From: Candidatus Kerfeldbacteria bacterium
GTDB lineage: Bacteria > Patescibacteriota > Patescibacteriia > UBA9570 > XYC2-FULL-38-9
Direction: 5' to 3'
Assembly: GCA_043813585.1 (NCBI GenBank)
Contig: JBDRKW010000020.1
Coordinates: 129,185 to 193,184, forward strand
Length of the DNA: 64,000 nucleotides
Made by a program: the position numbers and the translations under genes. The notes under the pieces were generated by a model that was not told where the DNA came from, did no database searches, and saw nothing but the letters and a program-made list of their open reading frames with translations. Every line of letters begins with the position of its first letter. Positions within the stretch are counted from its first letter, which is position 1. Positions 1 through 64,000 of the stretch are shown piece by piece.

Positions 1-66
1 CTTAAAGCGGATGTGCGCCCATAACGTTAATAAAAAAATGATTTTCGATTACTTGATTACACGCAT

Positions 67-1143
67 ATGAAAACAAAGCTATTCACCATCTCAATTCTTC
101 TGGCGTCGGTTGCCCTTGTTGGCCAATCCTGCGGTTCTGTTGCAGACGGAGGGATTTTTATCTCTTCCGATGTGGGTGAGCAGTGGGAGCAAAAGGTGTA
201 TATCGGACAGGAGGGAAGAAAAACAGTTACCATCGGAGGTGTTGATGTGGTAACGATAGAAGTTGACCCGAAATTACCGGGCAACGTGTACGTTGGCACT
301 AAAGAAGACGGCCTGTTCAAGTCCGACAGCAAAGGCGAATCGTGGTGGCAACTGGGCATCGCGCCCGATAAAATTCGCGACGTCGCGGTCAACCCGGTCG
401 ATTCGGGAATTGTGTATACCATTCGCGGATCAGACATCATTAAATCGGCTGACTTTGGAAATAATTGGGAAATTGTATATACAGATACGCAAGGTGCGCT
501 GATTACGCGTATTGCGATCGATTGGTTCAAACCAGACCGCATATTTGCGACAACATCGATCGGCACGATTTTACTGAGCGAAGACAATGGGGCAAACTGG
601 CGCGTCTTATACCAGGTGGACGAACCCATTCTTGGCTTTCTCATATCATACGAAGACAGCCGCGTCCTTTACGTACTCGAACTTGATAAGGCTATTCATA
701 AATCAACGGATGGCGGCAATACCTGGGTCAACCTTTATAACGAGGAGTTTGACGCGGACTTTCATCGGGCGGCTCAGGTAAAAACGTTTGCGATGGATGC
801 AAATAATGCAGATACTCTGTATGCAACTTCAAAAGAGGGTCTCATTAAGACCACTAATGGGGGTGGCAACTGGGAATTCGTAAATACCTTAATCGAACGC
901 GGGGCTGATGAAAATGCGGCGATTTCTGCGGTTACAACCATTCCGGGACAGCCGGATACGCTCATTTTCGCAGTTGGCAGGATTATCCATAAATCTATTG
1001 ACGGTGGAAGAACTTGGAAAACCATTGAAAATTTTCCCTCACAACGCTCAATAACGTACATGGTTGTGGATCCGGAAGATCCAAATAGACTTATTGCTGG
1101 CGTTGAACAGCCAGAAAAGGAACAGAGAGGGTTGATTCAGTAA
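67..1143 (+). CDS. Secreted BNR/Asp-box repeat protein (Ycf48/sortilin-like beta-propeller)
   Basis: N-terminal signal peptide (MKTKLFTISILLASVALVG). Repeated S/T-x-D-G-G-x-T/N-W motifs (STDGGNTW, TTNGGGNW, SIDGGRTW, SEDNGANW) typical of BNR/Asp-box propellers. Confidence 0.6.
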   Translation: MKTKLFTISILLASVALVGQSCGSVADGGIFISSDVGEQWEQKVYIGQEGRKTVTIGGVDVVTIEVDPKLPGNVYVGTKEDGLFKSDSKGESWWQLGIAPDKIRDVAVNPVDSGIVYTIRGSDIIKSADFGNNWEIVYTDTQGALITRIAIDWFKPDRIFATTSIGTILLSEDNGANWRVLYQVDEPILGFLISYEDSRVLYVLELDKAIHKSTDGGNTWVNLYNEEFDADFHRAAQVKTFAMDANNADTLYATSKEGLIKTTNGGGNWEFVNTLIERGADENAAISAVTTIPGQPDTLIFAVGRIIHKSIDGGRTWKTIENFPSQRSITYMVVDPEDPNRLIAGVEQPEKEQRGLIQ

Positions 1144-1157
1144 TTAAAGAACAGACT

Positions 1158-1694
1158 ATGTTTGAAGAAAAAGCAAATAAAGCAATTGAAAACCTAAAAA
1201 CCGAATTGGCAGGCCTGCGAACAAGCCAGGCGACTCCGACACTGGTTGAGCGCATTACTGTAGATGCATATGGTTCTCCAATGCAGCTCCAGGAGCTTGC
1301 CAGCATTAGCGCACCTGAGCCCCAGCTGCTTGTTGTTCAGCCGTGGGATAAAAACCAGATGAAGGCGATAGAGTCGGCGCTATCAGACAGTGATTTAGGA
1401 ATTAATCCCGTTGTCGATGGAGAGATCATTCGTATTGCATTTCCGCCGCTCACTGAAGAAAAACGGACAGAAATGGTGAAGGTGATGAATGACAAAGTTG
1501 AAGACGCCCGCATTGCAGTAAGAAAAATTCGTGAAGAGCATTTAAAAAATCTAAAGAAACTGCAAAAAGACGGTGACCTTTCCGAGGACGATTACTTCCG
1601 TCAGGAAAAGGAAGTTCAGGACACCGTAGACAGCGTAAATAACACCATCAAAGAAGTGGCAGAGGCAAAGGAAAAAGAACTGATGACCGTATAG
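1158..1694 (+). CDS. frr: Ribosome recycling factor
   Basis: 178 aa. N-terminal profile (MFEEKANKAIENLKTELAGLRTSQATPTLVERITVDAYGSPMQL) matches RRF; it sits directly upstream of rseP as in many bacteria. Confidence 0.9.
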   Translation: MFEEKANKAIENLKTELAGLRTSQATPTLVERITVDAYGSPMQLQELASISAPEPQLLVVQPWDKNQMKAIESALSDSDLGINPVVDGEIIRIAFPPLTEEKRTEMVKVMNDKVEDARIAVRKIREEHLKNLKKLQKDGDLSEDDYFRQEKEVQDTVDSVNNTIKEVAEAKEKELMTV

Positions 1695-1698
1695 GCAG

Positions 1699-2832
1699 AT
1701 GGGAACAGCGACAACAATCCTGATATTTATTTTGGTACTAAGCGTTCTTGTGTTTGTTCACGAGCTGGGTCATTTTGTAGCTGCAAAATTATTTGGCATA
1801 CGAGTTGATGAATTCGGTTTTGGCTTTCCTCCTCGAATTTTTGGTAAAACGATAAAAGGAACGCTGTATTCGCTAAACTGGATACCGGTTGGAGGCTTTG
1901 TAAAAATTAAGGGAGTTGCCGGAGATGATAAGGATCTTCAAAAAAATGAAGGTGACAGCGACAGCTTCGCTAACCGGCCGTTTTATAAGAAGTTCATTAT
2001 TTTATTTGCCGGTATATTAATGAATGGATTGCTCGCTGTGCTATTGTTTACAATAACCTTTGTCGTCGGCGTTGCGGCATTGCAGGATGATGTGCAGCCC
2101 GGCGGTACTATTCTGGAAAGCGCTATTATAGTATCAGCGATTGTACCGGAGGGTTCGGCTGCACAAGTAGGTCTGCAAATAGGGGATGCAATACAACGCA
2201 TTAATGAGGAGGAAATTGAGTCATCAGAAGCTCTTCAAGAATATACCTCAAGCAGCGCTGACAAGACCCTCACACTGGAGGTGAAACGGGATAAAGAAGT
2301 GTTTGAAGTTGATGTCATACCAAAAAAAGTCGAACTCGACGGGTATGAATATATTGGGATTGGCGTTGGATTTCAGGAGGTTGTAAAGGTACGATATTCC
2401 TGGTATCAGGCGCTATGGATGGGCACGACGACGACAGGGCAGGTCATCGCGGAAATTGGTATTGCGCTAGTGGGTATTATGAAGAGCGTTTTCACAACAG
2501 GTTCCGTGGGTGAGGATGTGGCCGGTCCGGTGGGAATCGCGGTGCTGACCGGACAGTTTGCGCGCATGGGATTTATTCCGCTATTGCAATTCACAGCGCT
2601 ATTGTCAGTAAACCTGGCAATCTTTAATTTCCTTCCAATACCGGCACTCGACGGCGGACGCCTGATATTCGTGGTACTTGAGCGCATCCGTAGAAAGCCG
2701 GTGAATCAGCAGATTGAAGCGATGATCCATAACATCGGCTTTATATTGCTGCTCATATTCGTACTATTAATTACGTTAAAAGACGTTTCGCAATACAATT
2801 TGGTCGGTTATCTGCGCGGCTTTTTTTCTTGA
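1699..2832 (+). CDS. rseP: RIP site-2 zinc metalloprotease RseP-like
   Basis: HELGH zinc motif in the first TM helix (VFVHELGHFVAAK), a central PDZ-like segment, and the C-terminal LDGG motif (FLPIPALDGGRL). Confidence 0.85.
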   Translation: MGTATTILIFILVLSVLVFVHELGHFVAAKLFGIRVDEFGFGFPPRIFGKTIKGTLYSLNWIPVGGFVKIKGVAGDDKDLQKNEGDSDSFANRPFYKKFIILFAGILMNGLLAVLLFTITFVVGVAALQDDVQPGGTILESAIIVSAIVPEGSAAQVGLQIGDAIQRINEEEIESSEALQEYTSSSADKTLTLEVKRDKEVFEVDVIPKKVELDGYEYIGIGVGFQEVVKVRYSWYQALWMGTTTTGQVIAEIGIALVGIMKSVFTTGSVGEDVAGPVGIAVLTGQFARMGFIPLLQFTALLSVNLAIFNFLPIPALDGGRLIFVVLERIRRKPVNQQIEAMIHNIGFILLLIFVLLITLKDVSQYNLVGYLRGFFS

Positions 2833-2865
2833 CAAAACCGTACAATTATTGTGTTCAGCTAATTA

Positions 2866-2895
2866 TTGACAGTAGAGAGATTCCTCATGTACTAT
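2866..2895 (+). promoter_or_regulatory. Sigma70-like promoter upstream of mreB (TTGACA-N18-TACTAT)
   Basis: TTGACA at 2866-2871 and TACTAT at 2890-2895, about 15 nt upstream of the mreB ATG. Found by motif only. Confidence 0.4.
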
Positions 2896-2909
2896 GAGTC
2901 AGCTATTTT

Positions 2910-3962
2910 TTGAATATGTTCAATAATCTATTCGGTTCATTATCCAAAGATCTTGGCATTGATATCGGTACTGCCAACACCCGTGTCTACGTAAAAGACA
3001 AGGGTATTGTTGTGAATGATCCGTCAGTTGTTGCCATTAATACCCGCAACGACCAGATCATAGCGGTCGGGCAGGAAGCCCGTCAGATGATCGGCAAGAC
3101 GCCTCCGCATATCATAGCTTCGCGGCCATTGGTTGACGGCGTTGTTTCTGATTTCGAAGTAGCCGAGAAAATGCTGAAGTACTTCATTGATAAGGTGCAT
3201 CGAGAGACATTTTCCGTCATCCCGCGGCCGCGAGTCGTTATTTCCATACCCCTGGACGTTACAGAGGTGGAGCGCAAAGCTGTCGAAGACGCAGTTATGA
3301 GTGCAGGCGCGCGCGAAGTGTTTCTCATTGAAGAACCAATGGCGGCCGCAATAGGTTCGCGCGTTCCGATTGAGGATTCAACCGGTCACATGATTGCGGA
3401 TATTGGTGCCGGTACGACATCTATCGCAGTCATCTCTCTCGGAGGCATCGTTTCCTGGCGGTCGATGCGACAGGCAGGAGACGAGTTAAATAAGAATATC
3501 ATCAATTATATTCGCGACCATTTCAATATTCTTCTGGGTGACAGAACGGCGGAAGATGCAAAAATGATGATCGGCACGGCGCTTGAGGATGATGAAGTGC
3601 TTGAGGCGAAAGTACGCGGACGCGATATGATCTCCGGGTTGCCGCGTGAAATTGTCATTACCAGTAATCATCTTCGTGAAGCCACGGCCCGCTCCATTAA
3701 TGCGATGGTCGATAATATCAAGTTGGCGATTGAGGCGACGCCACCGGAATTGGTTGCTGATATTTATGAAAAGGGGATATTGCTCTCAGGCGGGACATCT
3801 CTTCTGCGACACCTGGATAAAAAGATCTCAAATGAAATTTCAATACCGGTAAGCGTCGTGGATGATCCTCTGACTGCAGTTGTCCGCGGTACCGGGATCG
3901 TCCTGGAGGATATTGACGCGGCGAAGGAACTGTTTCTTACATCCCCGTCAGATCTCGAATAA
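2910..3962 (+). CDS. mreB: Rod shape-determining protein MreB (actin homologue)
   Basis: DLGIDIGTANTRVYV phosphate-1 motif, an actin-fold ATPase profile throughout, 350 aa. Confidence 0.9.
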   Translation: MNMFNNLFGSLSKDLGIDIGTANTRVYVKDKGIVVNDPSVVAINTRNDQIIAVGQEARQMIGKTPPHIIASRPLVDGVVSDFEVAEKMLKYFIDKVHRETFSVIPRPRVVISIPLDVTEVERKAVEDAVMSAGAREVFLIEEPMAAAIGSRVPIEDSTGHMIADIGAGTTSIAVISLGGIVSWRSMRQAGDELNKNIINYIRDHFNILLGDRTAEDAKMMIGTALEDDEVLEAKVRGRDMISGLPREIVITSNHLREATARSINAMVDNIKLAIEATPPELVADIYEKGILLSGGTSLLRHLDKKISNEISIPVSVVDDPLTAVVRGTGIVLEDIDAAKELFLTSPSDLE

Positions 3963-3970
3963 CGCTTCAT

Positions 3971-4795
3971 ATGAAGTTTGAGCCACTGAAGTACCTGCGG
4001 TCAAAGACATGGATAGCGCTTTCACTCTGTGTACTCGCGCTTTTTTTGCACTACACAAATTTGGCGCGACCGTTTGAAAATATTCTTATCCGAATGATCC
4101 AGCCGGTCCAGGCTGCCGTATTCAAGGTGAGCCAACTGGATACCATCAGTGGAGTATCAGATGCCGAGTACGGTGGCATGACGCATGACGAACTGGTTGA
4201 AGAAAATAAACAGCTGCGCGATCAGGTAAATAACTTACGCGTTGACAATGCGCATCTTCGAACGCTTGTGGATGATATAACACTACTGAAAGAGCAAGTG
4301 GATTTCCTTGAAAAACGCTCTTTTGCATCAGTGACCGCAAAAGTGACCTCCCGCTCGACAGAAACGCTCTCTCAAACGCTCATTATTAACCGCGGCAGTG
4401 AAGATGGCGTGGCAGTAGGATTGCCGGTAATCGCTGACAATGGAATTGTCGTCGGCACGATAGCAGTTGCGGATCCATACTCAGCAGAAGTACTGTTAAT
4501 CACCAGTTCGGACTCGCTCATCAGCGGAATTGTACAAAACGAGGAACGGAGCCAGGGTATCTTAAAAGGAGAGCATAATATCTCTCTTGTAATGGATTAC
4601 ATTCCGGAGCCTGATTCAATAAAACCGTCTCAATCAGTTGTGACAAGCGGAGCGGATCCGAGCATCCCTAAAGGGCTCGTTATTGGTGAGATTCAGGAGG
4701 TGATTCAGGAGCCGGGATCATTGTTTCAGCGCGCAGCCATTCTGCCGTATTTTGACCCCGCTGCCATGACCATCGTTTCAGTATTGCTACCATAA
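3971..4795 (+). CDS. mreC: Rod shape-determining protein MreC
   Basis: N-terminal TM followed by a coiled coil (NKQLRDQVNNLRVDNAHLRTLVDD), then a beta-rich domain. Position immediately after mreB. Confidence 0.8.
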   Translation: MKFEPLKYLRSKTWIALSLCVLALFLHYTNLARPFENILIRMIQPVQAAVFKVSQLDTISGVSDAEYGGMTHDELVEENKQLRDQVNNLRVDNAHLRTLVDDITLLKEQVDFLEKRSFASVTAKVTSRSTETLSQTLIINRGSEDGVAVGLPVIADNGIVVGTIAVADPYSAEVLLITSSDSLISGIVQNEERSQGILKGEHNISLVMDYIPEPDSIKPSQSVVTSGADPSIPKGLVIGEIQEVIQEPGSLFQRAAILPYFDPAAMTIVSVLLP

Positions 4796-5340
4796 TGCGA
4801 AACTATCTCATTGAACTATGGTGGGTAATTGCGCTAGTACTTCTCGCCGTCATACAAATATCGTTCATTTCAAGCTCGATCCTGCTGCATTACGGAATGC
4901 AAGCTGTGCTTGTTGCTGCAATTATGGTTGCAGCGTATGAACGACCTATGCGGGCACTTTTTATAGCGTCCATTGCCGCGTATATCATGGATCTCAATTC
5001 GGCGTTGCCGTTTGGTATTGTCTTAATTGCCACTGTCGGCGGAGTCGTGCTGTTCCTCTTTTTGAGGCAGAATGTCTTTAAAAATCGTGCACTGCACTCG
5101 CTTGTCATAGGAATGTGTGCGGCGACAATTGCATACCATCTTCTGTTTTTCATGGGGGTCATTTTCTCGCAGTGGTCCGGCACGGTGGAACTATCTGCAT
5201 TTCAATCCCTGGAGTACATCCGTTTTGCGGGCATACAAACGCTTTCACATGCCGTTATCGGCATTATTCTTTATTATGCGATTCAGGTGAGCATCAGGCT
5301 TACTCCGGCAGTGGCTAACCGCAGAAAATATGTCGCGTAA
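4795..5340 (+). CDS. mreD: Rod shape-determining protein MreD (polytopic membrane protein)
   Basis: 181 aa, entirely hydrophobic with 5-6 TM helices. Start overlaps the mreC stop. Called from its position between mreC and PBP2. Confidence 0.55.
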   Translation: MRNYLIELWWVIALVLLAVIQISFISSSILLHYGMQAVLVAAIMVAAYERPMRALFIASIAAYIMDLNSALPFGIVLIATVGGVVLFLFLRQNVFKNRALHSLVIGMCAATIAYHLLFFMGVIFSQWSGTVELSAFQSLEYIRFAGIQTLSHAVIGIILYYAIQVSIRLTPAVANRRKYVA

Positions 5341-7273
5341 GAATCCATTCGAGATCTACGAGGCAGACAACAAGAAGGGAAGTATGCGGACCGGATCGAT
5401 GTCCGGGACTATTATCGATTGTGTCCCTCCGAATCAGCCGGTTCACGGGGAACAGATGAAAAAATCTGCAATGCAGTACTCTTCCCGCAACGCAGTTATC
5501 GTGGCTGTGCTGATGCTTTTTATCATATCAACGCGCGCGTTTTATCTGCAGATACTACAGAACGAACGCTATATCAATCAAGCGGAAGGCAACAGGACCC
5601 ATACAACAGTCATTAAAGCCCTTCGCGGCGTTGTGTATGATCAGAACGGGGTGCCTCTGGTTAGGAACATTCCAAGTTTTCGCTTGATGATAACGGCGCG
5701 GGAGTTACCGCATCGCAGTGATCAGGATTATGAACAGGTGCTGGAATCAATCCAAAGTATATCTGACCTTGGCGACGATGAGTTTAATGAACGGCTGCTC
5801 CGGTCCTTTCAGTCCGGCCAGCCTGTAGAGTTGCGAACCAATATTTCATATAATGACGCGTTACCTCTTATGATTCAAGCACAGCACATTCGCGGTGCGA
5901 GCGTTGAGACGTTCTATGTTCGCGAGTATCTTGCCGGCGAGCCATTTGGCCATATTATGGGGTATATGTCGAAGCTGACAGAAGATGAATACGAAGAAAA
6001 CAGAGATAACGGTTACCAATTCAATGACGATATCGGTAAAACAGGCCTCGAGGCATCCTATGAAGCTGAATTGCGCGGCAGGGACGGCCTTCATAAGAGC
6101 GAGGTTGATTACCGCGGCCGTGAAATTTCAGTCATGTCGGATAGTCGTTCTGAAGCCGGCTTTAATCTGAAACTATCGATAGACATAAATCTCCAGGAAT
6201 ATATCTATAATCTACTTGGCAATGCAGTTGAATTACAGGGGTTGCCCGGAGCAGCTGCCATTGCGCTTGATCCAAATGACGGAAGCGTTCTTGCTCTTGT
6301 GTCGTATCCTTCATTTGACAGCAACGTGTTTACGGGCGGCATATCTCAAAAAGATTATGATGAACTGATCCGGGATGAGAAAAATCCTCTTTTTAACAGA
6401 TGCATCGCCGGTACCTATCCGTCAGGATCCGTATTTAAACCAGTTGTTGCCGCCGCTGCTCTGGAGGAAGGCGTCATAACCGCGAGCACGTCCGTATTCA
6501 GCAGTGGAGGCATACAAATTGATCAGTATTTCTACCCTGATTGGAAAGCAGGCGGCCACGGGGACACAAATGTTATTAAAGCTCTTGCAGAATCAGTAAA
6601 TACCTTTTTTTATCTTGCCGGGGGCGGCGACAACGAAACAACGACAGGTCTCGGCGTTGAGCGCATCACCGGCTACGCGAAGCAATTCGGCTTATCGGAG
6701 CCGTCAGGCATTGATCTTGCCGGAGAGCAGAGTGGATTCCTGCCATCGAAAGCATGGAAGGAGGAATACAAAGATGAGCAGTGGTATATTGGCGATACCT
6801 ATCATCTCGCAATCGGCCAGGGCGACATCCTAGCCACTCCGATACAAATTGCTAATTATACGGCTGCGTTTGCCAATGGCGGGACATTGTTCCGTCCGCA
6901 TATTGTACATTCAATTACCACCCAAAACGATGAACTTGTACGGGATATTGAGGCAGATCCTTTGAGCACGAGTGTAGTTTCTGCGCAAACAATACAGACG
7001 GTTAGGCGCGGACTGCGCGAAGCCGTGTTAACAGGCAGCGCGAAGCTGCTTCAAAGCCTCCCTGTTTCAAGTGCCGGGAAAACCGGTACTGCGCAGTTTG
7101 GAGACGAAGAAAAGACGCATTCCTGGTTTACGGCGTTCGCGCCATATGAAAAACCTGAAATTGTCATCACTGTACTTGCAGAGGAAGGCGGGGAAGGCAA
7201 TGAGACGGCGCTGCCACTTGCACAATCCATTCTTCAGTACTATTTTTCACCTCCGGAAATCGCGGTAGAATAA
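5330..7273 (+). CDS. mrdA: Penicillin-binding protein 2 (elongasome transpeptidase)
   Basis: N-terminal TM, PBP dimerisation domain, and the transpeptidase motifs SVFK (GSVFKPVV), SxN and KTG (SAGKTGTAQF). Last gene of the mre operon. Confidence 0.85.
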   Translation: MSRKNPFEIYEADNKKGSMRTGSMSGTIIDCVPPNQPVHGEQMKKSAMQYSSRNAVIVAVLMLFIISTRAFYLQILQNERYINQAEGNRTHTTVIKALRGVVYDQNGVPLVRNIPSFRLMITARELPHRSDQDYEQVLESIQSISDLGDDEFNERLLRSFQSGQPVELRTNISYNDALPLMIQAQHIRGASVETFYVREYLAGEPFGHIMGYMSKLTEDEYEENRDNGYQFNDDIGKTGLEASYEAELRGRDGLHKSEVDYRGREISVMSDSRSEAGFNLKLSIDINLQEYIYNLLGNAVELQGLPGAAAIALDPNDGSVLALVSYPSFDSNVFTGGISQKDYDELIRDEKNPLFNRCIAGTYPSGSVFKPVVAAAALEEGVITASTSVFSSGGIQIDQYFYPDWKAGGHGDTNVIKALAESVNTFFYLAGGGDNETTTGLGVERITGYAKQFGLSEPSGIDLAGEQSGFLPSKAWKEEYKDEQWYIGDTYHLAIGQGDILATPIQIANYTAAFANGGTLFRPHIVHSITTQNDELVRDIEADPLSTSVVSAQTIQTVRRGLREAVLTGSAKLLQSLPVSSAGKTGTAQFGDEEKTHSWFTAFAPYEKPEIVITVLAEEGGEGNETALPLAQSILQYYFSPPEIAVE

Positions 7274-7276
7274 TTA

Positions 7277-7305
7277 TTGACATCTAAGTTGTTGTATCGT
7301 ATTAT
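7277..7305 (+). promoter_or_regulatory. Sigma70-like promoter upstream of greA (TTGACA-N17-TATTAT)
   Basis: Consensus -35 TTGACA at 7277-7282 with 17-nt spacing to TATTAT at 7300-7305, about 30 nt upstream of the greA ATG. Confidence 0.5.
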
Positions 7306-7334
7306 ATCACCCGTCAACTTCTATTTTTTATTTT

Positions 7335-7802
7335 ATGGAACAGAAGACCATCTACATCACAGAGGAGGGCTTAAAAAAGCTCAAAGACGAGCTGCACGGC
7401 TTGAAAACCGTTAAGCGCAAGGAGATCGCGGAGCGTATACAGGAAGCGAAGGAATTGGGCGACCTCTCTGAAAACGCCGAATATATTGAAGCTAAGGAAG
7501 AGCAGGGGTTTATCGAATCCCGCGTATTGGAGCTGGAGCAAATGATCAAGAATGCAGAAGTCATATCACATCCGACAAACGACGACATCATCCAGATTGG
7601 ATCTGCATTTACCGCCACGAGCGACGCAGGCCTGACTGTTTCATTTTCTATTGTTGGCTCATCTGAGGCCGACCCTTCAAAGAATCTCATTTCCAACGAA
7701 TCACCGCTTGGCCAGGCATTTCTTGGCCACAAAACGGGCGAATCAGTAACTGTTGTTACGCCAAAAGGCGATACGGTCTACACAATCGAATCCATCAAAT
7801 AG
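7335..7802 (+). CDS. greA: Transcription elongation factor GreA
   Basis: 155 aa, N-terminal coiled coil (ITEEGLKKLKDELHGLKT...REIAERIQEAKELGDLSENAEY) and C-terminal FKBP-like domain. Confidence 0.9.
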   Translation: MEQKTIYITEEGLKKLKDELHGLKTVKRKEIAERIQEAKELGDLSENAEYIEAKEEQGFIESRVLELEQMIKNAEVISHPTNDDIIQIGSAFTATSDAGLTVSFSIVGSSEADPSKNLISNESPLGQAFLGHKTGESVTVVTPKGDTVYTIESIK

Positions 7803-7803
7803 C

Positions 7804-9288
7804 ATGACGTTGCCAGAAAGCGAAAGCGAACTCCGAAAGAAGAAAGTCGGGGCGCTTCGCAAAAAAGGAATAAATCCCTATCCATCCAAGGCTGAACACA
7901 GCAGTAGTGTTGGTCTTTTTATTGACATGTTCGGTGACCATGAAAAGAAAGGCGATACGGTCATACTCAGCGGACGAGTCATGCTCATGAGAGCGCACGG
8001 AAAAATCACATTTGCGCATGTGGCCGACGAGACAGGGAAAATTCAGGTTGTTTTTGCCAAACAGGATATGGGCGACGATGCATATGCATTTGTTGCCGAG
8101 TATATCGATGTAGGTGATATAGTGCAGGTAAGCGGGACGGCGTTTGTCACAAAAAAAGGTGAGCAGTCGCTTCTTGTACAGCAGGCGACACTTCTCTCAA
8201 AAGCAATCAACCCACTGCCTGATAAATGGCATGGAATCAAAGACGAAGAGGCGCGATACCGAAAGCGCTATCTGGATATGCTGATGAATCCGGAACTTCG
8301 GGATATGGTTCGCAAAAAAAGCATGTTTTGGAACGCTGTTCGGGATTTTTTACAGAATGAAGGATTTCTTGAGGTTGAAACCCCTGTCCTGGAGGCTGTT
8401 GCCGGAGGTGCTGATGCCCAACCGTTTGTTACACATCATAATGCATTGGATATCGATCTATTTTTGCGCATCTCGATGGGCGAACTGTGGCAAAAACGGT
8501 TAATGGTAGCCGGATTTGATAAAACATTTGAGATCGGAAGGCAATTCCGCAATGAAGGGATCAGTCCTGAGCATCTGCAGGATTACACGCAAATGGAATT
8601 TTATTGGGGCTACGCTGATTATGAAATGGGAATGGAACTGGTTGAGCGCATGTATAAGGAATGCATCAATAAAACATTCGGTACGCTGAAGTTTTCAATC
8701 AAAGGTATGGACGTCGACTTGTCCAAAAAATGGGACCGCATTGATTACGTTGACGCGTTAAAAAAAGCATACAAACTTGACGTGTTGCAGGCGACGGAAA
8801 ATGAACTGCGGACTGCATGCAACAACGCCGGTTCAAGTGCTGACGGCGTCGTGGGCAAAGGAAGGCTCATGGATCTTTTATGGAAGCAGGTAAGAAAAAC
8901 AATCACCGGACCCGCGTTCCTGGTCAACCACCCGGTTGAAGTGTCGCCGCTTGCCAAACGAAAAGAAGACAATCCGGCATTGGTTGAACGATTTCAGGTC
9001 ATTATCGCCGGCAGTGAGCAGGGAAACGGGTATTCAGAGCTGAACGATCCCATCGATCAGCGTCAGCGTTTCGAAGAGCAGACAGAATTGAGGGAAGCCG
9101 GGGATACGGAAGCGCAAATGCATGATGAAGATTTTGTGGAGGCGCTGGAATACGGCATGCCGCCGACATGCGGATTTGGTATGAGCGAGCGGCTGTTTTC
9201 ATTCCTCATGGATAAGCCGATTCGGGAATGCGTAACATTTCCTCTCTTACGGCCAAAACAAGACGATAACAAAGACAATAATGCTTGA
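7804..9288 (+). CDS. lysS: Lysyl-tRNA synthetase (class II)
   Basis: Start chosen at MTLPESE because the ORF otherwise overlaps greA. OB anticodon-binding domain plus a class II core (RNEGIS..HNPEFT-like, GGADAQPFVTHHNALD, FEIGRQFRNEG). Confidence 0.9.
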   Translation: MTLPESESELRKKKVGALRKKGINPYPSKAEHSSSVGLFIDMFGDHEKKGDTVILSGRVMLMRAHGKITFAHVADETGKIQVVFAKQDMGDDAYAFVAEYIDVGDIVQVSGTAFVTKKGEQSLLVQQATLLSKAINPLPDKWHGIKDEEARYRKRYLDMLMNPELRDMVRKKSMFWNAVRDFLQNEGFLEVETPVLEAVAGGADAQPFVTHHNALDIDLFLRISMGELWQKRLMVAGFDKTFEIGRQFRNEGISPEHLQDYTQMEFYWGYADYEMGMELVERMYKECINKTFGTLKFSIKGMDVDLSKKWDRIDYVDALKKAYKLDVLQATENELRTACNNAGSSADGVVGKGRLMDLLWKQVRKTITGPAFLVNHPVEVSPLAKRKEDNPALVERFQVIIAGSEQGNGYSELNDPIDQRQRFEEQTELREAGDTEAQMHDEDFVEALEYGMPPTCGFGMSERLFSFLMDKPIRECVTFPLLRPKQDDNKDNNA

Positions 9289-10567
9289 TATTAAATATAT
9301 TCGCGACCATGCGGAAGATGTGAAGCTGAATGCAACGCATCGCAACATTGATGTTGATATTTCTCTCCTGCTGGAACTCGATGAGCAGCTGCGCAGCCAT
9401 GTACAGCAGGTAGAGCAGCTGCGTGAGGAACGAAATACGAACGCAGAAGCGCTGAAAGGAAGCGAAGATAAAGAATCAAAGGTAGCAAAGGAGCATATTC
9501 AGCGCGGCAAGGAACTGAAAAAGGAAATTGCTGCCAGTGAAGCCGAAATCGAAAAACTTCGCGCAGAATTGCAGCCGCTGCTGGAAGCTGTTCCCAACCT
9601 GACGCATCCGGGCGTGCCTGTCGGCAAAGATGATGCTGATAATAAAGAACTCAAACAGATCGGCGCAATCCCGGAATTTGATTTCGAGATCAAGGACCAT
9701 GTCGAATTAGGCAAATCGCTCGATATCCTTGATTTTGACCGCGGTTCGGAAGTCGCCGGTTCTGGCTTTTACTTTGTGAAGAACGAAGCGGCAGTCATGG
9801 ACCTTGCACTCCAGCAATTTGCGTTCGACCGCTGCCGCGCCAACGGATTCACTCCGATGATCACGCCGGACATTGCATACCAAGAAATCCTGCGCGGTAC
9901 AGGCTTCAATCCAAGGGGGGATGAAAAGCAGATCTATAATATTGAAGGGACGGATTTATCCCTTATTGCAACATCAGAAATCACCGTTGCCGGCTATTTC
10001 AAAGACCGCATCTTCAAGAAGGGCGAACTGGATGCGCCGATAAAAATCGTCGGCCTCTCGCACTGTTTCAGGACAGAGGCGGGTGCGTACGGCCGTGAAT
10101 CACGCGGATTATATCGCGTCCACCAATTCACAAAAGTGGAGATGTTCATTATTTGCAAACCGGAAGATTCGGAAGCGCAGCATGAACATCTGCTGGAGAT
10201 GGAAGAAGAAATATTGCAGGAACTGAAAATCCCGTATCGCGTTGTTGACTGCTGCACCGGCGACCTGGGCGGGCCGGCGTTCAGAAAATACGACATTGAA
10301 GCATGGATGCCGTTCAAGGATTCCTGGGGTGAGGTTACCTCAACATCAAATTGTACGGACTACCAGGCGCGCAGGCTGAACATCAAATATGAAGCAGGTT
10401 CCGGAAAGAAGGAATACGTACACACACTTAACGGAACAGCCGTAGCGCTATCGCGCGTTCCAATTGCAATCATAGAAAACTTCCAACAAAAAGACGGGAC
10501 AGTCGCTATTCCGGATGCACTCCAACCGTATACGTTCGGCGTGACGGCAATTGAATTGAAGAGCTAG
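9281..10567 (+). CDS. serS: Seryl-tRNA synthetase
   Basis: MLDIKYIRDH start, N-terminal coiled-coil arm, class II motifs (GFYFVKNEAA, HCFRTEAG, GTAVALSR). Confidence 0.9.
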   Translation: MLDIKYIRDHAEDVKLNATHRNIDVDISLLLELDEQLRSHVQQVEQLREERNTNAEALKGSEDKESKVAKEHIQRGKELKKEIAASEAEIEKLRAELQPLLEAVPNLTHPGVPVGKDDADNKELKQIGAIPEFDFEIKDHVELGKSLDILDFDRGSEVAGSGFYFVKNEAAVMDLALQQFAFDRCRANGFTPMITPDIAYQEILRGTGFNPRGDEKQIYNIEGTDLSLIATSEITVAGYFKDRIFKKGELDAPIKIVGLSHCFRTEAGAYGRESRGLYRVHQFTKVEMFIICKPEDSEAQHEHLLEMEEEILQELKIPYRVVDCCTGDLGGPAFRKYDIEAWMPFKDSWGEVTSTSNCTDYQARRLNIKYEAGSGKKEYVHTLNGTAVALSRVPIAIIENFQQKDGTVAIPDALQPYTFGVTAIELKS

Positions 10568-11607
10568 TATCCGCGCTTGATGCGCCGTGCAGTTTCAATC
10601 ACTTTTGTCATTGTATATTTCCACGAAAGGGGATAGTCCTGGCAGTGGAGCAGGTCAAGCTGGCTTCCGCCAAATCCCATTTTGAATTTAGAAAGTCCTA
10701 TCCACGGATGCTTCCGCTTGAGGAAAGTGGATACCTGTTTTGATTCGGGAACGATGCCCCAAAAATTATACTGCGTACACCCTCGCTCTTTCGCTTCCTT
10801 GATTGCTTCCCATTGAATCAGGTATGAGGCGGGAATGCGGTTATATTCGGATAACGAAGCTCCATGATGATAGGAAGCCATATCGCCGTAATACATCATT
10901 ATGGCCGCAGAAATGGGCTTATTTTCGTATTCACCGATAAATACCTCCACTTGACCGTCTGTGGCAAATGCACGCACCTGAGCGCGAAAATAGTCGTCTG
11001 TGTAGGGCACAAATCCATGGCGCTGAACTGTTTCCTGGTGAATATCGATAAATGCCTGGACAGATTCGTCACTGGTACTTTTCTTTATCACCACACCGTC
11101 CTTGCTTGCGCGACGAACAAGATTGCGCATGGTTTTTCGCATGCCTTTCATCAGTTCATCTTCGGTGCCCGATATGTCCATCCACCAGATATTTTCCGCA
11201 AGCATGTGAATGGGCGCGTCTTTCCACCCAATGGAATGATAGAGTTCCTTGTTCTCGGGTGAGTTCATGATAAACGGCGATGAGCGTAGAAAATCTGCGT
11301 TCAGTTTCTTACCAAAATCTTTCACGTACGTCGTGAATTCGTTCAGATGCTTCCATTCGTCGCGCCTAAACACAGGGCCATAGGGCATAAACAGATAGGT
11401 GCCCCGCTTAGCTTTCACGAGCGTTGCGAATGCAACTCCGATGAGATCGTCACCCTTAAGGATCTCAAAAAGATATGGGTCCTCACCAACTTTCTCGTGA
11501 AGCTGCTTCATGTTCCATGACTGCAGAAAAGGCGGCCGAGAGACGCTCATTAGGAACTGTTCCCAGCGTTCCTTCGATTCTGATTCTCGAATGATAATGT
11601 CGGACAT
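10564..11607 (-). CDS. FemAB-family aminoacyl-tRNA-dependent peptidoglycan peptidyltransferase (FemX/MurM-like)
   Basis: 347 aa. Sequence pattern of the FemAB family (PF02388-like GNAT duplication): PPFLQSWNMKQ..., YLFMPYGPV, SYLIQWEAIKEAKERGCTQYNFWG. Its stop codon overlaps the serS stop as CTAG. Confidence 0.75.
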   Translation of the reverse strand: MSDIIIRESESKERWEQFLMSVSRPPFLQSWNMKQLHEKVGEDPYLFEILKGDDLIGVAFATLVKAKRGTYLFMPYGPVFRRDEWKHLNEFTTYVKDFGKKLNADFLRSSPFIMNSPENKELYHSIGWKDAPIHMLAENIWWMDISGTEDELMKGMRKTMRNLVRRASKDGVVIKKSTSDESVQAFIDIHQETVQRHGFVPYTDDYFRAQVRAFATDGQVEVFIGEYENKPISAAIMMYYGDMASYHHGASLSEYNRIPASYLIQWEAIKEAKERGCTQYNFWGIVPESKQVSTFLKRKHPWIGLSKFKMGFGGSQLDLLHCQDYPLSWKYTMTKVIETARRIKRGY

Positions 11608-11609
11608 AC

Positions 11610-12872
11610 CTATTGGTAGAATTCTTTAATAGTTTCAATCACATCGTGAGCGTCCTGCTCAGTCGTCTGTATATTTGTCGGCAGATTTACGACCGTTCTT
11701 GCCGCTGCTTCAGCCACGGAGCAGCTGCCTTTCGCATAATGAACAGCCTCCATGTTCGATCCCGGCGGTGCAATAACCGGGTCATACCAGTCACCCAGCA
11801 ATATGCCGCGTTGCTTCGCAAAGGCAACAAGTTCATTGCGCCGTTTTACTTGGATTGTATAGCGCAGCAATGCTGATTTGGCATTCGGCTGAAATACTGG
11901 CAACTGAATGCCTGGGGCGTCATTAAGTTTGCTCGCATAGAGGTCAGCCAGCCGCTGCCTATGTTCCTGCATTTCCTCAAGGACACTCATCTGTGCCACT
12001 GCCGCAGCTGCCATTGCATTTGGCAGGCGGTAGCCCTTTTGCTGCTTCGCTTCCTTTTTTTCTGCTGCAAATAAAACAAGCGGGAATAAACGAATTTTTT
12101 TTGAAACAGCAATAATAATCTTCCCAAGCGAACCGACGTAATAAAAGCGGATTCCCAGAGCAAAGAGCAGGGGATGCAGCAGCCGCTGTTTAATCCAAAT
12201 ATGCGACGGAAACCGCAAACCGAGCCAGTAGTTATTCAGATGCTGCGCGATCTCAGCATCATTTGTAATTGCCATCCCGCCGGACACCGCTGAAATCACC
12301 TTATCGCGTCCGAATGAAAACATCGCGGCCTGGCCAAATGTACCGACGAGCATGCCGTTAACAGTCGCTCCAAGAGAATGTGCGCAATCCTCAATAAGAG
12401 TAACGCCGTGTGAAGTGCAAATCTCCTGAATGCGCTCTATCTGCGCCGGCTGTCCAAACGTATGCTGCACGATGACAGCGCGTATCTTCTTCGACTGGTC
12501 AAGCTTCTTTTCCAAATCAACCGGATCAAGGTTGTAGGTATTGTCAATATCCACATACACCGGCTTGCCATTGGCAGCAATGATGGCATTCGGCACTACA
12601 ACACAGGTAAATGACTGCATTGCCACCTCATCACCTTCCTGTAGATCAAGCGCATCGAGTAATGCATACAATGCTATCCGGCCCGAGCTGAATGATCGCG
12701 CAAAAGAGACTGAAAATTTGCGCTTGAACAAATCATCAAGTTCAGATAGCGCTCGGCCTTTGCGCCACATAAACCAGCGATACGGGTTGATAAGCCAATA
12801 CAATGCGCGTTTCACGTCCTGAGGGCGCGCGTTAGGTGATAAATGAGGCGATATTGGTCGTTTTGCTGGCAT
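11610..12872 (-). CDS. DegT/DnrJ/EryC1/StrS-family PLP-dependent sugar aminotransferase with hydrophobic insertion
   Basis: GDEVAMQSFTCVVVPNAI, DIDNTYNLD, HTFGQP, SFGRDKVIS (PLP lysine) and SGGMAITND are typical of DegT. An approximately 60-aa hydrophobic insert (FPSHIWIKQRLLHPLLFALGIRFYYVGSLGKIIIAVSKKIRLFPLVLFAA) replaces the usual short linker. Confidence 0.75.
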   Translation of the reverse strand: MPAKRPISPHLSPNARPQDVKRALYWLINPYRWFMWRKGRALSELDDLFKRKFSVSFARSFSSGRIALYALLDALDLQEGDEVAMQSFTCVVVPNAIIAANGKPVYVDIDNTYNLDPVDLEKKLDQSKKIRAVIVQHTFGQPAQIERIQEICTSHGVTLIEDCAHSLGATVNGMLVGTFGQAAMFSFGRDKVISAVSGGMAITNDAEIAQHLNNYWLGLRFPSHIWIKQRLLHPLLFALGIRFYYVGSLGKIIIAVSKKIRLFPLVLFAAEKKEAKQQKGYRLPNAMAAAAVAQMSVLEEMQEHRQRLADLYASKLNDAPGIQLPVFQPNAKSALLRYTIQVKRRNELVAFAKQRGILLGDWYDPVIAPPGSNMEAVHYAKGSCSVAEAAARTVVNLPTNIQTTEQDAHDVIETIKEFYQ

Positions 12873-12876
12873 GATA

Positions 12877-14508
12877 TTATTTTTCAGTGCCGGTCAGGTA
12901 GGAAAAGATCGCATCCTGGACACGTCCCTCAATAAGCACGACATCATCTGAGGTAAAATTTGATAACACGCTACTGATCAATTTTTTTGGCCTGTCGTTC
13001 ACGATAATGTTGCCTGCCTGCATGCCGCCCTGCTTTGCAGCATCGCGAAGCGGTTTTGCAAAATCCTTCTTCGTGATAATGAGCTGGTCCACGGTCTTGG
13101 CAAGATAGGTACCGACATTTCGATGGTGCTTGTCCGTTTCAACGCCAAGCTCCTGCATTCCCGGGGTGATGACTATTTTTTTCTTGTCCTCGAACTGGGT
13201 AAGATAGTCTACAGCCGCCATAAACCCATCCGGATTCGAATTGTAATGGTCGTCGATCACGTAGAAGTGGTTTCGACCGTTCAATAAGTGCATTGTCCCT
13301 TCTACAGGCTTCAGTTTTTTAATGCCCTCAGCAATATCCTCAATAGACATGCCCAGGTGATCTGCAGCAGTTGCCGCAGCCAGAATAGAGGAGATAACCT
13401 GCTCGCCATGGAGTGATGTTCGCACAACAGCAGAACGCTTTCCTATGTGAAGCATAAATTGAACTGCGTGGGGCTCAACTTCAATATCTGTCGCATAGGT
13501 ATGCGCCACATCCTGAGTAGAAAACAATTTTAGTTTCGCCTCTGTTTGTTTTGATGCCTCAACGCATGAAGAAATATCTTTATTTACAACTGCAAGGCCT
13601 GTTTTCGGCAGCGACGCAAGTAGCTCCGCTTTTGTATTGCGGATGGCCTCCAGGCTGCCGAACAACGCAAGATGCTGCTCATTGATTGCCGTTAAAATTC
13701 CGATAATCGGTGACGTCAGGTCGCAAATTGCATCAATTTCACCCGGGCGATACGCCCCCATCTCGACAATAAATACTTCATGTTCATCCGTCAGCGAACT
13801 AAGTATGGTCTGCGCCACGCCAATATCAACATTGACATTCTTGGGCGTTGAAATGGTTTTAAACCGTTGATCAAGGATGGTTTGCAGAAATTGCTTGGTT
13901 GATGTTTTTCCGTAACTACCTGTAATACCGATGACTGTCGGGCTCAGCGATGCGAGCTTTTCCTTTGCACTTCGAATAATGCGCTGTTTCTGAACGGAGG
14001 CCAGCGGCTGGAAAAGCAGGACAATAAACGTTGCCGTCAAAGGAATGAGCAAAACCGCAATAATCATCGATAAAAAAGATCCGGTGTAAATACCAATGAC
14101 ATACGCGATTATAATGGAAATAAGCGGTGAGAGAATCGACAGCAACATAGCCTTCGACGTCCATGTAGGAAATACCCGCCAGCGAAGGTAGCGCACCAGC
14201 TCCAGCAGTAAAAACGCAAAAAATAAATAAACAAGCGTGTTGAACAGCAACGAGTTTGCGATATCGATGTACACACTATCCCAGTAGGCAACCAGCCAAA
14301 TGATTAAAAATGCAATTTCAATAAACGTCCAGACATTGAGAGTCGCACGTTTTCCGGAACGGGTTGTCAAAAAATCAACCATGCGATCGGTGCGATACTC
14401 CTTGAGTTGCCAGATATAAATCCAATAAACATTTTTCAGGCCAATGAGCAGCAGGAAGATCAGGATTTGAATCGTTAAAATGAATATTGTCAGAAATTCA
14501 CCATCCAT
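12877..14508 (-). CDS. Membrane-anchored Mur-ligase family protein (MurF-like central and C-terminal domains; N-terminal domain replaced by about 5 TM helices)
   Basis: Residues 1 to about 175 are polytopic membrane. Then come a Mur ligase P-loop (IGITGSYGKTSTK), a central domain, and a MurF-like C-terminal domain (IDDHYNSNPDGFMAAVDYL, ITPGMQELG). Confidence 0.75.
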   Translation of the reverse strand: MDGEFLTIFILTIQILIFLLLIGLKNVYWIYIWQLKEYRTDRMVDFLTTRSGKRATLNVWTFIEIAFLIIWLVAYWDSVYIDIANSLLFNTLVYLFFAFLLLELVRYLRWRVFPTWTSKAMLLSILSPLISIIIAYVIGIYTGSFLSMIIAVLLIPLTATFIVLLFQPLASVQKQRIIRSAKEKLASLSPTVIGITGSYGKTSTKQFLQTILDQRFKTISTPKNVNVDIGVAQTILSSLTDEHEVFIVEMGAYRPGEIDAICDLTSPIIGILTAINEQHLALFGSLEAIRNTKAELLASLPKTGLAVVNKDISSCVEASKQTEAKLKLFSTQDVAHTYATDIEVEPHAVQFMLHIGKRSAVVRTSLHGEQVISSILAAATAADHLGMSIEDIAEGIKKLKPVEGTMHLLNGRNHFYVIDDHYNSNPDGFMAAVDYLTQFEDKKKIVITPGMQELGVETDKHHRNVGTYLAKTVDQLIITKKDFAKPLRDAAKQGGMQAGNIIVNDRPKKLISSVLSNFTSDDVVLIEGRVQDAIFSYLTGTEK

Positions 14509-14509
14509 A

Positions 14510-15322
14510 TTACTTGTTTAAAAAGGGGATTAATGCTTGAGCAATTTGTGCTGCATGCGTCTTATGAATACCGTGGCGTCCATCATTAAATAGCGTCAAC
14601 TGTGCCTGCTTCATGGCGGATTGCATCTGTTCACCGTCTGAAAAGGGTACATAAGTGTCGTCTTTCCCCCAAAAAATATGGATCGGTGCTGTAATCGATG
14701 ATAGACAACCTTTTAGATCCTCATCCACAACTCGAGAAAACGATTCTTTCATCACACCTTCAGCTGCAAGATAATCCTGCGCGCCAATACTTTTATAACC
14801 AAGGGATCGCACAATTGGCAGTAACGGCTTTAACGGAGCAATGCTTAAAATCTTCTTCAGTGTTTTAGCAACAAATCCTATAGTTTCTTTCGACCTTGTT
14901 TCGTGTTTTATTCCGGCAGGTGCGATGAGAGCTGCACGCTGGAATATGTCCGCTTTGCGTGCCAATAATTTAAGTGCAACACGGCCGCCAAACGAGTGGA
15001 TGACTAATTCTGGCCGTGAAATGTGCATATTCGCTAAATATTTTACGACGCATTCTGCATAATCGTCTACACCCCATGCGGAGGGCGGGGGAGCACTCTC
15101 TCCAAAGCCGGGAAAATCGAGGGCATAAAAGGTACTTTTCGATCCGGCATCTCGCAGCGCTTGGAACAACGGCTGGAATGACAGCGCATCTCCACCCCAG
15201 CCATGCAAAAAAAGGACCGGATTTGAACCGTCTCCGTCCTGTATATATGAAATTGTTCCGCTATCAAGCTTTATGCTTTTTCGAATACCAGTCATAACGC
15301 GATTATACATGCATTCAAGCAT
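14510..15322 (-). CDS. Alpha/beta-fold hydrolase
   Basis: HGWGG oxyanion motif, GxSxG nucleophile elbow (HSFGG), 270 aa. Last gene of the cell-envelope operon. Confidence 0.7.
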   Translation of the reverse strand: MLECMYNRVMTGIRKSIKLDSGTISYIQDGDGSNPVLFLHGWGGDALSFQPLFQALRDAGSKSTFYALDFPGFGESAPPPSAWGVDDYAECVVKYLANMHISRPELVIHSFGGRVALKLLARKADIFQRAALIAPAGIKHETRSKETIGFVAKTLKKILSIAPLKPLLPIVRSLGYKSIGAQDYLAAEGVMKESFSRVVDEDLKGCLSSITAPIHIFWGKDDTYVPFSDGEQMQSAMKQAQLTLFNDGRHGIHKTHAAQIAQALIPFLNK

Positions 15323-15398
15323 AAAATCTACCAGAAATCGGATAACATTTCAAGTCTGCTCATTGCGGCAAACGCCTGAATATCATACAATACTGTAG

Positions 15399-16589
15399 AT
15401 GAAAAAAATACTTGGCTCGTACAGGAAAAAGAGCTCCATCCAACGCTTTAAGAATGAAGGGGAGTACCAGACCAGCCGGTATTCAGCCCGTTCTTTCTCT
15501 CCTTCACAGCAGGCAGTGAAAAACAGGCCGAAGCGAGAATGGATGAGCGGAAACACCTGGGCAGGCATTGGGATTGTACTCCTGTTGATTGTCTGTGCCT
15601 GGTATTTTGGCTTTCAATCAAATCGTTTCACTATTGAAGAGGTTCAGGTTGATGGTTTAACCTTCTTAAATGCGGAAGATGTTTCTGCATCTGTCAGTGG
15701 CTATATGAATTCCATGATCCTGTGGGTCTTGCCGCGCAACACCTATTGGACGCTAAATCCAAACAGTGTCATTCGCCATATCGAAACAACATACGAAGCA
15801 ACTGCATCGTTCGATTCTATTGCAGTTTCAAAGGACTTTCCGAATAAGATCGTTATAACGATAAAGGAACGCATTCCAAGTGTTACATGGGTAACGAAAG
15901 ACCAAACAAAGACGGAACACTTCTATGAAATCGACCGGAACGGAATAGTTACAAGGCAGGTGGCGAGTTTTGCAGATACGAATACATCATATCCGAGGAT
16001 ACGGGATGATAACCGTCCATGGCTGGAGGAGGGGTGGGCAATTATTTCAAAGGAATATATTGATTTCCTTCTTGCAATCCACGAATCATTTTACGACGCT
16101 ACTGGTGTTGCAGTAGACTCCTATGTCCTTTTCAAGATAGAGTGTACCGAACAGGAATATGTGGCAGAAAAAATATTCCAGCAGGAGATTCTGGATTCAG
16201 AAAATGAAGAGTTTAAGAATAGGAAGCGAGAGATCCAAGAGCAGTTCCAGGCCGGTGCGTTAACCATAGATGAATCGCTGGATGCGCTCGAATCAATCAA
16301 GCGTGAAGAATTTGAATCTCAAGATGATCTCCAGGATGAAGCATTTGAAAAAATAGAGTGGGAGACGGTCGATGTGCCTGTTGAGTGCGATTTGGTGAAA
16401 GTAGCGCGAGAATTGCGCGTTGTGGCCCATGCATCAGAACATAAGACATTTGAGGTCTATATGGATATGTCGGTTGAACCTGCGATCATTTTAGAGAACG
16501 CAAACGTCGTCATGCATAATCAAGTAGACGACTTGAACCATATACAGTATATAGATCTGCGCGTACCTGATAGGGCGTACATAAAATAA
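15399..16589 (+). CDS. FtsQ/DivIB-like cell division protein (TM plus POTRA) with acidic C-terminal extension
   Basis: Single TM (WAGIGIVLLLIVCAWYFGF) followed by a POTRA-like block (IEEVQVDGLTFLNAEDV...KIVITIKERIPSVTWV), then an E/D-rich tail. Confidence 0.55.
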   Translation: MKKILGSYRKKSSIQRFKNEGEYQTSRYSARSFSPSQQAVKNRPKREWMSGNTWAGIGIVLLLIVCAWYFGFQSNRFTIEEVQVDGLTFLNAEDVSASVSGYMNSMILWVLPRNTYWTLNPNSVIRHIETTYEATASFDSIAVSKDFPNKIVITIKERIPSVTWVTKDQTKTEHFYEIDRNGIVTRQVASFADTNTSYPRIRDDNRPWLEEGWAIISKEYIDFLLAIHESFYDATGVAVDSYVLFKIECTEQEYVAEKIFQQEILDSENEEFKNRKREIQEQFQAGALTIDESLDALESIKREEFESQDDLQDEAFEKIEWETVDVPVECDLVKVARELRVVAHASEHKTFEVYMDMSVEPAIILENANVVMHNQVDDLNHIQYIDLRVPDRAYIK

Positions 16590-16714
16590 TCTGGTTTATA
16601 TCAAAATAACGGCATTTCGCCGCTATCTTTGTTTGTCTATTCTATAGTGTCGTAAAACATATCTTGTGCGACACTTGATATTCTTCCTTAAGACCACTTC
16701 CCTAGCGAATGAAG

Positions 16715-18040
16715 CTATTGAAGATAATTCATTGGGTTGGTAGGAATACCGTTCACACGTATTTCAAAATGAAGATGAGGACCAGTTGAGTACGATCCTG
16801 CACCGGGAGTACCGGGCATTCCGCCGCTACATCCGATCATTTGTCCCCTACTGACGTATTGGTCTGGCTGTACAGTGACGCAACTAACGTGCCCGTAGAC
16901 GCTTGCAAGGCCGTTTCCATGCACAAGCATGATATAAGCATACCGTGAAGTGCCGTCAAAACTTGCAATGCCGACATACCCTGATGCAGCCGCATACACG
17001 TTTGAACCCATTGGCGTTGCGACGTCCATGCCTGAGTGTTCAAACCACCGCCTAAACGGATAATCCTGGCAGTGAAAACCGCAAGTGATTGTCCGCGAAT
17101 CAACCGGCCATGCAAACCGAACAACGCCGTCAAGCAAATCTTGCTCTTCATCAGTAATGCTGTCATTTGAATCATCCCCGTCATTCAGCCTATCCTGAAC
17201 TTCTGTGCGTATATTGATGATCTTCTCCTGTACGCTGCTCTCTAATGCGGAAATCTGGCCTTCAATACTTGATTGTTCATCCTTAACAGTATCGAGCAGT
17301 AATTGAAATTTGTCTTCAGACAGCTTCGTCTCTGCCAGCAGCTGCGCCTTGAATGTTTCCTCCCCTTCCAGGTTGTCTTCATTTAATTCAAGGTTGGTCT
17401 TTTTCAGCGCTATCTCTGCTTTTTTCTCTCCCAATTCAGAGCGCCGGGTCTTTAATTCGGTTCGAACATTCTGAAGCGTATCCAGCGTATCCTGCATGCT
17501 GCTCTGCACGGAGTTCGTATATTCCATGTCTGAGAAGAACTCCGAAAGCGTGCCGTTGCCAAATGTAATTTCGAGCGTCGTGTGCTGGTCATAGGAATAG
17601 ATGCTGCGCAATAGATCGCTGATCATCTCTTTACTCCGATCAATATCTATCTCTGATTCATCAATCTGCTCCTTAAGAACTTCAATTTCAAGCTGCAATA
17701 CATCCAGTTCTATCTCGGCACGGGCGATGTCGATGCGCGTTTCTTCTATCTTATCGTCTAATAATGACACCTGGCTTTGCAATGTGAGTATTTCGTTTTG
17801 TTTCGCCTTAATATTGCTTTCATATACGGCACGCTTCTCTTCAAGCTCCCGAACTTCCGCTGCACGTCTTTCAATTTCAGAGTTCAACTCGACTATATTG
17901 CTATCTGAATTCATTTCATTGTGGACGATCTCTTCAAATTCATCATCACTAATGCGAGCAAATACGGGAACTGCCAAAACAACTCCGATCACGACCGGGA
18001 TAATGATGCTGTACCTCCAAATGTTCGTTGTTTGACTCAT
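16715..18040 (-). CDS. M23 (LytM-type) metallopeptidase with N-terminal coiled coil (EnvC-like)
   Basis: N-terminal TM, long coiled coil, C-terminal M23 motifs (HxxxD region; GHVSCVTVQPDQYVSRGQMIGCSGG; GPHLHFEIRVNG). Confidence 0.8.
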   Translation of the reverse strand: MSQTTNIWRYSIIIPVVIGVVLAVPVFARISDDEFEEIVHNEMNSDSNIVELNSEIERRAAEVRELEEKRAVYESNIKAKQNEILTLQSQVSLLDDKIEETRIDIARAEIELDVLQLEIEVLKEQIDESEIDIDRSKEMISDLLRSIYSYDQHTTLEITFGNGTLSEFFSDMEYTNSVQSSMQDTLDTLQNVRTELKTRRSELGEKKAEIALKKTNLELNEDNLEGEETFKAQLLAETKLSEDKFQLLLDTVKDEQSSIEGQISALESSVQEKIINIRTEVQDRLNDGDDSNDSITDEEQDLLDGVVRFAWPVDSRTITCGFHCQDYPFRRWFEHSGMDVATPMGSNVYAAASGYVGIASFDGTSRYAYIMLVHGNGLASVYGHVSCVTVQPDQYVSRGQMIGCSGGMPGTPGAGSYSTGPHLHFEIRVNGIPTNPMNYLQ

Positions 18041-19531
18041 CTATTTTAGTTTTTCAATCGCCTGCTCGATTCTATTGAGTGATTCTTCCTTTCCTAATAT
18101 CTCGGCCAGTTCAAATGGCGGCGGTGATTTCTCCATTCCGGATAACGCTAGCCGCGTTGGCCAAAGAACATCGCCGTTCTTAAGTCCGTTATCGGAAATC
18201 CATTCCAGAATACTCTTTTCCAGACTTACAGCAACATATTCACTGCTATCAACCTTCTCCAATAACTGATAGATCCCTTTCAGTGCTTCTATTGTACCAT
18301 TTTTGTCTGATTTTTTCCATATCAGCTTGTCCCCTTCGTAGTCGGGCATATGGAGAATCTCATACGAATTAGCCACGTCTAAGAGCGTTTTTGAACGTTC
18401 TTTGAGGTAATGGATAACGGACTCCTGCTTATTATCATCAAAATCTCCAAACCACTGAAGAAAAGCTTCATACGTTCCTCTATAGTCGGATTCCATCTCA
18501 CTCAATGATTTTATGCGTCGTAAAATATCATAGCGATCCAATTTTTGCAGGTACTGCTGGTTCATCCAATCTAATTTGTCTGTGTCAAAAACAGGATTCG
18601 GTGCATTAATTTGAGCAATGTCAAACCGCTGTTCCAACTGTTCAAGCGTAAACAACTCTTCAGTCGTCTTAGGATTCCATCCAAGTAATGCTATAAAATT
18701 TACTATTGCCTCGGGAAGATACCCTTTGTCGCGGAATGACAGTAATGACATCTCTCCCTGCCTCTTGCTCATCTTCCCCCCTTTACTGGAAAGAAATAAT
18801 GACAAATGCACCCATTCTGGTACATCCCATCCAAATGCCTGATACAGTAAAATGTGTTTTGGTGTGGACGGCAGCCACTCCTCTCCCCTGATAATATGCG
18901 TCACGCCCATAAGATGGTCGTCTACGACATTTGCCAGATGATACGTCGGAAAGCCGTCGGATTTTAACAATACCTGATCGTCGATATCCTTTGCATTAAA
19001 TGTTACATCTCCGCGGACTCGATCTTTAACAACAATCTCCCCTTCGTCAGGGACAGATAATCGCACCGTGTGTTCATCACCGTTCTTCAGGCGCCTTTTA
19101 ACTTCATCTTCAGCCAGTTTATTGCAACGCTTATCATATTTAGGCGCTTCGTGGCATTCTTGTTGCTTTGTTCGAAGTTCGTCTAATTCTTCCTTGCTGC
19201 AAAAACAATAATACGCTGCCCCTCCTTTGACTAACTGATCAATATGCTCCTTGTATATATCTATGCGTTCACTTTGAATATACGGACCGTAATCGCCGCC
19301 TTTAATCGGTCCTTCGTCCCAATCAATGCCAAGCCAGGTCAGGCCGTCGAGGATGGCATCAAGGCTGCCCTTAACTGTTCTGGCAGCGTCAGTATCTTCA
19401 ATGCGCAAAATAAACGATCCTCCATTTTTGCGCGCCCAAAGATACGCATAGAGTGCCGACCTAATATTGCCGATATGCGGTTCACCGGTTGGCGATGGTG
19501 CAAAGCGTGTTCTGACTGTCTCTGAAATCAT
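18041..19531 (-). CDS. gltX: Glutamyl-tRNA synthetase
   Basis: RFAPSPTGEPHIGNIRSALY (HIGH), KMSKR, 496 aa. Confidence 0.9.
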   Translation of the reverse strand: MISETVRTRFAPSPTGEPHIGNIRSALYAYLWARKNGGSFILRIEDTDAARTVKGSLDAILDGLTWLGIDWDEGPIKGGDYGPYIQSERIDIYKEHIDQLVKGGAAYYCFCSKEELDELRTKQQECHEAPKYDKRCNKLAEDEVKRRLKNGDEHTVRLSVPDEGEIVVKDRVRGDVTFNAKDIDDQVLLKSDGFPTYHLANVVDDHLMGVTHIIRGEEWLPSTPKHILLYQAFGWDVPEWVHLSLFLSSKGGKMSKRQGEMSLLSFRDKGYLPEAIVNFIALLGWNPKTTEELFTLEQLEQRFDIAQINAPNPVFDTDKLDWMNQQYLQKLDRYDILRRIKSLSEMESDYRGTYEAFLQWFGDFDDNKQESVIHYLKERSKTLLDVANSYEILHMPDYEGDKLIWKKSDKNGTIEALKGIYQLLEKVDSSEYVAVSLEKSILEWISDNGLKNGDVLWPTRLALSGMEKSPPPFELAEILGKEESLNRIEQAIEKLK

Positions 19532-19548
19532 ATGAAAAGGGTACAGAT

Positions 19549-20295
19549 TTATTCCTTTCTACGCAAGCCTCGAAAAAGCAGAAGTGAAATCGGAAACACA
19601 ACAACGGCATTAACAATTCGGATTATCCGGTTGGGCTGCTGCAGCAGGCGCCATAACCATTCGAGATGAACGGCTTGAATCCATCGTGGCGCGCGCGTTG
19701 CCGTTCCCGACCAGAAATCAAACGTCCCTCCAACTCCAATCCCCACAGCCGAAGGGCCCGCCGAATCCAAATGCTTACCTAGCCAGAGTTCCTGCTCGGG
19801 AAAACCAAGCCCAACCAACAGCAGATCTGCCGATATTCCCGTCGGCGGATCGTTAAGCCATTGATCCTTCATTATGGAATGCGCAGAAACAACCGCATCG
19901 GGCCATCGGGTTTTCATTGCAGCTATAATATCCTGTTCACCTGAAAGTCCATCCTTTCTGATAACGCAATGAACCGACAATTTTTTTGCATGTGCGATAT
20001 CCATAAGATGCCCTGCCACATCAACACCGCGAACGGTATTTGTTATGCGGCTGAACAGCCGAATTCCAAATCCATCCGCAACAGAGAGGTCTGCCTTTGA
20101 AAGAACCGCCGCAAAGTCCGGATGGTTCCGCGCATGCAACAAAATCTCAGGGTTTGGCGTGATAATGAGCTTCATGCAGTCACTGTCCACAATCCATTTA
20201 TTGATCCTATCCATTGCTCCGGGTAACGAAACATTATCAATGGGGATCCCAAAAATACTAATGCGTTTTTCTGTATTCATAGCTGGAACCATCAT
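19549..20295 (-). CDS. WecB/TagA/CpsF-family glycosyltransferase (UDP-ManNAc(A) transferase for lipid-linked cell-wall polymer linkage unit)
   Basis: ISIFGIPIDNVSLPGAMDRI...KLIITPNPEILL and VGLGFPEQELW profile of GT26. Confidence 0.75.
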   Translation of the reverse strand: MMVPAMNTEKRISIFGIPIDNVSLPGAMDRINKWIVDSDCMKLIITPNPEILLHARNHPDFAAVLSKADLSVADGFGIRLFSRITNTVRGVDVAGHLMDIAHAKKLSVHCVIRKDGLSGEQDIIAAMKTRWPDAVVSAHSIMKDQWLNDPPTGISADLLLVGLGFPEQELWLGKHLDSAGPSAVGIGVGGTFDFWSGTATRAPRWIQAVHLEWLWRLLQQPNRIIRIVNAVVVFPISLLLFRGLRRKE

Positions 20296-20305
20296 ACAGC
20301 CTCTG

Positions 20306-20334
20306 TTGATTTAATCAAACAAACTTGCTATAGT
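20306..20334 (+). promoter_or_regulatory. Sigma70-like promoter (TTGATT-N17-TATAGT) for the secreted repeat protein
   Basis: TTGATT at 20306-20311 and TATAGT at 20329-20334, in the divergent intergenic region. Confidence 0.45.
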
Positions 20335-20357
20335 TCTAACACTTAAGACACGGAAAT

Positions 20358-21788
20358 ATGTCATTTTTTAGGATTTTACCGCTCATACTTCTAACTGCGC
20401 TTATTTTCATTGCGCCATATCCTGCGCATGCATTTAGTTTTGATAAAAACACGCTGATTACCAACTATCAGATGACGAATGACAGTTATCTGACTGCCGG
20501 TGGCATTGAAGCATTTCTGAGGGAAAAAGGATCCGTACTCGCTGGCTATATGACGACAAGCCGAACCGGGAAAACGAAATTGGTTTCTGAAATTATTAAA
20601 AATGCTTCCCGTAAGTATGACTTGAACCCGATGATGTTCCTCGTTATGGCGCAAAAAGAATCAAGCGCCATTACCAGAGGGACAATGAGTTATGCAATCG
20701 AAAACTGGCTGCTCGGGTACGGCCGCTGCGACAGCTGTTCTGAATCTGTTGCCGCCCCATACCGCGGAATAACAAATCAAATTCATTCTGCTGCAGCACA
20801 GTTTAGGGAAAGCTACTTATCCGATCTGGAAAGCAAAGGCCATACCATTTCCGGATGGGGCCCGGGGCTGACGAAAACGACGATCGACGGCATCAGCGTC
20901 ACGCCGACAAATGATGCGACAGCTGCGCTGTATACGTACAACCCATGCGTAGGCGCATACGGAGGCGGAGACAGCCGGTTTGGCTGCAATTCGGCGTTTC
21001 AGAAGCTCTGGCAGGAGTGGAATCCGAATTTTGTCTCCTATTATCCAAACGGCAGCCTATTGCAGGTCAACGGTACCGTCTACCTGATTCAGGACGGTAA
21101 AAAAAGGCCGTTCACATCAATAAGCGCGCTCGTTTCCAACTATGATTTCGGTGACATCATTCAGGTTCCTTTGTTTGTTGGCGAACAATATCCTGACGGC
21201 GTAGCAATTCAATTCCCAAACTATTCATTATTGCGCAGCCCGGAAGGAACCGTATTTCTGTATGTTGACGGCTATAAGCGCGGCATCACATCGTCTGAAG
21301 TATTTAGAAGCATAGGATTCAATCCGGAAGAAATAGTAGATGTGAACGCTGCTGATATCGACAAGATACCAAATGGGCAACTAATCACTTCAAATTCAAC
21401 GCGGCCTACCGGGGCGTTAGTGCAAAACTCACAGACCGGGGCGATAACATGGGTTGATCCAAACGGAAAGAGGCACGATGTCTGGGACAAGGCAATTCTT
21501 GATAACAACTTCCCTTCTCAAACTCCTGCGCCTCTCAGTCCGGAAGAGCTTAATGAGTATAAGCAAGGCCAACCATTGAAGCTTAAAGATGGAACAATTG
21601 TCACTTCGCCTAATTCCAACTCTGTTTACGTCATTGCCAACGGACGGAAGAGGCCGTTCAAATCAAAAAAGGCGTTTGATGGTCTCGGTTACCAGGCAGG
21701 AAATATTATAATGGTTCCGGATACCGCTCTTGATCTGCACTCACAGGGCAAATTCGTACGCCTAAAAACGTCAAAGAAGAAAAAATAA
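20358..21788 (+). CDS. Secreted protein with unknown N-terminal domain and four tandem repeats of about 55 aa
   Basis: Signal peptide (MSFFRILPLILLTALIFIAPYPAHA). C-terminal repeats share G-x-[VI]-[YF]-x-I/V-x-x-G-x-K-R-x-F (GTVYLIQDGKKRPF, GTVFLYVDGYKRGI, GAITWVDPNGKRHDV, SVYVIANGRKRPF). Confidence 0.5.
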   Translation: MSFFRILPLILLTALIFIAPYPAHAFSFDKNTLITNYQMTNDSYLTAGGIEAFLREKGSVLAGYMTTSRTGKTKLVSEIIKNASRKYDLNPMMFLVMAQKESSAITRGTMSYAIENWLLGYGRCDSCSESVAAPYRGITNQIHSAAAQFRESYLSDLESKGHTISGWGPGLTKTTIDGISVTPTNDATAALYTYNPCVGAYGGGDSRFGCNSAFQKLWQEWNPNFVSYYPNGSLLQVNGTVYLIQDGKKRPFTSISALVSNYDFGDIIQVPLFVGEQYPDGVAIQFPNYSLLRSPEGTVFLYVDGYKRGITSSEVFRSIGFNPEEIVDVNAADIDKIPNGQLITSNSTRPTGALVQNSQTGAITWVDPNGKRHDVWDKAILDNNFPSQTPAPLSPEELNEYKQGQPLKLKDGTIVTSPNSNSVYVIANGRKRPFKSKKAFDGLGYQAGNIIMVPDTALDLHSQGKFVRLKTSKKKK

Positions 21789-21797
21789 TATACACGT

Positions 21798-22586
21798 ATG
21801 CCACTAATTTTTTCAGCGGTCGTCCCAAATCATCCGGAAATTGCTAAAGAGCTGGCAATGCCGGGCAATGTTGAACTTTCACCGACTGCCCAGTCAATCA
21901 AGGAGCTTGAAGGCGAGCTATATTTCATGAAGCCGGATACGATCGTCATCCTCACTTCGCACGGCTCCATAGTTCCTGATCTGATCAATATGAACATTTC
22001 GGGAACAGTGGCTCCGAAATGGCCGGAAGGCATGACTGATATGCCCTCAGATGCCACGTATACCTGTGATGTGGAGTTCATGGCAAGTATCAAGGGTAAA
22101 ATTGACACAAAAGACTTGGAAGTGCCGCTAACTATTATCGCAGAACCGTCGGTTGTGCCGGAAGTTGCAGGTCCTTTAAGTTATTTGATGTCCCATCTGG
22201 AAAGCACGAAGGTCGTTGTCATGTCGACAGCTGACTTTTCATTACAAGAGCACTACCTATTCGGCGAATTTTTGGCAGATCAAATTATGCAAACAAACAA
22301 ACGGGTAGCCGTGTTCGCGACTGGACACCTGTCCTCTGACTCTGCAAAGGCCGAACATGAGAAGAAAACATTTGATTCAATGTGTCTTGAGTGCTTGAAA
22401 GAAAATCGGCGCGAAGAGATACTCCGCCTCAACAATGGGATTCTTAAAGAGACGGACGCGGATATAGTTATTCCTTTGTCAGTAATGCTCGGCATCATAG
22501 CTAAGGTAAATATCTCTCCGGAAGTGCTTTCGTACGAACAAACATACGGATTCGGTCAATTAGTGGCAAACTTCGTTATTAAATAG
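21798..22586 (+). CDS. LigB/MEMO-like (class III extradiol dioxygenase fold) protein
   Basis: Pattern AVVPNHP...IVILTSHGS...VAVFATGHLS resembles the MEMO1/LigB fold signatures. Low confidence. Confidence 0.4.
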   Translation: MPLIFSAVVPNHPEIAKELAMPGNVELSPTAQSIKELEGELYFMKPDTIVILTSHGSIVPDLINMNISGTVAPKWPEGMTDMPSDATYTCDVEFMASIKGKIDTKDLEVPLTIIAEPSVVPEVAGPLSYLMSHLESTKVVVMSTADFSLQEHYLFGEFLADQIMQTNKRVAVFATGHLSSDSAKAEHEKKTFDSMCLECLKENRREEILRLNNGILKETDADIVIPLSVMLGIIAKVNISPEVLSYEQTYGFGQLVANFVIK

Positions 22587-22587
22587 C

Positions 22588-24210
22588 ATGATCGCATCAG
22601 TCGTGCCATATGTCCGTACGCTGCGGGGTAAGGACACATTTGACTATGAAATTCCTGACGAACTGGAGGTGCATCCGGGGTTTCTTGTCTGGATTGAATT
22701 TCGCTCCAAGACAGTCTTTGGAGTTGTAGTTGGGATAACACGCACGTCCACGTTTAAAAAAATAAAACCGATACTTGATATCGTCGATGCGGATCTATGG
22801 CTTCCGAACTACCGCCGGGAGCTGCTTGCCTGGTTTTCTTCATACTATTATGTTTCCCTGCCGCTGGCTTTAAAAACAGTACAATTTCAATTGTTAAAGC
22901 GTCCTCGAAAAGAAACAATAGAAATTAACGCTGCGGCGTCACGAAAAAAATCCAATAAAGTCCTCATTCAGGATGGTTCCGATACGCTGCTTCTCGGCAA
23001 TAATAGGACATCGCTCATAGAAGCATACGCGGGTATTCATGAAAACAGCATCGGTCATACGCTTATCGTCGTCCCTGAGTATTTAGACTGCGTCGAAATG
23101 AAACCAGCGCTTGTGGGGACAAATCATATTATTATCGACAGCGACCCCTCGCCTTCTCAATTACATGAATTGTATGAATTACTGCAGCAAAAAAAAGATT
23201 TGGTCGTTGTAGGCACGAAAAAATTGGCTTTCTTGCCGCTTCATCTTTTTACGACAATTATTCTAGATCAGGAAGAAGCCCGTTCCCATAAGCAGTATGA
23301 TCAAAATCCGCGGTATCATATCCGCGATGTTCTCCTGCAGACACGGGCGTTGATGAAAAAAAATTCGTTGCAACCGTTCACGCTTGTTCGGTCCAGTCAA
23401 TCGCCGTCAATTCATACGCTGCTGGATGTAAAAAACAAAAAATGCATTCTCAATGATATACGCAATCAATGGAGCGGCGCGCACATCCAAACCGTTGATA
23501 TGGAAAAGGAATACGAGAATAAGAACTATTCATGGTTTTCCGAAGATCTGCTGGATATGATTCGCAACTCGAAAAATATATTCCTCTTTCTCAACAGGAC
23601 CGGAAGCTATTCCAATGCAATCTGCCTGAAATGCTCCGCCCTATTAAATAATGTCCAACAAACATGCCCTTCATGCAATAGCAAAAACATTCGTCTTTCC
23701 GGCAAAGGCACTGCTCAGCTGGAGAAAGAAATCAATGAACTTTTTCCAGACCGTTCTGTTTTGCGCCTTGATAATGACCGGGACGGTAACGAATTAACGC
23801 CGCAACAGATTAAAAACAGCGATATCATCATAGGAACAGAGAAAGTATTTCGTGCGCTACAGATGAAATCGCTCGATGGCATCGGCATTCTTTCTGTGGA
23901 CCATCTTCTCATCTATCCGCATTTTCAATCAAGCGAACGCGTATTTCAACTGCTCAGCCGCCTGTTTCAGTACAACATTCCGACCATCCTTCAGACGCAT
24001 TCCCCTAACAACCCTGTTATTCGTGCTGCTATCGAAAATGCTGTAGATCGGTTTGCCGATTATGAGCTTGCTACGAGGGAAATGCTCAAACTGCCTCCGT
24101 ATGAGGAACTATTTACTATCCGAAATATACAAACAAAATCAGTCCGGATAGTTACCGGTCCCCTATCCGCTGACAAGCTGGATCAACGCGACATTGTCGA
24201 TCGCCAGTAG
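22588..24210 (+). CDS. priA: PriA-like primosomal protein with degenerate helicase motifs
   Basis: PriA N-terminal 3-prime DNA-binding domain profile (YEIPDELEVHPGFLVWIEFRSKTVFGVVVG), a Cys-rich zinc segment (CLKCS...CPSC) and priA-def-fmt synteny. The Walker A position reads GNNRTS (not GSGKTE) and DEEH reads DQEE. 540 aa, shorter than typical PriA. Confidence 0.65.
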   Translation: MIASVVPYVRTLRGKDTFDYEIPDELEVHPGFLVWIEFRSKTVFGVVVGITRTSTFKKIKPILDIVDADLWLPNYRRELLAWFSSYYYVSLPLALKTVQFQLLKRPRKETIEINAAASRKKSNKVLIQDGSDTLLLGNNRTSLIEAYAGIHENSIGHTLIVVPEYLDCVEMKPALVGTNHIIIDSDPSPSQLHELYELLQQKKDLVVVGTKKLAFLPLHLFTTIILDQEEARSHKQYDQNPRYHIRDVLLQTRALMKKNSLQPFTLVRSSQSPSIHTLLDVKNKKCILNDIRNQWSGAHIQTVDMEKEYENKNYSWFSEDLLDMIRNSKNIFLFLNRTGSYSNAICLKCSALLNNVQQTCPSCNSKNIRLSGKGTAQLEKEINELFPDRSVLRLDNDRDGNELTPQQIKNSDIIIGTEKVFRALQMKSLDGIGILSVDHLLIYPHFQSSERVFQLLSRLFQYNIPTILQTHSPNNPVIRAAIENAVDRFADYELATREMLKLPPYEELFTIRNIQTKSVRIVTGPLSADKLDQRDIVDRQ

Positions 24211-24254
24211 GATTGACAAAAGCCTGTTTTGATGCTATTTCATACACTAAGACT

Positions 24255-24752
24255 ATGCAATATCGAATTCACACAGTAGATAAAGATCCCGAAGTCCGCG
24301 AGAAATCACAGGACGTCCGGGAATCAGAAATAACGTCGGGCGAATTGACGCCGTTTTTCGACGCGCTTATATCCGCCATGCTGGAAGCGGACGGGATTGG
24401 AATCGCCTCACCCCAGGTCGGCGTAACAAAACGCATTATTGTTGTGTCAAAAGAATATACATCGTCAGAAGATCACCTGATACTCGTTAATCCGCGCATT
24501 GCGTCAACCGGCAGTAGAGTAAGCACGGTTGAGGAGGGCTGTCTTTCTGTTCCCGGCAAAAATGGTCTTGTTGAGCGTCCGGTAAAAGCAAGAATTAAGG
24601 CACTCGGCCGTACGGGTAAACCTGTTGATATCAAAGCAAAAGGAATGTTTGCAAGGATTCTCCAGCACGAAATCGACCATTTGGACGGAATTTTATTTAT
24701 CGACCGGGCTTCGTCTGTTTACGAAGCAACCCAAACTGGCAATTTCGTATAG
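24255..24752 (+). CDS. def: Peptide deformylase
   Basis: GIGIASPQVG, EGCLSVPG and QHEIDHLDG motifs. Start chosen at MQYRIHTV. Confidence 0.85.
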   Translation: MQYRIHTVDKDPEVREKSQDVRESEITSGELTPFFDALISAMLEADGIGIASPQVGVTKRIIVVSKEYTSSEDHLILVNPRIASTGSRVSTVEEGCLSVPGKNGLVERPVKARIKALGRTGKPVDIKAKGMFARILQHEIDHLDGILFIDRASSVYEATQTGNFV

Positions 24753-24754
24753 CA

Positions 24755-25627
24755 ATGAAGATACTTTTCTTTGGTACGCCGGATTTTGCAGTACCAACCC
24801 TGGAACAATGCGCGTCATCATTTGATGTTGTCTATTGCGTCACGCAACCGGACAAACCGGTAGGACGATCGCAAGTAATTACGCCGCCGCCTGTGAAGAC
24901 CAAGGCAATTGAACTTGGCATTCCTGTCGCACAGCCGGATTTGATAAAGAAAAACTCGGAAGGGCGCCAAGAACTTGAAGAGATCATAAAAAAATATAGC
25001 CCGGATGTGGCGGTTGTGGTTGCGTATGGAAAAATTATTCCGTCCGGACTGCTTACAATGCCAAAGCACGGTTTCGTGAATGTGCATGGATCACTGCTTC
25101 CCATGCTACGTGGCGCTTCCCCCATACAGGCGGCTATTGCACAGGGATTCCAAGAAAGCGGCGTTACGATAATGGTTATGGACAAAGGGATGGATACCGG
25201 CCCAATCTTGTCATCGAAACGTATTCTGCTGGACGCAACTGAAACGTCGGGCTCTCTGCATGATCGCCTGATGAATATTGGCGCCGACTTGCTGGTAGAA
25301 ACTCTGCCAAGATATATTACAGGCGATATAACGCCGGTACCTCAAGACAATAAACGCGCTACGTACTGTTCACTCATTACGAAAAATGACGGAGAAATTG
25401 ACTGGAACGCAACACCCAAAGAAATCGATCAGCATATTCGGGCGTTCAGTTCATGGCCTGGCGCCTTTACATTTTGCAACAATAGACGGATAAAAATTAC
25501 AGCAGCTCATCTTGACGGGGAAGGCAAACTTTCGATCACGAGGGTTAAACCCGAAGGTAAGAAAGAAATGCCCTTTGAGGCATTCATTCTCGGAAATCCT
25601 GATTGTCAACTACCGCCACTGCAGTAG
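24755..25627 (+). CDS. fmt: Methionyl-tRNA formyltransferase
   Basis: MKILFFGTPDFAVPTLE, HGSLLP and the SLHDRL region; position after def. Confidence 0.85.
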   Translation: MKILFFGTPDFAVPTLEQCASSFDVVYCVTQPDKPVGRSQVITPPPVKTKAIELGIPVAQPDLIKKNSEGRQELEEIIKKYSPDVAVVVAYGKIIPSGLLTMPKHGFVNVHGSLLPMLRGASPIQAAIAQGFQESGVTIMVMDKGMDTGPILSSKRILLDATETSGSLHDRLMNIGADLLVETLPRYITGDITPVPQDNKRATYCSLITKNDGEIDWNATPKEIDQHIRAFSSWPGAFTFCNNRRIKITAAHLDGEGKLSITRVKPEGKKEMPFEAFILGNPDCQLPPLQ

Positions 25628-27121
25628 CTATGTCTTATTGATCTTACGCACTTTTTTTGTCGTATAAAACCCGAGGTAGCGACCTGTCATCAGATGGGTC
25701 TGCGCATCAATTGCTGAGAATGACCCGAATAAAATAAGGGTCAGGGGTAGCAATATCCATTGAACCATAATCACTCCTATTTTCAAAAATTTATTTCCTG
25801 GTATTTTTGACGGCAGCAGGAATACGTTCAATATCGCAGAAATAAATATTCCTACCATTGCAAAAGTCATAAGCCATTGGAGCACATATGGGGCGTTTTG
25901 AGCAATGACAGTGGCTTTTTCGACGTCTCCGGCCATCCATAGCGGCAAATACCCAAGAATCATGATCAGAAGAGGTGCTGTTGCCCAGGACCACATGCCC
26001 TCCGATAGATTAAACACCAAATTCCATTTGTGACGGCCGATTTTTTTATACTTCCAAAAATGCCATATCATATACGGAAAGTGCTCAATCCCCCACGCCC
26101 AACGCCGCTGCTGTTTATAGAGATTTTTTACCGTATCCCAAAGCTTGCCGGCATGAGCGGTATCCATCGAGACCGCGATATACATGGGCGTTACCTCGTA
26201 ATCACCGTCGTAATGGATAAAGCACTGCAAGAAAATTCTGGAATCCTCTGTAACAATATCGCTCTGCCAAAAACCTACATCAACAAGTGCTTTGAAGCTC
26301 ATTGCATGTGAAGAGAATGTCCATAGCGGTTTCGGGCGTGCGAGTTCCGCCATAAGCCAAAATGTGGTGGAATTGGCAACAACTCTGGTGAAAGATGGGG
26401 ATTCCCAGACATTATTATTATACAAAGCAAGCGGCTGATAACTCGACCGCGTTGGATTAGGATGTTCCAAATATGCATTCGTCAAATAAGCAAAATATTT
26501 CGGGTCCACGACCGTATCAACATCAAATGACGACACAATGCAATTCTCGTATTTCCATCCTTTCGCATCAACATACTCCTTAACCCGGTGGCCGGACCAG
26601 TGAAGATTTGCTCCTTTTGCAGCAACTTCTCCCGGAATATCAGCCGGATGAACAGTGACGATGATGTCATAAAAGACTCCTTCATATTCGTTGCGGATTT
26701 GGTCGGCAACGCTTTTGAAATATTTCTCGTTTCGCTCTTCCCCCGCCAGAATCGGAATAATCTTATCGGTCGGATATGTCGAATTCTTGAGAGCCTCGAT
26801 CGTATTCCTAATGACATGAATGTCCTCATCTACCATGGGTAAAAACACCAGGTGGACTATTTCTTGCCACCGCTCATGCTGCTGCACTTTTGCAAACCAA
26901 TCGACCTTTTGGCTTTTCCTAAATTGCCTCCATGAGGAGGTGACATAAATCACAAAATAGGCCACCCGAAGCAGCCAATAAAAATCGACAATAATGGCGA
27001 CATACACCATTAACACGGGCGCGAGAAACGAAAGCAACAGCACCAAAATAAGCGTTGTCCAGGTTATGGCGCCGGGGATAATCTCCAAGAATCTATATTT
27101 TTGATAGGATGTCAGTTTCAT
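25628..27121 (-). CDS. Processive family-2 glycosyltransferase (membrane-embedded, QxxRW type)
   Basis: GT2 motifs (D, DxD-like DVDT, QRRWAWG) flanked by multiple TM helices at both ends. Start chosen at the internal MKLTSYQ, giving an ATGA overlap with the permease. Confidence 0.7.
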   Translation of the reverse strand: MKLTSYQKYRFLEIIPGAITWTTLILVLLLSFLAPVLMVYVAIIVDFYWLLRVAYFVIYVTSSWRQFRKSQKVDWFAKVQQHERWQEIVHLVFLPMVDEDIHVIRNTIEALKNSTYPTDKIIPILAGEERNEKYFKSVADQIRNEYEGVFYDIIVTVHPADIPGEVAAKGANLHWSGHRVKEYVDAKGWKYENCIVSSFDVDTVVDPKYFAYLTNAYLEHPNPTRSSYQPLALYNNNVWESPSFTRVVANSTTFWLMAELARPKPLWTFSSHAMSFKALVDVGFWQSDIVTEDSRIFLQCFIHYDGDYEVTPMYIAVSMDTAHAGKLWDTVKNLYKQQRRWAWGIEHFPYMIWHFWKYKKIGRHKWNLVFNLSEGMWSWATAPLLIMILGYLPLWMAGDVEKATVIAQNAPYVLQWLMTFAMVGIFISAILNVFLLPSKIPGNKFLKIGVIMVQWILLPLTLILFGSFSAIDAQTHLMTGRYLGFYTTKKVRKINKT

Positions 27122-28281
27122 AATGTAATGAGACCCGTCAAAATCAGGCATTCATAAACAATGCCGAGCACGAAAATGATTTGTACAGTCCAGATTGCCC
27201 AAGGCGATACGTTGAACGTGTATTCCGGCTTCCGTTGTGCGGGCATCGCTTGTGTCTTTCGCAGCATTTGCCATATGATAATACCCTGGAAACCGCCTGT
27301 AATTGCTCCCGCGATGCTGAGAATTTCGACAAATGATGCCAGGTCCATTAAATAGATAATAAGCGGAATTCCCAAAGCGAGAGTAAGCGCAGTTATTTTG
27401 GACCGTCCAAAATCATACTGGTACATCTGTTTTAATGCAAGTCCGATGATGAGAAATGAACTGCCCATTGCCAAAATGCCGAATACAGCGCCAATCCAGA
27501 TGATAACGGAGCCAAACTCGCTGCCGAGTCCGACCACGGCGCTTTCCGTGGTCTCGAGACCGCTGATACCAACCACAATAACAGCAAAAATCGCATATAT
27601 TGCAGCGGTCACGCCCATTCCGATCCAAATCACTTTCGGCATTGCATGCAACGCATGGCGCTTTACAAGATAACGCCGGATTTCTGGGATACTGCTTGCC
27701 GCACCAAATGCAAACAGTATGACGCCATACGGCAGAAACGCTTCCAATCCGTTAAATCGCAGCAGCTCCGCAGTTTCAATGTGCGGAATGCCAATCACGG
27801 CCAACAATACAATTACGAACACGATAGAAATGACAATGACCTGTTCAAAACGAGTCACAAGTCCTAATCCTGTAAAGATGACGGCCGTCCCGACGCCCCA
27901 AAAGATTAATGCGTAAATAAGTTCTGACCCGCCAAAGTACGGCTGAAAAACTATAAATAGAAAATGGCCTGTTTCAACTGTGTACGCTACAAGCGCCGCA
28001 TACATTCCAAAAATCAGGGACAAAAACGCTACAATCTGCCCGGCGCGTCCAAGATATTGCCTGGCATAGCCCGGAAACTGATGTATCCCCGTTGTCCGCA
28101 ATACGACAGTTGCATAGGCAAGAAGCGTCACGACCGATACAAGCGCCAGTAACAAAATATGCATCAGTCCAAAAACAACTCCGGATTGTGCGACAACGTA
28201 CGGTATCCCAAATATTCCGGCTCCGATGGCAGTACCAATCAACAGCGCAATCGCCCCAGCAGCATGCTGCTTCACATTCAT
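27118..28281 (-). CDS. Amino-acid permease (Trp/Tyr-type HAAAP/APC-superfamily transporter)
   Basis: 11-12 TM helices. N-terminal motif LLIGTAIGAGIFGIPYVVAQSG resembles the TnaB/Mtr/TyrP family. Start chosen at MNVKQH. Confidence 0.6.
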   Translation of the reverse strand: MNVKQHAAGAIALLIGTAIGAGIFGIPYVVAQSGVVFGLMHILLLALVSVVTLLAYATVVLRTTGIHQFPGYARQYLGRAGQIVAFLSLIFGMYAALVAYTVETGHFLFIVFQPYFGGSELIYALIFWGVGTAVIFTGLGLVTRFEQVIVISIVFVIVLLAVIGIPHIETAELLRFNGLEAFLPYGVILFAFGAASSIPEIRRYLVKRHALHAMPKVIWIGMGVTAAIYAIFAVIVVGISGLETTESAVVGLGSEFGSVIIWIGAVFGILAMGSSFLIIGLALKQMYQYDFGRSKITALTLALGIPLIIYLMDLASFVEILSIAGAITGGFQGIIIWQMLRKTQAMPAQRKPEYTFNVSPWAIWTVQIIFVLGIVYECLILTGLITL

Positions 28282-28282
28282 A

Positions 28283-29446
28283 CTACGACTTCCTATTCTT
28301 AATGATAGCCAACGTAACGAATGAAAGGATGGCTGCGAGGATTGCAATCGCGCCAATCAAGCCGATGCCTGTAAACAGACTGCCGATATAGTCGCTGAAT
28401 AGCGGTGTTATTAGTTCAATAAATTCTTCAGAAATATCCGCTCCTCCGAGCAACAATTCAAACCTCGCGAGTGCCAGTAACCACAATAGAATTCCACATA
28501 ATGCAGTCAGGATTCCGGAAGATAACAATCCAATCCCGAGCCACAGCATTGCAGCTTGAAGCGACCTGCGATGCAGAATTGCCAGAAGCCCCAAACATAA
28601 TCCGCAAATAATAATCAATAGAAGTGTTACAATCCTAAAAATAGTAAGGCCCAGTTGAATATTGTCTATATTCGTTTCATAACGCTTGATTTTTTCATAT
28701 TCTTCATCGGACAACGGACCAGCAAGAGCCTGAAGTGAATTTTCCTCGGCAATCACGGCAACATGCAATTCATCCTGCAATACCAATTTCAAGAGATTTA
28801 TGGTATCAGGAAATTGATCAACAATGAATTTGGGCGTTATCGGTAAATCGCCCTCTAAAATATAAAACTGACTCGCGGGCCCCAGAACATCCTCAGGCCA
28901 ACAGCCCAGAGTGCGAAAATCAAGCGCATAGTCGCCTTGCGTATCAAGTTCTTCGTACATATGGATAAGATCTTCTATCCCCTCATCAACGCAGGGCGGC
29001 AGCTCTCCAACATCAAAAGAATATTCATCAAGAAGGACCTGAACGTATTTCGTAAAGCGCTCCTTCGGCTCTGCCACGTTTATGACCAAATCAACGTCGC
29101 GCAACGTCATTTCCTTGTTTTGCAATGAAAAAATCTCACTGACGAGGCGTTCAAATTCAGGCCGCAGCCAATCCGGATGAAATGTAAACGCAAGCAGCGC
29201 TGTGACCTCGTTATGGTCTAAAAATGAAAACGGTGAATGTTGTACAGCCTCTTCCGGAATGGCCTGCGCAATCAAAAGCGGTACCGCCTTTGAGTAGGCA
29301 TTGTTATTCTGTAGCGTTTGAAGCAACGGCCCGGGATCCAGTACATACGTCTCTAAACGTACACATATGGCCGCAAGAGGCAAGCATATTGCGAGCACGG
29401 CCACTATAATGATGCTGGCGACACGGTTCATATTATTCAATTTCAA
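28283..29446 (-). CDS. Hypothetical membrane protein (N-terminal TM, large extracytoplasmic domain, C-terminal 3-4 TM)
   Basis: Hydrophobicity pattern only; no recognisable family. Confidence 0.45.
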   Translation of the reverse strand: MKLNNMNRVASIIIVAVLAICLPLAAICVRLETYVLDPGPLLQTLQNNNAYSKAVPLLIAQAIPEEAVQHSPFSFLDHNEVTALLAFTFHPDWLRPEFERLVSEIFSLQNKEMTLRDVDLVINVAEPKERFTKYVQVLLDEYSFDVGELPPCVDEGIEDLIHMYEELDTQGDYALDFRTLGCWPEDVLGPASQFYILEGDLPITPKFIVDQFPDTINLLKLVLQDELHVAVIAEENSLQALAGPLSDEEYEKIKRYETNIDNIQLGLTIFRIVTLLLIIICGLCLGLLAILHRRSLQAAMLWLGIGLLSSGILTALCGILLWLLALARFELLLGGADISEEFIELITPLFSDYIGSLFTGIGLIGAIAILAAILSFVTLAIIKNRKS

Positions 29447-30596
29447 CTGGTATGTAATCCGGTACGAACGCTATCCAAATATTCCCTCGCAAAAGAGGAA
29501 TTTCACGGCCATTATGGTCAAAAAAACGCGTACGATCTTGCCGCGTTTCCTTCTTCCACGTCCCAGTATAAAGCCGGCCATCGTGAAATATCTCTACTAT
29601 GCCTTCCCCGGTAACAGGCCAATTAATCCTGCCCTTCCCCTCGATCGATATGCCCTCGCCAACATGCTGGATGACAATATTGCTCACATGAATAGGACCT
29701 CCCGTATTGGCGTCAGTATGCGCCACCCCTGCGTTGCTCCGCAGATAACTGTTTGCTTCCCGATCGTACCGGTACTCCACGTTATAAGACCCCCCAAATG
29801 CGATTGAAATGCCGGTCATTGCCTTTCCTCCGGCTTGCGCATCTATCTCGTCAAGCGGATCCTGAAACTTCCAAGGGTAATATTGCGGCTGTTCTTCATT
29901 TGCCCACCGATGATCAACATTCGCCCGTGTTAAGTCCTCTGTTGACGTGAATAGATTATGGGGCGCCTCTTTTGATGAATCCCGCCAAAAATAAGTTGAT
30001 TCCCGCAACGCATCGATATCGCGCAGACCAAAACGCTGCAACGCCAGCATTGCCGTATAACTGCCTCCTGCGTGCGAATACGCGCACTCAAGCTCGCTGA
30101 CAAATTCCAGATACGTGTCGCGCGCCGATCGAACCGGGCCTACTGCCACGTTTGCCCCATCTGCATACACAGCCATAAACCGCGTTATACCGCCCTCAAC
30201 AATCACTTCATAAACCACAGATGCCGCTTGGAGGCCCGACTGCGGCCGCACGCCTCCGAATGCGGCGTTTTCAATCATGACACACGACAATACTGGGTTT
30301 GATAGTTCCGCAGGAACGACGACACCGTCAATGCGGCGGGGTAATTCATCTTGAACAATTTCTTCCTTTACCCGCTGGATAACCGTCGGCATATCATATA
30401 TTGCCGATTTTAGCAGTTCGCGTGCATCAAAAAAAGATTGATTTGTCACTGCTACGGCAACAAGCGTATAGCCGCCGAATGATATCAGTCCGAGTCCCAA
30501 AAAAGCACTTATCTTCGAAAGCGGTGAATGGTACTTCTTCATAAAGTCTTGACTGTGCAGGCCTGTGCTTTTCTCCGTTTTTTTCTTGCCGCTCAT
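29433..30596 (-). CDS. DUF3048-like (YerB-like) membrane-anchored or secreted protein, paralogue 1
   Basis: Signal-anchor. Conserved block RPQSGLQAASVVYEVIVEGGITRFMAVYADGANVAVGPVRSARDTYLEF...HAGGS is shared with the downstream paralogue and recalled as DUF3048. Confidence 0.55.
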   Translation of the reverse strand: MSGKKKTEKSTGLHSQDFMKKYHSPLSKISAFLGLGLISFGGYTLVAVAVTNQSFFDARELLKSAIYDMPTVIQRVKEEIVQDELPRRIDGVVVPAELSNPVLSCVMIENAAFGGVRPQSGLQAASVVYEVIVEGGITRFMAVYADGANVAVGPVRSARDTYLEFVSELECAYSHAGGSYTAMLALQRFGLRDIDALRESTYFWRDSSKEAPHNLFTSTEDLTRANVDHRWANEEQPQYYPWKFQDPLDEIDAQAGGKAMTGISIAFGGSYNVEYRYDREANSYLRSNAGVAHTDANTGGPIHVSNIVIQHVGEGISIEGKGRINWPVTGEGIVEIFHDGRLYTGTWKKETRQDRTRFFDHNGREIPLLRGNIWIAFVPDYIPVEIE

Positions 30597-30599
30597 GGG

Positions 30600-31730
30600 C
30601 TAATTATACTCTACCGAACGATCATCGGGAAGTATCTCTATCCATGTATTTCCGGGCGTAAACGTCATCTCCTCTCCGCTATCCGTAATAAAACGGGTTC
30701 TTTGAGAGTGATATTCCTTTATCCATCGACCCTGAATCCGTTCACCATTTTTGAATAAATCAATAGCTCCTTCACCGATTGTTTCCATATCCAGACGACC
30801 GGTTGATTCTTCCATGAGTGTTGTCGGCACGTACTGTATAAGAACATTGGTCACATGAATTTGCTGGCCGGTTGCCGTATCGTTATGAGGTTCGTTCCCG
30901 TTAAACCGCAGGTATTGATTCGCATCCCTATCATATGCATACCGAACCTCATAACTCTGGGTAGAAAATGGGATAACAATATCAGGAGCATTCAACGGCC
31001 TGTCATTCAATACTATGGCTGATTCAAATAACCATGGGTTAAAGGTGCCCTCTCCTTCTTCCAGTTCAAAATCCCGGAGCATGTATCCGATCATTTCGGA
31101 CGACGTGAATAAATTGTGCGGTGCCGCTATTGATTCATCACGCCAAAAATACGCATGATCCCCACCGACCTGATTGACATTGTCCAGAAGATACGAGTTG
31201 TCGATTAACTGGCCAAGCGCCTGCGGACTGCCGCCCGCATGCATATAAACCCCACGGTACTCCTCTGCCCAATCAACAAAATAGTGACGCGCTGACCGCA
31301 CCGGACCGATAACGGTAAGATTTTCGTTTGTTGCATACAGTGCCATAAATCTGGTTATTCCGCCTTCCGCCAGCGCTTCATACACAACACTGGCACTCTG
31401 CAACCCCGTTTGCGGACGCACGGTGACAAGATTCTCAATCATGATCGCTATCGGCAGGACATTTTCATAGCCTCTTGGTGTCGGCACGCCGTCAATACGC
31501 CTCGTTAAAACATCCTCGTCCGTATCATTGCCGCTCAGATCGATATTTACGGTATCGCCGGATCCGTTTGCCTCGCTTGAATGGGATCTGTTGACGATAT
31601 AGATAGAGACAACAACAATAACAACCAACAACCCAATTGCGGCAACTACCAGCCAAACCTGGGCTTTCTTGCTTTCTTTAATTGCCCAAAGGCTATCTTT
31701 AATCCTAATGGACAGTGGCGGCTTCCCCAT
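30600..31730 (-). CDS. DUF3048-like protein, paralogue 2 (possibly with Lys/Arg-rich N-terminal extension to 31883)
   Basis: RPQTGLQSASVVYEALAEGGITRFMALYATNENLTVIGPVRSARHYFVDW...HAGGS. The longest ORF would start at 31883 with a K/R-rich tract, but that overlaps rplY by 143 nt, so the start at MGKPPLS is preferred. Confidence 0.55.
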   Translation of the reverse strand: MGKPPLSIRIKDSLWAIKESKKAQVWLVVAAIGLLVVIVVVSIYIVNRSHSSEANGSGDTVNIDLSGNDTDEDVLTRRIDGVPTPRGYENVLPIAIMIENLVTVRPQTGLQSASVVYEALAEGGITRFMALYATNENLTVIGPVRSARHYFVDWAEEYRGVYMHAGGSPQALGQLIDNSYLLDNVNQVGGDHAYFWRDESIAAPHNLFTSSEMIGYMLRDFELEEGEGTFNPWLFESAIVLNDRPLNAPDIVIPFSTQSYEVRYAYDRDANQYLRFNGNEPHNDTATGQQIHVTNVLIQYVPTTLMEESTGRLDMETIGEGAIDLFKNGERIQGRWIKEYHSQRTRFITDSGEEMTFTPGNTWIEILPDDRSVEYN

Positions 31731-31740
31731 GCTCCTCCTC

Positions 31741-32466
31741 TTATTCTTTCTTAGCGTCTTTCTCGCCTTCTCCTTCTTTCTTCTCTTCCCCTGCTTCAGT
31801 TTCTTCCGTCTCACCTTCCTCATCGGTTTCTTTCTTTCCTTCAACTTCAACATCAGAGATATCTTCAACAACATCTTCTTCAAGCGCTTTCAATTCCTCC
31901 TCGCTTCTCGGCTCAGCAACGGAAACAACGGTTGAGTCCGGCGCCTGCAGGTATTCAACTCCCTCCAATACAGGAAGATCGCGAACGCGGATATCATCAT
32001 CAAATGTCGCAAGAGACGTAAGGTCAACGACAATATGATGCGGCAAATCTTTCGGCAAACACTTCACCTCTAGCTCTGAAATCGTTTTTACGATGATGCC
32101 ACCGAGTTCCTTTTCAGCCGGCGCAATGCCTTCAAATAGTATCTCAACTTCAGCAGTCAGTTCCTCATCCATATTGACGATATAAAAATCAATATGCCTA
32201 TACGAATGCTCAACAGGATGTCGTTGAAGATCATGAACCAAGACCTTCACAGAATCCGAATCATCTATAACTAAATCAATAAGCGTACTTTCCCCTGCCT
32301 GGTCCAGTACCCTTTCAAAATCCAACGCATTAACGGATAACGGCGTTGTCACTTTATCTTTGCCGTAGACAATTGCCGGGATCATTCCGCCTTCCCTCAC
32401 TTTTCCCGCTCCAGCTCGTCCCTTATCTTCCCGCGTAACTGCTTTTAGTGTAATTGCTTCGCTCAT
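31741..32466 (-). CDS. rplY: Ribosomal protein L25/general stress protein Ctc with acidic E/K-rich C-terminal tail
   Basis: MSEAITLKAVTREDKGRAGAGKVREGGMIPAIVYGKDK... L25 profile, C-terminal beta-barrel domain, and a tail of about 50 aa rich in E, K and G. Confidence 0.8.
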   Translation of the reverse strand: MSEAITLKAVTREDKGRAGAGKVREGGMIPAIVYGKDKVTTPLSVNALDFERVLDQAGESTLIDLVIDDSDSVKVLVHDLQRHPVEHSYRHIDFYIVNMDEELTAEVEILFEGIAPAEKELGGIIVKTISELEVKCLPKDLPHHIVVDLTSLATFDDDIRVRDLPVLEGVEYLQAPDSTVVSVAEPRSEEELKALEEDVVEDISDVEVEGKKETDEEGETEETEAGEEKKEGEGEKDAKKE

Positions 32467-32481
32467 AATAGTATGACTAGT

Positions 32482-32799
32482 TTACTTACGTGCTTTAAGA
32501 TTCTCAATAAGTGAACGCGTGCTGATTGCTTCGTGTATAGCAATAATGTCATCTTCCAAAATTCCAGCCTCACTGATAAAGCGCTCAAGTTCGGGTTTTT
32601 GCATATCGGTTGCTAACCCAATCGCTGTTATCATGCCATGCTTGGTTATTGTCAGAAGGACGACACCTCCATTGCAGCTCGGGCATTCAATATGATCTAA
32701 CGAAACATCCCTAGCAGAACGCACTCGTTGCGCTGCTTCAACATTGATTGATTGACCGCATAACGGGCACGTGCTCGTAACGTGGCTTTTTTTATTCAT
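32482..32799 (-). CDS. Small zinc-ribbon protein (CxxC...CxxC), unknown function
   Basis: CPLCGQ ... CPSCNG pairs; 105 aa. Confidence 0.4.
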   Translation of the reverse strand: MNKKSHVTSTCPLCGQSINVEAAQRVRSARDVSLDHIECPSCNGGVVLLTITKHGMITAIGLATDMQKPELERFISEAGILEDDIIAIHEAISTRSLIENLKARK

Positions 32800-32857
32800 T
32801 TTCGGCCAATTATCAGAATTGCATTCTGGAGCATTATAAGATAATCGACTGTTCCTG

Positions 32858-33967
32858 TCAATTCCTGGATACTAGCCCCATTCGATGGACGATTCCAAAC
32901 GCCAACAGCGTTATTACCATAGACGTTCCGCCGGCGCTCACAAGCGGCAATGGCACCCCTGTCACCGGCAATAAACCCATATTCATCCCGAGAACCAAGA
33001 AACTTTGGGACAGAAAATAGACAAAAACGCCAAAGCAAAACAGAAAAACATACATATCCTTTGTGCGTGACATATAAACCCACAGACGAAACAGTATCAT
33101 TCCTATCGAGCCGAGGATTCCCAATACGCTTATAAACCCGAGCTCCTCCGCAATAGCCGCAAATATGAAGTCAGATGTGACTTCAGGGAGAAAATGCAGC
33201 TGACTTTGCGTTCCCAGCCCCAAACCTCTGCCCCAAAAAGACCCTGACCCGATGGCAACAATCGATTGCGTAATATTATAGCCTGTACCCATTGGATCCG
33301 CCTCCGGATTGATAAATGTTGACAGCCTGTCTTTTTGATAATCCTCAAAAAGGAAAAACCATCCGACAAGAAATATTCCAACGGCCATTACTGCCACAGC
33401 GACAAGACCCAATTTTGGCGCGCGGAGCAGGATGGCAAATGAAAACCATAATACAAATAGTATCAGCGCAGACCCAAGGTCAGGCTGCAATACCACCAAT
33501 CCGACAAGGACAGAAGCGGAAATGCCGCTGATGATAAAATACCGGTAGGTACTCATCTGCTCGGGACTTCGTTCAAAATACGCCGCGATAAAAAGGATAA
33601 AAAGAATTTTTGCTATCTCGACCGGTTGAAGCGAATATCCCGCTAAAACAAACCAGCCGGTGGTGCCTTTAATGGTAACGCCAAAAATAAGCACGCCAAC
33701 CAGTAATGCGGATGCAAAAAGGAAATAGATAGCAGCATGTCCCTTGATGGTTCTATGGTCAATAAAAGAAAAAATAACAAACGCGGCCACGCCGATGGCA
33801 ACATACGTCAACTGGTCAAAAAACGGCGACAATGTAGATATTTCCAGGTTCGTACCGATGCTGTACTGCATCACCAGGCCGATGCAAATCAAAAAAAGAA
33901 TTGGCGCTATAATCCACCAATCAACAAATCCAAATCGTTCAGATATTCGAGGCAGCCGTAGCTTCAT
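32858..33967 (-). CDS. SEDS-family peptidoglycan glycosyltransferase (RodA/FtsW)
   Basis: 10-TM FtsW/RodA/SpoVE profile (GxxLGLG, PEVTSDFIFAAIAEELG, LPVTGVPLPLVSAGGTS). Confidence 0.8.
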   Translation of the reverse strand: MKLRLPRISERFGFVDWWIIAPILFLICIGLVMQYSIGTNLEISTLSPFFDQLTYVAIGVAAFVIFSFIDHRTIKGHAAIYFLFASALLVGVLIFGVTIKGTTGWFVLAGYSLQPVEIAKILFILFIAAYFERSPEQMSTYRYFIISGISASVLVGLVVLQPDLGSALILFVLWFSFAILLRAPKLGLVAVAVMAVGIFLVGWFFLFEDYQKDRLSTFINPEADPMGTGYNITQSIVAIGSGSFWGRGLGLGTQSQLHFLPEVTSDFIFAAIAEELGFISVLGILGSIGMILFRLWVYMSRTKDMYVFLFCFGVFVYFLSQSFLVLGMNMGLLPVTGVPLPLVSAGGTSMVITLLAFGIVHRMGLVSRN

Positions 33968-33982
33968 AATCGGCTTTTAAAG

Positions 33983-34828
33983 CTACCTGATGATACGCTC
34001 CTCCGTTATTTTGTCAACGTTTACGTAGATAAGAGGCGAAAGTGACCGCTCCAGTTTCATCGGCCATCGAAAAACCATTTCTTTTGTTTCCAGCGAGCCA
34101 ATCATATCAACAACCACGCTTGCTATGGCCTCAATATTATTGGAGTCATCAACCATAAGCACCACAACCTGCGGCTCTCTAAAACCATAGACGCTTTTAT
34201 TCCTAAGCGTAAAACTCAACTCACTCTTAAAAACACTTGCATCAGTGCCGTCTATATAACGAAAACTCGGCTGAATAAATTCCCACGCATCAACCGGCAG
34301 GACTTCAAGATCTGCCGTTTTTATCCAGCTTGATGACTGCAATACCGCGCTGACTGTAGGCACTGAACTGCCGGTGAACGGAACTCCGCTGCGCACCAGG
34401 TATTTTTCCTGCATTGGGGCCATTGTGATTGTTTCCCTGCCCGCAGAAACGCCACCGGCTAAAATTTCATAATCAAGGCTTGTTGCCGACCATGTTTCAT
34501 TGGGATTGCGCACATGAACTGCGATATCAATACTTGAATCATCTCGCCTGACGGCAGTTGACTTCACAACGACAGGATTCAGCGGCTTTTCGACTTGCCC
34601 ATATGATATGACAGACTGCGACAATCCCGCCTCAATTTCGTTTGTCTGGCCGATATGCGTTAGCCAATTAATCGTAATAATCAAAAACACAAGCACTGAT
34701 GCGCCTGCAACGACTGCTAACGCTACGGTTCCCGCCATTTTGATCTGGCTCCGATGCGTTGCAATCCAATATCCCCGGCTTAAGCTGCCTTGGGATAATT
34801 GATCCGGCTGCTGTGGTGGCTGTTCCAT
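33983..34828 (-). CDS. Hypothetical membrane-anchored protein
   Basis: Single N-terminal TM after a Q/P-rich N-terminus; beta-rich remainder; no recognisable family. Confidence 0.4.
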   Translation of the reverse strand: MEQPPQQPDQLSQGSLSRGYWIATHRSQIKMAGTVALAVVAGASVLVFLIITINWLTHIGQTNEIEAGLSQSVISYGQVEKPLNPVVVKSTAVRRDDSSIDIAVHVRNPNETWSATSLDYEILAGGVSAGRETITMAPMQEKYLVRSGVPFTGSSVPTVSAVLQSSSWIKTADLEVLPVDAWEFIQPSFRYIDGTDASVFKSELSFTLRNKSVYGFREPQVVVLMVDDSNNIEAIASVVVDMIGSLETKEMVFRWPMKLERSLSPLIYVNVDKITEERIIR

Positions 34829-34911
34829 GCCACCAGTGTACCATTCTTGCCCGCACAGTTCAATTATGCTATTATGCTCCTATATATAAAATAAAAATTG
34901 AACAAATAACT

Positions 34912-35202
34912 ATGTTTGATACATCAGTTGACGTCATGTATGGCGTGATCTCGCTCTGCATCCTGGTCTTTACCGGGTTCCTTGTGTGGATTATGTTTTA
35001 TCTCGCTCAGATGTTAAAACAGGGCAATGAAGTCATTACAGAAATTCGCGAAAAAATAGCTGAGTTTGAAGAGGCTCTCTCAACAATTAAGGATAAAGTC
35101 ATGTCTTCAGCTCAGGCAATATCCTTTATTGCCAATGAGGTCGGGTCAGTTGTAGATTTTGTTAAAGACCGGAAGGACAAAAAACGCTCCAGTAAAAAAT
35201 AA
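34912..35202 (+). CDS. Small single-TM protein (97 aa)
   Basis: MFDTSVDVMYGVISLCILVFTGFLVWIMFYL then an amphipathic/charged tail, followed by a terminator. Confidence 0.35.
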   Translation: MFDTSVDVMYGVISLCILVFTGFLVWIMFYLAQMLKQGNEVITEIREKIAEFEEALSTIKDKVMSSAQAISFIANEVGSVVDFVKDRKDKKRSSKK

Positions 35203-35210
35203 GGTATAAA

Positions 35211-35238
35211 AAAACCGCCACTCAAGATTGGCGGTTTT
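35211..35238. terminator. Bidirectional rho-independent terminator hairpin
   Basis: AAAACCGCCA-ctcaagat-TGGCGGTTTT perfect 9-10 bp stem with A/T runs on both sides, between convergent genes. Confidence 0.6.
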
Positions 35239-35246
35239 CAAATTTA

Positions 35247-35693
35247 TTAATATTGGTTAATGGCGTCTATGATCTGGGAATCAGTTCGCAAATTTTCCCA
35301 GAACAGCACGTGTTCTTTGCGAATGACTATCGTATTCTCCGGTTGATGTATCTCTTCTCCTAAACGTATGACCTTAATTGAAGTCTCCTTTTCTCCATTT
35401 TTTGCGTCATCTGTAAGTTGCTCCTGCTGCTGAAGATAATAGACGTCGGTCAATTGAAAATAATTTCTGCTCAACGAATCAAGATGGCCGAAATAGACCT
35501 GCCCGTTTACGAGAAATACCGCCTGGAACGTATTCTTTGGGGTGGTCTTCTCAAACTGCAATTTCTGCATCGACAGGGATGCCCCGACCAAAATAACGGT
35601 CAGCACAATTAGAATGTATGGCACCATCATAACATCGAAGGACCATTGCTTTTTTGTCATTTTTTTGGTTTGCTTATTTGGCATAGTTTTCAT
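35247..35693 (-). CDS. Hypothetical membrane-anchored protein (148 aa)
   Basis: K-rich N-terminus, one TM (VMMVPYILIVLTVILVGASL), no recognisable family. Confidence 0.4.
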   Translation of the reverse strand: MKTMPNKQTKKMTKKQWSFDVMMVPYILIVLTVILVGASLSMQKLQFEKTTPKNTFQAVFLVNGQVYFGHLDSLSRNYFQLTDVYYLQQQEQLTDDAKNGEKETSIKVIRLGEEIHQPENTIVIRKEHVLFWENLRTDSQIIDAINQY

Positions 35694-35732
35694 TTAACAA
35701 TCTGCACACCATAGTATCATAGAAAAACTGTT

Positions 35733-38700
35733 ATGTCATTCATCCATTTACACGTCCATAGCCATTATTCCCTGTTAGACGGGGTCCCAAAGATCCCTGA
35801 ATTGATACATGCAGTAAAAAAAGCAGGTATGCCTGCTGTTGCTCTTACGGACCATGGGAACATGTACGGCGCTATTGAATTCTTCCAGGAAGCGAAAAAA
35901 AACGGCATTAAACCAATTATTGGAATGGAGGTCTATATTGCTCCAAACGGCGTGAAAGAGATGCAGCCGCGCGTTCGGCCTTACCATCTTGTTCTTCTGG
36001 CAAAAAATAGAACCGGCTACGAAAACTTGATTCAACTGACCTCGTATGCCCATCTTGAAGGCTATTATTCCAAACCGCGCGTCGACATCGATATTTTGCG
36101 GCAGCACGCTGACGGGCTTATTGCGCTTACCGCATGTTTGTCGGGGGAAGTACCAAAAACATTTTTAACCGGCGGATATGACAAGGCAAAGGAGGCAGCA
36201 CTTAAATACTCTCAGATTTTTCCTGAAAACCTTTATCTGGAAGTGCAGTACAACCCTTCGATGCCTGAGCAGGAACTCGTTAATCAGGCAATGCTTCAAA
36301 TGCATCAGGAACTGGGACTCCCACTTGTCGCGACAAACGACGTCCACTATATCGCTCCGGAAGACAACGAAGCACAGGACGTGTTGTTATGTATTCAGAC
36401 AAAAAAACTGCTGACAGATACAGAGCGCCTTACTATGATGAACGAAGATTATTCCCTCACTCCTGCATCACGAATGCAGGAACTGTTTGCAAAGTTCCCG
36501 GGCGCCATTGAGAATACTCTCAAAATTGCAGATGAAATCAATATTGAGATACAGCTCGGAAAAATACAAATTCCTCATTTTGATCTTCCAGAAAATGTAA
36601 CGCCTGAGCAGCGTCTTCGCGATCTGTGTAACGAAGGAATACAAAACAAATATAAAGAACGCACAACTGAAATATCAGAACGCCTTGATTATGAATTGGA
36701 TATTATCGAACGAACAGGTTTTGCCTCGTACTTCTTGATTGTTCAGGACTTCATTAACTGGGCAAAAAAACAAAAAATCGCAGTCGGGCCGGGCCGCGGT
36801 TCTGCTGCAGGTTCCATTGTGGCCTATCTGACGAACATTACGGACATTGATCCGATAAAATATGAACTGCTATTTGAGCGGTTCCTAAATCCGGAACGCA
36901 TATCCATGCCTGATATTGATACGGATTTTGCAGATGCCCGCCGCGATGACGTTCTGCGGTATGTTGAACAGCGCTACGGCAAGGACCATGTTGCGCAGAT
37001 CATTACGTTTGGAACGCTTGGGGCTAAAGCAGCGGTTCGCGACGTCGGACGCGTAATGGGCCTGTCATACGGCTATTGCGATAGAATTTCAAAATTAATC
37101 CCAATGTTCATGACGCTCCAGGAAGCGTTGGAATCGGTTTCAGAGCTCTCTGACCTGATAAATGAAGATGCAGATGCCGAACGTCTGATACAAATCGCCC
37201 AAAAGCTGGAAGGCGTCGCCCGCCATACATCCACACACGCGTGTGCTGTCGTCATTACAAAAGAACCTCTTACAAAAACCGTTCCTCTTCAGGTGGATCC
37301 GGACGACAAGGGAATTATCACCCAATATCCCATGAACCCAATTGAAGCTCTGGGTTTGCTGAAAATGGACTTTCTGGGCCTAAAAAACCTTACTATTATT
37401 GAAGATACATTGAATATTGTCGATGCAACAACTGGCAGATCGTTGAATATTGAAGAGATACCCTTAAATAACAAGCCAACATTCAAATTATTGCAGCAAG
37501 CCAATACCATCGGAGTTTTCCAACTTGAAAGTTCCGGCATGCGGAGGTATCTCAAACAACTCAAGCCGACAGAAATGGAAGATATAATCGCAATGGTCTC
37601 GCTCTATCGGCCTGGTCCGATGGACTTCATCCCAGACTATATTTCCGGCAAACATGGAAAAAGAACAATCACCTATTTGGAAAAACGGCTACAACCGATA
37701 CTTGAAAAGACATACGGCATTGCCGTGTACCAGGAACAAATTATGGAGATAGCGCGCCAACTTGCTGGCTTCAGTTATGGCGAAGCGGACGTGCTCCGAA
37801 AAGCGGTTGGTAAGAAAAACAAGGCGCTTCTCGACAAGCAGGAACAAAAAATGATTCAAGGCATGGTTGATAGCGGAATCAGCCACGATATCGCAAAGAG
37901 AATTTGGGAATTCATATTGCCCTTTGCCCGATACGGTTTTAACCGGTCGCACGCTGCCTGTTATGCCATGATCGCCTATCGCACCGCATTCCTGAAGGCC
38001 AACTATCCTGCACAATTCATGGCCGCTCTCCTAAATGCAGATCATGGAAACACGGAACGGGTTGCGCTTGAAATCAACCATGCGCTTTCCATGGGAATTA
38101 AGGTCCTTCCACCGGATATCAATGAAAGCTTTGCATCGTTCACTGTGGTTCGCGCATCCCTGGAGGAGGAAACGCAGCGCATCCGCTTCGGTCTGAAAGC
38201 GATTAAAAATGTCGGCGACAATATTGTTACCGTGATTATTAAAGAACGCAAAGAAAATGGTCCATTCGCGACCTTGGAAGACTTCCTGCGCCGCGTACAG
38301 GACAAGGACCTCAATAAAAAATCGTTAGAGAGCCTTATAAAAACCGGAGCGCTGGACAGCCTTGGAGAAAGAAACAAACTTCTTCTGAATATTGAAGTTC
38401 TTCTGCAATATGCCAAGCAGGCGCAGAATGAATCAATTAGCGGACAAGGTAATCTCTTTGGCGGCCTTAAGAAGGAATCACAGCCAGGCCTGACATTATC
38501 CGAAGTTCCCGAGATTTCTGAAAAGATCCGACTCTCCTGGGAAAAGGAATTACTCGGGCTCTATATCTCCGGGCACCCGCTGAGCCACATTTCACACGTG
38601 TTGGAAAAAAACTCCATCCCTTTTTCCACGCTAAAAAACTTTCCAAAGCGCCAAACAATATCTGTCATAGGGATAGTTACAACAGTAAAGCGGGTAACGA

Positions 38701-39134
38701 CAAAAAATGGGGAAGCGATGCTCTTTGTTGGTTTTGCCGATAATACGGCAGAAATCGAAATTATTATTTTCCCCAAAACCTACCAGAAATATTCCACTTT
38801 CTGGGATGAAGATGCAGTGTTGGAAGTGAAGGGAAAGCTTGACGACAAGGACGGAGCCCTAAAAATACTTGTTGAGGAGGTTAAGCGATTTGATCCGGAT
38901 AATGTATCTCCTGCTCCCCATGTCCGCATCTCGGTTCCCAAAAAAATAAAAAAATCATTGTTTAAGCAATTTTCTGAATTAATCAAGGAGGAGTCCCAAA
39001 GCGAACAAGCACTGTACGCCGTCTATCTTATCGTCGACGGAAAAACAATCGATACAAATGCCAAAATCCCTAAGAAAACTATTAAAGAAATCGAACAGCT
39101 GTTTGGACAACAGGCCGTCTCTGTGGTAGAATAA
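35733..39134 (+). CDS. dnaE: DNA polymerase III alpha subunit
   Basis: PHP domain start MSFIHLHVHSHYSLLDGV; 1133 aa; polymerase core and OB fold. Confidence 0.9.
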   Translation: MSFIHLHVHSHYSLLDGVPKIPELIHAVKKAGMPAVALTDHGNMYGAIEFFQEAKKNGIKPIIGMEVYIAPNGVKEMQPRVRPYHLVLLAKNRTGYENLIQLTSYAHLEGYYSKPRVDIDILRQHADGLIALTACLSGEVPKTFLTGGYDKAKEAALKYSQIFPENLYLEVQYNPSMPEQELVNQAMLQMHQELGLPLVATNDVHYIAPEDNEAQDVLLCIQTKKLLTDTERLTMMNEDYSLTPASRMQELFAKFPGAIENTLKIADEINIEIQLGKIQIPHFDLPENVTPEQRLRDLCNEGIQNKYKERTTEISERLDYELDIIERTGFASYFLIVQDFINWAKKQKIAVGPGRGSAAGSIVAYLTNITDIDPIKYELLFERFLNPERISMPDIDTDFADARRDDVLRYVEQRYGKDHVAQIITFGTLGAKAAVRDVGRVMGLSYGYCDRISKLIPMFMTLQEALESVSELSDLINEDADAERLIQIAQKLEGVARHTSTHACAVVITKEPLTKTVPLQVDPDDKGIITQYPMNPIEALGLLKMDFLGLKNLTIIEDTLNIVDATTGRSLNIEEIPLNNKPTFKLLQQANTIGVFQLESSGMRRYLKQLKPTEMEDIIAMVSLYRPGPMDFIPDYISGKHGKRTITYLEKRLQPILEKTYGIAVYQEQIMEIARQLAGFSYGEADVLRKAVGKKNKALLDKQEQKMIQGMVDSGISHDIAKRIWEFILPFARYGFNRSHAACYAMIAYRTAFLKANYPAQFMAALLNADHGNTERVALEINHALSMGIKVLPPDINESFASFTVVRASLEEETQRIRFGLKAIKNVGDNIVTVIIKERKENGPFATLEDFLRRVQDKDLNKKSLESLIKTGALDSLGERNKLLLNIEVLLQYAKQAQNESISGQGNLFGGLKKESQPGLTLSEVPEISEKIRLSWEKELLGLYISGHPLSHISHVLEKNSIPFSTLKNFPKRQTISVIGIVTTVKRVTTKNGEAMLFVGFADNTAEIEIIIFPKTYQKYSTFWDEDAVLEVKGKLDDKDGALKILVEEVKRFDPDNVSPAPHVRISVPKKIKKSLFKQFSELIKEESQSEQALYAVYLIVDGKTIDTNAKIPKKTIKEIEQLFGQQAVSVVE

Positions 39135-39154
39135 GCGAAAATAATCATAATATT

Positions 39155-40333
39155 ATGGCTCGAAAAAACAAAAAAACAAAGACCGAAGAAGCAAAGACTC
39201 CATCGCTTGGCGCTTCGCGCATTGAGAAACACTACACAAAAATTGTTATTGCGTTTGTTGCGATTACTGTCGTTCTCGTCGGCGTTATCGCCTATTTTTC
39301 ATTTTCAAAAACAACAATTATCGTTCATCCCCGTTCAATGACGCAGGATATTTCCCTTTCCACTACTCTCGAAGAGTTGGACGGCGTTATGGTTATAACT
39401 GACGTCGAAGGCAGCAAGCAGCTTACCGAGCTCACATCGAGCGAAACACGGCCCGGAAAAGCGACAGGAACGGTGACGCTGATAAACAATTATTCAAAAG
39501 ATCAGCCTTTGGTAGAAACAACCCGATTATTATCGGCAGAAGGAGTATTGTTCCGAACACAGGAAACTGTCACAGTGCCTGCTGGCGGAAGCATAGATGT
39601 TCCAGTGATCGCCGATGAAGAAGGCGCGCAGGGCAACCTTGGCCCGACGAAATTTGAAGTTGTTGCCTTATGGGATGGATTGAAGGATGATATTTATGGT
39701 GAAAATGCAGCGCCGATGGACGGTGGCGTTGTCAGCACTGCAGTAGTGACTGAGGAAAATGTCCAGCAAGCTAAAACAGAGCTTCGCGCGGATTTAATCA
39801 AACAAGGTGCTGATGTTATTGCGGTTGAAATTCAAAATTATGACGGCCTTCCTACAAATCCACTGCTTCTTGACAATGCCGCGCAAATGTCGGTTGTGTT
39901 ATCTGAACAAACAGATGTCAATGTCGGCGATGAAGCAAGCCAGGTTACAGCCACGATGACGGCAACTGTCGTTGCACCGGTTATCAACCAGGATAAATTG
40001 AGCGAATACCTTCAGGCAAATATCGATTCTGCAACCCCTGCCGGTTCAACGCTGACATCAGACATATCATTAGACGACGTTACGATCACAGTAGACTCTG
40101 TAAATGACGATTATACGAACGCTGACCTTACAATATCCCTGTCTGTTGAAATGACTGCAACAGAAGTGAATGATATTTTTGACCTGTCGCAAATTACAAA
40201 CCGCAGCGAAGCCGATATTCGCGCCTACCTGACGACGTTTGAGGAAGTCGAATCAGTTGAAGTGCAGTTTTCACCGTTCTGGGTCAAACGAACACCCGCA
40301 TTGTCGGACAATATTACTATCAAAGTTGAATAG
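39155..40333 (+). CDS. Hypothetical membrane-anchored protein with large extracytoplasmic domain
   Basis: Basic N-terminus, single TM (IVIAFVAITVVLVGVIAYF), T/V-rich beta domain; no family recognised. Confidence 0.4.
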   Translation: MARKNKKTKTEEAKTPSLGASRIEKHYTKIVIAFVAITVVLVGVIAYFSFSKTTIIVHPRSMTQDISLSTTLEELDGVMVITDVEGSKQLTELTSSETRPGKATGTVTLINNYSKDQPLVETTRLLSAEGVLFRTQETVTVPAGGSIDVPVIADEEGAQGNLGPTKFEVVALWDGLKDDIYGENAAPMDGGVVSTAVVTEENVQQAKTELRADLIKQGADVIAVEIQNYDGLPTNPLLLDNAAQMSVVLSEQTDVNVGDEASQVTATMTATVVAPVINQDKLSEYLQANIDSATPAGSTLTSDISLDDVTITVDSVNDDYTNADLTISLSVEMTATEVNDIFDLSQITNRSEADIRAYLTTFEEVESVEVQFSPFWVKRTPALSDNITIKVE

Positions 40334-42129
40334 TGCCTTTCCGCATGGAACAAGAACCAAATTCAGTTGACGACCCTCTCGTTCACAAACGGCATTCAGC
40401 GGCCCATCTGCTTGCTGCAACTGTGCTTGAAATGTATCCAGGCACAAAATTTGGAATGGGGCCGACCATAGACGACGGATTCTACTATGATTTTGAGTTT
40501 CCGGTAGGAACAGCTGTATCGGAAAAAGACCTTCCAAAAATTCAAAAAAGGCTGAAGAAGAAAATCCAACAAAAGACAGAGTTTGTCGGAGAGCCACTTT
40601 CGCATAAAAAAGCGCAATCCCTTTTCAAGGACCAGCCGTATAAGCTTGAACTGATGAATGATATTACAGAACGCGGCGAGGAGGCATCACTATGGACCTC
40701 CGGTGATTTTTCTGATATCTGCAAAGGCGGCCATGTGGAGACTTCCAAAGAAATTCCCATTGACGGCCTGAAGCTCCATCGCATAGCGGGCGCTTACTGG
40801 AAAGGCGACGAGAAAAACCCAATGCTGACGCGCATTTATGGATTGCTGTTCAGTACCAAGGATGAGTTAGATACGTATATTGAACGCGTTGAAGATGCAA
40901 AAAACAGGGATCACCGAAAACTGGGCAAGGAGCTGGACCTGTTTATGTTTGCGGATCTGGTCGGAAAAGGATTGCCGATGTTTACCGAACGAGGCGCTAC
41001 GATTCGCCGTGAACTGGAACGCGCTATTGTTGATGAAGAGATCCGCCGCGGGTACAAGCATGTGCATACTCCGGACCTCGCGAATGTTGATCTCTATCGC
41101 ACCTCCGGACACTACCCCTATTACAAAGACACGATGTACTCGCCAATTGCGGTAGATGATGAAGAGATTATTCTGCGCCCAATGTCCTGCCCGCACCATT
41201 TCATGATGTACCAGCATAAACCGCACAGCTACAAGGAACTGCCAATACGGTTAGGGGAACTTGCGAAGCTATACCGTTATGAAAAATCCGGCGAGTTGAC
41301 AGGCCTTATGCGCGTACGCGGCTTTTGCCTTGCTGATGCGCATATCTTTGCCACTGAGGATCAGGCAAAGGATGAGATCATCGGCGTGCTCGATCTTATT
41401 GAGTACTTCGCGCATATTTTCGGACTGAAACGCGGAGAAGACTATAGCTTCCGGCTGTCATTGGGCGACAGGAATAACGAGGAAAAGTACTATAAAAATG
41501 ACGAAAAATGGGATGTCGGGGAAGAAACACTCCGTCAGGCCCTGAAAGATCTCAAAGCCCCGTTTATCGAGGTTGAGGATGAAGCGGCCTTCTACGGCCC
41601 AAAAATTGACGTACAGATGAGAAATGTGCTCGGTAAGGAGGATACGGCCTTTACCGTGCAATACGACTTCTACCTGCCGGAACGCTTTGAAATTGCGTAT
41701 ATTGATGAAGAGGGCAAGGAGCAGCGTCCGGTCGTCATTCATCGATCGTCGATTGGCGCAATTGAACGCACGATGGCGTTCCTGATTGAACACTACGCGG
41801 GTGAATTTCCGCTCTGGCTCTCCCCTTCGCACGTCGCAATACTTTCTGTCGGTGAATCTCATAAACAGTATTGCGAAGAATTGGCCACAATGCTTACAAA
41901 CGAAAGCATTCGCGTTGACCTGGATGTGTCGGACGAAACTGTCGGAAATAAAATACGTAAAAACGTGAAGCTGAAGACTCCCTACATTCTTGTCATAGGA
42001 GACAAAGAGATGGGTTCGAAAGATTTAATGGTGCGAAAGCGCGGCGAGGACTCTGCTGTCCAAGTAAATAAAGAAGATTTTATTACGGGTCTCAAAAAGC
42101 GCATTTCCGAAAAAGCTCTGGACTTGTAA
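40333..42129 (+). CDS. thrS: Threonyl-tRNA synthetase lacking the N-terminal TGS domain
   Basis: Begins directly in the editing (N2) domain (RHSAAHLLAATVLEMYPGTKFGMGPTIDDGFYYDFE). HRKLGKELDLF, class II core and anticodon-binding domain; 598 aa. Confidence 0.9.
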   Translation: MPFRMEQEPNSVDDPLVHKRHSAAHLLAATVLEMYPGTKFGMGPTIDDGFYYDFEFPVGTAVSEKDLPKIQKRLKKKIQQKTEFVGEPLSHKKAQSLFKDQPYKLELMNDITERGEEASLWTSGDFSDICKGGHVETSKEIPIDGLKLHRIAGAYWKGDEKNPMLTRIYGLLFSTKDELDTYIERVEDAKNRDHRKLGKELDLFMFADLVGKGLPMFTERGATIRRELERAIVDEEIRRGYKHVHTPDLANVDLYRTSGHYPYYKDTMYSPIAVDDEEIILRPMSCPHHFMMYQHKPHSYKELPIRLGELAKLYRYEKSGELTGLMRVRGFCLADAHIFATEDQAKDEIIGVLDLIEYFAHIFGLKRGEDYSFRLSLGDRNNEEKYYKNDEKWDVGEETLRQALKDLKAPFIEVEDEAAFYGPKIDVQMRNVLGKEDTAFTVQYDFYLPERFEIAYIDEEGKEQRPVVIHRSSIGAIERTMAFLIEHYAGEFPLWLSPSHVAILSVGESHKQYCEELATMLTNESIRVDLDVSDETVGNKIRKNVKLKTPYILVIGDKEMGSKDLMVRKRGEDSAVQVNKEDFITGLKKRISEKALDL

Positions 42130-42173
42130 CCCATGAATTGACTCAAACATCTATTGCTGGTAAGTTCCCGCAT

Positions 42174-43460
42174 ATGAACTATTTTTTATTGCAGCTGGGC
42201 TGCGCTACCAACAAATCCGACGCGGAACGCATTGCGTCTGTTCTTGATTCGGCCGGCTACGCGCCTGTTGCATCTGCAGAAGAAGCCGATCTTGTTGGCA
42301 TTGTCGCCTGCTCCATCCGCCAATCGGCCATTGACCGGGTCTATGACCGAATCCACAAGTGGAATCTGCAGAAGAAGAAGCGTCCTCTGACAACATTTGT
42401 GTCAGGATGCATTCTGGAGGAAGACAAAAAGAAATTCTTAAAACTATTTGATATTGTATTGCCGCTCAACGATGTGACACAGCTGCCGGAATATCTTCGG
42501 CAACAGGGCACTTCTGCCGGTACGGCCTTTTGGGATATCAAACCCCATCATAGCTCCCTATTCAAAGCGCTCGTACCAATTCAAAACGGCTGTAATAATT
42601 TCTGCACCTATTGCGCTGTCCCCTACACGCGCGGCAGGGAGGAATCCAGGCCGTCGAAGGACATCCTCCAGGAGGTGCAAACTCTGCTAAATAACGGTTA
42701 TAAGCAGATTACGCTGTTAGGCCAGAACGTAAACTCGTACGGTCAGGATACGGACGGACAAGAGATTTCGTTTGCCGCTTTGTTAGACCTTATCGGCACC
42801 ATGGCTGACAGTGCTCGCCAGCATACCTGGGTATATTACACGAGTCCCCATCCCGCCGATATGACGCAGGATGTACTCAAAATCCAGTCAAAACACCGGT
42901 CATTGGCAAACTATCTTAATCTGCCGTTACAGTCAGGTAGTGATGATGTATTAAATCGAATGAACCGCCGCTATACGGCTGAAGAGTATTTTTTGATTCT
43001 GGAGGATGCGCATTCGATCTTGCCGGACCTGACAGTCTCCACTGATTTCATTGTTGGTTTTTCCGGTGAAACTGATAACGAATTCCAATACTCTGTTGAC
43101 GCACTCCAGCGTGGCGCGTTTGATATGGCATTCATCGCGCAATATTCCGAACGTCCCGGCGCTCTGGCGGAAAAACGGTTCCCCGACGACATAGCGAAAG
43201 CGGTAAAAAAGGAGCGCGAACGAACACTGACAAGCGTACTGACAATGACTGCAGCTGCTGCAAATGAAAAACTCGTCGGCCAGACCATACCTGCGCTCGT
43301 AGAAACAACAAGCAGAAAACCGGGGAGACTATTAGCGCGGACTGAAGGTTTAAAGTCGGTAGAATTCATCTCTGATGACAAAAAACTGATCGGCGAATAC
43401 GTCAACCTTCGCGTCGACAGCTGCGACGCGTGGCGTCTGTACGGAATGCTTGCCGGCTAA
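42174..43460 (+). CDS. miaB: MiaB/RimO-family radical-SAM methylthiotransferase
   Basis: MTTase N-terminal domain Cys triad (GCATNKSD, VACSIR, SGCI), radical SAM CNNFCTYC, C-terminal TRAM-like domain. Confidence 0.8.
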   Translation: MNYFLLQLGCATNKSDAERIASVLDSAGYAPVASAEEADLVGIVACSIRQSAIDRVYDRIHKWNLQKKKRPLTTFVSGCILEEDKKKFLKLFDIVLPLNDVTQLPEYLRQQGTSAGTAFWDIKPHHSSLFKALVPIQNGCNNFCTYCAVPYTRGREESRPSKDILQEVQTLLNNGYKQITLLGQNVNSYGQDTDGQEISFAALLDLIGTMADSARQHTWVYYTSPHPADMTQDVLKIQSKHRSLANYLNLPLQSGSDDVLNRMNRRYTAEEYFLILEDAHSILPDLTVSTDFIVGFSGETDNEFQYSVDALQRGAFDMAFIAQYSERPGALAEKRFPDDIAKAVKKERERTLTSVLTMTAAAANEKLVGQTIPALVETTSRKPGRLLARTEGLKSVEFISDDKKLIGEYVNLRVDSCDAWRLYGMLAG

Positions 43461-44302
43461 CCAAAATTTTTCGCCATCTCCTCCATTTCCACTACTACTG
43501 CGGGGTCGTACAACGCGTCAGCAGGCAACCCCGACTGGTAGCGTTCTCGTCTGGTGAGTTGCTGGAGGCGGAATGATTTAATCTGGTCATGACCTTCAAT
43601 AATTGTACTCAGCTCAGGTGGCGCAATGGTGATTCTTGTGTCAATGTTGAGATCTGATAAATGATCAAGTTCTTTCAACACTTTTTTGCGAACCTGGTTA
43701 CTAAAACCACGGTCTTTATAATCGGCAACACACAGCATTGGGGAACGATCATTGCCATGCGGCCAATAAAGCTTCAGCCTCATATACTGGAGAAGTGCAT
43801 CTTTTTCTGTCAAATATTTTCTTTCCTTCAAATACTGTACAGAAGACCGGCCCAGGGCTGAGAGGACATTAAGATCAGCTTCATCCCATGTTTCATGTTC
43901 GGCTAGTCCCACTTCCTGAAGGATAAAGCTCATCTCGCCTTCTATGCTCTCAAGAACCACCATATCAACATTCTCCGGTTCATTAGCTTGTAAGAACACT
44001 TCATGGGGTATTATTGCCATTATGTCATGCGGATCGATATGCAATGACTCAAGCCGTCCGAATCGAACAAACTCATCCCAATTCTTCTGATAGGTTCGGT
44101 ATATGCGCGTTACCAAGTTGCCTTTTTGTATGCTATCCGCGTCTGTGAGCTCCCGGTGAACGGTTGCCTCCATGCCTGTTCCACTGTCTTCTTCAGATTG
44201 CCTTGCGCCTATGAGCCGATTTTTGCGCTGCTGTTCAACACGCTTCGTCATGTCAGGCCTGCCAAGCGCCATGAATGTCCTGCCTCTGCGCCCGAAACCC
44301 AT
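43457..44302 (-). CDS. Hypothetical protein (last gene of the pyrimidine operon)
   Basis: No recognisable motifs; 4-nt overlap with pyrF. Confidence 0.4.
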   Translation of the reverse strand: MGFGRRGRTFMALGRPDMTKRVEQQRKNRLIGARQSEEDSGTGMEATVHRELTDADSIQKGNLVTRIYRTYQKNWDEFVRFGRLESLHIDPHDIMAIIPHEVFLQANEPENVDMVVLESIEGEMSFILQEVGLAEHETWDEADLNVLSALGRSSVQYLKERKYLTEKDALLQYMRLKLYWPHGNDRSPMLCVADYKDRGFSNQVRKKVLKELDHLSDLNIDTRITIAPPELSTIIEGHDQIKSFRLQQLTRRERYQSGLPADALYDPAVVVEMEEMAKNFG

Positions 44303-44303
44303 A

Positions 44304-45062
44304 CTATTCTTCTTCCGAATACTCTTCCCATGCAGCATGCCGGTACTGTTCTGCCGCTTTCACCGGATCATCTGCCTTATATATGCCCCGACCGACGATA
44401 ATCACGTCAGTACCTGACTGCATCGCTTCTCGTGGCGTTTGATATTGCTGGCCGAGCGCATCTCCTGTCGCTTCAAGATTGACGCCAGGCGTAAACACGA
44501 GCATTCCCTTGGGAACATCTGCACTTCCCTTGCCCACGAACCCGATAACGAATTCATCATGCGCGGCAGCCCATTTATAAGCTGTCTTTGTATACTTCCC
44601 TGTTGCTAGCGAGCCTTTTGAACTCATTTCCGCTAGCAACAGCAATCCCCGGCCTTTCGGCAGCCCTACCTCCTTTAATCCCTCGATAACCCCCTCTCCA
44701 GGGATAATATGTGCGTTGGTTATGTCAGCCCAGTCCGAAATATGGTAGATACCCTTCTCATACTGCAATTTAACCGTATTGCCGATGTCGGCAAATTTCC
44801 GGTCCTCAAAAATCAGAAAGTTGTGTTCATGGGCCAGTTTTAACAGATCACTAACCACATCATCGCTGAAATCTTCCATCGTATCGATGTGCGTCTTAAG
44901 AACGCATATTTGCGGACCCAGCGCATCTGCCAGAGCCAAAAACTCCTTAGACCTTGTTACATCCAGTGATAAGCACAAGTTGCTCCGTTTTGAATGGATG
45001 ACCTGTACCAATTTCTTCGCTACCGGATTTTTTACTTCTCCCAGTTTTGAGATTATTCCCAT
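44304..45062 (-). CDS. pyrF: Orotidine-5-prime-phosphate decarboxylase, eukaryote (URA3)-like type
   Basis: NLCLSLDV, KTHID, EDRKFADIGNTVKLQY, DWADITNAH, GSLATGKYTK, DFVIGFVG, GDALGQQY and IIVGRG blocks. Confidence 0.85.
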   Translation of the reverse strand: MGIISKLGEVKNPVAKKLVQVIHSKRSNLCLSLDVTRSKEFLALADALGPQICVLKTHIDTMEDFSDDVVSDLLKLAHEHNFLIFEDRKFADIGNTVKLQYEKGIYHISDWADITNAHIIPGEGVIEGLKEVGLPKGRGLLLLAEMSSKGSLATGKYTKTAYKWAAAHDEFVIGFVGKGSADVPKGMLVFTPGVNLEATGDALGQQYQTPREAMQSGTDVIIVGRGIYKADDPVKAAEQYRHAAWEEYSEEE

Positions 45063-45081
45063 GTATGTTTATTGAATTTTA

Positions 45082-46041
45082 TCAACGCATATTTATCGCG
45101 GAACGTGGCTCTTTATTGCTCTCCGGGCACATTTCTTGGAATCGCTCGATCTCTAATGTGATCATCCCTGCAATTTCCTTGGACAGCTCAGATATTTCAA
45201 GGGCGGCAATCATATCTTCCTTTGTCAACCCCATCTGCTCAACAATATAGCCAAAATCATATCGGTCATAATAAGAATTCATGGAAGCTGCGGCCCATTC
45301 GCCGGATGTTGCGACGGGAAATGTTTCATTTATTTCCTTGATGTAAGCTGCATATGCAGCTGACGCGAGCAATTCACTTTCATTAGCTTTTTTAATATAC
45401 CGGTCAGTTGTACGCCGAATTTCATCCATCTGCCGGACTAAAGTATGGTCGATAATCCAACCCATGACAGACGAAATAAGATATGGATAATCATTCTCCT
45501 TAAGCGCAACATCAAAGCGCTCATAGGCATCGCAAGAATCCATGCCTGTTGCCTCTACGCACTGGACCATCTCATCTGAATGGTTGGGATGCTGCACATG
45601 TGCAGCTTCATGCATAAGATCATCCGGCGCTAACGCGTCAATATCTCCGACTAAAATATGATCATCCTCAACTGTCTTCGTACCGAATGTTACGAGTCTT
45701 GCTGCTGCGTTTTCTTCATCCCCAAAATCAAATACATAGACATTATCATGTTGAATAATTATTTCGAGGTCAGCTAGCGTCTGTTGCAAGTCAGCTATAA
45801 GTTCGTCATTATTGTCAATTGGCTCTCCCCTCCCGCTAAACAGCGGCTGCGCGCGCTTCATTAATTCTACAAAAGGAACGAATTCTATCTTCGCTATGCG
45901 AAGTATTTCTAGAATGCGTTCTTTGTTCGCCTGATCTAAGGGGGCACAACCGCTTAAGGTTGGCATTGCACCCGCAGCAGTAGCGCCCAGGCACTGCAAC
46001 AACCTCCGCCGCGTCATCCCTTCTTGCGGCAGATTACTCAT
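45082..46041 (-). CDS. Hypothetical Tat-signal lipoprotein-like protein with HExxH motif
   Basis: RRRLLQCLGATAAGAMPTLSGC (twin-arginine plus lipobox-like Cys) and HEAAH. Start chosen at MSNLPQ to avoid overlapping pyrE. Confidence 0.45.
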   Translation of the reverse strand: MSNLPQEGMTRRRLLQCLGATAAGAMPTLSGCAPLDQANKERILEILRIAKIEFVPFVELMKRAQPLFSGRGEPIDNNDELIADLQQTLADLEIIIQHDNVYVFDFGDEENAAARLVTFGTKTVEDDHILVGDIDALAPDDLMHEAAHVQHPNHSDEMVQCVEATGMDSCDAYERFDVALKENDYPYLISSVMGWIIDHTLVRQMDEIRRTTDRYIKKANESELLASAAYAAYIKEINETFPVATSGEWAAASMNSYYDRYDFGYIVEQMGLTKEDMIAALEISELSKEIAGMITLEIERFQEMCPESNKEPRSAINMR

Positions 46042-46675
46042 ATCCCATCGCGCTTCCCCATGCTTGCGGATCTTTATTCCACGCAAGGATCTTTTCTTGT
46101 TCGTCCTTCTTGATATAGCCGTTTGCCGAAGCGACATCCACGAGCGTCGAAAAATTCGTCAATGTATGCAGCTGTATATCCGCTTCGGAAAAAGCAGCTC
46201 GCGCCTTTTGCATCTCATAGGTAAAGATAGCGATACAATCGATTACTACGCCGCCTTCTTCGCGCACTGCAAGGCCGGCATCAACCGAACTGCCTCCCGT
46301 GCTGATAAGATCTTCCACAATGAGCACGGTCTGGCCTTTCTTTATAACGCCTTCGATGCGGTTTTTCTTTCCGTGGCCTTTTTCCTTCCCGCGGATATAG
46401 ATCATGGGTTTCTTCAAACGATCTGCGATCCATGCCGCATGCGGTATGCCGGCAGTTGCCGTTCCTCCCACAACATCAAATTCCAAATTCTGCTCACGTA
46501 TCAAATCAAGAAATGCCTGTATAACAACTTCGCGCTTGTCGGGGTAAGAGATGACGAGCCGGTTATCACAATAGATCGGGCTGAGAATGCCTGACGTATA
46601 CCGAAACGGTTCCTCCGTGTTTAATGCCACTGCCTTGATGTCCAGCAGTAATTTTGCGATTTCTTCTGAAGCCAT
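46034..46675 (-). CDS. pyrE: Orotate phosphoribosyltransferase
   Basis: PRPP-binding loop VLIVEDLISTGGSS; FDVVGGTATAGIPHAAW. Confidence 0.85.
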   Translation of the reverse strand: MASEEIAKLLLDIKAVALNTEEPFRYTSGILSPIYCDNRLVISYPDKREVVIQAFLDLIREQNLEFDVVGGTATAGIPHAAWIADRLKKPMIYIRGKEKGHGKKNRIEGVIKKGQTVLIVEDLISTGGSSVDAGLAVREEGGVVIDCIAIFTYEMQKARAAFSEADIQLHTLTNFSTLVDVASANGYIKKDEQEKILAWNKDPQAWGSAMGYE

Positions 46676-46677
46676 AA

Positions 46678-47505
46678 CTAAAATTCGTGTTTAATGCCTT
46701 GCTTATCCCTATGATACTTGCCGAACTCAATAATGCGTAGCGCTTTTGCTCCGGAGATCACAGGCCCTTTCTGGCACGTCGGGAAACCGTCGTCGTCCAC
46801 GCAGCAATTTCCGCAAATCCCGAATCCGCATTTCATGTAGCGCTCAAGCGAAATTTGCGTAGCGACCCCGTAAGTTTTGCCAAGCTCAGCGACTTTCTTC
46901 TGCATCAATTCAGGGCCGCATGCGCATACGACCACATCCTTCCGTTTCCGGTCGCTCATGTCATTAAGTATTTTATCGAGAATATCCGTTGCGAAACCTT
47001 TCACGCCCCGCGAACCGTCATCTGTTGCCGCATGCACTTTTGCGCCCGCTTTTTTCGCGCGCTTTTCGAAAAGCAGATGTTCCCTGCTTCGCGCGCCCAC
47101 GATAAAATCAATCTTGCATTTTTCTTCGGCAGCACGATCTGCTAAAAACGCGAGTGGCGCCGCGCCATATCCTCCGCCAACCGTTATAACATGCTGTTTC
47201 GGTTTCCATGCATAATCCGTGCCGTACGGACCGCTGATTCCAACTTTATCCCCTTTCTTCAGCTTGAACAGCGTCTGGGTCGCTTTACCAAGTTCAAATA
47301 TTGAAAGCTGGAATGAATCCCCCTCGTCTCCGCCGATGGAAAACGGTTTTTGATCGACGCCAGGAATCCACAGCATCACAAACTGCCCCGGCTTGGACTT
47401 TAGCTCATAATCAAAATAGAACGTACGCACTTTTGCCGTCTCCTGGACGATCTCCGCAATAGGAACCATCACCGGCGTATCGGCTCTGTCAGGATTACTC
47501 TTCAT
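46678..47505 (-). CDS. pyrK: Dihydroorotate dehydrogenase electron-transfer subunit
   Basis: FAD/NAD-binding ferredoxin-reductase fold plus a C-terminal [2Fe-2S] Cys cluster (CGFGICGNCC...C). Confidence 0.85.
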   Translation of the reverse strand: MKSNPDRADTPVMVPIAEIVQETAKVRTFYFDYELKSKPGQFVMLWIPGVDQKPFSIGGDEGDSFQLSIFELGKATQTLFKLKKGDKVGISGPYGTDYAWKPKQHVITVGGGYGAAPLAFLADRAAEEKCKIDFIVGARSREHLLFEKRAKKAGAKVHAATDDGSRGVKGFATDILDKILNDMSDRKRKDVVVCACGPELMQKKVAELGKTYGVATQISLERYMKCGFGICGNCCVDDDGFPTCQKGPVISGAKALRIIEFGKYHRDKQGIKHEF

Positions 47506-48421
47506 GCGCCATGCCGATTAGTTCTTTAACTTCTGAAATTCCTTCTTTCCCCATCCGTTCCTGCATCTCTTTTGCGATCAGAGACATCGTCTTCTCGCCC
47601 CGGTAATAAAATGCCGTTCCGACTCCTACCAACGTTGCGCCAGACATCATCATCTGGATAGCATCGTCGCCGGTCGTCACACCACCAGTCCCGATAATCG
47701 GGATAGATACTGCTTCATATATATCCCACACTGCTTTCAGCGCTATAGGTTTCAGTGCCGGACCGGATAATCCTCCGCTCTTATTTGCAAGAACAGGGCG
47801 CCGCGCTTCAATGCTGATCTCCATTCCCAAAGCCGTGTTCACAGCCGTAATCGCATCCGCGCCGGCAGCCTCCGCAATTTTTGCAAGCTCGCCTATCTGC
47901 CATGTATTTGGCGATAGTTTTACGGAAACGGGTACATTTGAATTCTTCTTTACCAGCTTGGTAATTTTCTCTATTGATTCCGGGTCATGCGAAAACGGAC
48001 GGTCATACAGATGGCTTGCGTGCGGACATGAAATATCGATCTCCAGTAAATCTATCGGCGCCTCACGAATCTGTCTGGCTGCCTCGCCAAACTCCTCCCA
48101 TGTCCGCCCATAGATTGATCCGATGAGGACACCGGAGCATAATTCTTGAAATTTACTCAGCTCAGGAAGAGACGCCTCGATTCCCGGCCCCGGCAACCCG
48201 ACGGCGTTTAAGAAATATTCATCCTGGCCCAGCATAGTCGGATTAGGATTTCCTTCTATTGCCTCAACAGTGACCGATTTCATCGTTACACCGCCTGCGC
48301 CATTTTTAACGACGCGCGCCAGTGATGCGCCCGTTACGCCCAGAATACCCGACGCTAAAACAAGCGGATTTTCAAATTTCGAGCCTAGCGCTTCTATTCC
48401 TAACGAGGTTTGTTTATTCAT
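47495..48421 (-). CDS. pyrD: Dihydroorotate dehydrogenase (class 1B) catalytic subunit
   Basis: NPLVLASGILG, the catalytic Cys region CPHAS and TIM-barrel DHOD motifs. Confidence 0.85.
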   Translation of the reverse strand: MNKQTSLGIEALGSKFENPLVLASGILGVTGASLARVVKNGAGGVTMKSVTVEAIEGNPNPTMLGQDEYFLNAVGLPGPGIEASLPELSKFQELCSGVLIGSIYGRTWEEFGEAARQIREAPIDLLEIDISCPHASHLYDRPFSHDPESIEKITKLVKKNSNVPVSVKLSPNTWQIGELAKIAEAAGADAITAVNTALGMEISIEARRPVLANKSGGLSGPALKPIALKAVWDIYEAVSIPIIGTGGVTTGDDAIQMMMSGATLVGVGTAFYYRGEKTMSLIAKEMQERMGKEGISEVKELIGMAHEE

Positions 48422-48473
48422 GCTGTTTTGCCCAATATGGGCTTAGTATACCAGACTTTGCCCCTATAATCGA

Positions 48474-49418
48474 TTAATCGTTTCGGTGACGGTCCAACCA
48501 TACAAGCAAACCGTTTTGCCCGTGCATCCTATTTTCCGCCTGGTCCAATATAACGGCATTGCTGTGATCCATTGCATCCCTTGAGATTTCATAACCGATG
48601 TGGCACGGCATGCAGTGCATAATTTTTGCCTGAGGAGCATAGGTATCGATTGTTTCTGCATTCAGCTGGAACGGCTTGAACATTTCCATTCGCATATTAT
48701 ACTCTTCTTTGAACTCTTCCTTCACCTGTCCGTTCTCGAAAAATTCCATATCCACCCACGTATCGGTATGCACAAAGTCCGCGCCGGTCAATCCTTCCTT
48801 CAGATTTGTCGTGTAGGTCACCAAGCCGGTATCGTTTGCCATTTTATTCAACTCTTCATCAACGCTGATCTCGTGCACTTTGGGTGCAATAATGGCAATT
48901 TCAATCCCGAGCTTTGTTGCCGCAAGCTTCAACGTGTTCGAAACATTATTCTCAATGCCTAACCACGCAATCTTCTTAATATTTTCCAATCCGCCAGCTT
49001 TCTCAATCATGGTAAGAAAATCACTCAGTGCCTGGCACGGATGGTATTTTTCACTGCACCCGTCTATGACGGGAATCCTGTTAAACGATGCTGCCACTTC
49101 CACATCCTCCGCGCGCATCGCGCGCATCATCAGAATATCGCCAAACCGCATCACAGCCTGGATCTCATCCTTATAATCAGTCAGTGAAAATTGCGACGTT
49201 TTTTGGTCAAGGAATATCCCATGCCCACCGAGCCTGGTCATACCCGCCTCAAATGATAACCTCGTTCGCGTGGACCCTTTCTGAAACAGTATGATAGTTG
49301 TCTTCTGCTTCAATGCGTCCTGGTACGTTTCAGGGTTCGCCTTGATATCCGACGCAAGTTCAAGAATCTCCTTAAGTTCATCGGCAGAAACGTCTTTGAG
49401 ATGGATAAAATGTCTCAT
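48474..49418 (-). CDS. Ornithine-carbamoyltransferase-family transcarbamylase with non-canonical substrate loop
   Basis: STRTR, HPCQ and HCMP (OTCase-type rather than the ATCase HPLP) and IENNVSNTL (OTCase DxNNVxNS-like). The ornithine-binding SMG loop reads HTDTWVDMEF. Confidence 0.7.
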   Translation of the reverse strand: MRHFIHLKDVSADELKEILELASDIKANPETYQDALKQKTTIILFQKGSTRTRLSFEAGMTRLGGHGIFLDQKTSQFSLTDYKDEIQAVMRFGDILMMRAMRAEDVEVAASFNRIPVIDGCSEKYHPCQALSDFLTMIEKAGGLENIKKIAWLGIENNVSNTLKLAATKLGIEIAIIAPKVHEISVDEELNKMANDTGLVTYTTNLKEGLTGADFVHTDTWVDMEFFENGQVKEEFKEEYNMRMEMFKPFQLNAETIDTYAPQAKIMHCMPCHIGYEISRDAMDHSNAVILDQAENRMHGQNGLLVWLDRHRND

Positions 49419-49427
49419 ATGCGTATA

Positions 49428-50612
49428 TTAAACTGCTTTGTTATCAATTATTGTAAATAACGGCCAGCCCTGGAGCTCCATCCCCTCGTACGGCGTCCAT
49501 CCGCATTTTGTTTTCAGCCGCTCTTTTGACACGGTCTGCTTCTTCGCCATATCAACGACTGTTCCGCACTGACCTAACGACGGCAGGTTGAATATGGCTA
49601 TCGGCTTGGTATGCATTGCATCGATTAATCGGTCTAAACCGATTTTCCCCTCGTTCACCGCATTCAGCATTAAAGATAAAACAGTATCAATCTCCGGTAT
49701 GCCTGCAGGCGCTGTTTCGTAACCACTCTCCTTCTCCGCCGGTAAATGCGGCGCATGGTCAGTGCTGATCACATCGATTGTTCCGTCCCGTAATCCCGCC
49801 CATAGCGCTTCATTATCCTCTGCAGTTCGCAGCGGCGGATTCACCTTCACATAATCACCCCACTGTTCATAGTGTAATTCATTCAGGAACAAATGATGTG
49901 GCGTCACTTCCGCAAATACGGGCAGTCCGTCATTTTTTGCTTCACGTATCAGATCAACCTCTTCTTTTGTAGAGATATGCGCAATAACTGTCGGCTTATT
50001 AAACTCGCGCACCAATTCAAGCACCATCTTTACAGCGCTTACTGCAACAGCGCGATCTCGAACGCGAGAATGCTTATCACTACCGGAATAATCCGCAAGC
50101 TTCTCGGCATTTTCACTGATCATCACGTCATCTTCAGCATGAACAACAATGACCTTATCCCATTGTTCGTATATTCTGCGTAGCTCATTCTCAGAATCAA
50201 CAAGCAGATCACCGGTTGAAGAACCGACATATATTTTCAGCCCGACCACATCATCGGCAATTCCATTATCCGGTACCACAGTGCCGGATGCGCCTAAATT
50301 GAAAAACGCATGCAAGCCATACTTCTTTTGGCTATGTACTAGAGACTTTTTTTGCTTATAGGTGGCAGCATCAACCATGGCCGGCGTATTATTCGGCATG
50401 TCGATGACCGCGCATATTCCTCCAAACACAGCGGCCTCCGACCCTGTGACCCAGTCTTCTTTCTGCTCTGCACCGGGCACTCGAAAATGAACATGACAAT
50501 CAACAAGGGCTGGCAATAAAACCAACCTCCGCGCTGTTACCTTTTGCTTCACATCCTCCCAATCGCCGTCATCCAGCCATTGCTGCAATTCTTCCTTTGA
50601 TAATTCGGCCAT
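49428..50612 (-). CDS. pyrC: Dihydroorotase
   Basis: DCHVHFRVPG metal-binding motif, amidohydrolase fold, 394 aa. Confidence 0.8.
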   Translation of the reverse strand: MAELSKEELQQWLDDGDWEDVKQKVTARRLVLLPALVDCHVHFRVPGAEQKEDWVTGSEAAVFGGICAVIDMPNNTPAMVDAATYKQKKSLVHSQKKYGLHAFFNLGASGTVVPDNGIADDVVGLKIYVGSSTGDLLVDSENELRRIYEQWDKVIVVHAEDDVMISENAEKLADYSGSDKHSRVRDRAVAVSAVKMVLELVREFNKPTVIAHISTKEEVDLIREAKNDGLPVFAEVTPHHLFLNELHYEQWGDYVKVNPPLRTAEDNEALWAGLRDGTIDVISTDHAPHLPAEKESGYETAPAGIPEIDTVLSLMLNAVNEGKIGLDRLIDAMHTKPIAIFNLPSLGQCGTVVDMAKKQTVSKERLKTKCGWTPYEGMELQGWPLFTIIDNKAV

Positions 50613-51058
50613 TACTTGATCTCGTCAGGACTAAACAGCTTTTCGCAATAATGGCACTTCACCTGCATCTCATTATTTTTAAACAAGGGGTAAAATTTAG
50701 GCTGTTCTGGATCCATATTCGTTATGCATTTCGGATTCGGGCACTTGCCGATATTCTCAAACACTTCCGGCAATTCAGCCGTATATTTCTTTACGATCTT
50801 GAAATCGCGAATGATATTGATCGTGGCTTCCGGCGCAATGAGAGCAACTTGGTTGACGTCCTCCGGTGTTAACTCTTTATCCTCGATCTTAATCAGATCT
50901 TTCTTCGCCCGCTTCTTTGATTTGAAATTCGCGCCCATGGTTACAAAATTGCCGCTCTCAATCAGCTTTAACATACGTATCAGACGTATTGCCTGGCCGG
51001 CCGGGATATGATCAATAACCGTTCCGTTCTTGATTGTAAATACTTTAAATGCTCGCAT
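50612..51058 (-). CDS. pyrI: Aspartate carbamoyltransferase regulatory subunit
   Basis: MRAFKVFTIKNGTVIDHIPAGQAIRLIRML, C-terminal zinc domain CPNPKC...CHYC. Confidence 0.85.
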   Translation of the reverse strand: MRAFKVFTIKNGTVIDHIPAGQAIRLIRMLKLIESGNFVTMGANFKSKKRAKKDLIKIEDKELTPEDVNQVALIAPEATINIIRDFKIVKKYTAELPEVFENIGKCPNPKCITNMDPEQPKFYPLFKNNEMQVKCHYCEKLFSPDEIK

Positions 51059-51063
51059 AGTGG

Positions 51064-51981
51064 TTATTTTACTTTGCCTAATACTAATGAAAGAACCGCC
51101 TGACGGGCAAAGAGACCGTTCTCAGCCTGTTGAAAATAGTATGCGTATTTCGTATTATCGACAGCCGGATCAATTTCATTGACGCGCGGCAGCGGATGCA
51201 TCACTTTCATATTCGGCTTTACTTTCTCCAGCATGTCCGTTGATAAAACATAAACATTTTTTACGCGTTCATATTCTAACGGATCCGGGAATCGTTCTTT
51301 CTGAATGCGCGTCATATAGATGATATCAACCTTATTGATGACGCTTTCAATTTTGTCATGAAGGCTAAATTTAATGTTGCGCTCCTTCAGATACTGCTGG
51401 ATATGCATTGGCATCTGGAGTGCATCCGGTGCAACAAAATAGAGCCGCGCATCGTAATGCGCCAGCGCCTGCGCCAGCGAATGCGTCGTGCGTCCGAATT
51501 TCAAATCGCCTACCAACGCGATTGAGAGGCCTGTCAGTTTTTTCTGCGACTCTTTAATGCTAAATAAATCCAACAGCGTTTGCGTCGGATGCTGATTTGC
51601 CCCATCTCCGCCGTTAATAACCGGTTTGTCGGTCGCTTCCGCAGCCAGCCGTGCCGAACCTTCAGCCGGGTGCCGCATGGCAATCACGTCTGCATACAAC
51701 CCAATATTCTTGATAGAATCATGCAGTGATTCACCTTTTGCAGTTGATGAAACGCCTGCTTCGGCAAAACCGATAATGCTCATACCTAACCGTTCCGCAG
51801 CCGTTTCAAACGACAAACGCGTTCGTGTCGACGGTTCGTAGAACAGGCTTGCCATCACATAGTCCTTTAAGAGTGACGGCTTTGGAGCCTTTTTCATTTT
51901 TTCCGCTACCTGCAGGATATGGTTAATTTCCTGTTTCGTCAGGTCCGTAATGGAAATGATGTCTCTTCCCTTGAAATTCAT
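51064..51981 (-). CDS. pyrB: Aspartate carbamoyltransferase catalytic subunit
   Basis: STRTR, HPTQ-region, VGDLKFGRTTHSL and HPLPR motifs. Confidence 0.9.
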   Translation of the reverse strand: MNFKGRDIISITDLTKQEINHILQVAEKMKKAPKPSLLKDYVMASLFYEPSTRTRLSFETAAERLGMSIIGFAEAGVSSTAKGESLHDSIKNIGLYADVIAMRHPAEGSARLAAEATDKPVINGGDGANQHPTQTLLDLFSIKESQKKLTGLSIALVGDLKFGRTTHSLAQALAHYDARLYFVAPDALQMPMHIQQYLKERNIKFSLHDKIESVINKVDIIYMTRIQKERFPDPLEYERVKNVYVLSTDMLEKVKPNMKVMHPLPRVNEIDPAVDNTKYAYYFQQAENGLFARQAVLSLVLGKVK

Positions 51982-52054
51982 ACTATTACAATGTGTTAAT
52001 AATCGAATGGTCCGCGTCTATTGTACAATTTCTAACGCTGATGCACAACATATT

Positions 52055-55000
52055 CTAAGAAGATTTCTCATACTCGTTCCAGGATTTGGGCTCCAGTGCA
52101 ATTTCGCCCTTTTTTAGGCGATAAAATGCCTGAATAAACGTCTTTGCCAACTGCGCGTTTGAGATCATTGCGACGTTATGGTCAATAGCCATTCTCCGAA
52201 TCTGATAACCGTCAGTAACCGTCTTTCGGTTGTAATGGCGCGGAATATTAATAATAAAGTCAATCTGCCCCTGTTCCAGATATTGAAGTACATTCGGCTG
52301 CTTTTTTTGCGATACCTTATACAACGACTTCACCGGAATCCGCTCTTTTTCTCTCAAATATGCGGCCGTATGCTCGGTGGCTAAAATATTAAAACCGAGT
52401 TCATGCAGCTGTCGAATATATTTTGACAAGCGCGCTTTCTGCTCTTCCGGCCCGATTGCAACTAAAATATTCTTTTTCGGCAACCGGAGGTCTGCCGCCA
52501 TGAGCGCCTTTAAAACGGCTTCATGGTATGAATCACCAAAACACGCGACCTCTCCGGTGGAACCCATTTCGACATAGAGAACCGGATCCGCGCCCTTGAT
52601 GCGCGAATATGAGAACTGGGGCGCCTTCACCGCCACATAATCCAAATCAAGCGTGTTGTATTCGCCGCGAATATCTTCACCGAGCATGGACTTGGTTGCC
52701 ATCTCGATAAAATTGTACTTTGTCGCTTTGGATACGAACGGAAAGCTGCGCGATGCCCGCAAGTTCAGCTCAATAACACGCAGCGTGTTTCCCTTGGCTA
52801 GAAACTGAATATTGAACGGCCCGGTGATCTGGAGCTCCTGTAGAATATTTTTCGTTATGCGCTTGATCTTACGAATCGTTTCCAAATAGGTTTTCTGCGG
52901 AGGCGTGACGACCGTTGCATCGCCTGAATGCACTCCCGCGTTTTCAATATGTTCCGTGAATGCGTAAATGACCAGCTCGCCGTTCTGCGCAACTCCATCA
53001 ATTTCCACTTCCCGGGCATCCTTGATGAACTTTGAAATAACTACGGGATGATCCTTTGATACCAGCGATGCTTCTTCCAGGTACTGCGTTAGCCCTTCTT
53101 CATTAAACGCTATATTCATTGCGGCGCCGGAGAGCACATACGACGGCCGTATCAGTACGGGATATTCTGCCTTTTTCGCAAATGCAACGGCCTGGCTCAT
53201 TGTCGTCAGCTCGCGCCATTCAGGCTGCTCAACGCCCAAATCATCAAGCAGCGATGAAAATTTATTCCGGTCTTCCGCCTGGTCAATATGCTCTGCTGAC
53301 GTGCCAAGTATCTTTACTCCGGCTTCATGCAGCGGAATCGCAAGATTATTCGGCGTCTGGCCTCCCATGGAAACGATAACGCCGTGAGGCGATTCAAAAT
53401 CATGGATATCCATCACGCGCTCCCATGACAATTCCTCAAAATATAACCGGTCGCACGTGTCATAGTCCGTTGACACTGTTTCAGGGTTGCAGTTGATCAT
53501 CACGGTCTGAAAGCCCTTGATCGACGCGGTCTTCACCGCCTCAACACAGCACCAGTCAAACTCCACTGACGAACCGATGCGGTAGGGGCCGCTCCCGAGC
53601 ACGGCAACTGATTTTCTTCCTTTCCGAATGTCGTTCTCAGACCCGTTGTACGTCATGTACAGGTAATTTGTCTGCGAAGGGAACTCACCGGCAAGCGTAT
53701 CGATCTGCTTCACGACGGGCATGACGCCCATTTTCTTTCTGCGCGCCCGGATCGCCCGTTCTGTCGACCCGCGAAGATCCGCAATCTGCTTGTCGGAAAA
53801 ACCGAATTGCTTTGCTTCGCGCATAATGGAAGGGGTGAGCTTTTTTGCTCGTTTGATGTTTTTCTCAAAACGCACAATACGAAACAACTTCTCTAAAAAC
53901 CATCTGTCGATCTTTGTCTCCCTATGTAGCTCCTCTGCAGTTTTCCCGGACCGCATTGCCATGCAGAGTGCGAACAACCGACGGTCTGTCGGGTGCATAA
54001 TTTCATCCTGAACATCATCAATCACAATATCCCCGCCAACAACGCCATCCGCGCCAATACTTAACATGCGGGCTGCTTTTTGGATCGCTTCTTCAAATGT
54101 CCGGCCGATTGCCATGACCTCGCCGACGCTCTTCATCTCTGACCCGATGCGGCGGCTGGCCGCCTTGAACTTTGTTAAATCCCAGCGTGGAATTTTGATC
54201 GCGACATAATCCAACGCCGGCTCAAAACAGGCCTGCGTCTTGCCTGTAATAGTATTCTGAACATCTAGCATGCTATATCCTAACGAAAGTTTCGCTGCCA
54301 CCCAGGCCAGCGGATAGCCGGTTGCCTTTGATGCCAGCGCGGATGAACGCGACAGCCGCGCATTCACCTCAATAACGCGGTACTCGCCGTTTTTTGGGTT
54401 AAGCGCATATTGAATGTTGCATTCCCCCACTATCCCCAAATGCCGAACGGTCTTTAACGCGATTGTACGCAGCCCGTGGTACTCCTCGTTCGTCAATGTT
54501 TGGGATGGCGCAATGACGATGCTCTCACCCGTATGGATCCCCATCGGATCAAAATTTTCCATGTTGCAGACGGTCACGCAATTGTCATACTCGTCACGCA
54601 CCACTTCATATTCAATTTCTTTCCAGCCGCCCAAATATTCTTCCAATAACACCTGCTGCACTGATGAAAAGACTTCCTTCAGCCGCCGTTCGAGCTCCGC
54701 TTCATTTCGTATCATGCCGGAACCCAGACCGCCCAACGAATAGGCGGAACGTATCATTAATGGGTATCCAAGCTCTCTGCCGGCTTCTTTTGCTTCGCCG
54801 ATAGTTCGAACTGCGAAACTCCTTGCCGTATCCACGTTTATTGTCGAAAGCTGCTTCGCAAAGAGATCGCGATCTTCGGTGTTTTCAATCGCATATGTCG
54901 GCGTTCCCAGCACGCGGACGCCAAATCGCTGTAAAATACCGCGCTTATCAAGTTCCAGGCCGACATTCAACGCGGTCTGGCCGCCAAAGCTCAATAAAAT

Positions 55001-55261
55001 TCCGTCAGGCCGTTCCTTCTCAATAACCTGCCTGACCTCATCCGAACGAACGGGAAGAAAGTACGTCTCATCCGCCATATCTTTATCCGTCTGGACGGTG
55101 GCGATATTCGGGTTGATGAGAACCGTTGCAATTCCCTCTTCTTTCATCGCTTTAATCGCCTGCGATCCGGAGTAATCAAATTCACCGGCCTGGCCGATGC
55201 GCAAACCTCCTGAACCCAGGATCAATACTTTTTTCGGTTTTGAAACAGAAGAGGATGTCAT
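52055..55261 (-). CDS. carB: Carbamoyl-phosphate synthase large subunit
   Basis: 1068 aa, duplicated ATP-grasp halves plus a C-terminal MGS-like domain. Confidence 0.9.
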   Translation of the reverse strand: MTSSSVSKPKKVLILGSGGLRIGQAGEFDYSGSQAIKAMKEEGIATVLINPNIATVQTDKDMADETYFLPVRSDEVRQVIEKERPDGILLSFGGQTALNVGLELDKRGILQRFGVRVLGTPTYAIENTEDRDLFAKQLSTINVDTARSFAVRTIGEAKEAGRELGYPLMIRSAYSLGGLGSGMIRNEAELERRLKEVFSSVQQVLLEEYLGGWKEIEYEVVRDEYDNCVTVCNMENFDPMGIHTGESIVIAPSQTLTNEEYHGLRTIALKTVRHLGIVGECNIQYALNPKNGEYRVIEVNARLSRSSALASKATGYPLAWVAAKLSLGYSMLDVQNTITGKTQACFEPALDYVAIKIPRWDLTKFKAASRRIGSEMKSVGEVMAIGRTFEEAIQKAARMLSIGADGVVGGDIVIDDVQDEIMHPTDRRLFALCMAMRSGKTAEELHRETKIDRWFLEKLFRIVRFEKNIKRAKKLTPSIMREAKQFGFSDKQIADLRGSTERAIRARRKKMGVMPVVKQIDTLAGEFPSQTNYLYMTYNGSENDIRKGRKSVAVLGSGPYRIGSSVEFDWCCVEAVKTASIKGFQTVMINCNPETVSTDYDTCDRLYFEELSWERVMDIHDFESPHGVIVSMGGQTPNNLAIPLHEAGVKILGTSAEHIDQAEDRNKFSSLLDDLGVEQPEWRELTTMSQAVAFAKKAEYPVLIRPSYVLSGAAMNIAFNEEGLTQYLEEASLVSKDHPVVISKFIKDAREVEIDGVAQNGELVIYAFTEHIENAGVHSGDATVVTPPQKTYLETIRKIKRITKNILQELQITGPFNIQFLAKGNTLRVIELNLRASRSFPFVSKATKYNFIEMATKSMLGEDIRGEYNTLDLDYVAVKAPQFSYSRIKGADPVLYVEMGSTGEVACFGDSYHEAVLKALMAADLRLPKKNILVAIGPEEQKARLSKYIRQLHELGFNILATEHTAAYLREKERIPVKSLYKVSQKKQPNVLQYLEQGQIDFIINIPRHYNRKTVTDGYQIRRMAIDHNVAMISNAQLAKTFIQAFYRLKKGEIALEPKSWNEYEKSS

Positions 55262-56328
55262 TGTTTCTTGACCAGTGAGATAAAATCATCAAACAGGTAC
55301 TCCGTATCTTCCGGGCCCGGGTTTGCCTCGGGATGAAACTGCACGGAAAAATGCGGTTTGCTCGCATGGCGAATTCCTTCAACTGTGCCGTCATTTGCAT
55401 TGGTGAACCATACATGCCACCACTTTGGCATGGTTGACTCGCGGACGGCAAAACCATGGTTCTGCGTAGTGAGGTAGCAGCGTCCGCTCATTCGGTCAAC
55501 GCATGGCTGGTTTTGCGACCGATGCCCGTATTTTAGCTTGTACGTCTTCGCTCCTGCTGCCAATCCGAGAATCTGCGAACCAAGGCATATCCCAAATATT
55601 GGCTTGGGCGAGTGTAATACTGTTTTCAGATGCGCTATCGTTGCATCAGCCATCTGCGGGTCTCCCGGTCCGTTTGAAATAAATAATCCATCCCAATCTT
55701 CATTGGTGAAATCATAATCCCATGGAACGCGCTTCACAGTTACGCCGCGTTCTGTCAATTTTCGTAAAATGCTCAATTTCATGCCACAATCAACAGCAAT
55801 CACTTTCTTTTTACCGCTACCGTACGTTATTGAACGGGCAGGGCTCACTTCTGCGACTAAATTTCGCTCATTCGGATCAGCAATGTACTTTTTTCCGCGC
55901 GAAGAACCAACCACAATCTGCCCGAGCATGACACCGTGTTCCCGTAGTTTCTTTGTCACTGCCCTCGTATCAATACCGTAAATCGCAGGAACGGAAGATT
56001 CATCCAGCCATTCATGCAGTGACTTTATCGCACCTGCATGTGAATAATCATCTGAATAATACTGGACGATCAAACCCTGGATTTTAACGCCGTCTGATTC
56101 AAACGGGCCCTTAGAAACGCCGTAGTTCCCCACAATTGGATAGGTCATCACTAGAATCTGGTCCTTGAACGACGGGTCGGTAAATGCTTCCGGATACCCG
56201 ACCATGCCGGTCCCGAAGACGATCTCTCCCTGTGTATTGGTCGCCGATCCGAAAGAATATCCCTCAAATCGCGTCCCGTCCTCAAGTACGAGCGCCGCGC
56301 GTATTCTGTTATTCACACCATTCGTCAT
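55258..56328 (-). CDS. carA: Carbamoyl-phosphate synthase small (glutamine amidotransferase) subunit
   Basis: CPSase small-chain N-domain plus a class I GATase domain (GICLGHQ-like ICLGSQ, HPE). Confidence 0.9.
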   Translation of the reverse strand: MTNGVNNRIRAALVLEDGTRFEGYSFGSATNTQGEIVFGTGMVGYPEAFTDPSFKDQILVMTYPIVGNYGVSKGPFESDGVKIQGLIVQYYSDDYSHAGAIKSLHEWLDESSVPAIYGIDTRAVTKKLREHGVMLGQIVVGSSRGKKYIADPNERNLVAEVSPARSITYGSGKKKVIAVDCGMKLSILRKLTERGVTVKRVPWDYDFTNEDWDGLFISNGPGDPQMADATIAHLKTVLHSPKPIFGICLGSQILGLAAGAKTYKLKYGHRSQNQPCVDRMSGRCYLTTQNHGFAVRESTMPKWWHVWFTNANDGTVEGIRHASKPHFSVQFHPEANPGPEDTEYLFDDFISLVKKQ

Positions 56329-56415
56329 ATGATAAATAAATATCCCCCGTCAGGGAGACTCAAATACGCTTATATGCTGCATTAATACTGCGTATCGATT
56401 GTTCATGCTGCGCAT

Positions 56416-56444
56416 ACTATACAACAAATGTATCCCTGTTACAA
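56416..56444 (-). promoter_or_regulatory. Candidate promoter of the car-pyr operon (TTGTAA-N17-TATAGT on minus strand)
   Basis: Reverse complement of 56439-56444 is TTGTAA and of 56416-56421 is TATAGT, about 85 nt upstream of carA. Weak -35. Confidence 0.3.
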
Positions 56445-56620
56445 TACTGGATAGAAGATAATATGTGTGGAAAAAAATATGGGTAAAATAATTATCGCGA
56501 TTCTCGCCATTATTCTCGTTGCAGCCGCCATCGGCGTTCTGATTTTGGGCACGGCAACATCTTAAGCTGCGGCACTGCGATTGAAGAACGCGAGGTGAAC
56601 AACCGCTTTAAAAGATAATT

Positions 56621-58138
56621 CTATTTCTTCAGTTTCTTCTCGAGCAGCTCCGTGGCAATCTCCGGATTGACCTTGCCTTTGGTCGCTTTCATCACCTGCC
56701 CCACCAAAAACATCAATACTTTTTCTTTGCCTGATTTGTATTCTGCCACAACTTCCGGATTTTTGTTGATGACTCCCTCTACTGCGGCATCAATCTCGTT
56801 GGCGTCGCCCATCTGTTCGAGCTGATGGTCCTGCATAATAAGGCTCGGATCCCCGCCTTCGTCATACATGATTTTCAGGATATGCTGGCCGGCTGACGAG
56901 TTAATGCGCTTTTCAAACACGAGCGTCAGCAGCTCGGCAAAATTTTCTGCGGTGAACGGGACTGAAGAAAAATCTTCACCCGCTTTTTTTAGCAGGCCGA
57001 ATAATTCAGATGTCAGCCATGAAAAGGTCATTCTGCCCAATTTGCTGCGGTACTTCTTCCAGATCTCGTCATCTGAACCCGGTTCATCTTCCAGCGAATA
57101 AAGCCACGCCCGGAGTTCCGACATGGTGCGTTCAAAAAACTCGCCAACTGCAGGATCTTCGGTCAGAAGCTTGGCGTCATGATAACTCAACGCATATTCA
57201 TCCTTAAACCGGATTCGGCGCACATAGGGCAGTTCGGGCAGCTTTGCAAGAAGCGACCTGATCTCTTCATCCGAGCGATGCAGCGGCGGCAAGTCGGGTT
57301 CCGGAAAATAGCGATAATCAGCCGCCTCTTCTTTTGTGCGCTGCTCCACTGTAATGCCGCGCTTATCATCCCAACCGCGCGTCGTAATCTGTTCCGGCGC
57401 CTTGTGGTCTTCCCATAATGCGGTCTGCCTTTCAATTTCATACTCCAGCGCCCGTTCTATCGACCGGAACGAATTCATGTTCTTTATTTCCGTCTTTGGA
57501 TACAACGCAGTGTCGCCGATCGGCCGCAATGAAATATTAGCATCACACCGCAGATGCCCTTTTTCCATGTCCGCATGTGAAGCGCCGATATAGCGGGCGA
57601 CCTGCTGAAGCTCCTGCACGAACGCTTTTGCCTCGCCGGCGGAACGAATATCCGGTTGCGTGACCAATTCCACTAATGGAGCTCCTGCACGGTTAAAGTC
57701 GATCAGCGTCTGCCCTTCCGTATCATGACGCGATTTTGCCGCATCTTCTTCCAGATGGAGCCGCTCAATGCGAATGCGCTTCGGCTCCATGTCATCCGCA
57801 TACAGCTCGTAGTAGCCATTGGTCGCAATCGGCATATCGTATTGCGAAATTTGGTAGCCCTTGGGCAAGTCGGGATAAAAATAATTCTTGCGGTCGAACT
57901 TCGTCTCTTTTGTAATCTCACAGGACAACGCAAGCGCAAGCATGGTTCCAAGGCGCACCGCTTCATCGTTTAACTGCGGCAACGTTCCTGGATGCCCCAT
58001 GCAAATCGGACAGATATGTTCATTTGGAATCTCGCTGTCCTTATTCCCCGAACCACAATACATCTTCGACTGTGTCTTAAGGCGAATATGTATTTCGAGT
58101 CCGATTACTGCTTCGTATTGGTCCTTTTTTTCTGCCAT
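56621..58138 (-). CDS. gatB: Asp-tRNA(Asn)/Glu-tRNA(Gln) amidotransferase subunit B
   Basis: MAEKKDQYEAVIGLEIHIRLKTQSKMYCG... GatB profile, C-terminal YqeY-like domain. Confidence 0.9.
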   Translation of the reverse strand: MAEKKDQYEAVIGLEIHIRLKTQSKMYCGSGNKDSEIPNEHICPICMGHPGTLPQLNDEAVRLGTMLALALSCEITKETKFDRKNYFYPDLPKGYQISQYDMPIATNGYYELYADDMEPKRIRIERLHLEEDAAKSRHDTEGQTLIDFNRAGAPLVELVTQPDIRSAGEAKAFVQELQQVARYIGASHADMEKGHLRCDANISLRPIGDTALYPKTEIKNMNSFRSIERALEYEIERQTALWEDHKAPEQITTRGWDDKRGITVEQRTKEEAADYRYFPEPDLPPLHRSDEEIRSLLAKLPELPYVRRIRFKDEYALSYHDAKLLTEDPAVGEFFERTMSELRAWLYSLEDEPGSDDEIWKKYRSKLGRMTFSWLTSELFGLLKKAGEDFSSVPFTAENFAELLTLVFEKRINSSAGQHILKIMYDEGGDPSLIMQDHQLEQMGDANEIDAAVEGVINKNPEVVAEYKSGKEKVLMFLVGQVMKATKGKVNPEIATELLEKKLKK

Positions 58139-58141
58139 AGA

Positions 58142-58564
58142 TTATAAACCGGTACTTCCAAAACCGCCTTCGCCGCGATCTGTCGCATCCAGCGCGTCAA
58201 CGAGTTCAACGGACGGCGAAACGACGGGTTGAATAAGAATTTGGGCAATCTTCTGATGCTTTTCAATGACAACCGGCTCCTGTCCCAGGTTATTGAGGAC
58301 AATCTTCACTTCCCCCCTATACCCCTCATCAATAACTCCTGCCATGGTCTTTAATCCTTCTTTCACGGCGCGTCCGCTTTTATCCCACACCAATGCCACA
58401 TGGCCGGTAGGAATCTGCATGGCAATACCTGTCGGGACTGCGTGACGCTGACCGGGCTGTAAGGTGACTTCTTCGAGTGCGAAAATATCCATGCCCGCAT
58501 CGCCTTGGTGAGCATATTCAGGAATCTTGGCGTTTTCATGCAGCTTCTGAACCTTTACCGTCAT
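58142..58564 (-). CDS. dut: dUTP diphosphatase
   Basis: Five dUTPase motifs (GDAGMDI, GLKTMAGVIDEGYRGE, GGFGSTG). Confidence 0.85.
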   Translation of the reverse strand: MTVKVQKLHENAKIPEYAHQGDAGMDIFALEEVTLQPGQRHAVPTGIAMQIPTGHVALVWDKSGRAVKEGLKTMAGVIDEGYRGEVKIVLNNLGQEPVVIEKHQKIAQILIQPVVSPSVELVDALDATDRGEGGFGSTGL

Positions 58565-59190
58565 TTCTTTATTTGATTCATGATTAAATCAATGATCTTT
58601 TCTTCATTTTCCTCTTTTGGTCCGTCGGTCGACAATATTTCCCAATTGTCGTTTTCCTCAGCCAGCTTCAGAAAATACACGCGAACCTTTTTATGGAATT
58701 CCAACTCTTCTTTATCCATCCGGTTCAGCTCTTCCGGGCCCTCTTCTTTGCGCTGAATGCCGGTTTCCGGATCAATATCAAGATACAACACCATATCAGG
58801 ATCTAGTCCATTGCGCGCATACGCATCCATTTCTTGGATCAGCTCGGTTTCTCTCAGTTCGCGTCCGCCGAGCTGGTAGGCAAATGTCGAACCTGAAAAC
58901 CGATCGCACAACACAACTTTCCCTTCTTCCAATGCAGGCCTGATGACCTCTTCAACATGCTGCGCCCGATCTGCCAGGAATAAAAACAGCTCCGTTCTTG
59001 GGAATACGGAGTGTTTATTTTCATAAAGAATTGCCTTACGGATTACTTTTCCCACTTCTGAACCGCCTGGTTCGTGCGTTTCCAATACGTCATAACCTTC
59101 ATTTCGAAGATACTCTGCAAGCGCCGAAGCATGGCGGGTTTTCCCGCTTCCCTCTCCCCCTTCAAACACGATAAACGTTCCTTTTTTCAT
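58561..59190 (-). CDS. tmk: Thymidylate kinase
   Basis: P-loop FIVFEGGEGSGKT, DR(F/Y) motif, 209 aa. Confidence 0.85.
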   Translation of the reverse strand: MKKGTFIVFEGGEGSGKTRHASALAEYLRNEGYDVLETHEPGGSEVGKVIRKAILYENKHSVFPRTELFLFLADRAQHVEEVIRPALEEGKVVLCDRFSGSTFAYQLGGRELRETELIQEMDAYARNGLDPDMVLYLDIDPETGIQRKEEGPEELNRMDKEELEFHKKVRVYFLKLAEENDNWEILSTDGPKEENEEKIIDLIMNQIKK

Positions 59191-60653
59191 TATTGCGGTA
59201 GCTTGCAGTCAATGTCGCCGTACGGTAACGGTCGGTCTTGAGTATACTGAATTCCCAACCTGTTTGCAATTTCTGCCTTCTGCAGTTCTGCGCCCAAATC
59301 AAAAGCATGGATGGGTACGGAAACGCCCATTTCTGAAGCAATCTGCTCGAATAGTCCTATAGCTGTTTTTCCCGAATAGGTCGAAATTTTCCTGCCTTCA
59401 GGCGTCAGGTGGGTTACCTCAATGGTTTTTTCCGGTGTCGTCTTTATAACGTAATTGCCCCGGGGATCCTGTTCGCACGGCAACGCCGGATAATGCTTGC
59501 CGAGTATATCCTGAACCTGCACGTAACTCTCCTGGTAAATGTGCGCAGAGCCGGAAATCGTCGTAAGCGGCCCCATTTCAAGGCCGATCGCATCTGCTAT
59601 CTCTTTTTGCAATGTACGGAATGCAAGCGTATTCTCCGGCCACGCGCGAAACATATCATTAGAACGAAGGTACGCCGTTACATGCAGTTTGTCATATTTT
59701 ACAACCGCCTGCACCAGGTTGAGGCAAGGCGGATGCTCCGACTCGTCATCAGTATCAACATTCCATAACACGCCAACCGCCCTGCGCGACCACGGCTCTT
59801 TTTTCAACTTCTCGATAATGGATGCAATCTGATCTTTCCCACCAAAATCGCGCATCCTCATGCCGTAAGTATAGCTCAGAGTCGGCTCCATTTTTGCCGT
59901 CATCACCTGGGGCAAATAGTTCTCAAAATGCTCTTTTGTAAACGGAAAATAATCCACAAAATTGATGTTGTCCGGACACTCATCAGTAATAACGGCCGCA
60001 ACATTCAATAATTCCCTCTGCGTGCCGCTCGTATAATGAGAAGTTTTCTCTTCGCCAAACCGCATAATTCCATACAGCAGCTTCAACCAGACATCCGCAA
60101 CTTTCTCGCCGCGGTAGGTATACACCGAACCCTCTGACGGATACCATTCCGATTCAATTTTCGGTTCCGGATACAGCGTCGCCTCGGCCCACGGTTCTGC
60201 CGGCCGGCCGGCCTCGTCAATGGCTTTTTGCACTATGTCCGCCTTTAATTCCCCACGCATATCCACAACGTCCACATTCCTACGAAATAATTCTACAGCT
60301 TCACGCGGAATCTCTTTCTCCACCTGCGATTCTTCTTTTCCAATTACCTCATTTTTTTCGTTGATACCATTTTCAATAAGTTTCGATAATGTATCTGCAG
60401 AACCGATTTTATCCTGGCCGCAAAGCACAATAGTCCGAAGAGTAGGGTTTGCAAGAACATTCCGCAGCAATGGATTGATACCATCGTTGGAATACAGCTG
60501 CCCCATAACCTGATACGATTCATCGCGCAATTTGGACGCAAACGCCTCTTTTGGCGTCCATAATGTAGCAACGCCAACACTCGATGAGCGGTTGCCCACA
60601 ATCAGGTTATCTGCGTAATAAATTGGCCATTCATTCAGTGGCATATCACACAA
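59190..60653 (-). CDS. Thymidylate-synthase-family (ThyA/dNMP hydroxymethylase fold) protein with about 170-aa N-terminal and about 95-aa C-terminal extra domains
   Basis: Central region aligns to ThyA (VWLKLLYGIMRFGEEK, SRRAVGVLWN, PPC catalytic Cys, LRSND, PENT with Asn at the E. coli N177 position, SAHIY). H of PCH is Leu. Flanking domains are unrecognised. Confidence 0.6.
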   Translation of the reverse strand: MCDMPLNEWPIYYADNLIVGNRSSSVGVATLWTPKEAFASKLRDESYQVMGQLYSNDGINPLLRNVLANPTLRTIVLCGQDKIGSADTLSKLIENGINEKNEVIGKEESQVEKEIPREAVELFRRNVDVVDMRGELKADIVQKAIDEAGRPAEPWAEATLYPEPKIESEWYPSEGSVYTYRGEKVADVWLKLLYGIMRFGEEKTSHYTSGTQRELLNVAAVITDECPDNINFVDYFPFTKEHFENYLPQVMTAKMEPTLSYTYGMRMRDFGGKDQIASIIEKLKKEPWSRRAVGVLWNVDTDDESEHPPCLNLVQAVVKYDKLHVTAYLRSNDMFRAWPENTLAFRTLQKEIADAIGLEMGPLTTISGSAHIYQESYVQVQDILGKHYPALPCEQDPRGNYVIKTTPEKTIEVTHLTPEGRKISTYSGKTAIGLFEQIASEMGVSVPIHAFDLGAELQKAEIANRLGIQYTQDRPLPYGDIDCKLPQ

Positions 60654-60706
60654 AGGGTACTAAAAAAGGCGCTTTTTTACAAGCTCCGCGGGCTGCACAC
60701 ATTCTG

Positions 60707-61252
60707 CTACGAATTCAGCTTTGTTATCATCTGATGCACCTCATCTTCCAGGTCTTTGATGGTACCGGTATTTTCAATCACAAATGCCGCCTGGCCGCGA
60801 AATGACGACACCTCTGTCTCTGTCGGAGCCTCTTCTTCTTTTGTGAACTCTTCGAATGACAGTTCCGTTTCGCCGACCTTCTCCCCGCGCGTTGTTGCGC
60901 GTCCGTACCGCATCTTCAACGGCGCATCAATGAATACCAGCGTAAACCCGGGAATATCCTTAAATAAGTCGATCTCACTACGCATGCGGATGCCGTCGAT
61001 AACCGCTATTTCATCCTGCGCTGACAACACATCCTTTTTCAATACTTGCGCCAAAATATCATTGCCGAGTGTTTTACGAAGTCCCGTAGCCACAGCAATG
61101 AGGTGCTCTCGCGATTTTTCCAAATGCAGCCGCGTACAAATATCTGCTAAAATATCCGACATTGTATATGCTTTTGCGCCCAACTCTGCCTGCAAAATGG
61201 CTGATGTCGTCCCCTTTCCTCCAAGTTTTGGGCCTGTCAATCCAATAACCAT
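60707..61252 (-). CDS. P-loop deoxynucleoside-monophosphate kinase-like protein (phage T4 gp1-like)
   Basis: P-loop GLTGPKLGGKGT, recalled as resembling T4 dNMP kinase SGVKRSGKDT; VIDGIR resembles IVPDTR. 181 aa. Confidence 0.45.
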   Translation of the reverse strand: MVIGLTGPKLGGKGTTSAILQAELGAKAYTMSDILADICTRLHLEKSREHLIAVATGLRKTLGNDILAQVLKKDVLSAQDEIAVIDGIRMRSEIDLFKDIPGFTLVFIDAPLKMRYGRATTRGEKVGETELSFEEFTKEEEAPTETEVSSFRGQAAFVIENTGTIKDLEDEVHQMITKLNS

Positions 61253-61782
61253 TATGCCGTATTTAATTGCACTGCATCTCCATCCCTTTCATCAATATCT
61301 TTTGTAAACATCTCGGAAACATGGCCATTCCACCCCTCGCTCGGTTCATAATGGTCATACTGGACACCGGCATCCTTCAAATATTCGATGACTGTTTTAT
61401 TCCGGTAATTCTTTCCAACGACGATTCTCTCCACCCCGGCAGCCACAACATATTTCGCACAATGAATGCAGGGACTGTACAGCGCATACAGTGTTGTACC
61501 TTTTGTTGAAGTTCCTCCGACGACAGCTGCCTGAAGAAGCGCATTATGCTCTGCATGAATCGTACGGACGCAATGTCCGTCTTCCAACAGGTGCCCTATG
61601 TCATCACAATGTTCGAGAGCCGGCGGGGCGCCGTTATACCCGGTAGACACAATCCGCTTATCTTTTACAAGAACTGCACCTGCAAAAAGGCGGTCGCACG
61701 TCGCGCGTGTAGCCACAATCCTGGCAATTGACATGAAATAATCATCCCAGGACGGCCGAATAGTTTGTGATGTCTTACTCAT
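61252..61782 (-). CDS. dCMP deaminase (ComEB-type cytidine/deoxycytidylate deaminase)
   Basis: HAEHNAL and SPCIHCAK zinc-binding motifs. Confidence 0.8.
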   Translation of the reverse strand: MSKTSQTIRPSWDDYFMSIARIVATRATCDRLFAGAVLVKDKRIVSTGYNGAPPALEHCDDIGHLLEDGHCVRTIHAEHNALLQAAVVGGTSTKGTTLYALYSPCIHCAKYVVAAGVERIVVGKNYRNKTVIEYLKDAGVQYDHYEPSEGWNGHVSEMFTKDIDERDGDAVQLNTA

Positions 61783-61825
61783 AGGAGATAGTATAGCAAA
61801 AACGGGGCGTCAATGCCCCGTTTGA

Positions 61826-62506
61826 TTATTCCACAGTTATTTTTATGCTTGGACCCATGCTCGGGCTCAAGTACACTGCTGTCATAAAGGTTCCTTTTGC
61901 TTCAGACGGACGTACTTTAGCGACCGATTCAAGAACAGTCTGGATATTCTCGGACAATGCGCTATCTTCAAACGAAACGCGCCCTATCAGCATATGTATA
62001 TTCCCGCCGTCATCGCAACGGTATGCGATTTTGCCGCCTTTCAGTTCAGTTACCATTTTTTTCACGTCCGGACCGACTGTTTCGGTTTTTGGATTCGGCA
62101 TTAAACCCTGTTGCCCGAGCGTTTTCGCGATCGGACCGAGTTTCTTCATCATATCAGGCGTTGCAACGGCGACATCAAAATCGCACTTACCTGTTGTTTT
62201 GATCTCTTCAATCACCGCATCACCACCGATAATGTCAGCGCCTGCCTCTTTAGCTTCCGCCTCCTTATCAGGAGAAACAAATGCTGCAACGCGCTTTGTC
62301 TTGCCTGACCCGTGCGGTAATACAACTGTCCCGCGGACAAGCTGCTCTGATTTTGACGGATCAATCCCAAGCCGAATATGCAGTTCAATTCCGGCGTCAA
62401 ATTTTACCGGATTCTCTTTCACTTTCTTGATTCCTTCCTCCAATGAATACTGTGTTGTTGCATCAATACTTCCTGATGCCTCTTTGTAACGTTTTGATCG
62501 TGCCAT
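61826..62506 (-). CDS. rplA: Ribosomal protein L1
   Basis: MARSKRYKEA... L1 profile, 226 aa. Confidence 0.9.
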   Translation of the reverse strand: MARSKRYKEASGSIDATTQYSLEEGIKKVKENPVKFDAGIELHIRLGIDPSKSEQLVRGTVVLPHGSGKTKRVAAFVSPDKEAEAKEAGADIIGGDAVIEEIKTTGKCDFDVAVATPDMMKKLGPIAKTLGQQGLMPNPKTETVGPDVKKMVTELKGGKIAYRCDDGGNIHMLIGRVSFEDSALSENIQTVLESVAKVRPSEAKGTFMTAVYLSPSMGPSIKITVE

Positions 62507-62555
62507 AGTTGTGTGTGGTTCAGTCGGGCGTACTCCGCCCTCCCACCCAAATTAC

Positions 62556-62978
62556 TTATTTAACTTCAACGCCCATTTGACGGGCAGTTCCTTCAACGAT
62601 TTTCATCGCCTGCTCGACATCATCCGTGTTGAGGTCAGGCATCTTGATCTCCGCGATTTCGCGGACCTGGTCTTTGGTAATTGAGCCGACCTTTTCAGTC
62701 AGCGGATTTCCTGCGCCTTTCTTGATCTTAGCCGCTTTCTTGATTAATTCGGCGGCCGGCGGCGTCTTCACGACAAAACTAAATGTCCTGTCCTCATACA
62801 CGCTAATGACCACAGGTAGGATATCTCCGCGCTGGTCCTTGGTTTTTTCGTTGAACTGCGTACAGAAATCCTGAATATTCAGTCCGTGCTGTCCGAGTGC
62901 CGGACCAACCGGCGGTGCGGGGTTTGCCGCGCCTGCAGGAATCTGCAGCTTGATCTGTGTTGTTACTGCTTTTGCCAT
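62556..62978 (-). CDS. rplK: Ribosomal protein L11
   Basis: [27 protein letters not shown] motif. Confidence 0.9.
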
Positions 62979-62983
62979 AGGTG

Positions 62984-63529
62984 TTATATCTTTTTAACTT
63001 GCAATGAATCGAGTTCAATCGGCGTCTCGCGGCCGAACATAGACACCATCACCTTGATTTTACCGTGTTCGCTGTCAACTTCGGCCACTTTGCCTTCAAG
63101 CTCCCTAAACGGACCGTCTACGATGCGAACGGTCTCGCCGACCGTAACATCGATGGTATAGGTTGGCTCTTCAATACCCATCCGGCGGTGCAAATTCTTC
63201 ATCTCAGTCTCGTCAATCGGCGTCGGAGTCGTGCCGGTGCCGATAAATCCCGTCACATTCGGCGTATTCCGCACGACATACCACGAATCATCCGTAACGA
63301 TCATGTTCACCAGCACATAGCCGGGGAAGACCTTCTCCTCCACGACTTTGCGCTTGCCGTTCTTAATCTTGATCTTTTTCTCTTTCGGCACCATAACCTC
63401 AAAAATCTTGTCTTCCATGCCCAGCGATTCAATGCGCTGGCGGAGGTTATGGGCCACATTTTCTTCATAGCCGGAATAGGTATGGATCACATACCATCGC
63501 TTTCCATGTTGTGCTGTTTGCTTCGGCAT
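62984..63529 (-). CDS. nusG: Transcription antitermination factor NusG
   Basis: [19 protein letters not shown] domain, C-terminal KOW ([18 protein letters not shown]). Confidence 0.9.
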
Positions 63530-63532
63530 AAT

Positions 63533-63736
63533 CTAAATAATAACTTCTAATATCTTATTGAGTGCAAAGTCGAGTGCCCCGAGAAACACCGCAAATGCCA
63601 GGCTGAACCAGATGACAACCCATGACTTTTTCCATGTTTCCTTGCGTGTCGGCCACGTGACCTTTTTCAATTCCGCATACGCCCCTTTGAGGTACGTTGT
63701 CAGCGGATTTCCTTTGTTTTCTTGTGTTTGTTGCAT
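63533..63736 (-). CDS. secE: Preprotein translocase subunit SecE
   Basis: 67 aa, single TM WVVIWFSLAFAVFLGALDFALNKI; position upstream of nusG. Confidence 0.8.
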   Translation of the reverse strand: MQQTQENKGNPLTTYLKGAYAELKKVTWPTRKETWKKSWVVIWFSLAFAVFLGALDFALNKILEVII

Positions 63737-63783
63737 ATATTGATGGATTTTAAAACACCCGTTGCGGGCGCTCTAAAACAACT

Positions 63784-63812
63784 ATACTTGATCCCGATTA
63801 TATTGTCAACAA
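63784..63812 (-). promoter_or_regulatory. Sigma70-like promoter for secE-nusG-rplK-rplA (TTGACA-N17-TATAGT on minus strand)
   Basis: Reverse complement of 63807-63812 is TTGACA and of 63784-63789 is TATAGT, about 50 nt upstream of secE. A small CCCG-CAA-CGGG hairpin lies in the leader. Confidence 0.5.
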
Positions 63813-63840
63813 TTTATACACGGCAGGCGTTGCAGCGTTA

Positions 63841-64000
63841 AACGAGTTTTGGTACGTTTAAATCCGGTCGTGGAGCCAGGAACGTTTCACCACGCCCGGG
63901 GTCCGAAGGGCCTTGTGAAGAGACCGGTTGACGGTGATCCAGCGTCAGTGGAGACCTTCCCTCATAGGGGGCATGTCAGCCAGGCGCGAAGCAACACCGA
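63841..64000. other. GC-rich (about 60%) non-coding island at the window edge; possible structured RNA (unclassified)
   Basis: No ORF in any frame across it. GC-rich hairpins (GGTCC-GAA-GGGCC, GAGACC repeats) contrast with the roughly 47% GC genome. Truncated by the window end. Confidence 0.25.

What the first reader, a model, noticed from the sequence alone, without database searches (positions are those of the whole stretch)
22588..24210. PriA orthologue by synteny, but with degenerate Walker A and DEEH motifs and shortened length
The gene order priA-def-fmt and the PriA N-terminal DNA-binding domain and Zn-finger are preserved. The motif I position reads GNNRTS (catalytic Lys replaced by Arg), motif II reads DQEE, and the protein is 540 aa instead of about 730. 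This looks like a helicase-dead PriA that may retain fork recognition and primosome recruitment, or a decaying gene.
Basis: partly seen in the sequence, partly recalled or inferred. Interest (0 to 1): 0.6.

Follow-up and report, generated by a model that had tools for sequence, protein, structure and literature searches.

The report
Miniature, ATPase-dead PriA replication-restart protein
This gene is the true counterpart of the bacterial replication-restart helicase PriA, but in this candidate-phyla-radiation (CPR) lineage it has lost every ATP-site residue and three sub-domains while keeping its DNA-fork-recognition parts, so it most likely works as a motorless scaffold and not as a helicase.

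Summary
The ORF at 22588-24210 (540 aa) is real and is the vertical priA orthologue. It sits in a gltX–wecG–X–ligB-like–priA–def–fmt–GT2 block that is conserved across Patescibacteria, including lineages with a canonical PriA.

It is not decaying and not an artefact. At least 60 database clusters (50% identity) share the same 500-570 aa architecture. AlphaFold gives pLDDT 88, and the best structural matches are PriA (TM about 0.7).

Two independent alignments place E. coli K230 opposite Leu143, not Arg140. The P-loop is therefore erased, not K→R. DEEH is DQEE, and motif VI (QxxGRxGR) is deleted. The winged-helix domain, the inner zinc site and most of the C-terminal domain are missing.

The residues that survive are the 3'-end pocket (F18-D19-Y20), the aromatic-rich loop (KQYDQNPRY, letter-identical to canonical CPR PriAs), the outer CxxC…CxxC pair and motif IV.

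A rough tree suggests one loss of the ATPase in a large CPR sub-radiation (Kerfeld-, Falkow-, Kuenen-, Uhr- and Buchananbacteria), followed by further miniaturisation in the Kerfeldbacteria-like clade.

The known precedent is the Deinococcus PriA pseudohelicase. This is a new and more extreme variant. Its function as a fork-binding, DnaB-recruiting scaffold is inferred, not shown.

The parts
22588..24210 (+). priA orthologue, 540 aa, 'mini' pseudohelicase form
   Evidence: ORF. NCBIfam PriA equivalogs hit at E 6e-67 to 2e-52 but below their cut-offs. PDB PriA chains hit at E 1e-30. Foldseek TMq 0.70-0.73 to 8fak_H, 6dcr_A and 4nl4.
22588..22887 (+). 3'-DNA-binding domain (3'BD), residues about 1-100. 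Pocket residues F18-D19-Y20 correspond to E. coli F16-D17-Y18.
   Evidence: PF17764 E 8.6e-18. F18, D19 and Y20 are invariant in the clade. The Y18 column is kept in 95% of mini-clade members. The role of D17 and Y18 in 3'-end binding comes from PMC5778457.
22888..22980 (+). Short linker (about 30 aa) where canonical PriA has the winged-helix domain (E. coli residues 109-181)
   Evidence: Alignment gap. The region between the 3'BD and lobe 1 is 21 aa, against 96 in E. coli.
22996..23019 (+). Erased motif I (Walker A): G137-N-N-R-T-S-L143-I144, opposite E. coli G224-V-T-G-S-G-K230-T231
   Evidence: Translation. Register from MAFFT and hhalign. The K230 column in the clade holds C, K, L, I, V or R. 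The G229 column holds D or E.
23266..23277 (+). Degenerate motif II: D227-Q-E-E230, opposite E. coli D320-E-E-H323
   Evidence: The column aligned with E. coli E321 is Gln in 35 of 65 mini-clade members.
23290..23316 (+). Retained aromatic-rich loop (motif IIa): K235-Q-Y-D-Q-N-P-R-Y243, corresponding to E. coli K328-Y335
   Evidence: K235, Q236, N240, P241, R242 and Y243 are invariant in the clade. The string KQYDQNPRY is identical in canonical CPR PriAs. The loop crosslinks to the fork junction in E. coli (PMC5175346).
23593..23604 (+). Retained motif IV (N336-R337-T-G339, within LNRTG; canonical LNRRG)
   Evidence: N426, R427 and G429 equivalents are kept in 86-98% of the mini clade.
23623..23676 (+). 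Single zinc ribbon, C346-x2-C349…C360-x2-C363. These correspond to the outer Cys pairs of the PriA cysteine-rich region. The inner CxxC…CxxC pair (26 aa) is deleted.
   Evidence: Translation. All four Cys are invariant. C445, C448, C463 and C466 columns are gaps in 61-64 of 65 mini-clade members, and are Cys in 99-100% of the 8-Cys forms.
23959..23979 (+). Remnant of motif VI (RLFQYNI), where canonical PriA has QVAGRAGRxGxxG. Both arginines and both glycines are lost and 6 residues are deleted.
24100..24207 (+). C-terminal domain remnant (about 30 aa, three predicted beta-strands). The terminal IVDRQ aligns with the canonical IDVDP.
   Evidence: Alignment. The CTD is 28 aa here, against 92 in E. 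coli. DSSP strands at 508-513, 519-523 and 535-539. D726 corresponds to D538, kept in 83% of the mini clade.
21798..22586 (+). Upstream LigB/Memo-like gene. Its stop is 1 nt before the priA start. It is part of the conserved block.
   Evidence: PF02900 E 1.2e-14. Synteny.
24213..25627 (+). def and fmt, tightly packed downstream (2-nt spacers)

Best explanation
The gene is the single, vertically inherited priA of a Kerfeldbacteria-like member of the Patescibacteria (CPR). It has become a miniaturised pseudohelicase.

Proposed mechanism (step 1 has the most direct sequence support; steps 2-5 are inferred):
1. [quoted passage not shown]
2. The two RecA-like lobes survive only as a rigid DNA-binding platform. 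The invariant aromatic-rich loop (KQYDQNPRY), motif Ia (P163-E164), motif IV and the G374-T motif hold the fork junction and the lagging-strand template without ATP.
3. There is no ATP binding or hydrolysis, and so no translocation or unwinding of a nascent lagging strand.
4. The remaining single zinc ribbon and the lobe-2 surface recruit the replicative helicase DnaB, either directly (as reported for Deinococcus PriA) or through the resident loader. The surfaces that dock PriB (on the cysteine-rich region) and DnaT (on lobe 2 and the CTD) in E. coli have been trimmed.
5. Restart is therefore expected only on forks that already expose single-stranded lagging template, or after another helicase has acted.

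Evolutionary path: ATPase loss appears to have happened once, in the ancestor of a large CPR sub-radiation. The inner Zn site and the CTD core were deleted later, in the Kerfeldbacteria-like clade.
For: Orthology:
- The block gltX–wecG–(476-aa gene)–ligB-like–priA–def–fmt–GT2 recurs in 30 or more CPR loci, including Saccharibacteria and Doudnabacteria that carry a canonical PriA in the same slot.
- No second priA-like ORF is present in the window.

Real, selected protein:
- 17 full-length homologues at 34-45% identity show 57 invariant columns.
- At least 60 clusters (50% identity) of 500-570 aa appear among the top 150 hits of a search of 1.84 billion proteins.
- Against the nearest genome, PriA identity is 43%. 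That is similar to wecG (42%) and the ligB-like gene (48%), with gltX, fmt and def at 54-58%.
- AlphaFold pLDDT 87.9 and pTM 0.87.
- The top nine Foldseek PDB hits are all PriA (E 1e-21 to 1e-29, TMq 0.58-0.73; the best six reach 0.66-0.73). They include the E. coli winged-helix-deletion protein 6dcr.

ATPase-dead:
- Pfam finds no DEAD, Helicase_C, PriA_CRR or PriA_C domain.
- K230 aligns with L143 and T231 with I144. The G227 and G229 columns hold R and S. DEEH reads DQEE. Motif VI is deleted.
- Of 67 residues invariant in canonical PriAs, the mini clade keeps 30 in at least 70% of its members. It has lost S228, G229, K230, T231, E321, A357, T358, Q540, G545, Q580, G583, R584, G586 and R587. 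It keeps Y18, K328, Q329, R334, Y335, P253, E254, N426, R427, G429, the four outer Cys, G490, T539, E572, Q597, T598, R625, P631, P632 and D726.

Precedent for function without ATPase:
- E. coli priA300 (K230R) cells behave much like wild type, and the protein supports restart in vitro (PMC5778457).
- D. radiodurans PriA lacks ATPase and helicase activity but binds forks and DnaB (PMC4504706).

Stepwise origin: in a neighbour-joining tree, all 145 pseudohelicase sequences form one clade nested among canonical CPR PriAs. 60 of the 62 four-Cys forms make one sub-clade inside the eight-Cys pseudohelicases.
Against: - There is no biochemical or genetic evidence for any CPR PriA. DNA binding, DnaB recruitment and the absence of ATPase activity are all inferred from sequence.
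- A second, canonical priA elsewhere in the genome cannot be excluded from a 64-kb window. The only indication is weak: no assembly gave two loci among the 80 loci kept from a scan whose pattern does detect canonical CPR PriAs.
- The tree is neighbour-joining, has no support values and is exposed to long-branch attraction. The sequence sample was drawn with query-like patterns or profiles, so it is biased.
- dN/dS could not be computed, because all pairs are at or below 64% amino-acid identity.
- PriA is among the faster-evolving genes of the block, which is compatible with relaxed constraint.
- A second weak nucleotide site has been proposed for E. coli PriA and never located (PMC5778457). 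Some nucleotide binding therefore cannot be formally excluded.
Confidence: 0.78

Rival explanations
1. Decaying gene: priA is being lost in a reduced genome, and the ORF is a not-yet-interrupted pseudogene.
For: All ATPase motifs and three sub-domains are lost. All NCBIfam PriA equivalog scores fall below their cut-offs (for example 175 bits against a 230-bit cut-off). PriA is one of the less conserved genes of the block.
Against: - Intact ORFs with the same architecture occur in 60 or more divergent clusters and in independent MAGs.
- The losses are selective. ATP-site residues are gone, while DNA-side and structural residues are kept at 70-100%.
- 57 columns are invariant at 34-45% overall identity.
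- The fold prediction is confident.
- Operon packing is tight and conserved.
Confidence: 0.03
2. Sequencing or assembly artefact, or mis-alignment: a canonical GxGKT/DExH exists but was missed.
For: None found.
Against: - Two alignment methods agree on the register.
- No GxxGxGK[ST] motif is present anywhere in the protein. The sequence has no GK dipeptide followed by S or T at all (sequence).
- No GxGK[ST] or GRxGR motif is present at the aligned motif positions in any of the 65 mini-clade sequences.
- The same state is seen in independently assembled genomes.
Confidence: 0.01
3. Neofunctionalised paralogue-like protein: the mini-PriA no longer acts in replication restart. It might be a structure-specific DNA-binding regulator, or a factor tied to the def–fmt or cell-envelope operon. 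Restart would then be done by another protein or a second PriA.
For: - The partner-docking surfaces (cysteine-rich region, CTD) and the winged-helix domain are heavily trimmed.
- The rest of the genome cannot be inspected.
- PriA evolves faster than its neighbours.
Against: - The gene occupies the ancestral priA slot, which canonical PriA fills in other CPR.
- The residues kept are the fork-specific ones: the 3'-end pocket and the junction-contacting aromatic-rich loop.
- No assembly gave a second locus in a scan able to detect canonical CPR PriAs.
Confidence: 0.1
4. Still an NTPase that uses a non-canonical active site.
For: D227 and E229 of motif II are invariant in the 17-sequence alignment, and R140 is common in the clade (30 of 65). 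A second nucleotide site has been proposed for E. coli PriA (PMC5778457).
Against: - No P-loop glycines, no Lys/Thr pair, no motif III, no motif V Gln or Gly, and no motif VI arginine fingers.
- K230R alone abolishes the ATPase in E. coli (PMC5778457).
- The residue at the K230 column varies within the clade (C, K, L, I, V, R).
Confidence: 0.05

Closest known systems
Canonical PriA replication-restart helicase (E. coli and K. pneumoniae; PDB 4NL4, 6DGD, 8FAK; TIGR00595 / PRK05580)
   Same: - Homologous over the whole length (hhalign probability 100).
- Same order of 3'BD, two RecA-like lobes, a Zn module inserted in lobe 2, and a C-terminal strand.
- Same 3'-end pocket residues and aromatic-rich loop.
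- Predicted fold TMq 0.70-0.73.
- priA–def–fmt linkage.
   Different: - No Walker A, DExH, motif III, motif V or motif VI catalytic residues.
- No winged-helix domain.
- One zinc site instead of two.
- CTD reduced from about 92 to about 28 residues.
- 540 aa against 732 aa.
- Scores below every NCBIfam PriA equivalog cut-off.
Deinococcus radiodurans PriA pseudohelicase (Lopper et al. 2015, PMC4504706)
   Same: A natural PriA orthologue with degenerate motifs I and II. It is expected (here) or shown (there) to lack ATPase and helicase activity while keeping a restart role. The organism lacks PriB and DnaT: reported for Deinococcus, presumed but not tested for this lineage.
   Different: - In Deinococcus-Thermus the Walker A Lys is replaced by Arg in an otherwise recognisable motif. 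Here the whole P-loop is erased (K230 aligns with Leu or Cys) and motif VI is deleted.
- Three sub-domains are also trimmed here.
- Different phylum. The nesting among canonical CPR PriAs suggests an independent origin, but no Deinococcus sequence was included, so this is an inference.
- No biochemistry here.
Engineered E. coli variants: priA300 (K230R) and PriA winged-helix-deletion (PDB 6DCR)
   Same: K230R shows that primosome assembly and near-normal growth survive loss of the ATPase. The winged-helix-deletion protein is one of the best structural matches to the model (TMq 0.73).
   Different: These are single laboratory changes in an otherwise full-size PriA that works with PriB, DnaT and DnaC. 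In E. coli, helicase activity is still needed for the PriA–PriC route.
Eight-Cys CPR pseudohelicase PriAs (Buchanan-, Falkow-, Kuenen- and Uhrbacteria, Parcubacteria SG8_24; 600-690 aa).
   Same: Same loss of motifs I, II and VI. Same aromatic-rich loop. Same synteny. They are the closest natural relatives, at 24-30% identity.
   Different: They keep both zinc sites and a full CTD (median 83 aa). About half keep a vestigial Lys at the K230 column.
Actinobacterial 'smaller and very divergent' PriA (Rocha et al. 2005, PMC1193525; NCBIfam PRK14873 'primosome assembly protein PriA')
   Same: Another lineage with a shortened, divergent PriA. From my memory only, UniProt flags the mycobacterial PriA as lacking detectable helicase domains. 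That is a lead and was not tested here.
   Different: Only weak partial matches to the PRK14873 models (E 3e-17 to 0.01). Motif state and domain content of the actinobacterial proteins were not examined here.

Membership tests
PriA (replication restart protein / primosomal protein N') | N-terminal 3'-DNA-binding domain with the D17/Y18 3'-end pocket | tested here: met
   PF17764 E 8.6e-18. F18-D19-Y20 are invariant. Y18 column kept in 95% of the mini clade.
PriA (replication restart protein / primosomal protein N') | Whole-length homology and fold of the PriA helicase core (two RecA-like lobes with an inserted Zn module) | tested here: met
   phmmer against PDB PriA chains, E 1e-30. hhalign against a canonical PriA profile: probability 100, E 4e-88, 513 columns. 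Foldseek TMq 0.70-0.73.
PriA (replication restart protein / primosomal protein N') | Walker A GxxGxGK[ST] (K230) | tested here: not met
   GNNRTSLI. K230 aligns with L143.
PriA (replication restart protein / primosomal protein N') | Motif II DE(E/A)H | tested here: not met
   DQEE. The catalytic-Glu column is Gln in 35 of 65 clade members.
PriA (replication restart protein / primosomal protein N') | Motif VI QxxGRxGR arginine fingers | tested here: not met
   Replaced by RLFQY plus a 6-residue deletion.
PriA (replication restart protein / primosomal protein N') | Cysteine-rich region with eight Cys binding two Zn | tested here: not met
   Only the outer four Cys are present (C346, C349, C360, C363). 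The inner four are deleted. Zn stoichiometry was not measured.
PriA (replication restart protein / primosomal protein N') | Winged-helix domain and S10-like C-terminal domain | tested here: not met
   WH region 21 aa against 96 in E. coli. CTD 28 aa against 92. The WH domain is also short or absent in canonical CPR PriAs (median 30 aa), so it is not universal.
PriA (replication restart protein / primosomal protein N') | Curated equivalog score (TIGR00595 cut-off 230 bits; PRK05580 models 763-1249 bits) | tested here: not met
   175.3 bits for TIGR00595. Best PRK05580 model 226.6 bits against a cut-off of 813.
PriA (replication restart protein / primosomal protein N') | Orthologous genomic position (priA–def–fmt) | tested here: met
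   Same block in 30 or more CPR loci, including those with canonical PriA.
PriA (replication restart protein / primosomal protein N') | Promotes DnaB reloading at forks and D-loops | not testable with these tools
   Needs biochemistry or genetics.
PriA pseudohelicase (Deinococcus-Thermus type) | Clear PriA descent with loss of catalytic residues in motifs I and II | tested here: met
PriA pseudohelicase (Deinococcus-Thermus type) | Walker A Lys replaced by Arg within a recognisable GxGRT-like motif | tested here: not met
   The K230 column is Leu here and C, K, L, I, V or R in the clade. The P-loop glycines are gone.
PriA pseudohelicase (Deinococcus-Thermus type) | No ATPase or helicase activity, but ssDNA, fork and DnaB binding | not testable with these tools
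   Shown for D. radiodurans. Only inferred here.

The most novel reading that the evidence does not exclude
A large CPR/Patescibacteria sub-radiation (Kerfeld-, Falkow-, Kuenen-, Uhr-, Buchananbacteria and relatives) converted PriA once into an ATP-independent fork-recognition scaffold. The Kerfeldbacteria-like clade then pared it down to what may be the smallest natural PriA: a 3'BD, two dead RecA lobes with an intact aromatic-rich loop, and one zinc ribbon. If so, this defines the minimal module sufficient for replication restart. It would also show that the aromatic-rich loop has an ATPase-independent role at the fork junction.
Probability: 0.55. Interest if true: 0.65.

Novelty: new variant of a known kind. 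Interest (0 to 1): 0.5.

Why it matters
[quoted passage not shown] Here the motor is absent in a second, much larger and independent set of lineages, and in a far more radical form.

The pattern of what is kept and what is lost is a natural deletion experiment:
- It argues that 3'-end capture, the junction-contacting aromatic-rich loop, one zinc ribbon and the lobe scaffold are the indispensable core of PriA.
- It argues that ATP hydrolysis, the winged helix, the second zinc site and the PriB/DnaT docking surfaces are accessory.

The 540-aa protein is a compact target for structural work and for DnaB-loading assays. It is also relevant to how ultra-small CPR genomes maintain replication.

On the practical side, these proteins fall below the curated PriA thresholds, and at least some are annotated 'hypothetical protein' (for example P0008).

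Tried and rejected
- **dN/dS.** Abandoned. The closest pair among the loci with DNA is 64% amino-acid identical, and the window's best relative is 43-45% identical, so synonymous sites are saturated.
- **Second priA copy.** phmmer with E. coli, Bacilli-type and Buchananbacteria PriAs against all six-frame ORFs of the window found only this gene. The rest of the genome is not available.
- **Taxonomic markers.** The window has no tRNA or Rfam hit. The source genome is not among the GTDB representatives (best PriA match 43%).
- **Structure library.** afdb50 was unavailable.
- **Cluster look-up.** A look-up of 10 representatives gave almost no taxon names.
- **Regex motif calling.** Too strict: it mislabelled 43 canonical proteins as 'mixed'. 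Replaced by alignment-based calling. An off-by-one in my E. coli numbering was corrected.
- **Literature.** Searches for PriA with Patescibacteria or candidate phyla radiation found nothing on this topic. The one relevant-looking hit concerns a different phylum, UBP6.
- **Rejected: a shifted register that would place R140 under K230.** Both flanks (LL.G upstream, E-x-Y downstream) anchor an ungapped alignment, and hhalign agrees.
Full report
**1. What is at the coordinates**

An uninterrupted ATG-to-stop ORF of 540 codons lies at 22588..24210 on the + strand. It starts 1 nt after the stop of a LigB/Memo-like gene (21798-22586). It is followed at 2-nt spacings by peptide deformylase (24213-24752) and methionyl-tRNA formyltransferase (24755-25627).

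Pfam recognises only the PriA 3'-DNA-binding domain (PF17764, E 8.6e-18, residues 15-98). It finds none of the DEAD, Helicase_C, PriA_CRR or PriA_C domains that canonical PriAs show. NCBIfam PriA equivalogs match at E 6e-67 to 1e-30 but far below their trusted cut-offs, for example 175 bits against 230 for TIGR00595. phmmer against the PDB finds only PriA chains (E about 1e-30).

**2. Motif register**

Both a MAFFT alignment with E. coli PriA and a graded series of homologues and an independent profile-profile alignment (hhalign, probability 100, E 4e-88, 513 aligned columns) give the same ungapped register.

| Element | E. coli | Query |
|---|---|---|
| Motif I | G224-V-T-G227-S-G229-K230-T231 | G137-N-N-R140-T-S-L143-I144 |
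| Motif II | D320-E-E-H323 | D227-Q-E-E230 |
| Motif III | SAT | SQS |
| Motif V | GTQ…KG | GTE…RA |
| Motif VI | QVAGRAGR | RLFQY plus a 6-residue gap |

The catalytic lysine therefore faces Leu143. The window coordinates of these strings were verified by translation.

The roughly 190 missing residues are:
- the winged-helix domain (21 aa in the query against 96 in the equivalent E. coli stretch);
- 26 aa of the cysteine-rich region, carrying the inner CxxC…CxxC pair;
- the core of the C-terminal domain (28 aa against 92).

**3. Not an artefact and not decay**

A search of 5.8 billion clustered proteins returned 17 full-length relatives of 516-559 aa at 34-45% identity. All of them have only PF17764. 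One comes from a Candidatus Kerfeldbacteria genome, where it is labelled hypothetical protein. Their alignment has 57 invariant columns. These include F18-D19-Y20, D227, E229, K235-Q236, N240-P241-R242-Y243, N336-R337, G339, the four cysteines, and S436-D438-H439-L440-L441 (within the SVDHLL box)…E450-R451-V452.

A profile search of 1.84 billion representatives listed about 60 clusters (50% identity) of this mini form among the best 150 hits.

I took the 67 residues that are invariant in a set of 15 canonical PriAs and asked how many the mini clade keeps.
- 30 are kept in at least 70% of members.
- Lost: S228, G229, K230, T231, E321, A357, T358, Q540, G545, Q580, G583, R584, G586 and R587, among others. 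These fall in helicase motifs I, II, III, V and VI (my assignment, from general SF2 helicase knowledge).
- Kept: Y18, P253, E254, K328, Q329, R334, Y335, N426, R427, G429, the outer four Cys, G490, T539, E572, Q597, T598, R625, P631, P632 and D726.

Random decay would not sort residues by function in this way.

Against the nearest genome, PriA is 43% identical. That is like wecG (42%) and the ligB-like gene (48%), and somewhat below gltX, fmt and def (54-58%).

AlphaFold2 with the 17-sequence alignment gives pLDDT 87.9 and pTM 0.87. The nine best Foldseek matches in the PDB are all PriA (E down to 1.6e-29, TMq up to 0.73). They include the E. coli winged-helix-deletion protein 6DCR.

**4. Orthology and taxon**

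A scan of GTDB species representatives returned 80 loci. The closest are titled Candidatus Kerfeldbacteria or Patescibacteria group, at no more than 43% identity. The window's own genome is not in that collection.

In more than 30 CPR loci the same block recurs: gltX – wecG – a 476-aa gene without a Pfam match – ligB-like – priA – def – fmt – a family-2 glycosyltransferase. This includes Saccharibacteria and Doudnabacteria, whose PriA in that slot is fully canonical. The window gene is therefore the vertically inherited priA.

No second priA-like ORF exists in the 64-kb window. No assembly contributed two loci to the 80 kept from the scan, and the scan's main pattern (KQ[YF][DHE]xNPRY) does detect canonical CPR PriAs. 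This is only weak evidence against a second copy.

**5. Breadth and history**

Alignment-based motif calling on 180 sequences gave three classes.

| Class | Number | Median length | Notes |
|---|---|---|---|
| Canonical (GxGKT, DEEH, GRxGR, 8 Cys) | 31 | 666 aa | Includes Saccharibacteria, Doudnabacteria and non-CPR references |
| Pseudohelicase, 8 Cys, full CTD | 83 | 633 aa | Buchanan-, Falkow-, Kuenen-, Uhrbacteria, Parcubacteria SG8_24. About half keep a vestigial Lys at the K230 column, without any P-loop glycine |
| Mini form, 4 Cys | 65 | 541 aa | Includes the window gene |

One further 8-Cys sequence (P0184) was ambiguous.

In a neighbour-joining tree, all pseudohelicases form one clade nested among canonical CPR PriAs. 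60 of the 62 four-Cys sequences form one sub-clade inside the 8-Cys pseudohelicases. This suggests ATPase loss first and miniaturisation later.

Caveats: the tree has no support values, long-branch attraction is possible, and the sequence sample is biased towards query-like proteins.

**6. Mechanism**

What is known from the literature:
- The aromatic-rich loop K328-Y335 crosslinks at the fork junction and lagging template (PMC5175346).
- The cysteine-rich region docks PriB. Lobe 2 and the CTD dock DnaT (PMC13594977).
- K230R abolishes the ATPase, yet priA300 cells are nearly wild type. Helicase activity is needed for the PriA–PriC route (PMC5778457).
- D. radiodurans PriA lacks ATPase and helicase activity but binds ssDNA, forks and DnaB (PMC4504706).

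What I infer from this and from the retention pattern:
- The mini-PriA most likely acts as a motorless, structure-specific scaffold.
- The 3'BD captures the leading-strand end.
- The dead lobes, with the letter-perfect KQYDQNPRY loop (identical in canonical CPR PriAs), clamp the junction.
- The remaining zinc ribbon and lobe-2 surface recruit DnaB, directly or through the resident loader.
- It cannot clear a duplex lagging arm by itself.

**7. Comparison and novelty**

The kind of thing, a PriA pseudohelicase, is known from Deinococcus-Thermus. The 2018 review still lists that as the only exception to helicase conservation. Actinobacterial PriA has been called 'smaller and very divergent' (PMC1193525). 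My recollection that UniProt flags it as lacking helicase domains was not tested here.

I found no paper on PriA in CPR/Patescibacteria in the held library.

Compared with the Deinococcus case, this one differs in four ways:
- It is in a different phylum-level radiation.
- The P-loop and motif VI are erased, not point-substituted.
- Three sub-domains are trimmed.
- It probably arose independently, since the clade nests among canonical CPR PriAs. No Deinococcus sequence was in the tree, so this is an inference.

I rate it a new variant of a known kind. Interest is moderate: the result is informative for specialists and directly testable, but so far it rests on sequence inference only.

Noticed in passing
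window 59190-60653 (-): A 487-aa ORF combines an MtrA-like domain (PF04208), a thymidylate-synthase domain (PF00303) and a pterin-binding DUF4346 (PF14251). It sits directly upstream of thymidylate kinase (58561-59190). This is an unusual fusion architecture for a thymidylate synthase.
   Followed up: no
window 47495-56328 (-): A complete-looking de novo pyrimidine block is present: dihydroorotate dehydrogenase, two aspartate/ornithine carbamoyltransferase-family genes (48474-49418 and 51064-51981), an amidohydrolase, carB and carA. To my knowledge, many CPR genomes lack nucleotide biosynthesis.
   Followed up: no
window 20358-21788 (+): A 476-aa protein with a signal-peptide-like N-terminus and no significant Pfam match is conserved just upstream of the ligB-like gene and priA in most CPR loci examined (E down to 1e-186).
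   Followed up: partly
L002, L004, L008, L011, L017, L028, L034, L046, L051 (record titles): MAGs carrying the CPR-type gltX…priA–def–fmt block are titled 'uncultured Gammaproteobacteria', 'Pirellulales' or 'Bdellovibrionales'. L008 ('Pirellulales') is 64% identical in PriA to L009 (Patescibacteria). These are probably mislabelled or contaminated bins.
   Followed up: partly
window 23290-23316; L012-L054 PriA genes: The aromatic-rich-loop string KQYDQNPRY is letter-identical in the ATPase-dead window protein and in fully canonical PriAs of loci titled Saccharibacteria, Doudnabacteria and Chlorobiaceae. This hints at a role for the loop that does not depend on ATP hydrolysis.
   Followed up: partly
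window 35733-39134 (+): A full-length DnaE-type DNA polymerase III alpha subunit (PHP, alpha, finger, HhH and OB domains) lies 11.5 kb downstream of priA. No dnaB, ssb or helicase-loader gene was seen among the 30 further large ORFs scanned across the window.
   Followed up: no

Follow-up and report, generated by a model that had tools for sequence, protein, structure and literature searches.

In Bacillus subtilis the genes of carbamoyl-phosphate synthase (CPS) lie beside a transcarbamylase gene in the argCJBD-carAB-argF operon. In the transcarbamylase family the 240s or SMG loop is the recognised determinant of the second substrate, and the motif DxxxSMG separates the ornithine transcarbamylases (OTCases) from the other members; the ornithine-binding side chains of OTCases and the meaning of the STRTR motif have been defined in the same work, where YgeW is described as a transcarbamylase thought to be catabolic (PMC4581275). 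A precedent for an OTCase serving the pyrimidine pathway is given by Thermococcus kodakarensis, which has no CPS and was shown experimentally to need arcB, the gene of its OTCase, for pyrimidine prototrophy, the enzyme supplying the carbamoyl phosphate (PMC13260591). Here we describe a transcarbamylase gene of Candidatus Kerfeldbacteria (Patescibacteria), hereafter X, in which the second-substrate loop is rebuilt, along with the clade to which it belongs; a literature search found no paper on this clade.

Gene X encodes 314 amino acids from an ATG start and is situated in a tightly packed cluster of the order carA-carB-pyrB-pyrI-pyrC-X-pyrD-pyrK-pyrE-pyrF (Table 1). The stop of pyrC is followed by the start of X after 9 nt, and 52 nt lie between the end of X and the start of pyrD. 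The carA of the window (the whole stretch of 64 kb that was analysed), when used as a reference, recovers carA adjoining carB in four loci of relatives (L003, L011, L023 and L032), and the C-terminal region of the window's carB matches the hit to the allosteric MGS domain of CarB in L020. An earlier note on this DNA had reported a true aspartate carbamoyltransferase (ATCase) close by and no arginine or ADI genes in the vicinity, and both observations hold: pyrB and pyrI pass their curated cut-offs at 1.2-2.6 kb from X, and argG, argH, argB/C/D/J and carbamate kinase are absent from the 64-kb window by tblastn. Scans of the window for tRNA and Rfam families gave no matches, and the scan for promoters and terminators stayed at chance level (18 promoter-like matches vs 20.8 expected), with X not set apart from its neighbours.

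Table 1. Coordinates of the cluster genes and of the motifs of X in the window (amino acid numbers refer to X; bit scores are given with the curated cut-off)
Feature	Position	Strand	Remarks
carA, carbamoyl-phosphate synthase small subunit	55258..56328	-	First gene of the cluster; assigned from sequence and position
carB, carbamoyl-phosphate synthase large subunit, 1068 aa	52055..55261	-	Assigned from ORF and C-terminal region
pyrB, aspartate carbamoyltransferase catalytic chain	51064..51981	-	TIGR00670, 375 bits vs 237
pyrI, ATCase regulatory chain	50612..51058	-	TIGR00240, 175 bits vs 149
pyrC, dihydroorotase	49428..50612	-	TIGR00857, 325 bits vs 279
X, unknotted OTC-branch transcarbamylase with variant second-substrate loop	48474..49418	-	Pfam OTCace_N and OTCace; AF2 model
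STRTR, aa 49-53	49260..49274	-	Phosphate-binding, within FQKGSTRT; invariant in 26-sequence family alignment
HPCQ, aa 126-129	49032..49043	-	Carbamoyl-binding HPxQ motif; H126, P127 and Q129 invariant
GIENNVSN, aa 154-161	48936..48959	-	Asp of canonical GDxNN is Ile; N158 = ArgI N167
TDTWVDME, aa 218-225	48744..48767	-	Counterpart of DxxxSMG; D219 (=D231) and M224 (=M236) kept, S235 to D223, G237 to E225
FFENGQVKEEFKEEY, aa 226-240	48699..48743	-	Extends the loop by 10 residues relative to canonical OTCases
HCMP, aa 268-271	48606..48617	-	HxLP motif, Cys and Pro kept, Leu to Met; 120/120 homologues
pyrD, dihydroorotate dehydrogenase, class 1B catalytic subunit	47495..48421	-	NF005574, 316 bits vs 269
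pyrK, dihydroorotate dehydrogenase electron-transfer subunit	46678..47505	-	NF000796, 286 bits vs 224
pyrE, orotate phosphoribosyltransferase	46034..46675	-	TIGR00336, 135 bits vs 107
pyrF, OMP decarboxylase	44304..45062	-	TIGR01740, 203 bits vs 92

The motifs quoted in the earlier note were all found in X, namely FQKGSTRTR (aa 45-53), HPCQ, GIENNVSN, HTDTWVDMEF (aa 217-226) and HCMP. The signature FxKxSxRT, with the OTCase-type Lys at its third position, reads F45-Q-K47-G-S49-T-R-T52, and K47 along with S49-R53 is invariant in the family, as are all the residues which bind carbamoyl phosphate (S49, T50, R51, T52, R99, H126, Q129, C269 and R297). The ornithine-binding side chains are retained as K47 for K53, N158 for N167, D219 for D231, M224 for M236 and C269 for the Cys of HCLP, and likewise Q76 for Q82 of the 80s loop; N158 and D219, the counterparts of Asn167 and Asp231 which hold the alpha-carboxylate and the alpha-amino group of ornithine, are invariant. 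The change of SMG to DME stands as it had been noticed, and alignment error is ruled out by HMMER alignments to solved OTCases, by MAFFT alignments and by the homologues themselves. Motifs were counted in the best 120 of thousands of matches, and among these closest listed homologues all 120 have [D/N]ME (95 DME and 25 NME) where DxxxSMG has SMG; the family traits in this set further include HCMP, G[I/V]xNN vs GDxNN and a loop longer by 10 residues. The extension appears as two gaps of 5 residues in the HMMER alignment to the M. tuberculosis OTCase, with MAFFT alignments in agreement, and AF2 models the added stretch as a short hairpin and then a helix (block pLDDT 83-93). This longer loop and the replacement of the GDxNN Asp by Ile had been overlooked earlier. 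HPCQ had been taken for a deviation and turns out to be the form seen most often in a set of about 150 OTC-like representatives, and HCMP, present as claimed, is found also in a canonical SMG-type OTCase of an arg cluster (L045). The loss of D163 is coupled to an acidic or amide residue, D/N/E, being gained at 235 (concordant 99 vs 22, discordant 10), and this covariation possibly fits structural compensation better than a new pocket.

The best NCBIfam models for X are those of OTCase, and all of them remain under the curated cut-off (NF001986, 277.4 bits vs 306; TIGR00658, 260.6 vs 280.85; other OTC models fall shorter still). The best match by sequence to a solved structure is the OTCase of PDB 2i6u with 186 bits, the PTCase structure scoring 146, and X is about 40% identical to the OTCases of M. 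tuberculosis and P. furiosus. In the neighbour-joining tree the clade of X branches beside canonical SMG OTCases, the nearest of which has 44% identity; the X family is recovered in 60 of 60 bootstraps, the group of X with P0122 and P0142 in 58 of 60, and the whole [D/N]ME clade with 72% support. P0122, the nearest sister of X, also has DME and HCMP and carries a degenerate TTRTG where X has STRTR, and a more distant sister group has HD[L/M]P; the members P0124 and P0134 of the latter, with HDMP, are stand-alone genes. The earlier view that X is no canonical OTCase is thus borne out by the missing DxxxSMG, by the curated thresholds and by the separate clade, and going by the sequences compared, the X family is a conserved sister clade of OTCases in ultra-small bacteria and archaea (Patescibacteria and DPANN). 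The AF2 model of X (pLDDT 92) has the OTCase/PTCase fold (TM about 0.86), and Foldseek puts PTCase marginally first (TM 0.87), OTCase and PTCase both lying at 0.85-0.87 and not being separable by fold.

Several described classes were considered for X and set aside. PTCase is disfavoured by the TIGR04384 score (211 bits vs 500), by Lys47 where Gln is expected, by the DMEF loop and by a C-terminal end level with that of OTCases. The knotted classes have a proline-rich loop with a knot and an extended 120s loop; X scores low on their models (AOTCase 133 bits vs 288, YgeW 46 vs 500), its alignment and structural model show no extra loops, and the folds it matches best, OTCase and PTCase, are unknotted. 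DPTCase/DBTCase would have (T/S)RWQ(T/S)(T/M)G and HDLP, and X has TDTWVDME with its Asp retained and HCMP, while ATCase is excluded by the lack of RxQxER in the 240s loop and of HPLP, by 130 bits vs 263 and by the real PyrB and PyrI encoded at the distance given above. The PTCase, AOTCase/SOTCase and YgeW-like options which the earlier note had offered were accordingly dropped, as the features defining these classes are absent from X.

The gene neighbourhoods were surveyed at 49 X-family loci; a metagenome scan with the family alignment, dominated by the generic STRTRLSFE, contributed 4 family loci, and its 76 ordinary OTC loci, which lie mostly beside argD or argG, served as control. Pyr clusters hold X at 24 of the 49 loci, and 19 of these 24 show no carAB and no carbamate kinase over a distance of 10 kb. 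Synthase genes (carAB) accompany X in four loci in addition to the window, and carbamate kinase in nine, directly adjacent in eight of them and within the pyr cluster in the ninth, L048; in L139-141, as in L048, its gene lies within or next to pyrBI. In L027 and L037 the pyr genes have been lost and X stands alone in the gatB...miaB slot, in L013 it is found alongside a bona fide YgeW, and a NodU-type carbamoyltransferase adjoins it in three loci. Neither arginine deiminase nor arginine synthetase turned up in the neighbourhood of any X locus, and no agmatine deiminase or other enzyme of ureido compounds recurs beside X. The absence of a link to arginine metabolism is not supported by the relatives: L030 and L132/L133 have the order gatB-argG-argH-pyrB-pyrI-pyrC-X-pyrD-pyrK-pyrE-pyrF, L020 has pyrC-argG(MGS fusion)-X-pyrD-pyrK with the ArgG fusion directly upstream of X, and L137 has argG-argH-P0122-ArgE/DapE-like, where P0122 is the sister described above. 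The ArgG and ArgH of these loci exceed their curated cut-offs, and the link occurs in three independent arrangements (3 of the 49 family loci and, in addition, the locus of the sister); the estimated chance of three such same-operon events is roughly 2%, which lends it modest support. The proposal of a side reaction that belongs to pyrimidine metabolism alone is not supported for the family either, since X is paired with carbamate kinase as a two-gene unit in eight loci and persists alone in two; the common denominator of its contexts is the carbamoyl-phosphate pool.

In our judgement there is about an even chance that X is an active trimer-type enzyme of the OTCase branch which most likely interconverts ornithine plus carbamoyl phosphate and citrulline plus phosphate by means of a rebuilt loop, a substrate pair and a direction which we infer. 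The closing loop would have been rebuilt by D/N223 for Ser235, Glu for Gly237, an added hairpin of 10 residues and loss of the GDxNN Asp. Gene X would be co-transcribed with CarAB, the source of carbamoyl phosphate, and with PyrBI, its other consumer, and the cluster would then be a carbamoyl-phosphate operon with two outlets. The reaction would run here towards citrulline, and the product would feed ArgG/ArgH if these are encoded elsewhere in the genome; as the reaction is reversible, the enzyme may work in the other direction in relatives without carAB, supplying PyrB or carbamate kinase with carbamoyl phosphate split off from citrulline. The gene neighbours of the relatives suggest that X still ties ornithine and citrulline to the pool of carbamoyl phosphate on which pyrimidine synthesis also draws. 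Counting against the OTCase reading are the unmatched DxxxSMG, the conservation of this change, the score under all curated OTCase cut-offs and the lack of any arg gene within the 64-kb window. Patescibacteria are usually without amino-acid biosynthesis, which also counts against this reading, and in the 19 pyr clusters with neither carAB nor carbamate kinase nearby an anabolic role would need a distant source of carbamoyl phosphate.

The same loop may instead have given X a new specificity, through D/N-M-E and the hairpin, so that it carbamoylates some amine different from ornithine, or splits the ureido form of that amine by phosphorolysis. We regard this as unlikely, although the loop sets the second substrate in this enzyme family (PMC4581275), its variant form is invariant across a large clade, X falls under the OTCase cut-offs, Foldseek ranks PTCase marginally first, most X loci are without arg genes and the NodU-type carbamoyltransferase is adjacent in three. 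The side chains of D231, N167 and K53, which deal with the alpha-amino group and alpha-carboxylate of ornithine, are all retained together with the Cys of HCLP, so the enzyme probably still takes an alpha-amino acid that bears a distal amine; in addition, X shows the hallmarks neither of PTCase nor of DPTCase/DBTCase or the knotted classes, the links to the citrulline-using ArgG/ArgH are recurrent and enzymes of ureido compounds do not recur by X. It is likewise doubtful that the rebuilt acidic loop, with the GDxNN Asp lost, accepts a substrate other than ornithine or citrulline in a new activity which would be common to many Patescibacteria and DPANN archaea and would feed or drain the carbamoyl-phosphate pool of pyrimidine synthesis; if true, organisms that have no CPS could, for example, gain carbamoyl phosphate from a ureido compound of their environment.

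With ornithine and citrulline kept as substrates, X could also work by phosphorolysis of imported or arginine-derived citrulline, giving carbamoyl phosphate to PyrBI (or to carbamate kinase, for ATP); the pyr pathway would on this view start with X, and the CarAB of the Kerfeldbacteria genome would be a second source. This agrees with the 19 of 24 clusters without carAB or carbamate kinase, with the eight direct adjacencies to carbamate kinase and the pairing with YgeW, with the retention of X after loss of the pyr genes and with the dependence of T. kodakarensis on arcB (PMC13260591), and L030 and L132 could be citrulline-utilisation operons in which ArgGH would convert citrulline to arginine and X would draw carbamoyl phosphate from it. 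We nevertheless hold it to be rather improbable, as CarAB is encoded in the operon of the window and a second source is not needed there, as carbamate kinase in or beside pyrBI suggests that this enzyme and not X supplies the relatives without carAB, and as neither arginine deiminase nor arginine synthetase accompanies any X locus. The OTCase equilibrium lies strongly towards citrulline when carbamoyl phosphate is being made, which is a further point against phosphorolysis. A non-catalytic paralogue acting as structural or regulatory partner of the pyrimidine enzymes, for which the inactive DHOase-like subunit of Pseudomonas ATCase is a model, would suit the place of X between pyrC and pyrD and the degenerate TTRTG of P0122; it is very improbable and was dropped, every catalytic and carbamoyl-phosphate-binding residue being invariant in the family, which occurs also beside carbamate kinase without pyr genes.

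Hundreds of genes of Patescibacteria and DPANN archaea are automatically named "ornithine carbamoyltransferase", and since they fail the defining motif and the curated thresholds, this name would at present be an assumption drawn from sequence. These are ultra-small, mostly symbiotic organisms thought to be without amino-acid and often without nucleotide synthesis. The company in which the X clade is found (ArgG/ArgH, carbamate kinase or CarAB, and a complete pyr cluster) suggests a compact economy of carbamoyl phosphate which would span arginine salvage from ornithine or citrulline and pyrimidine synthesis with or without CPS, and it bears on what such cells need from their hosts or neighbours. 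If X is an OTCase, the "invariant" SMG loop is replaceable, and if not, a new specificity has arisen.

Among the known systems X is closest to OTCase (ArgF/ArgI anabolic, ArcB catabolic; EC 2.1.3.3; TIGR00658/NF001986), with which it shares the unknotted fold, an equal length and FxKxSxRT, HPxQ, the HCLP Cys, N167, D231, M236, R106, R319 and Q82, and whose partners argG/argH, carAB and carbamate kinase accompany its relatives; it differs by Dxxx[D/N]ME vs DxxxSMG, G[I/V]xNN vs GDxNN, HCMP vs HCLP, the 10 additional loop residues and a usual home in the pyr and not the arg cluster. Putrescine carbamoyltransferase (PTCase; TIGR04384; PDB 4a8p/3txx) has in common with X the unknotted OTC-branch fold, a non-SMG 230s loop and carbamate kinase as a frequent partner, whereas X has Lys for the Gln of FxQxSxRT and is without the (Y/W)(G/W)(V/L/I) loop motif, the C-terminal helix of about 20 residues and a neighbouring agmatine deiminase. 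DPTCase/DBTCase (diaminopropionate/diaminobutyrate) resemble it as members of the OTC branch with an altered 240s-loop motif, and the distant HD[L/M]P sister group shares HDxP with them, but D231 is retained in X, and HCMP is present where they combine (T/S)RWQ...G with HDLP. Like arcB of T. kodakarensis, X is an OTC-type enzyme tied to pyrimidine synthesis, and the pyr-X clusters without carAB match that system without CPS (PMC13260591); the Thermococcales-type OTCase is canonical (P. furiosus 1a1s has SMG), whereas X has a variant loop and the Kerfeldbacteria genome has carAB. As in argCJBD-carAB-argF of B. subtilis, carAB would share a transcript with a transcarbamylase of the ornithine type, the production and use of carbamoyl phosphate being combined in one unit; the X cluster, without the upstream arginine genes (argA-E/J), is instead a pyrimidine one which holds both PyrB and X.

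The transcarbamylase gene X sits in the run carA-carB-pyrB-pyrI-pyrC-X-pyrD-pyrK-pyrE-ORF-pyrF, all on one strand and tightly packed, with 9 nt between the pyrC stop and the X start and 52 nt from the X end to the pyrD start. The window scan found no terminator-like site flanking X on the minus strand, and promoter-like matches stayed at chance level. Pfam recovers the two halves of the aspartate/ornithine carbamoyltransferase fold in X, and an identical protein is recorded from a Candidatus Kerfeldbacteria MAG. The remaining window carries small-genome housekeeping genes (frr, mreBCD, PBP2, lysS, serS, gltX, dnaE, thrS, gatB, tmk, nusG and others). No tblastn match was obtained within the 64-kb window with ArgG, ArgH, ArgB/C/D/J, carbamate kinase (CK), YgeW or NodU-type references, which agrees with the earlier note that arginine-biosynthesis genes are missing nearby.

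Coordinates of genes considered in the window and in compared loci
Sequence	Feature	Position	Strand	Assignment
Window	ORF after pyrF	43457-44338		
Window	pyrF	44304-45062	-	passes curated NCBIfam cut-off
Window	ORF between pyrE and pyrF	45082-46137	-	no family assignment
Window	pyrE	46034-46675	-	passes curated NCBIfam cut-off
Window	pyrK	46678-47505	-	passes curated NCBIfam cut-off
Window	pyrD	47495-48421	-	passes curated NCBIfam cut-off
Window	X	48474-49418	-	314-aa ORF; Pfam OTCace_N 8e-39, OTCace 1e-36
Window	pyrC	49428-50612	-	passes curated NCBIfam cut-off
Window	pyrI	50612-51058	-	passes curated NCBIfam cut-off
Window	pyrB	51064-51981	-	passes curated NCBIfam cut-off
Window	carB	52055-55261	-	
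Window	carA	55258-56328	-	
Window	thymidylate-synthase-like	59190-60653	-	487 aa
L013	YgeW, CK, X	7816-10939		
L020	argG-CarB domain fusion	8359-9981		
L036	NodU/CmcH-type	8258-9988		
L137	P0122	8001-8945		
L139-L141	pyrB-pyrI-CK	~8552-10945		

Other genes of the window were also recorded. The ORF between pyrE and pyrF gave no Pfam or NCBIfam match; as called it overlaps the pyrE 3′ end by ~100 nt, and an internal start yields MTRRRLLQCLGATAAGAMPTLSGC, which resembles a twin-arginine signal with a lipobox. The second unassigned ORF has a homologue also after pyrF in L003, a locus from another genome. The thymidylate-synthase-like protein has three domains, namely an MtrA-like one (tetrahydromethanopterin methyltransferase subunit A) at the N terminus, a partial Thymidylat_synt in the middle and the pterin-binding DUF4346 at the C terminus; its counterparts in other loci are a plain 290-aa ThyA followed by DHFR, and the domain set may point to a pterin cofactor other than folate.

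The top-scoring NCBIfam models for X are those of OTCase, with every one under its cut-off (NF001986, 277 bits against 306; TIGR00658, 261 against 281), and the other classes scored lower (PTCase 211 against 500; AOTCase 133 against 288; ATCase 130 against 263; YgeW 46 against 500). Among solved structures the best matches are the OTCases of M. tuberculosis (186 bits) and P. furiosus (184 bits), while PTCase reaches ~146 bits. When 1.84 billion cluster representatives were searched, the X family came out as a single 50%-identity cluster (463 bits), followed by a gap down to relatives of 46% identity and 276 bits. In a neighbour-joining tree (133 sequences, ATCase root, 60 bootstrap replicates) the family falls in a [D/N]M[E/Q] clade, together with the representative proteins P0122 (its nearest sister) and P0142 and an HD[L/M]P set, and this clade branches beside the canonical SMG/HCLP/GDxNN OTCases; bootstraps were 60/60 for the family, 58/60 with P0122 and P0142 added and 43/60 for the whole clade.

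All motifs quoted in the earlier note were found in X. On alignment to E. coli ArgI (literature numbering), the conserved residues are K53 (K47 in X), S55-T58 (S49-T52), Q82 (Q76), R106 (R99), H133 and Q136 (H126 and Q129), N167 (N158), D231 (D219), M236 (M224), C273 (C269) and R319 (R297), and the changed ones are S235 to D223, G237 to E225, L274 to M270 and the Asp of the OTCase 'GDxNN' to Ile155. The altered DxxxSMG loop, at D223 and E225, and the scores under the curated OTCase cut-offs bear out the reading of X as non-canonical; HPCQ, listed earlier as a deviation, is the commonest OTC form, and HCMP is present too in the canonical OTCase of the arg cluster L045. Past the SMG position the loop is longer by two insertions of 5 residues each. 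Among the 120 closest homologues listed (64-85% identity), all have [D/N]ME (95 DME, 25 NME), HCMP and STRTR, and G-x-x-NN lacking the Asp is seen in every one except a single sequence. The carbamoyl-phosphate-binding residues are all invariant in a 26-sequence family alignment, which marks X as an enzyme under selection, not a decaying copy. Sequences of the tree that have lost the 'GD' Asp tend to have D, N or E where ArgI has Ser235 (99 and 22 sequences agree with this pairing, 10 do not); most of this signal comes from one clade, and as a hint it suggests that an acidic group may have shifted from the 'GD' loop to the SMG-position loop.

Within the same clade, the HD[L/M]P set has a shorter insertion (5 residues). 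This sister group (P0124, P0125, P0133-P0135, P0150, P0171) has DM[E/Q] with HD[L/M]P replacing HCLP, and may represent a further uncharacterised specificity; the neighbourhoods inspected for two of its members, P0124 and P0134, gave no information, both being stand-alone genes. Elsewhere, HDxP is a signature of DPTCase/DBTCase (PMC4581275). P0122 carries TEKGTTRTG where the X family has FQKxSTRTR, so that the Ser of the phosphate-binding SxRT motif is Thr and the next Arg is lost, still within an argG-argH-X'-ArgE/DapE-like cluster.

Gene neighbourhoods were compared in 44 family loci from species-representative genomes, 4 from metagenomes and L132/L133, with neighbours annotated by BLAST against labelled references; the main assignments exceed the curated family cut-offs (ArgG 558 and 518 bits, cut-off 334; ArgH 311 and 334, cut-off 279.5; CK 396 and 380, cut-off 358; YgeW 603, cut-off 453). 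The 44 loci are mostly from Patescibacteria (Magasanikbacteria, Kerfeldbacteria, Pacebacteria, Portnoybacteria), the others being Altiarchaeota, Woesearchaeota and other archaea. The archaeal members (L002, L012, L033, L040-L044) share 59-65% identity with the bacterial protein, which suggests horizontal transfer between Patescibacteria and habitat-sharing DPANN-type/Altiarchaeota archaea. X lies inside a pyr cluster in 24/49 loci, either flanked by pyrC and pyrD or following pyrF; carAB occurs in only 4 of these 24, plus the window, L048 has CK within the cluster (pyrB-pyrI-CK-pyrC-X-pyrD...), and 19 have neither within 10 kb. In L027 and L037, X is the only gene in a conserved gatB...miaB slot. 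The related gatB...miaB-thrS slot of another Patescibacteria species (L139-L141) holds pyrB-pyrI-CK only, without X or pyrC-F; an ATCase paired with CK alone is unusual, and either the rest of the pyr genes are located elsewhere or the set may work as a carbamoyl-aspartate/CP/ATP module.

A two-gene module of X and CK was found in 8 further loci, and the Altiarchaeota order is X-CK-LOG-like. In one of these loci, L013, from a placeholder-taxon genome, a bona fide YgeW precedes CK and X, one CK being common to two different transcarbamylases. A NodU/CmcH-type (Carbam_trans_N/C) carbamoyltransferase, another carbamoyl-phosphate-dependent enzyme, directly adjoins X in L036, L039 and L050. Genes argG/argH accompany X or its sister in three independent arrangements: gatB-argG-argH-pyrB-pyrI-pyrC-X-pyrD-pyrK-pyrE-pyrF (L030, L132/L133), pyrC-argG-X-pyrD-pyrK with argG fused to a CarB allosteric domain (L020), and argG-argH-P0122-ArgE/DapE-like (L137). 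The gatB-to-pyrB position holds carA-carB in the window and argG-argH in L030 and L132, in exactly the same place. In 76 control loci with ordinary OTC-like genes the usual neighbours were argD (24) and argG (17). The L020 argininosuccinate synthase (the 518-bit match) carries the CarB C-terminal MGS-like domain (~929-1050) and immediately precedes X, in a cluster with neither pyrB/pyrI nor carAB; the fusion may be what a deletion left behind, or it may be new and regulatory. Pairs of argG-argH without visible upstream arginine genes are widespread in Patescibacteria (Magasanikbacteria, Uhrbacteria, Peregrinibacteria, Gracilibacteria), and imply that arginine is made from citrulline/ornithine in organisms commonly regarded as unable to synthesise amino acids.

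Carbamoyl phosphate is the common denominator of every context of X: CarAB and CK are its sources, PyrB and NodU-type enzymes its other consumers, and ArgG/ArgH the users of the expected product, citrulline. X most likely interconverts ornithine plus carbamoyl phosphate and citrulline plus phosphate, and would do so via a rebuilt closing loop, because it keeps the side chains that bind ornithine at its alpha-amino-acid end, its clade adjoins canonical OTCases and L137 offers no other citrulline supplier. That X acts on another amine or ureido substrate we consider unlikely, but we keep this reading, since the SMG-position variant is strictly conserved in the family, the DxxxSMG discriminator is altered, curated OTCase thresholds are missed, and the argG/argH association, consisting of three same-operon events in ~50 loci (chance ~2%, a rough estimate), is real but modest as support for a citrulline link. 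A non-catalytic role is very unlikely, the catalytic residues being invariant and the family occurring without any pyr genes. A literature search found nothing on the X clade. The earlier proposal thus holds for a non-canonical, uncharacterised enzyme, and gives way on a new side reaction linked to pyrimidines, as the evidence favours a variant OTCase tied to a common pool of carbamoyl phosphate.

With X as a variant OTCase, the window cluster would be an operon for carbamoyl phosphate in which two transcarbamylases serve as outlets. The OTCase equilibrium favours citrulline formation, and with CarAB on the same transcript we infer this direction by default in the window. It is plausible that X works in reverse in carAB-less relatives and supplies carbamoyl phosphate there, with an experimental precedent in T. 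kodakarensis, whose pyrimidine prototrophy needs arcB (OTCase) and not arcC (PMC13260591); however, CK beside pyrBI in L048 and L139-L141 suggests that CK may be the supplier in those lineages.

The AlphaFold2 model of X (pLDDT 92, pTM 0.91) shows the loop insertion as a short hairpin and then a helix, and PTCase and OTCase structures match it equally in Foldseek (TM 0.85-0.87); the fold is thus unknotted and of the OTC branch, and does not settle which substrate is used. By the class criteria of a transcarbamylase review (PMC4581275), X lacks the Gln, loop motif and C-terminal helix of PTCase, the (T/S)RWQ..G and HDLP motifs of DPTCase/DBTCase, and the proline-rich loop and 120s loop of the knotted classes. 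With OTCase it shares the Lys of FxKxSxRT and D231, and differs in the DxxxSMG loop, which is taken there as the OTCase discriminator.

Follow-up and report, generated by a model that had tools for sequence, protein, structure and literature searches.

MtrA-like and DUF4346 domains flank a predicted short thymidylate synthase in CPR bacteria and DPANN archaea

Results

Gene and domain layout

We analysed a 64,000-nucleotide stretch of a Candidatus Kerfeldbacteria contig (the window), which carries on its reverse strand a gene of the thymidylate synthase (TS) family at 59190..60644 (-), with its stop codon at 59190-59192. The encoded protein has three domains and 484 aa. The longest open reading frame runs from a TTG at 60653 (59190..60653 (-), 487 aa), three codons 5' of an ATG at 60644. 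The original prediction had adopted this longer form. The frame does exist, but its start is probably the ATG at 60644, as an identical public protein (P0001) has 484 aa. Residue numbers here follow the 484-aa form, and adding three gives the numbering used earlier.

The TS gene is part of a string of nucleotide-metabolism genes with overlapping ends. Upstream of it are a P-loop nucleotide-kinase-like protein of the AAA_17, PRK08356-like type (60707..61252 (-); Pfam AAA_17 E 1.6e-07, NF006226 E 3.8e-17) and a dCMP deaminase (61252..61782 (-); Pfam dCMP_cyt_deam_1 E 8.5e-24). On the other side are thymidylate kinase (tmk, 58561..59190 (-); Pfam Thymidylate_kin E 3.6e-48), which begins on the last base of the TS stop codon (TAATG), and a dUTPase (58142..58564 (-); Pfam dUTPase E 1.5e-34). 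The deaminase and the dUTPase are both sources of dUMP. A complete cluster for de novo pyrimidine synthesis adjoins this string, and Fmt is also encoded in the window, which implies a formyl-THF pool.

The AlphaFold2 model (pLDDT 89) separated an N-domain (residues 1-160), a disordered linker (165-172, pLDDT <50), a TS core (175-388) and a C-domain (392-473), with a pTM of only 0.64 for the full-length protein. On the DNA these correspond to an MtrA-like Rossmann-type domain at 60165..60644 (-) (residues 1-160), a linker at 60123..60164 (-) (residues 161-174) that is variable across the homologue alignment, a short methanogen-type TS core at 59481..60122 (-) (residues 175-388) and a PterinBD-DUF4346 domain at 59193..59480 (-) (residues 389-484, Pfam match 395-473). 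The protein belongs to the ThyA family and carries two additional domains, as had been proposed, and the proposed domain sizes of about 170, 220 and 95 aa fit the modelled limits. The flanks had also been described as free of recognisable motifs. This did not hold, since profile HMMs identified MtrA (1.7e-13) and PterinBD-DUF4346 (8.5e-14), both above the gathering cut-offs.

The TS core

The core matched Pfam Thymidylat_synt (PF00303) with an E-value of 1e-24 and a score of 87.5 bits (cut-off 24.3). It also covered positions 4-198 of the 201 in TIGR03283, the methanogen-type short TS family (E 7.5e-45), although its 152.9 bits lie below the equivalog cut-off of 174.55. Foldseek matched it to many ThyA structures (E 1e-15), and hhalign aligned it with Escherichia coli ThyA at 99% probability. 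The TS signatures named in the original prediction (PPC nucleophile, R-S-x-D, Asn and H-x-Y) were all found: Cys307 in HPPCLN (codon 59724-59726), R327-S328-N-D330, N338 and H368-I-Y370. In 106 distinct relatives, P306 and C307 were invariant (106/106), as were R327, S328, D330, N338, Y370, Y260, Q272 and E211; H368 was kept in 105/106 and R287 in 95/106. Counterparts of E. coli Cys146, Arg126, Arg166, Ser167, Asp169, Asn177, His207, Tyr209 and Tyr94 are all present. As a rule, TS homologues that act on dCMP carry Asp in place of the Asn that discriminates the base, and the invariance of the uracil-discriminating Asn338 makes dCMP an unlikely substrate.

The cofactor side is different. Canonical ThyA (PF00303; E. 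coli, PDB 1aob) shares the fold and the nucleotide-side residues with the core at about 23% identity, but its folate-binding elements (the C-terminal tail; L172, F176, W80 and W83) are missing or variable there. The core stops after the H-x-Y helix, without the last ~45 residues that include the folate-closing C-terminal carboxylate, and has no helix-B region of canonical length. Positions 333 and 337, equivalent to L172 and F176, are variable. By manual alignment Arg21 stands opposite position 203, which is Q, H, K or S in the family, though here the hhalign alignment and the predicted secondary structure are at odds. A global hhalign alignment had hinted that the first strands of DUF4346 could be the missing ThyA C-terminus; we dropped this idea after a local profile comparison gave it 0.3% probability.

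In a neighbour-joining tree the fusion cores were monophyletic and clustered with archaeal short TS of 200-240 aa, apart from canonical ThyA. The likeness to TIGR03283 proteins extends almost from end to end, with the same catalytic residues and the same end after the SAHIY helix. Those proteins are single-domain, with standalone members of 202-241 aa, whereas the fusion has 484 aa and three domains, and its hosts are CPR bacteria and DPANN archaea rather than methanogens. We also considered whether standalone short TS might work in trans with MtrA/DUF4346 genes. None of four standalone loci, among them those of Methanocorpusculum and Methanoculleus, had such neighbours, so a trans partnership is unsupported there. 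Judged by its sequence, the core is a complete short archaeal/methanogen-type TS with its nucleotide-side catalytic residues intact.

The N-terminal domain

Pfam MtrA (PF04208) matched residues 1-160 with E 1.7e-13 and 51 bits (gathering cut-off 25). The domain was also matched by NF002126 (E 4e-24) and, by sequence over about 145 residues, by PDB 5laa (E 1.3e-13), while its 50.7-53.9 bits against TIGR01111 stay below that family's equivalog cut-off of 249. MtrA has a Rossmann-type fold, its nearest structures are nucleotide- or CoA-binding domains, and MtrA-type domains usually have pterin-binding methyltransferases as partners (PMC4915002). MtrA binds its corrinoid in the base-off/His-on form through a cobalt-ligation pair, His84 and a Glu54 that is hydrogen-bonded to it (PMC4915002).

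The fusion's domain is homologous to MtrA (5laa, 5l8x), and the most conserved loops are the same in both, but it lacks His84, Glu54, the meander motif and the membrane anchor, and its hosts offer no methanogenesis context. In the 5laa alignment, Glu54 aligns with Ser52 and His84 with Ser82, beside a two-residue deletion. In none of 106 fusion sequences does position 82 or position 52 carry His or Glu, and Ser dominates there, which makes a corrinoid role unlikely. The meander GAIPF-Y/F-x-EN is missing, its aligned segment being ES-QVEKEIP (family consensus IEKEIP), and the homologue alignment has no conserved His or Cys in this domain. The equivalents of the tail-pocket residues Gly57 and Asn64 are kept as G55 and N62.

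The original prediction had called this domain DHFR-sized without DHFR signatures. We agree, as DHFR_1 (PF00186) found no match in the fusion at E <= 0.1, while genuine DHFRs of related loci reach 1e-45.

The C-terminal domain and the two-domain module

Pfam PterinBD-DUF4346 (PF14251) matched the C-domain over its full 86-position model (E 8.5e-14; 52.5 bits, cut-off 29.6). The domain consists of three strands followed by two helices, and AlphaFold2 modelled it alone with a pLDDT of 86.8. Its conserved motifs are DPRGN and H-x-x-D-x-G-x-E-L-x-K-A-E ... Q-D. No PDB relative was found by sequence, the best fold match had an E-value of 0.2, and our literature search turned up no paper on the function of DUF4346 (PF14251).

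The domain also matched positions 423-497 of the 497 in TIGR00284, a family of DHPS-like proteins that end in DUF4346, and positions 289-370 of the 390 in NF002128. In NF002128 an MtrA-like domain (112-263) is directly followed by DUF4346 (289-370), and this adjacency indicates that the two form a module. These two families thus have flanking domains in common with the fusion, but they contain no TS domain, their functions are uncharacterised, and the fusion scores far below their cut-offs. One protein cluster, P0196, consists of the MtrA-like and DUF4346 domains only, with no TS. Together, the NF002128 layout and P0196 argue that the module existed before the fusion, and by this comparison the TS core sits inside the linker of a two-domain MtrA-like + DUF4346 unit.

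Distribution and gene context

We found relatives in at least 588 GTDB species genomes. Among the 80 best-matching loci, which were read with ~8-10 kb of neighbourhood around each match, all hosts were CPR bacteria or DPANN archaea. A search for orthologues, which had been suggested earlier, recovered the full three-domain architecture in one open reading frame in 120/120 of the homologues listed and in 80/80 of these loci. When 1.84 billion representatives were searched with the N-domain, the matches were mostly fusions. The MtrA-like/TS/DUF4346 architecture is common to hundreds of CPR and DPANN species and already in databases. The flanks are not known ThyA accessory domains, and our literature search revealed no paper on the fusion.

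With the window included (81 loci), Tmk was near the fusion in 31 and directly downstream in 20. Other neighbours were dCMP deaminase (21 loci), dUTPase (16) and Dcd-type deaminases (15), and DPANN loci contain fusions of an AAA_17-type kinase with dCMP deaminase. Rare further fusions join the protein to Tmk (P0087) or to dCMP deaminase (P0266). Most of the 81 loci have no second TS nearby. In five DPANN loci, a canonical ThyA lies within two genes of the fusion, and four of these five also encode DHFR, which was found in 0/76 of the neighbourhoods without canonical ThyA. In two of the DPANN loci (L018 and L044) the DHFR is a DHFR-SHMT fusion in the same gene string, and in L018 its gene overlaps the start of the fusion gene.

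Variants with a dead TS core were also found (P0244, P0252, P0281, P0337 and P0238). They keep the motifs of both flanking domains and adjoin tmk and dCMP deaminase, and the TS-less P0196, a single cluster, has the same motifs and setting. In one Woesearchaeota genome an intact fusion (L023) coexists with a TS-dead paralogue (L092). The retention of the flanks in these variants suggests that the module functions in its own right. P0349, which seemed to consist of TS and DUF4346 alone, was rejected as a variant, since a contig edge truncates its start.

Discussion

Thymidylate synthesis is essential and is among the few biosynthetic capacities that ultra-small symbiotic bacteria and archaea retain; in many lineages of CPR and DPANN, the fusion family may provide the principal ThyA-type enzyme. 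The sequence evidence leads us to regard the fusion as a dUMP-methylating TS with an uncharacterised accessory module. We favour, at a probability of about 55%, a working enzyme whose short core makes dTMP from dUMP for the Tmk encoded next to it, and a module that is a putative cofactor-side unit and no corrinoid carrier. A minimal archaeal-type core, in which the Cys nucleophile, the phosphate-binding Args, the Asn that reads uracil and the His/Tyr pair are retained, would methylate dUMP, and the dTMP would pass to the neighbouring thymidylate kinase. Canonical ThyA clamps folate with a C-terminal segment and hydrophobic residues that the core lacks. The module might then handle a ligand, by binding or presenting the one-carbon pterin/folate cofactor, or serve the cofactor side of the reaction in some other way. 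That dTMP is the product, that folate is the carrier, and any role of the module, are our inferences.

Several lines of evidence point to this reading. The TS identity follows from the Pfam, NCBIfam, PDB, Foldseek and hhalign matches together with the invariant residues and the tree, and a role in the thymidylate pathway from the tmk/dUTPase/deaminase context and the Rosetta-stone fusions P0087 and P0266. The link to folate is suggested by Fmt in the window, by the overlapping DHFR-SHMT gene of L018, and by folA, glyA and folD, which are common in CPR genomes (PMC11974145). Against the working-TS reading we counted the canonical ThyA beside the fusion in five DPANN loci, where an isofunctional pair would be odd, and the variable equivalent of Arg21, a position that depends on the manual alignment. 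We also counted against it the four standalone short-TS loci, where MtrA/DUF4346 neighbours are lacking. Furthermore, the flanks outlive a dead or deleted TS core, which implies a role for the module beyond completing the TS active site.

Why a TS should carry a DUF and an MtrA domain stripped of its cobalt ligands has apparently not been addressed in the literature. The module's role bears on how a short archaeal TS holds its one-carbon carrier; the biochemistry of these enzymes is scarce and their cofactor use barely characterised (PMC9931769). It also bears on what DUF4346 does elsewhere, for instance in the DHPS-like proteins of archaea, and on the dependence of CPR and DPANN hosts on FolA. 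If the module were merely a structural add-on, the fusion would be a well-documented but ordinary architectural variant.

The alternatives differ mainly in what the module does. It could be a cofactor-processing unit, such as a non-canonical dihydrofolate/pterin reductase or a tightly bound pterin carrier, which would make the fusion a FolA-free, self-contained enzyme of the thymidylate cycle. We consider this unlikely but worth keeping in view, as an activity separate from the TS would account for the survival of the module where the TS core is dead or deleted. Its reductase form, a non-canonical redox-cofactor reductase that regenerates tetrahydrofolate from the dihydrofolate which the TS core produces, or gives hydride directly, in the manner of DHFR-TS and renders FolA dispensable, also seems to us rather improbable. 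Protist DHFR-TS likewise joins an N-terminal domain of ~160-170 aa to TS in one polypeptide, and the top Foldseek match was a DHFR-TS chain, through its TS part only; however, the N-domain of the fusion is no DHFR, its TS is of the short type, and it has a third, C-terminal domain. The Rossmann-type fold of MtrA, near nucleotide- and CoA-binding domains (PMC4915002), would suit a reductase, as would DUF4346 at the end of the DHPS-like pterin enzyme family TIGR00284, the persistence of the module beside tmk, and the restriction of neighbouring DHFR to loci with canonical ThyA. However, NAD(P)- and flavin-binding families matched neither flank at E <= 0.1, and no dinucleotide-binding motif was found in the flanks. 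The DHFR-SHMT in the gene strings of L018 and L044 would make the module redundant there, and folA is common in CPR bacteria (PMC11974145). A non-catalytic role, in which the module senses a ligand (for instance dTTP/dCTP or folate status) or serves as an oligomerisation scaffold and tunes the TS and its neighbours, is in our view a doubtful proposition. The TS-dead and TS-less variants, with their flank motifs and their tmk/dCMP-deaminase neighbours, fit it, as does the pair of paralogues in the Woesearchaeota genome. These variants are rare, however, with P0196 a single cluster, and could be decaying copies. Allosteric-domain families gave no match, and the other associations of the module are with pterin-chemistry enzymes (DHPS-like TIGR00284, the MtrA family), not with regulators.

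Other readings question the reaction, the carrier or the gene itself. The core might make no dTMP and, like TS homologues of phages, modify C5 of a pyrimidine nucleotide in another way, by hydroxylation or hydroxymethylation, with flanks that bring a different cofactor. The best target-normalised structural match was indeed a 217-aa phage dCMP hydroxylase, AfhB (9iqu, TMt 0.79), Foldseek also matched the riboflavin-dependent dCMP monooxygenase 9iqc, the canonical folate-contact positions are missing or variable, and the canonical ThyA alongside in five loci speaks against simple redundancy. We nevertheless hold this to be quite improbable, given that the invariant Asn338 makes dCMP an improbable substrate, that identity is 22-25% to ThyA and 17-19% to 9iqu/9iqc, that Tmk is directly downstream in 20 loci and fused in P0087, that most loci have no other TS nearby, and that the family occurs in at least 588 cellular species rather than in phages. 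Relay of a methyl group to the TS core by a cobamide bound to the MtrA-like domain would agree with the significant MtrA homology, the kept G55 and N62, and the usual pairing of MtrA-type domains with pterin-binding methyltransferases (PMC4915002). We rejected this corrinoid-carrier reading as very improbable, because the cobalt ligands are lost: His84, Glu54 and the GAIPF/Y-x-EN meander are replaced and no conserved His or Cys is left in the domain. TS chemistry, moreover, requires methylene and hydride, not a methyl cation. The merger of three separate genes by an assembly or frameshift error, which the original prediction had raised as its own possible undoing, is almost certainly not the explanation. 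The architecture recurs uninterrupted, across independent assemblies, in the 120 homologues listed and in all 80 best-matching loci from the at least 588 genomes, and AlphaFold2 models confident domains.

A complete short thymidylate synthase between two extra domains

The open reading frame at 59190-60653 (minus strand) encodes 487 aa when read from a TTG. Since an identical public protein (P0001, 'thymidylate synthase [Candidatus Kerfeldbacteria bacterium]') is annotated with 484 aa, the start codon is likely the ATG at 60644, and residues are numbered by the 484-aa form throughout. No clear Shine-Dalgarno sequence was found before this ATG. The 62-base gap between the upstream kinase stop and the start of the thymidylate synthase (TS) fusion contains an A/T-rich inverted repeat, AAAAAAG-CGC-CTTTTTT (about 60662-60678, minus strand).

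The original prediction of a ThyA-family core between two extra domains was confirmed by motifs and domain layout. We found all of the TS motifs that it had named: HPPCLN (Cys307 at 59724-59726), R327-S328-N-D330, N338 and H368-I-Y370. An AlphaFold2 model (38 homologues as input; pLDDT 89, pTM 0.64) comprised an alpha/beta N-domain (residues 1-160), a disordered linker (165-172), the TS core (175-388) and a three-strand, two-helix C-domain (397-463). Pfam matched MtrA (5-148, E 1.7e-13), Thymidylat_synt (257-392, E 1e-24) and PterinBD-DUF4346 (395-473, E 8.5e-14), all above gathering cut-offs.

Residues 181-377 aligned to positions 4-198 of 201 of the NCBIfam methanogen-type TS, TIGR03283 (E 7.5e-45), and this near-full coverage identifies the centre of the fusion as a complete short TS. 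The fusion differs from methanogen-type TS in scoring 152.9 bits, under the equivalog cut-off of 174.55, and in not being single-domain. Standalone short TS proteins have 202-241 aa and end right after the SAHIY helix, so that about 45 residues at the C-terminus of canonical ThyA have no counterpart in them; their biochemical characterisation in archaea has barely begun (PMC9931769). By neighbour joining, the fusion cores formed one clade beside the short TS, with canonical ThyA outside, and their mean identity was 32% to short TS versus 23% to canonical ThyA. One Woesearchaeota contig with an intact three-domain fusion also encodes, four genes away, a standalone 202-aa short TS ending in SAHIYL (L013:3377-3985, minus strand), so the two forms occur together there.

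Using the E. coli ThyA sequence (identical to PDB 1aob) as reference, we mapped C307 to C146, R287 to R126, R327, S328 and D330 to R166, S167 and D169, N338 to N177, H368 and Y370 to H207 and Y209, and Y260 to Y94. These catalytic residues were invariant in 106 distinct fusion proteins except H368 (105 of 106) and R287 (95 of 106). In the same set, the positions matching L172 and F176 of ThyA, which contact folate, were variable. Position 203, aligned by hand with R21 in a region where hhalign and the predicted secondary structure disagree, was Q, H, K or S. The fusion is a member of the ThyA superfamily, and its core is predicted to work like ThyA.

The flanking domains form a pre-existing module

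The N-domain matched the solved MtrA structures 5laa and 5l8x (E 1e-13). In MtrA, the corrinoid cobalt has His84 as its ligand, Glu54 forms a hydrogen bond with His84, and the conserved features include a GAIPF/Y-x-EN meander (PMC4915002). The N-domain falls inside the MtrA Pfam family, yet lacks these defining ligand features: Ser82, next to a gap of two residues, takes the place of His84, Ser52 that of Glu54, and the meander reads ES-QVEKEIP. Across the 106 fusion sequences, position 82 was S, T, A, C, G or V and position 52 was S, D, Y, F, T or N, never His or Glu, and no conserved His or Cys was found anywhere in the domain. Its most conserved parts were the loops that form the binding site of MtrA, and some tail-pocket positions survive (G55 and N62, corresponding to Gly57 and Asn64), suggesting that the domain keeps a ligand site that is no longer a His-on corrinoid site. 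In P0224, a giant protein of 5841 aa, 19 repeated stretches matched N-domain residues 87-133 (E 2.3e-26 overall), a match that repeats or low complexity may account for.

The C-domain is a DUF, for which we found no solved relative. It also occurs at the C-terminus of the DHPS-like archaeal family TIGR00284 (positions 423-497 of 497) and in NF002128 (289-370), where it stands right behind an MtrA-like domain (112-263). This domain order indicates that the two flanks are a pre-existing module, with the TS core set into its linker. The MtrA-like and DUF4346 domains also occur by themselves, separated by about 15 residues, in P0196, a natural protein of 273 aa.

Genomic context points to dUMP and folate

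In the window the fusion belongs to a single minus-strand string with overlapping ends, which runs from dCMP deaminase (61252-61782) and a P-loop kinase (AAA_17, PRK08356-like; 60707-61252) through the fusion to tmk (58561-59190), whose start overlaps the TS stop as TAATG, and dUTPase (58142-58564). A second Kerfeldbacteria genome has the identical gene order. We called and clustered ORFs in 80 related loci plus the window, with Pfam checks on representatives. Tmk was a neighbour in 31 of the 81 loci (immediately downstream on the same strand in 20), dCMP deaminase in 21, dUTPase in 16, the P-loop kinase in 10, a dCTP deaminase-like protein (184 aa) in nine, a large DCD (375 aa) in six and a kinase-dCMP deaminase fusion in four. 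Furthermore, rare longer forms carry an added Tmk domain (P0087, 708 aa) or dCMP deaminase domain (P0266, 733 aa). Together, these neighbours and fusions suggest that the enzyme converts dUMP to dTMP. Several DPANN loci encode the P-loop kinase and dCMP deaminase as one protein (c26, for example L018:4084-5121), suggesting that the kinase is a (deoxy)nucleotide kinase feeding the deaminase.

Fmt and Def are encoded in the window, indicating that the organism uses formyl-tetrahydrofolate, and folA, glyA and folD are common in CPR genomes (PMC11974145). The one-carbon carrier is therefore most likely a folate.

In five DPANN loci (L018, L033, L040, L044 and L075) a canonical ThyA of 276-359 aa is encoded one or two genes away. 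Four of the five also carry DHFR, which was found in the 81 loci only beside canonical ThyA. The order in L018 is ThyA, DHFR-SHMT, fusion, Tmk, with DHFR-SHMT overlapping the fusion start, which links the fusion with the folate thymidylate cycle; it also speaks against a role that simply duplicates ThyA, or simply replaces DHFR, in those genomes. In the Woesearchaeota loci L018 (6179-7996) and L044 (5290-7011), DHFR and SHMT are single polypeptides of 573-605 aa (PF00186 plus PF00464) adjoining canonical ThyA and the TS fusion. Each combines two of the three enzymes of the thymidylate cycle, and we found no description of such a fusion.

Several relatives have lost TS catalysis. In P0244, P0252 (L092:8001-9188), P0281 and P0337 (L093:8001-9182), all of 393-400 aa, the core has shrunk to about 150 residues and the Cys, RSxD and HxY motifs are gone; in P0238 the core is of full length but these residues are mutated; and P0196 (L089:872-1693) has no core. 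The N- and C-domain motifs are intact in these variants, suggesting that the module has its own function in thymidylate metabolism. P0196, present in three metagenome samples, is directly upstream of tmk, P0337 has kinase-dCMP deaminase and tmk two to three genes away, and P0252 shares a Woesearchaeota genome with an intact fusion. The variants are rare (P0196 is a single cluster) and could be decaying copies.

Distribution and alternative explanations

A protein search returned 965 relatives, with the same architecture in all 120 listed, and pattern scanning of GTDB genomes, one per species, gave at least 588 with a relative. The best 80 of these loci all span residues about 5-473; their hosts are CPR bacteria (Kerfeld-, Wolfe-, Parcu-, Nealson-, Buchanan-, Uhr- and Peribacteria, Paceibacterota and others) and DPANN archaea (Woese-, Nano-, Aenigmat-, Pace- and Micrarchaeota, Nanobdellota). 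Searched alone against 1.84 billion representative proteins, the N-domain matched 676 clusters at E <= 1e-3, and nearly all of the top 150 were 460-530 aa long. An assembly artefact, with such recurrence, has a negligible chance of being the explanation. In public databases the proteins are named 'thymidylate synthase' or 'hypothetical protein'. Precomputed Pfam hits already reveal the domain combination, and a full-text literature search found no paper describing or explaining it. The fusion is a solid, widespread and unexplained architecture, with no evidence so far for new chemistry.

We favour, at a probability of roughly 55%, an active short archaeal-type TS in which the core would methylate dUMP and the module would supply or service cofactor-side elements that the core lacks. 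The analysis directly establishes the family, the catalytic residues, the lost corrinoid ligands, the insertion architecture and the gene context, and from these the product, the carrier and what the module does are deduced. It is unlikely that the module is a non-canonical reductase making the enzyme FolA-independent, and we are equally doubtful that it is a regulatory or scaffold unit. Another C5 modification by the core would fit the structural likeness to the phage dCMP hydroxylase 9iqu (TMt 0.79) and the co-located canonical ThyA, but the invariance of Asn338, the linkage to Tmk and the occurrence in cellular organisms make it improbable. Corrinoid chemistry, which the MtrA-like fold might bring to mind, is very improbable in a domain without the cobalt-ligating His.

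Other genes in the window

Just past gatB, the window encodes a complete de novo pyrimidine pathway (44304-56328, minus strand): carA, carB, pyrB, pyrI, an amidohydrolase (pyrC-like), pyrD, pyrK, a PRTase (pyrE-like) and pyrF. The dUMP/dTMP genes (to 61782) are immediately adjacent, giving about 18 kb of pyrimidine genes in one cluster. The usual description of CPR bacteria is that they lack complete nucleotide biosynthesis (e.g. PMC11974145). The cluster holds two aspartate/ornithine carbamoyltransferase-family genes (48474-49418 and 51064-51981, minus strand). Only the second is followed by pyrI; the first may encode an additional PyrB or else an ornithine carbamoyltransferase. A 351-aa ORF without a Pfam match (45082-46137, minus strand), situated between the pyrF and PRTase genes, overlaps the PRTase ORF (46034-46675) at its 5' end by about 100 bases, so the start of one of the two is probably miscalled. 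Elsewhere, tandem DUF3048 paralogues (29433-30596 and 30600-31883, minus strand) are followed by a 387-aa ORF without a Pfam match (28283-29446, minus strand), and dnaE and a class II tRNA synthetase gene flank a 392-aa ORF (39155-40333, plus strand) that has only a weak Baseplate_J-like match (E 5.5e-05).
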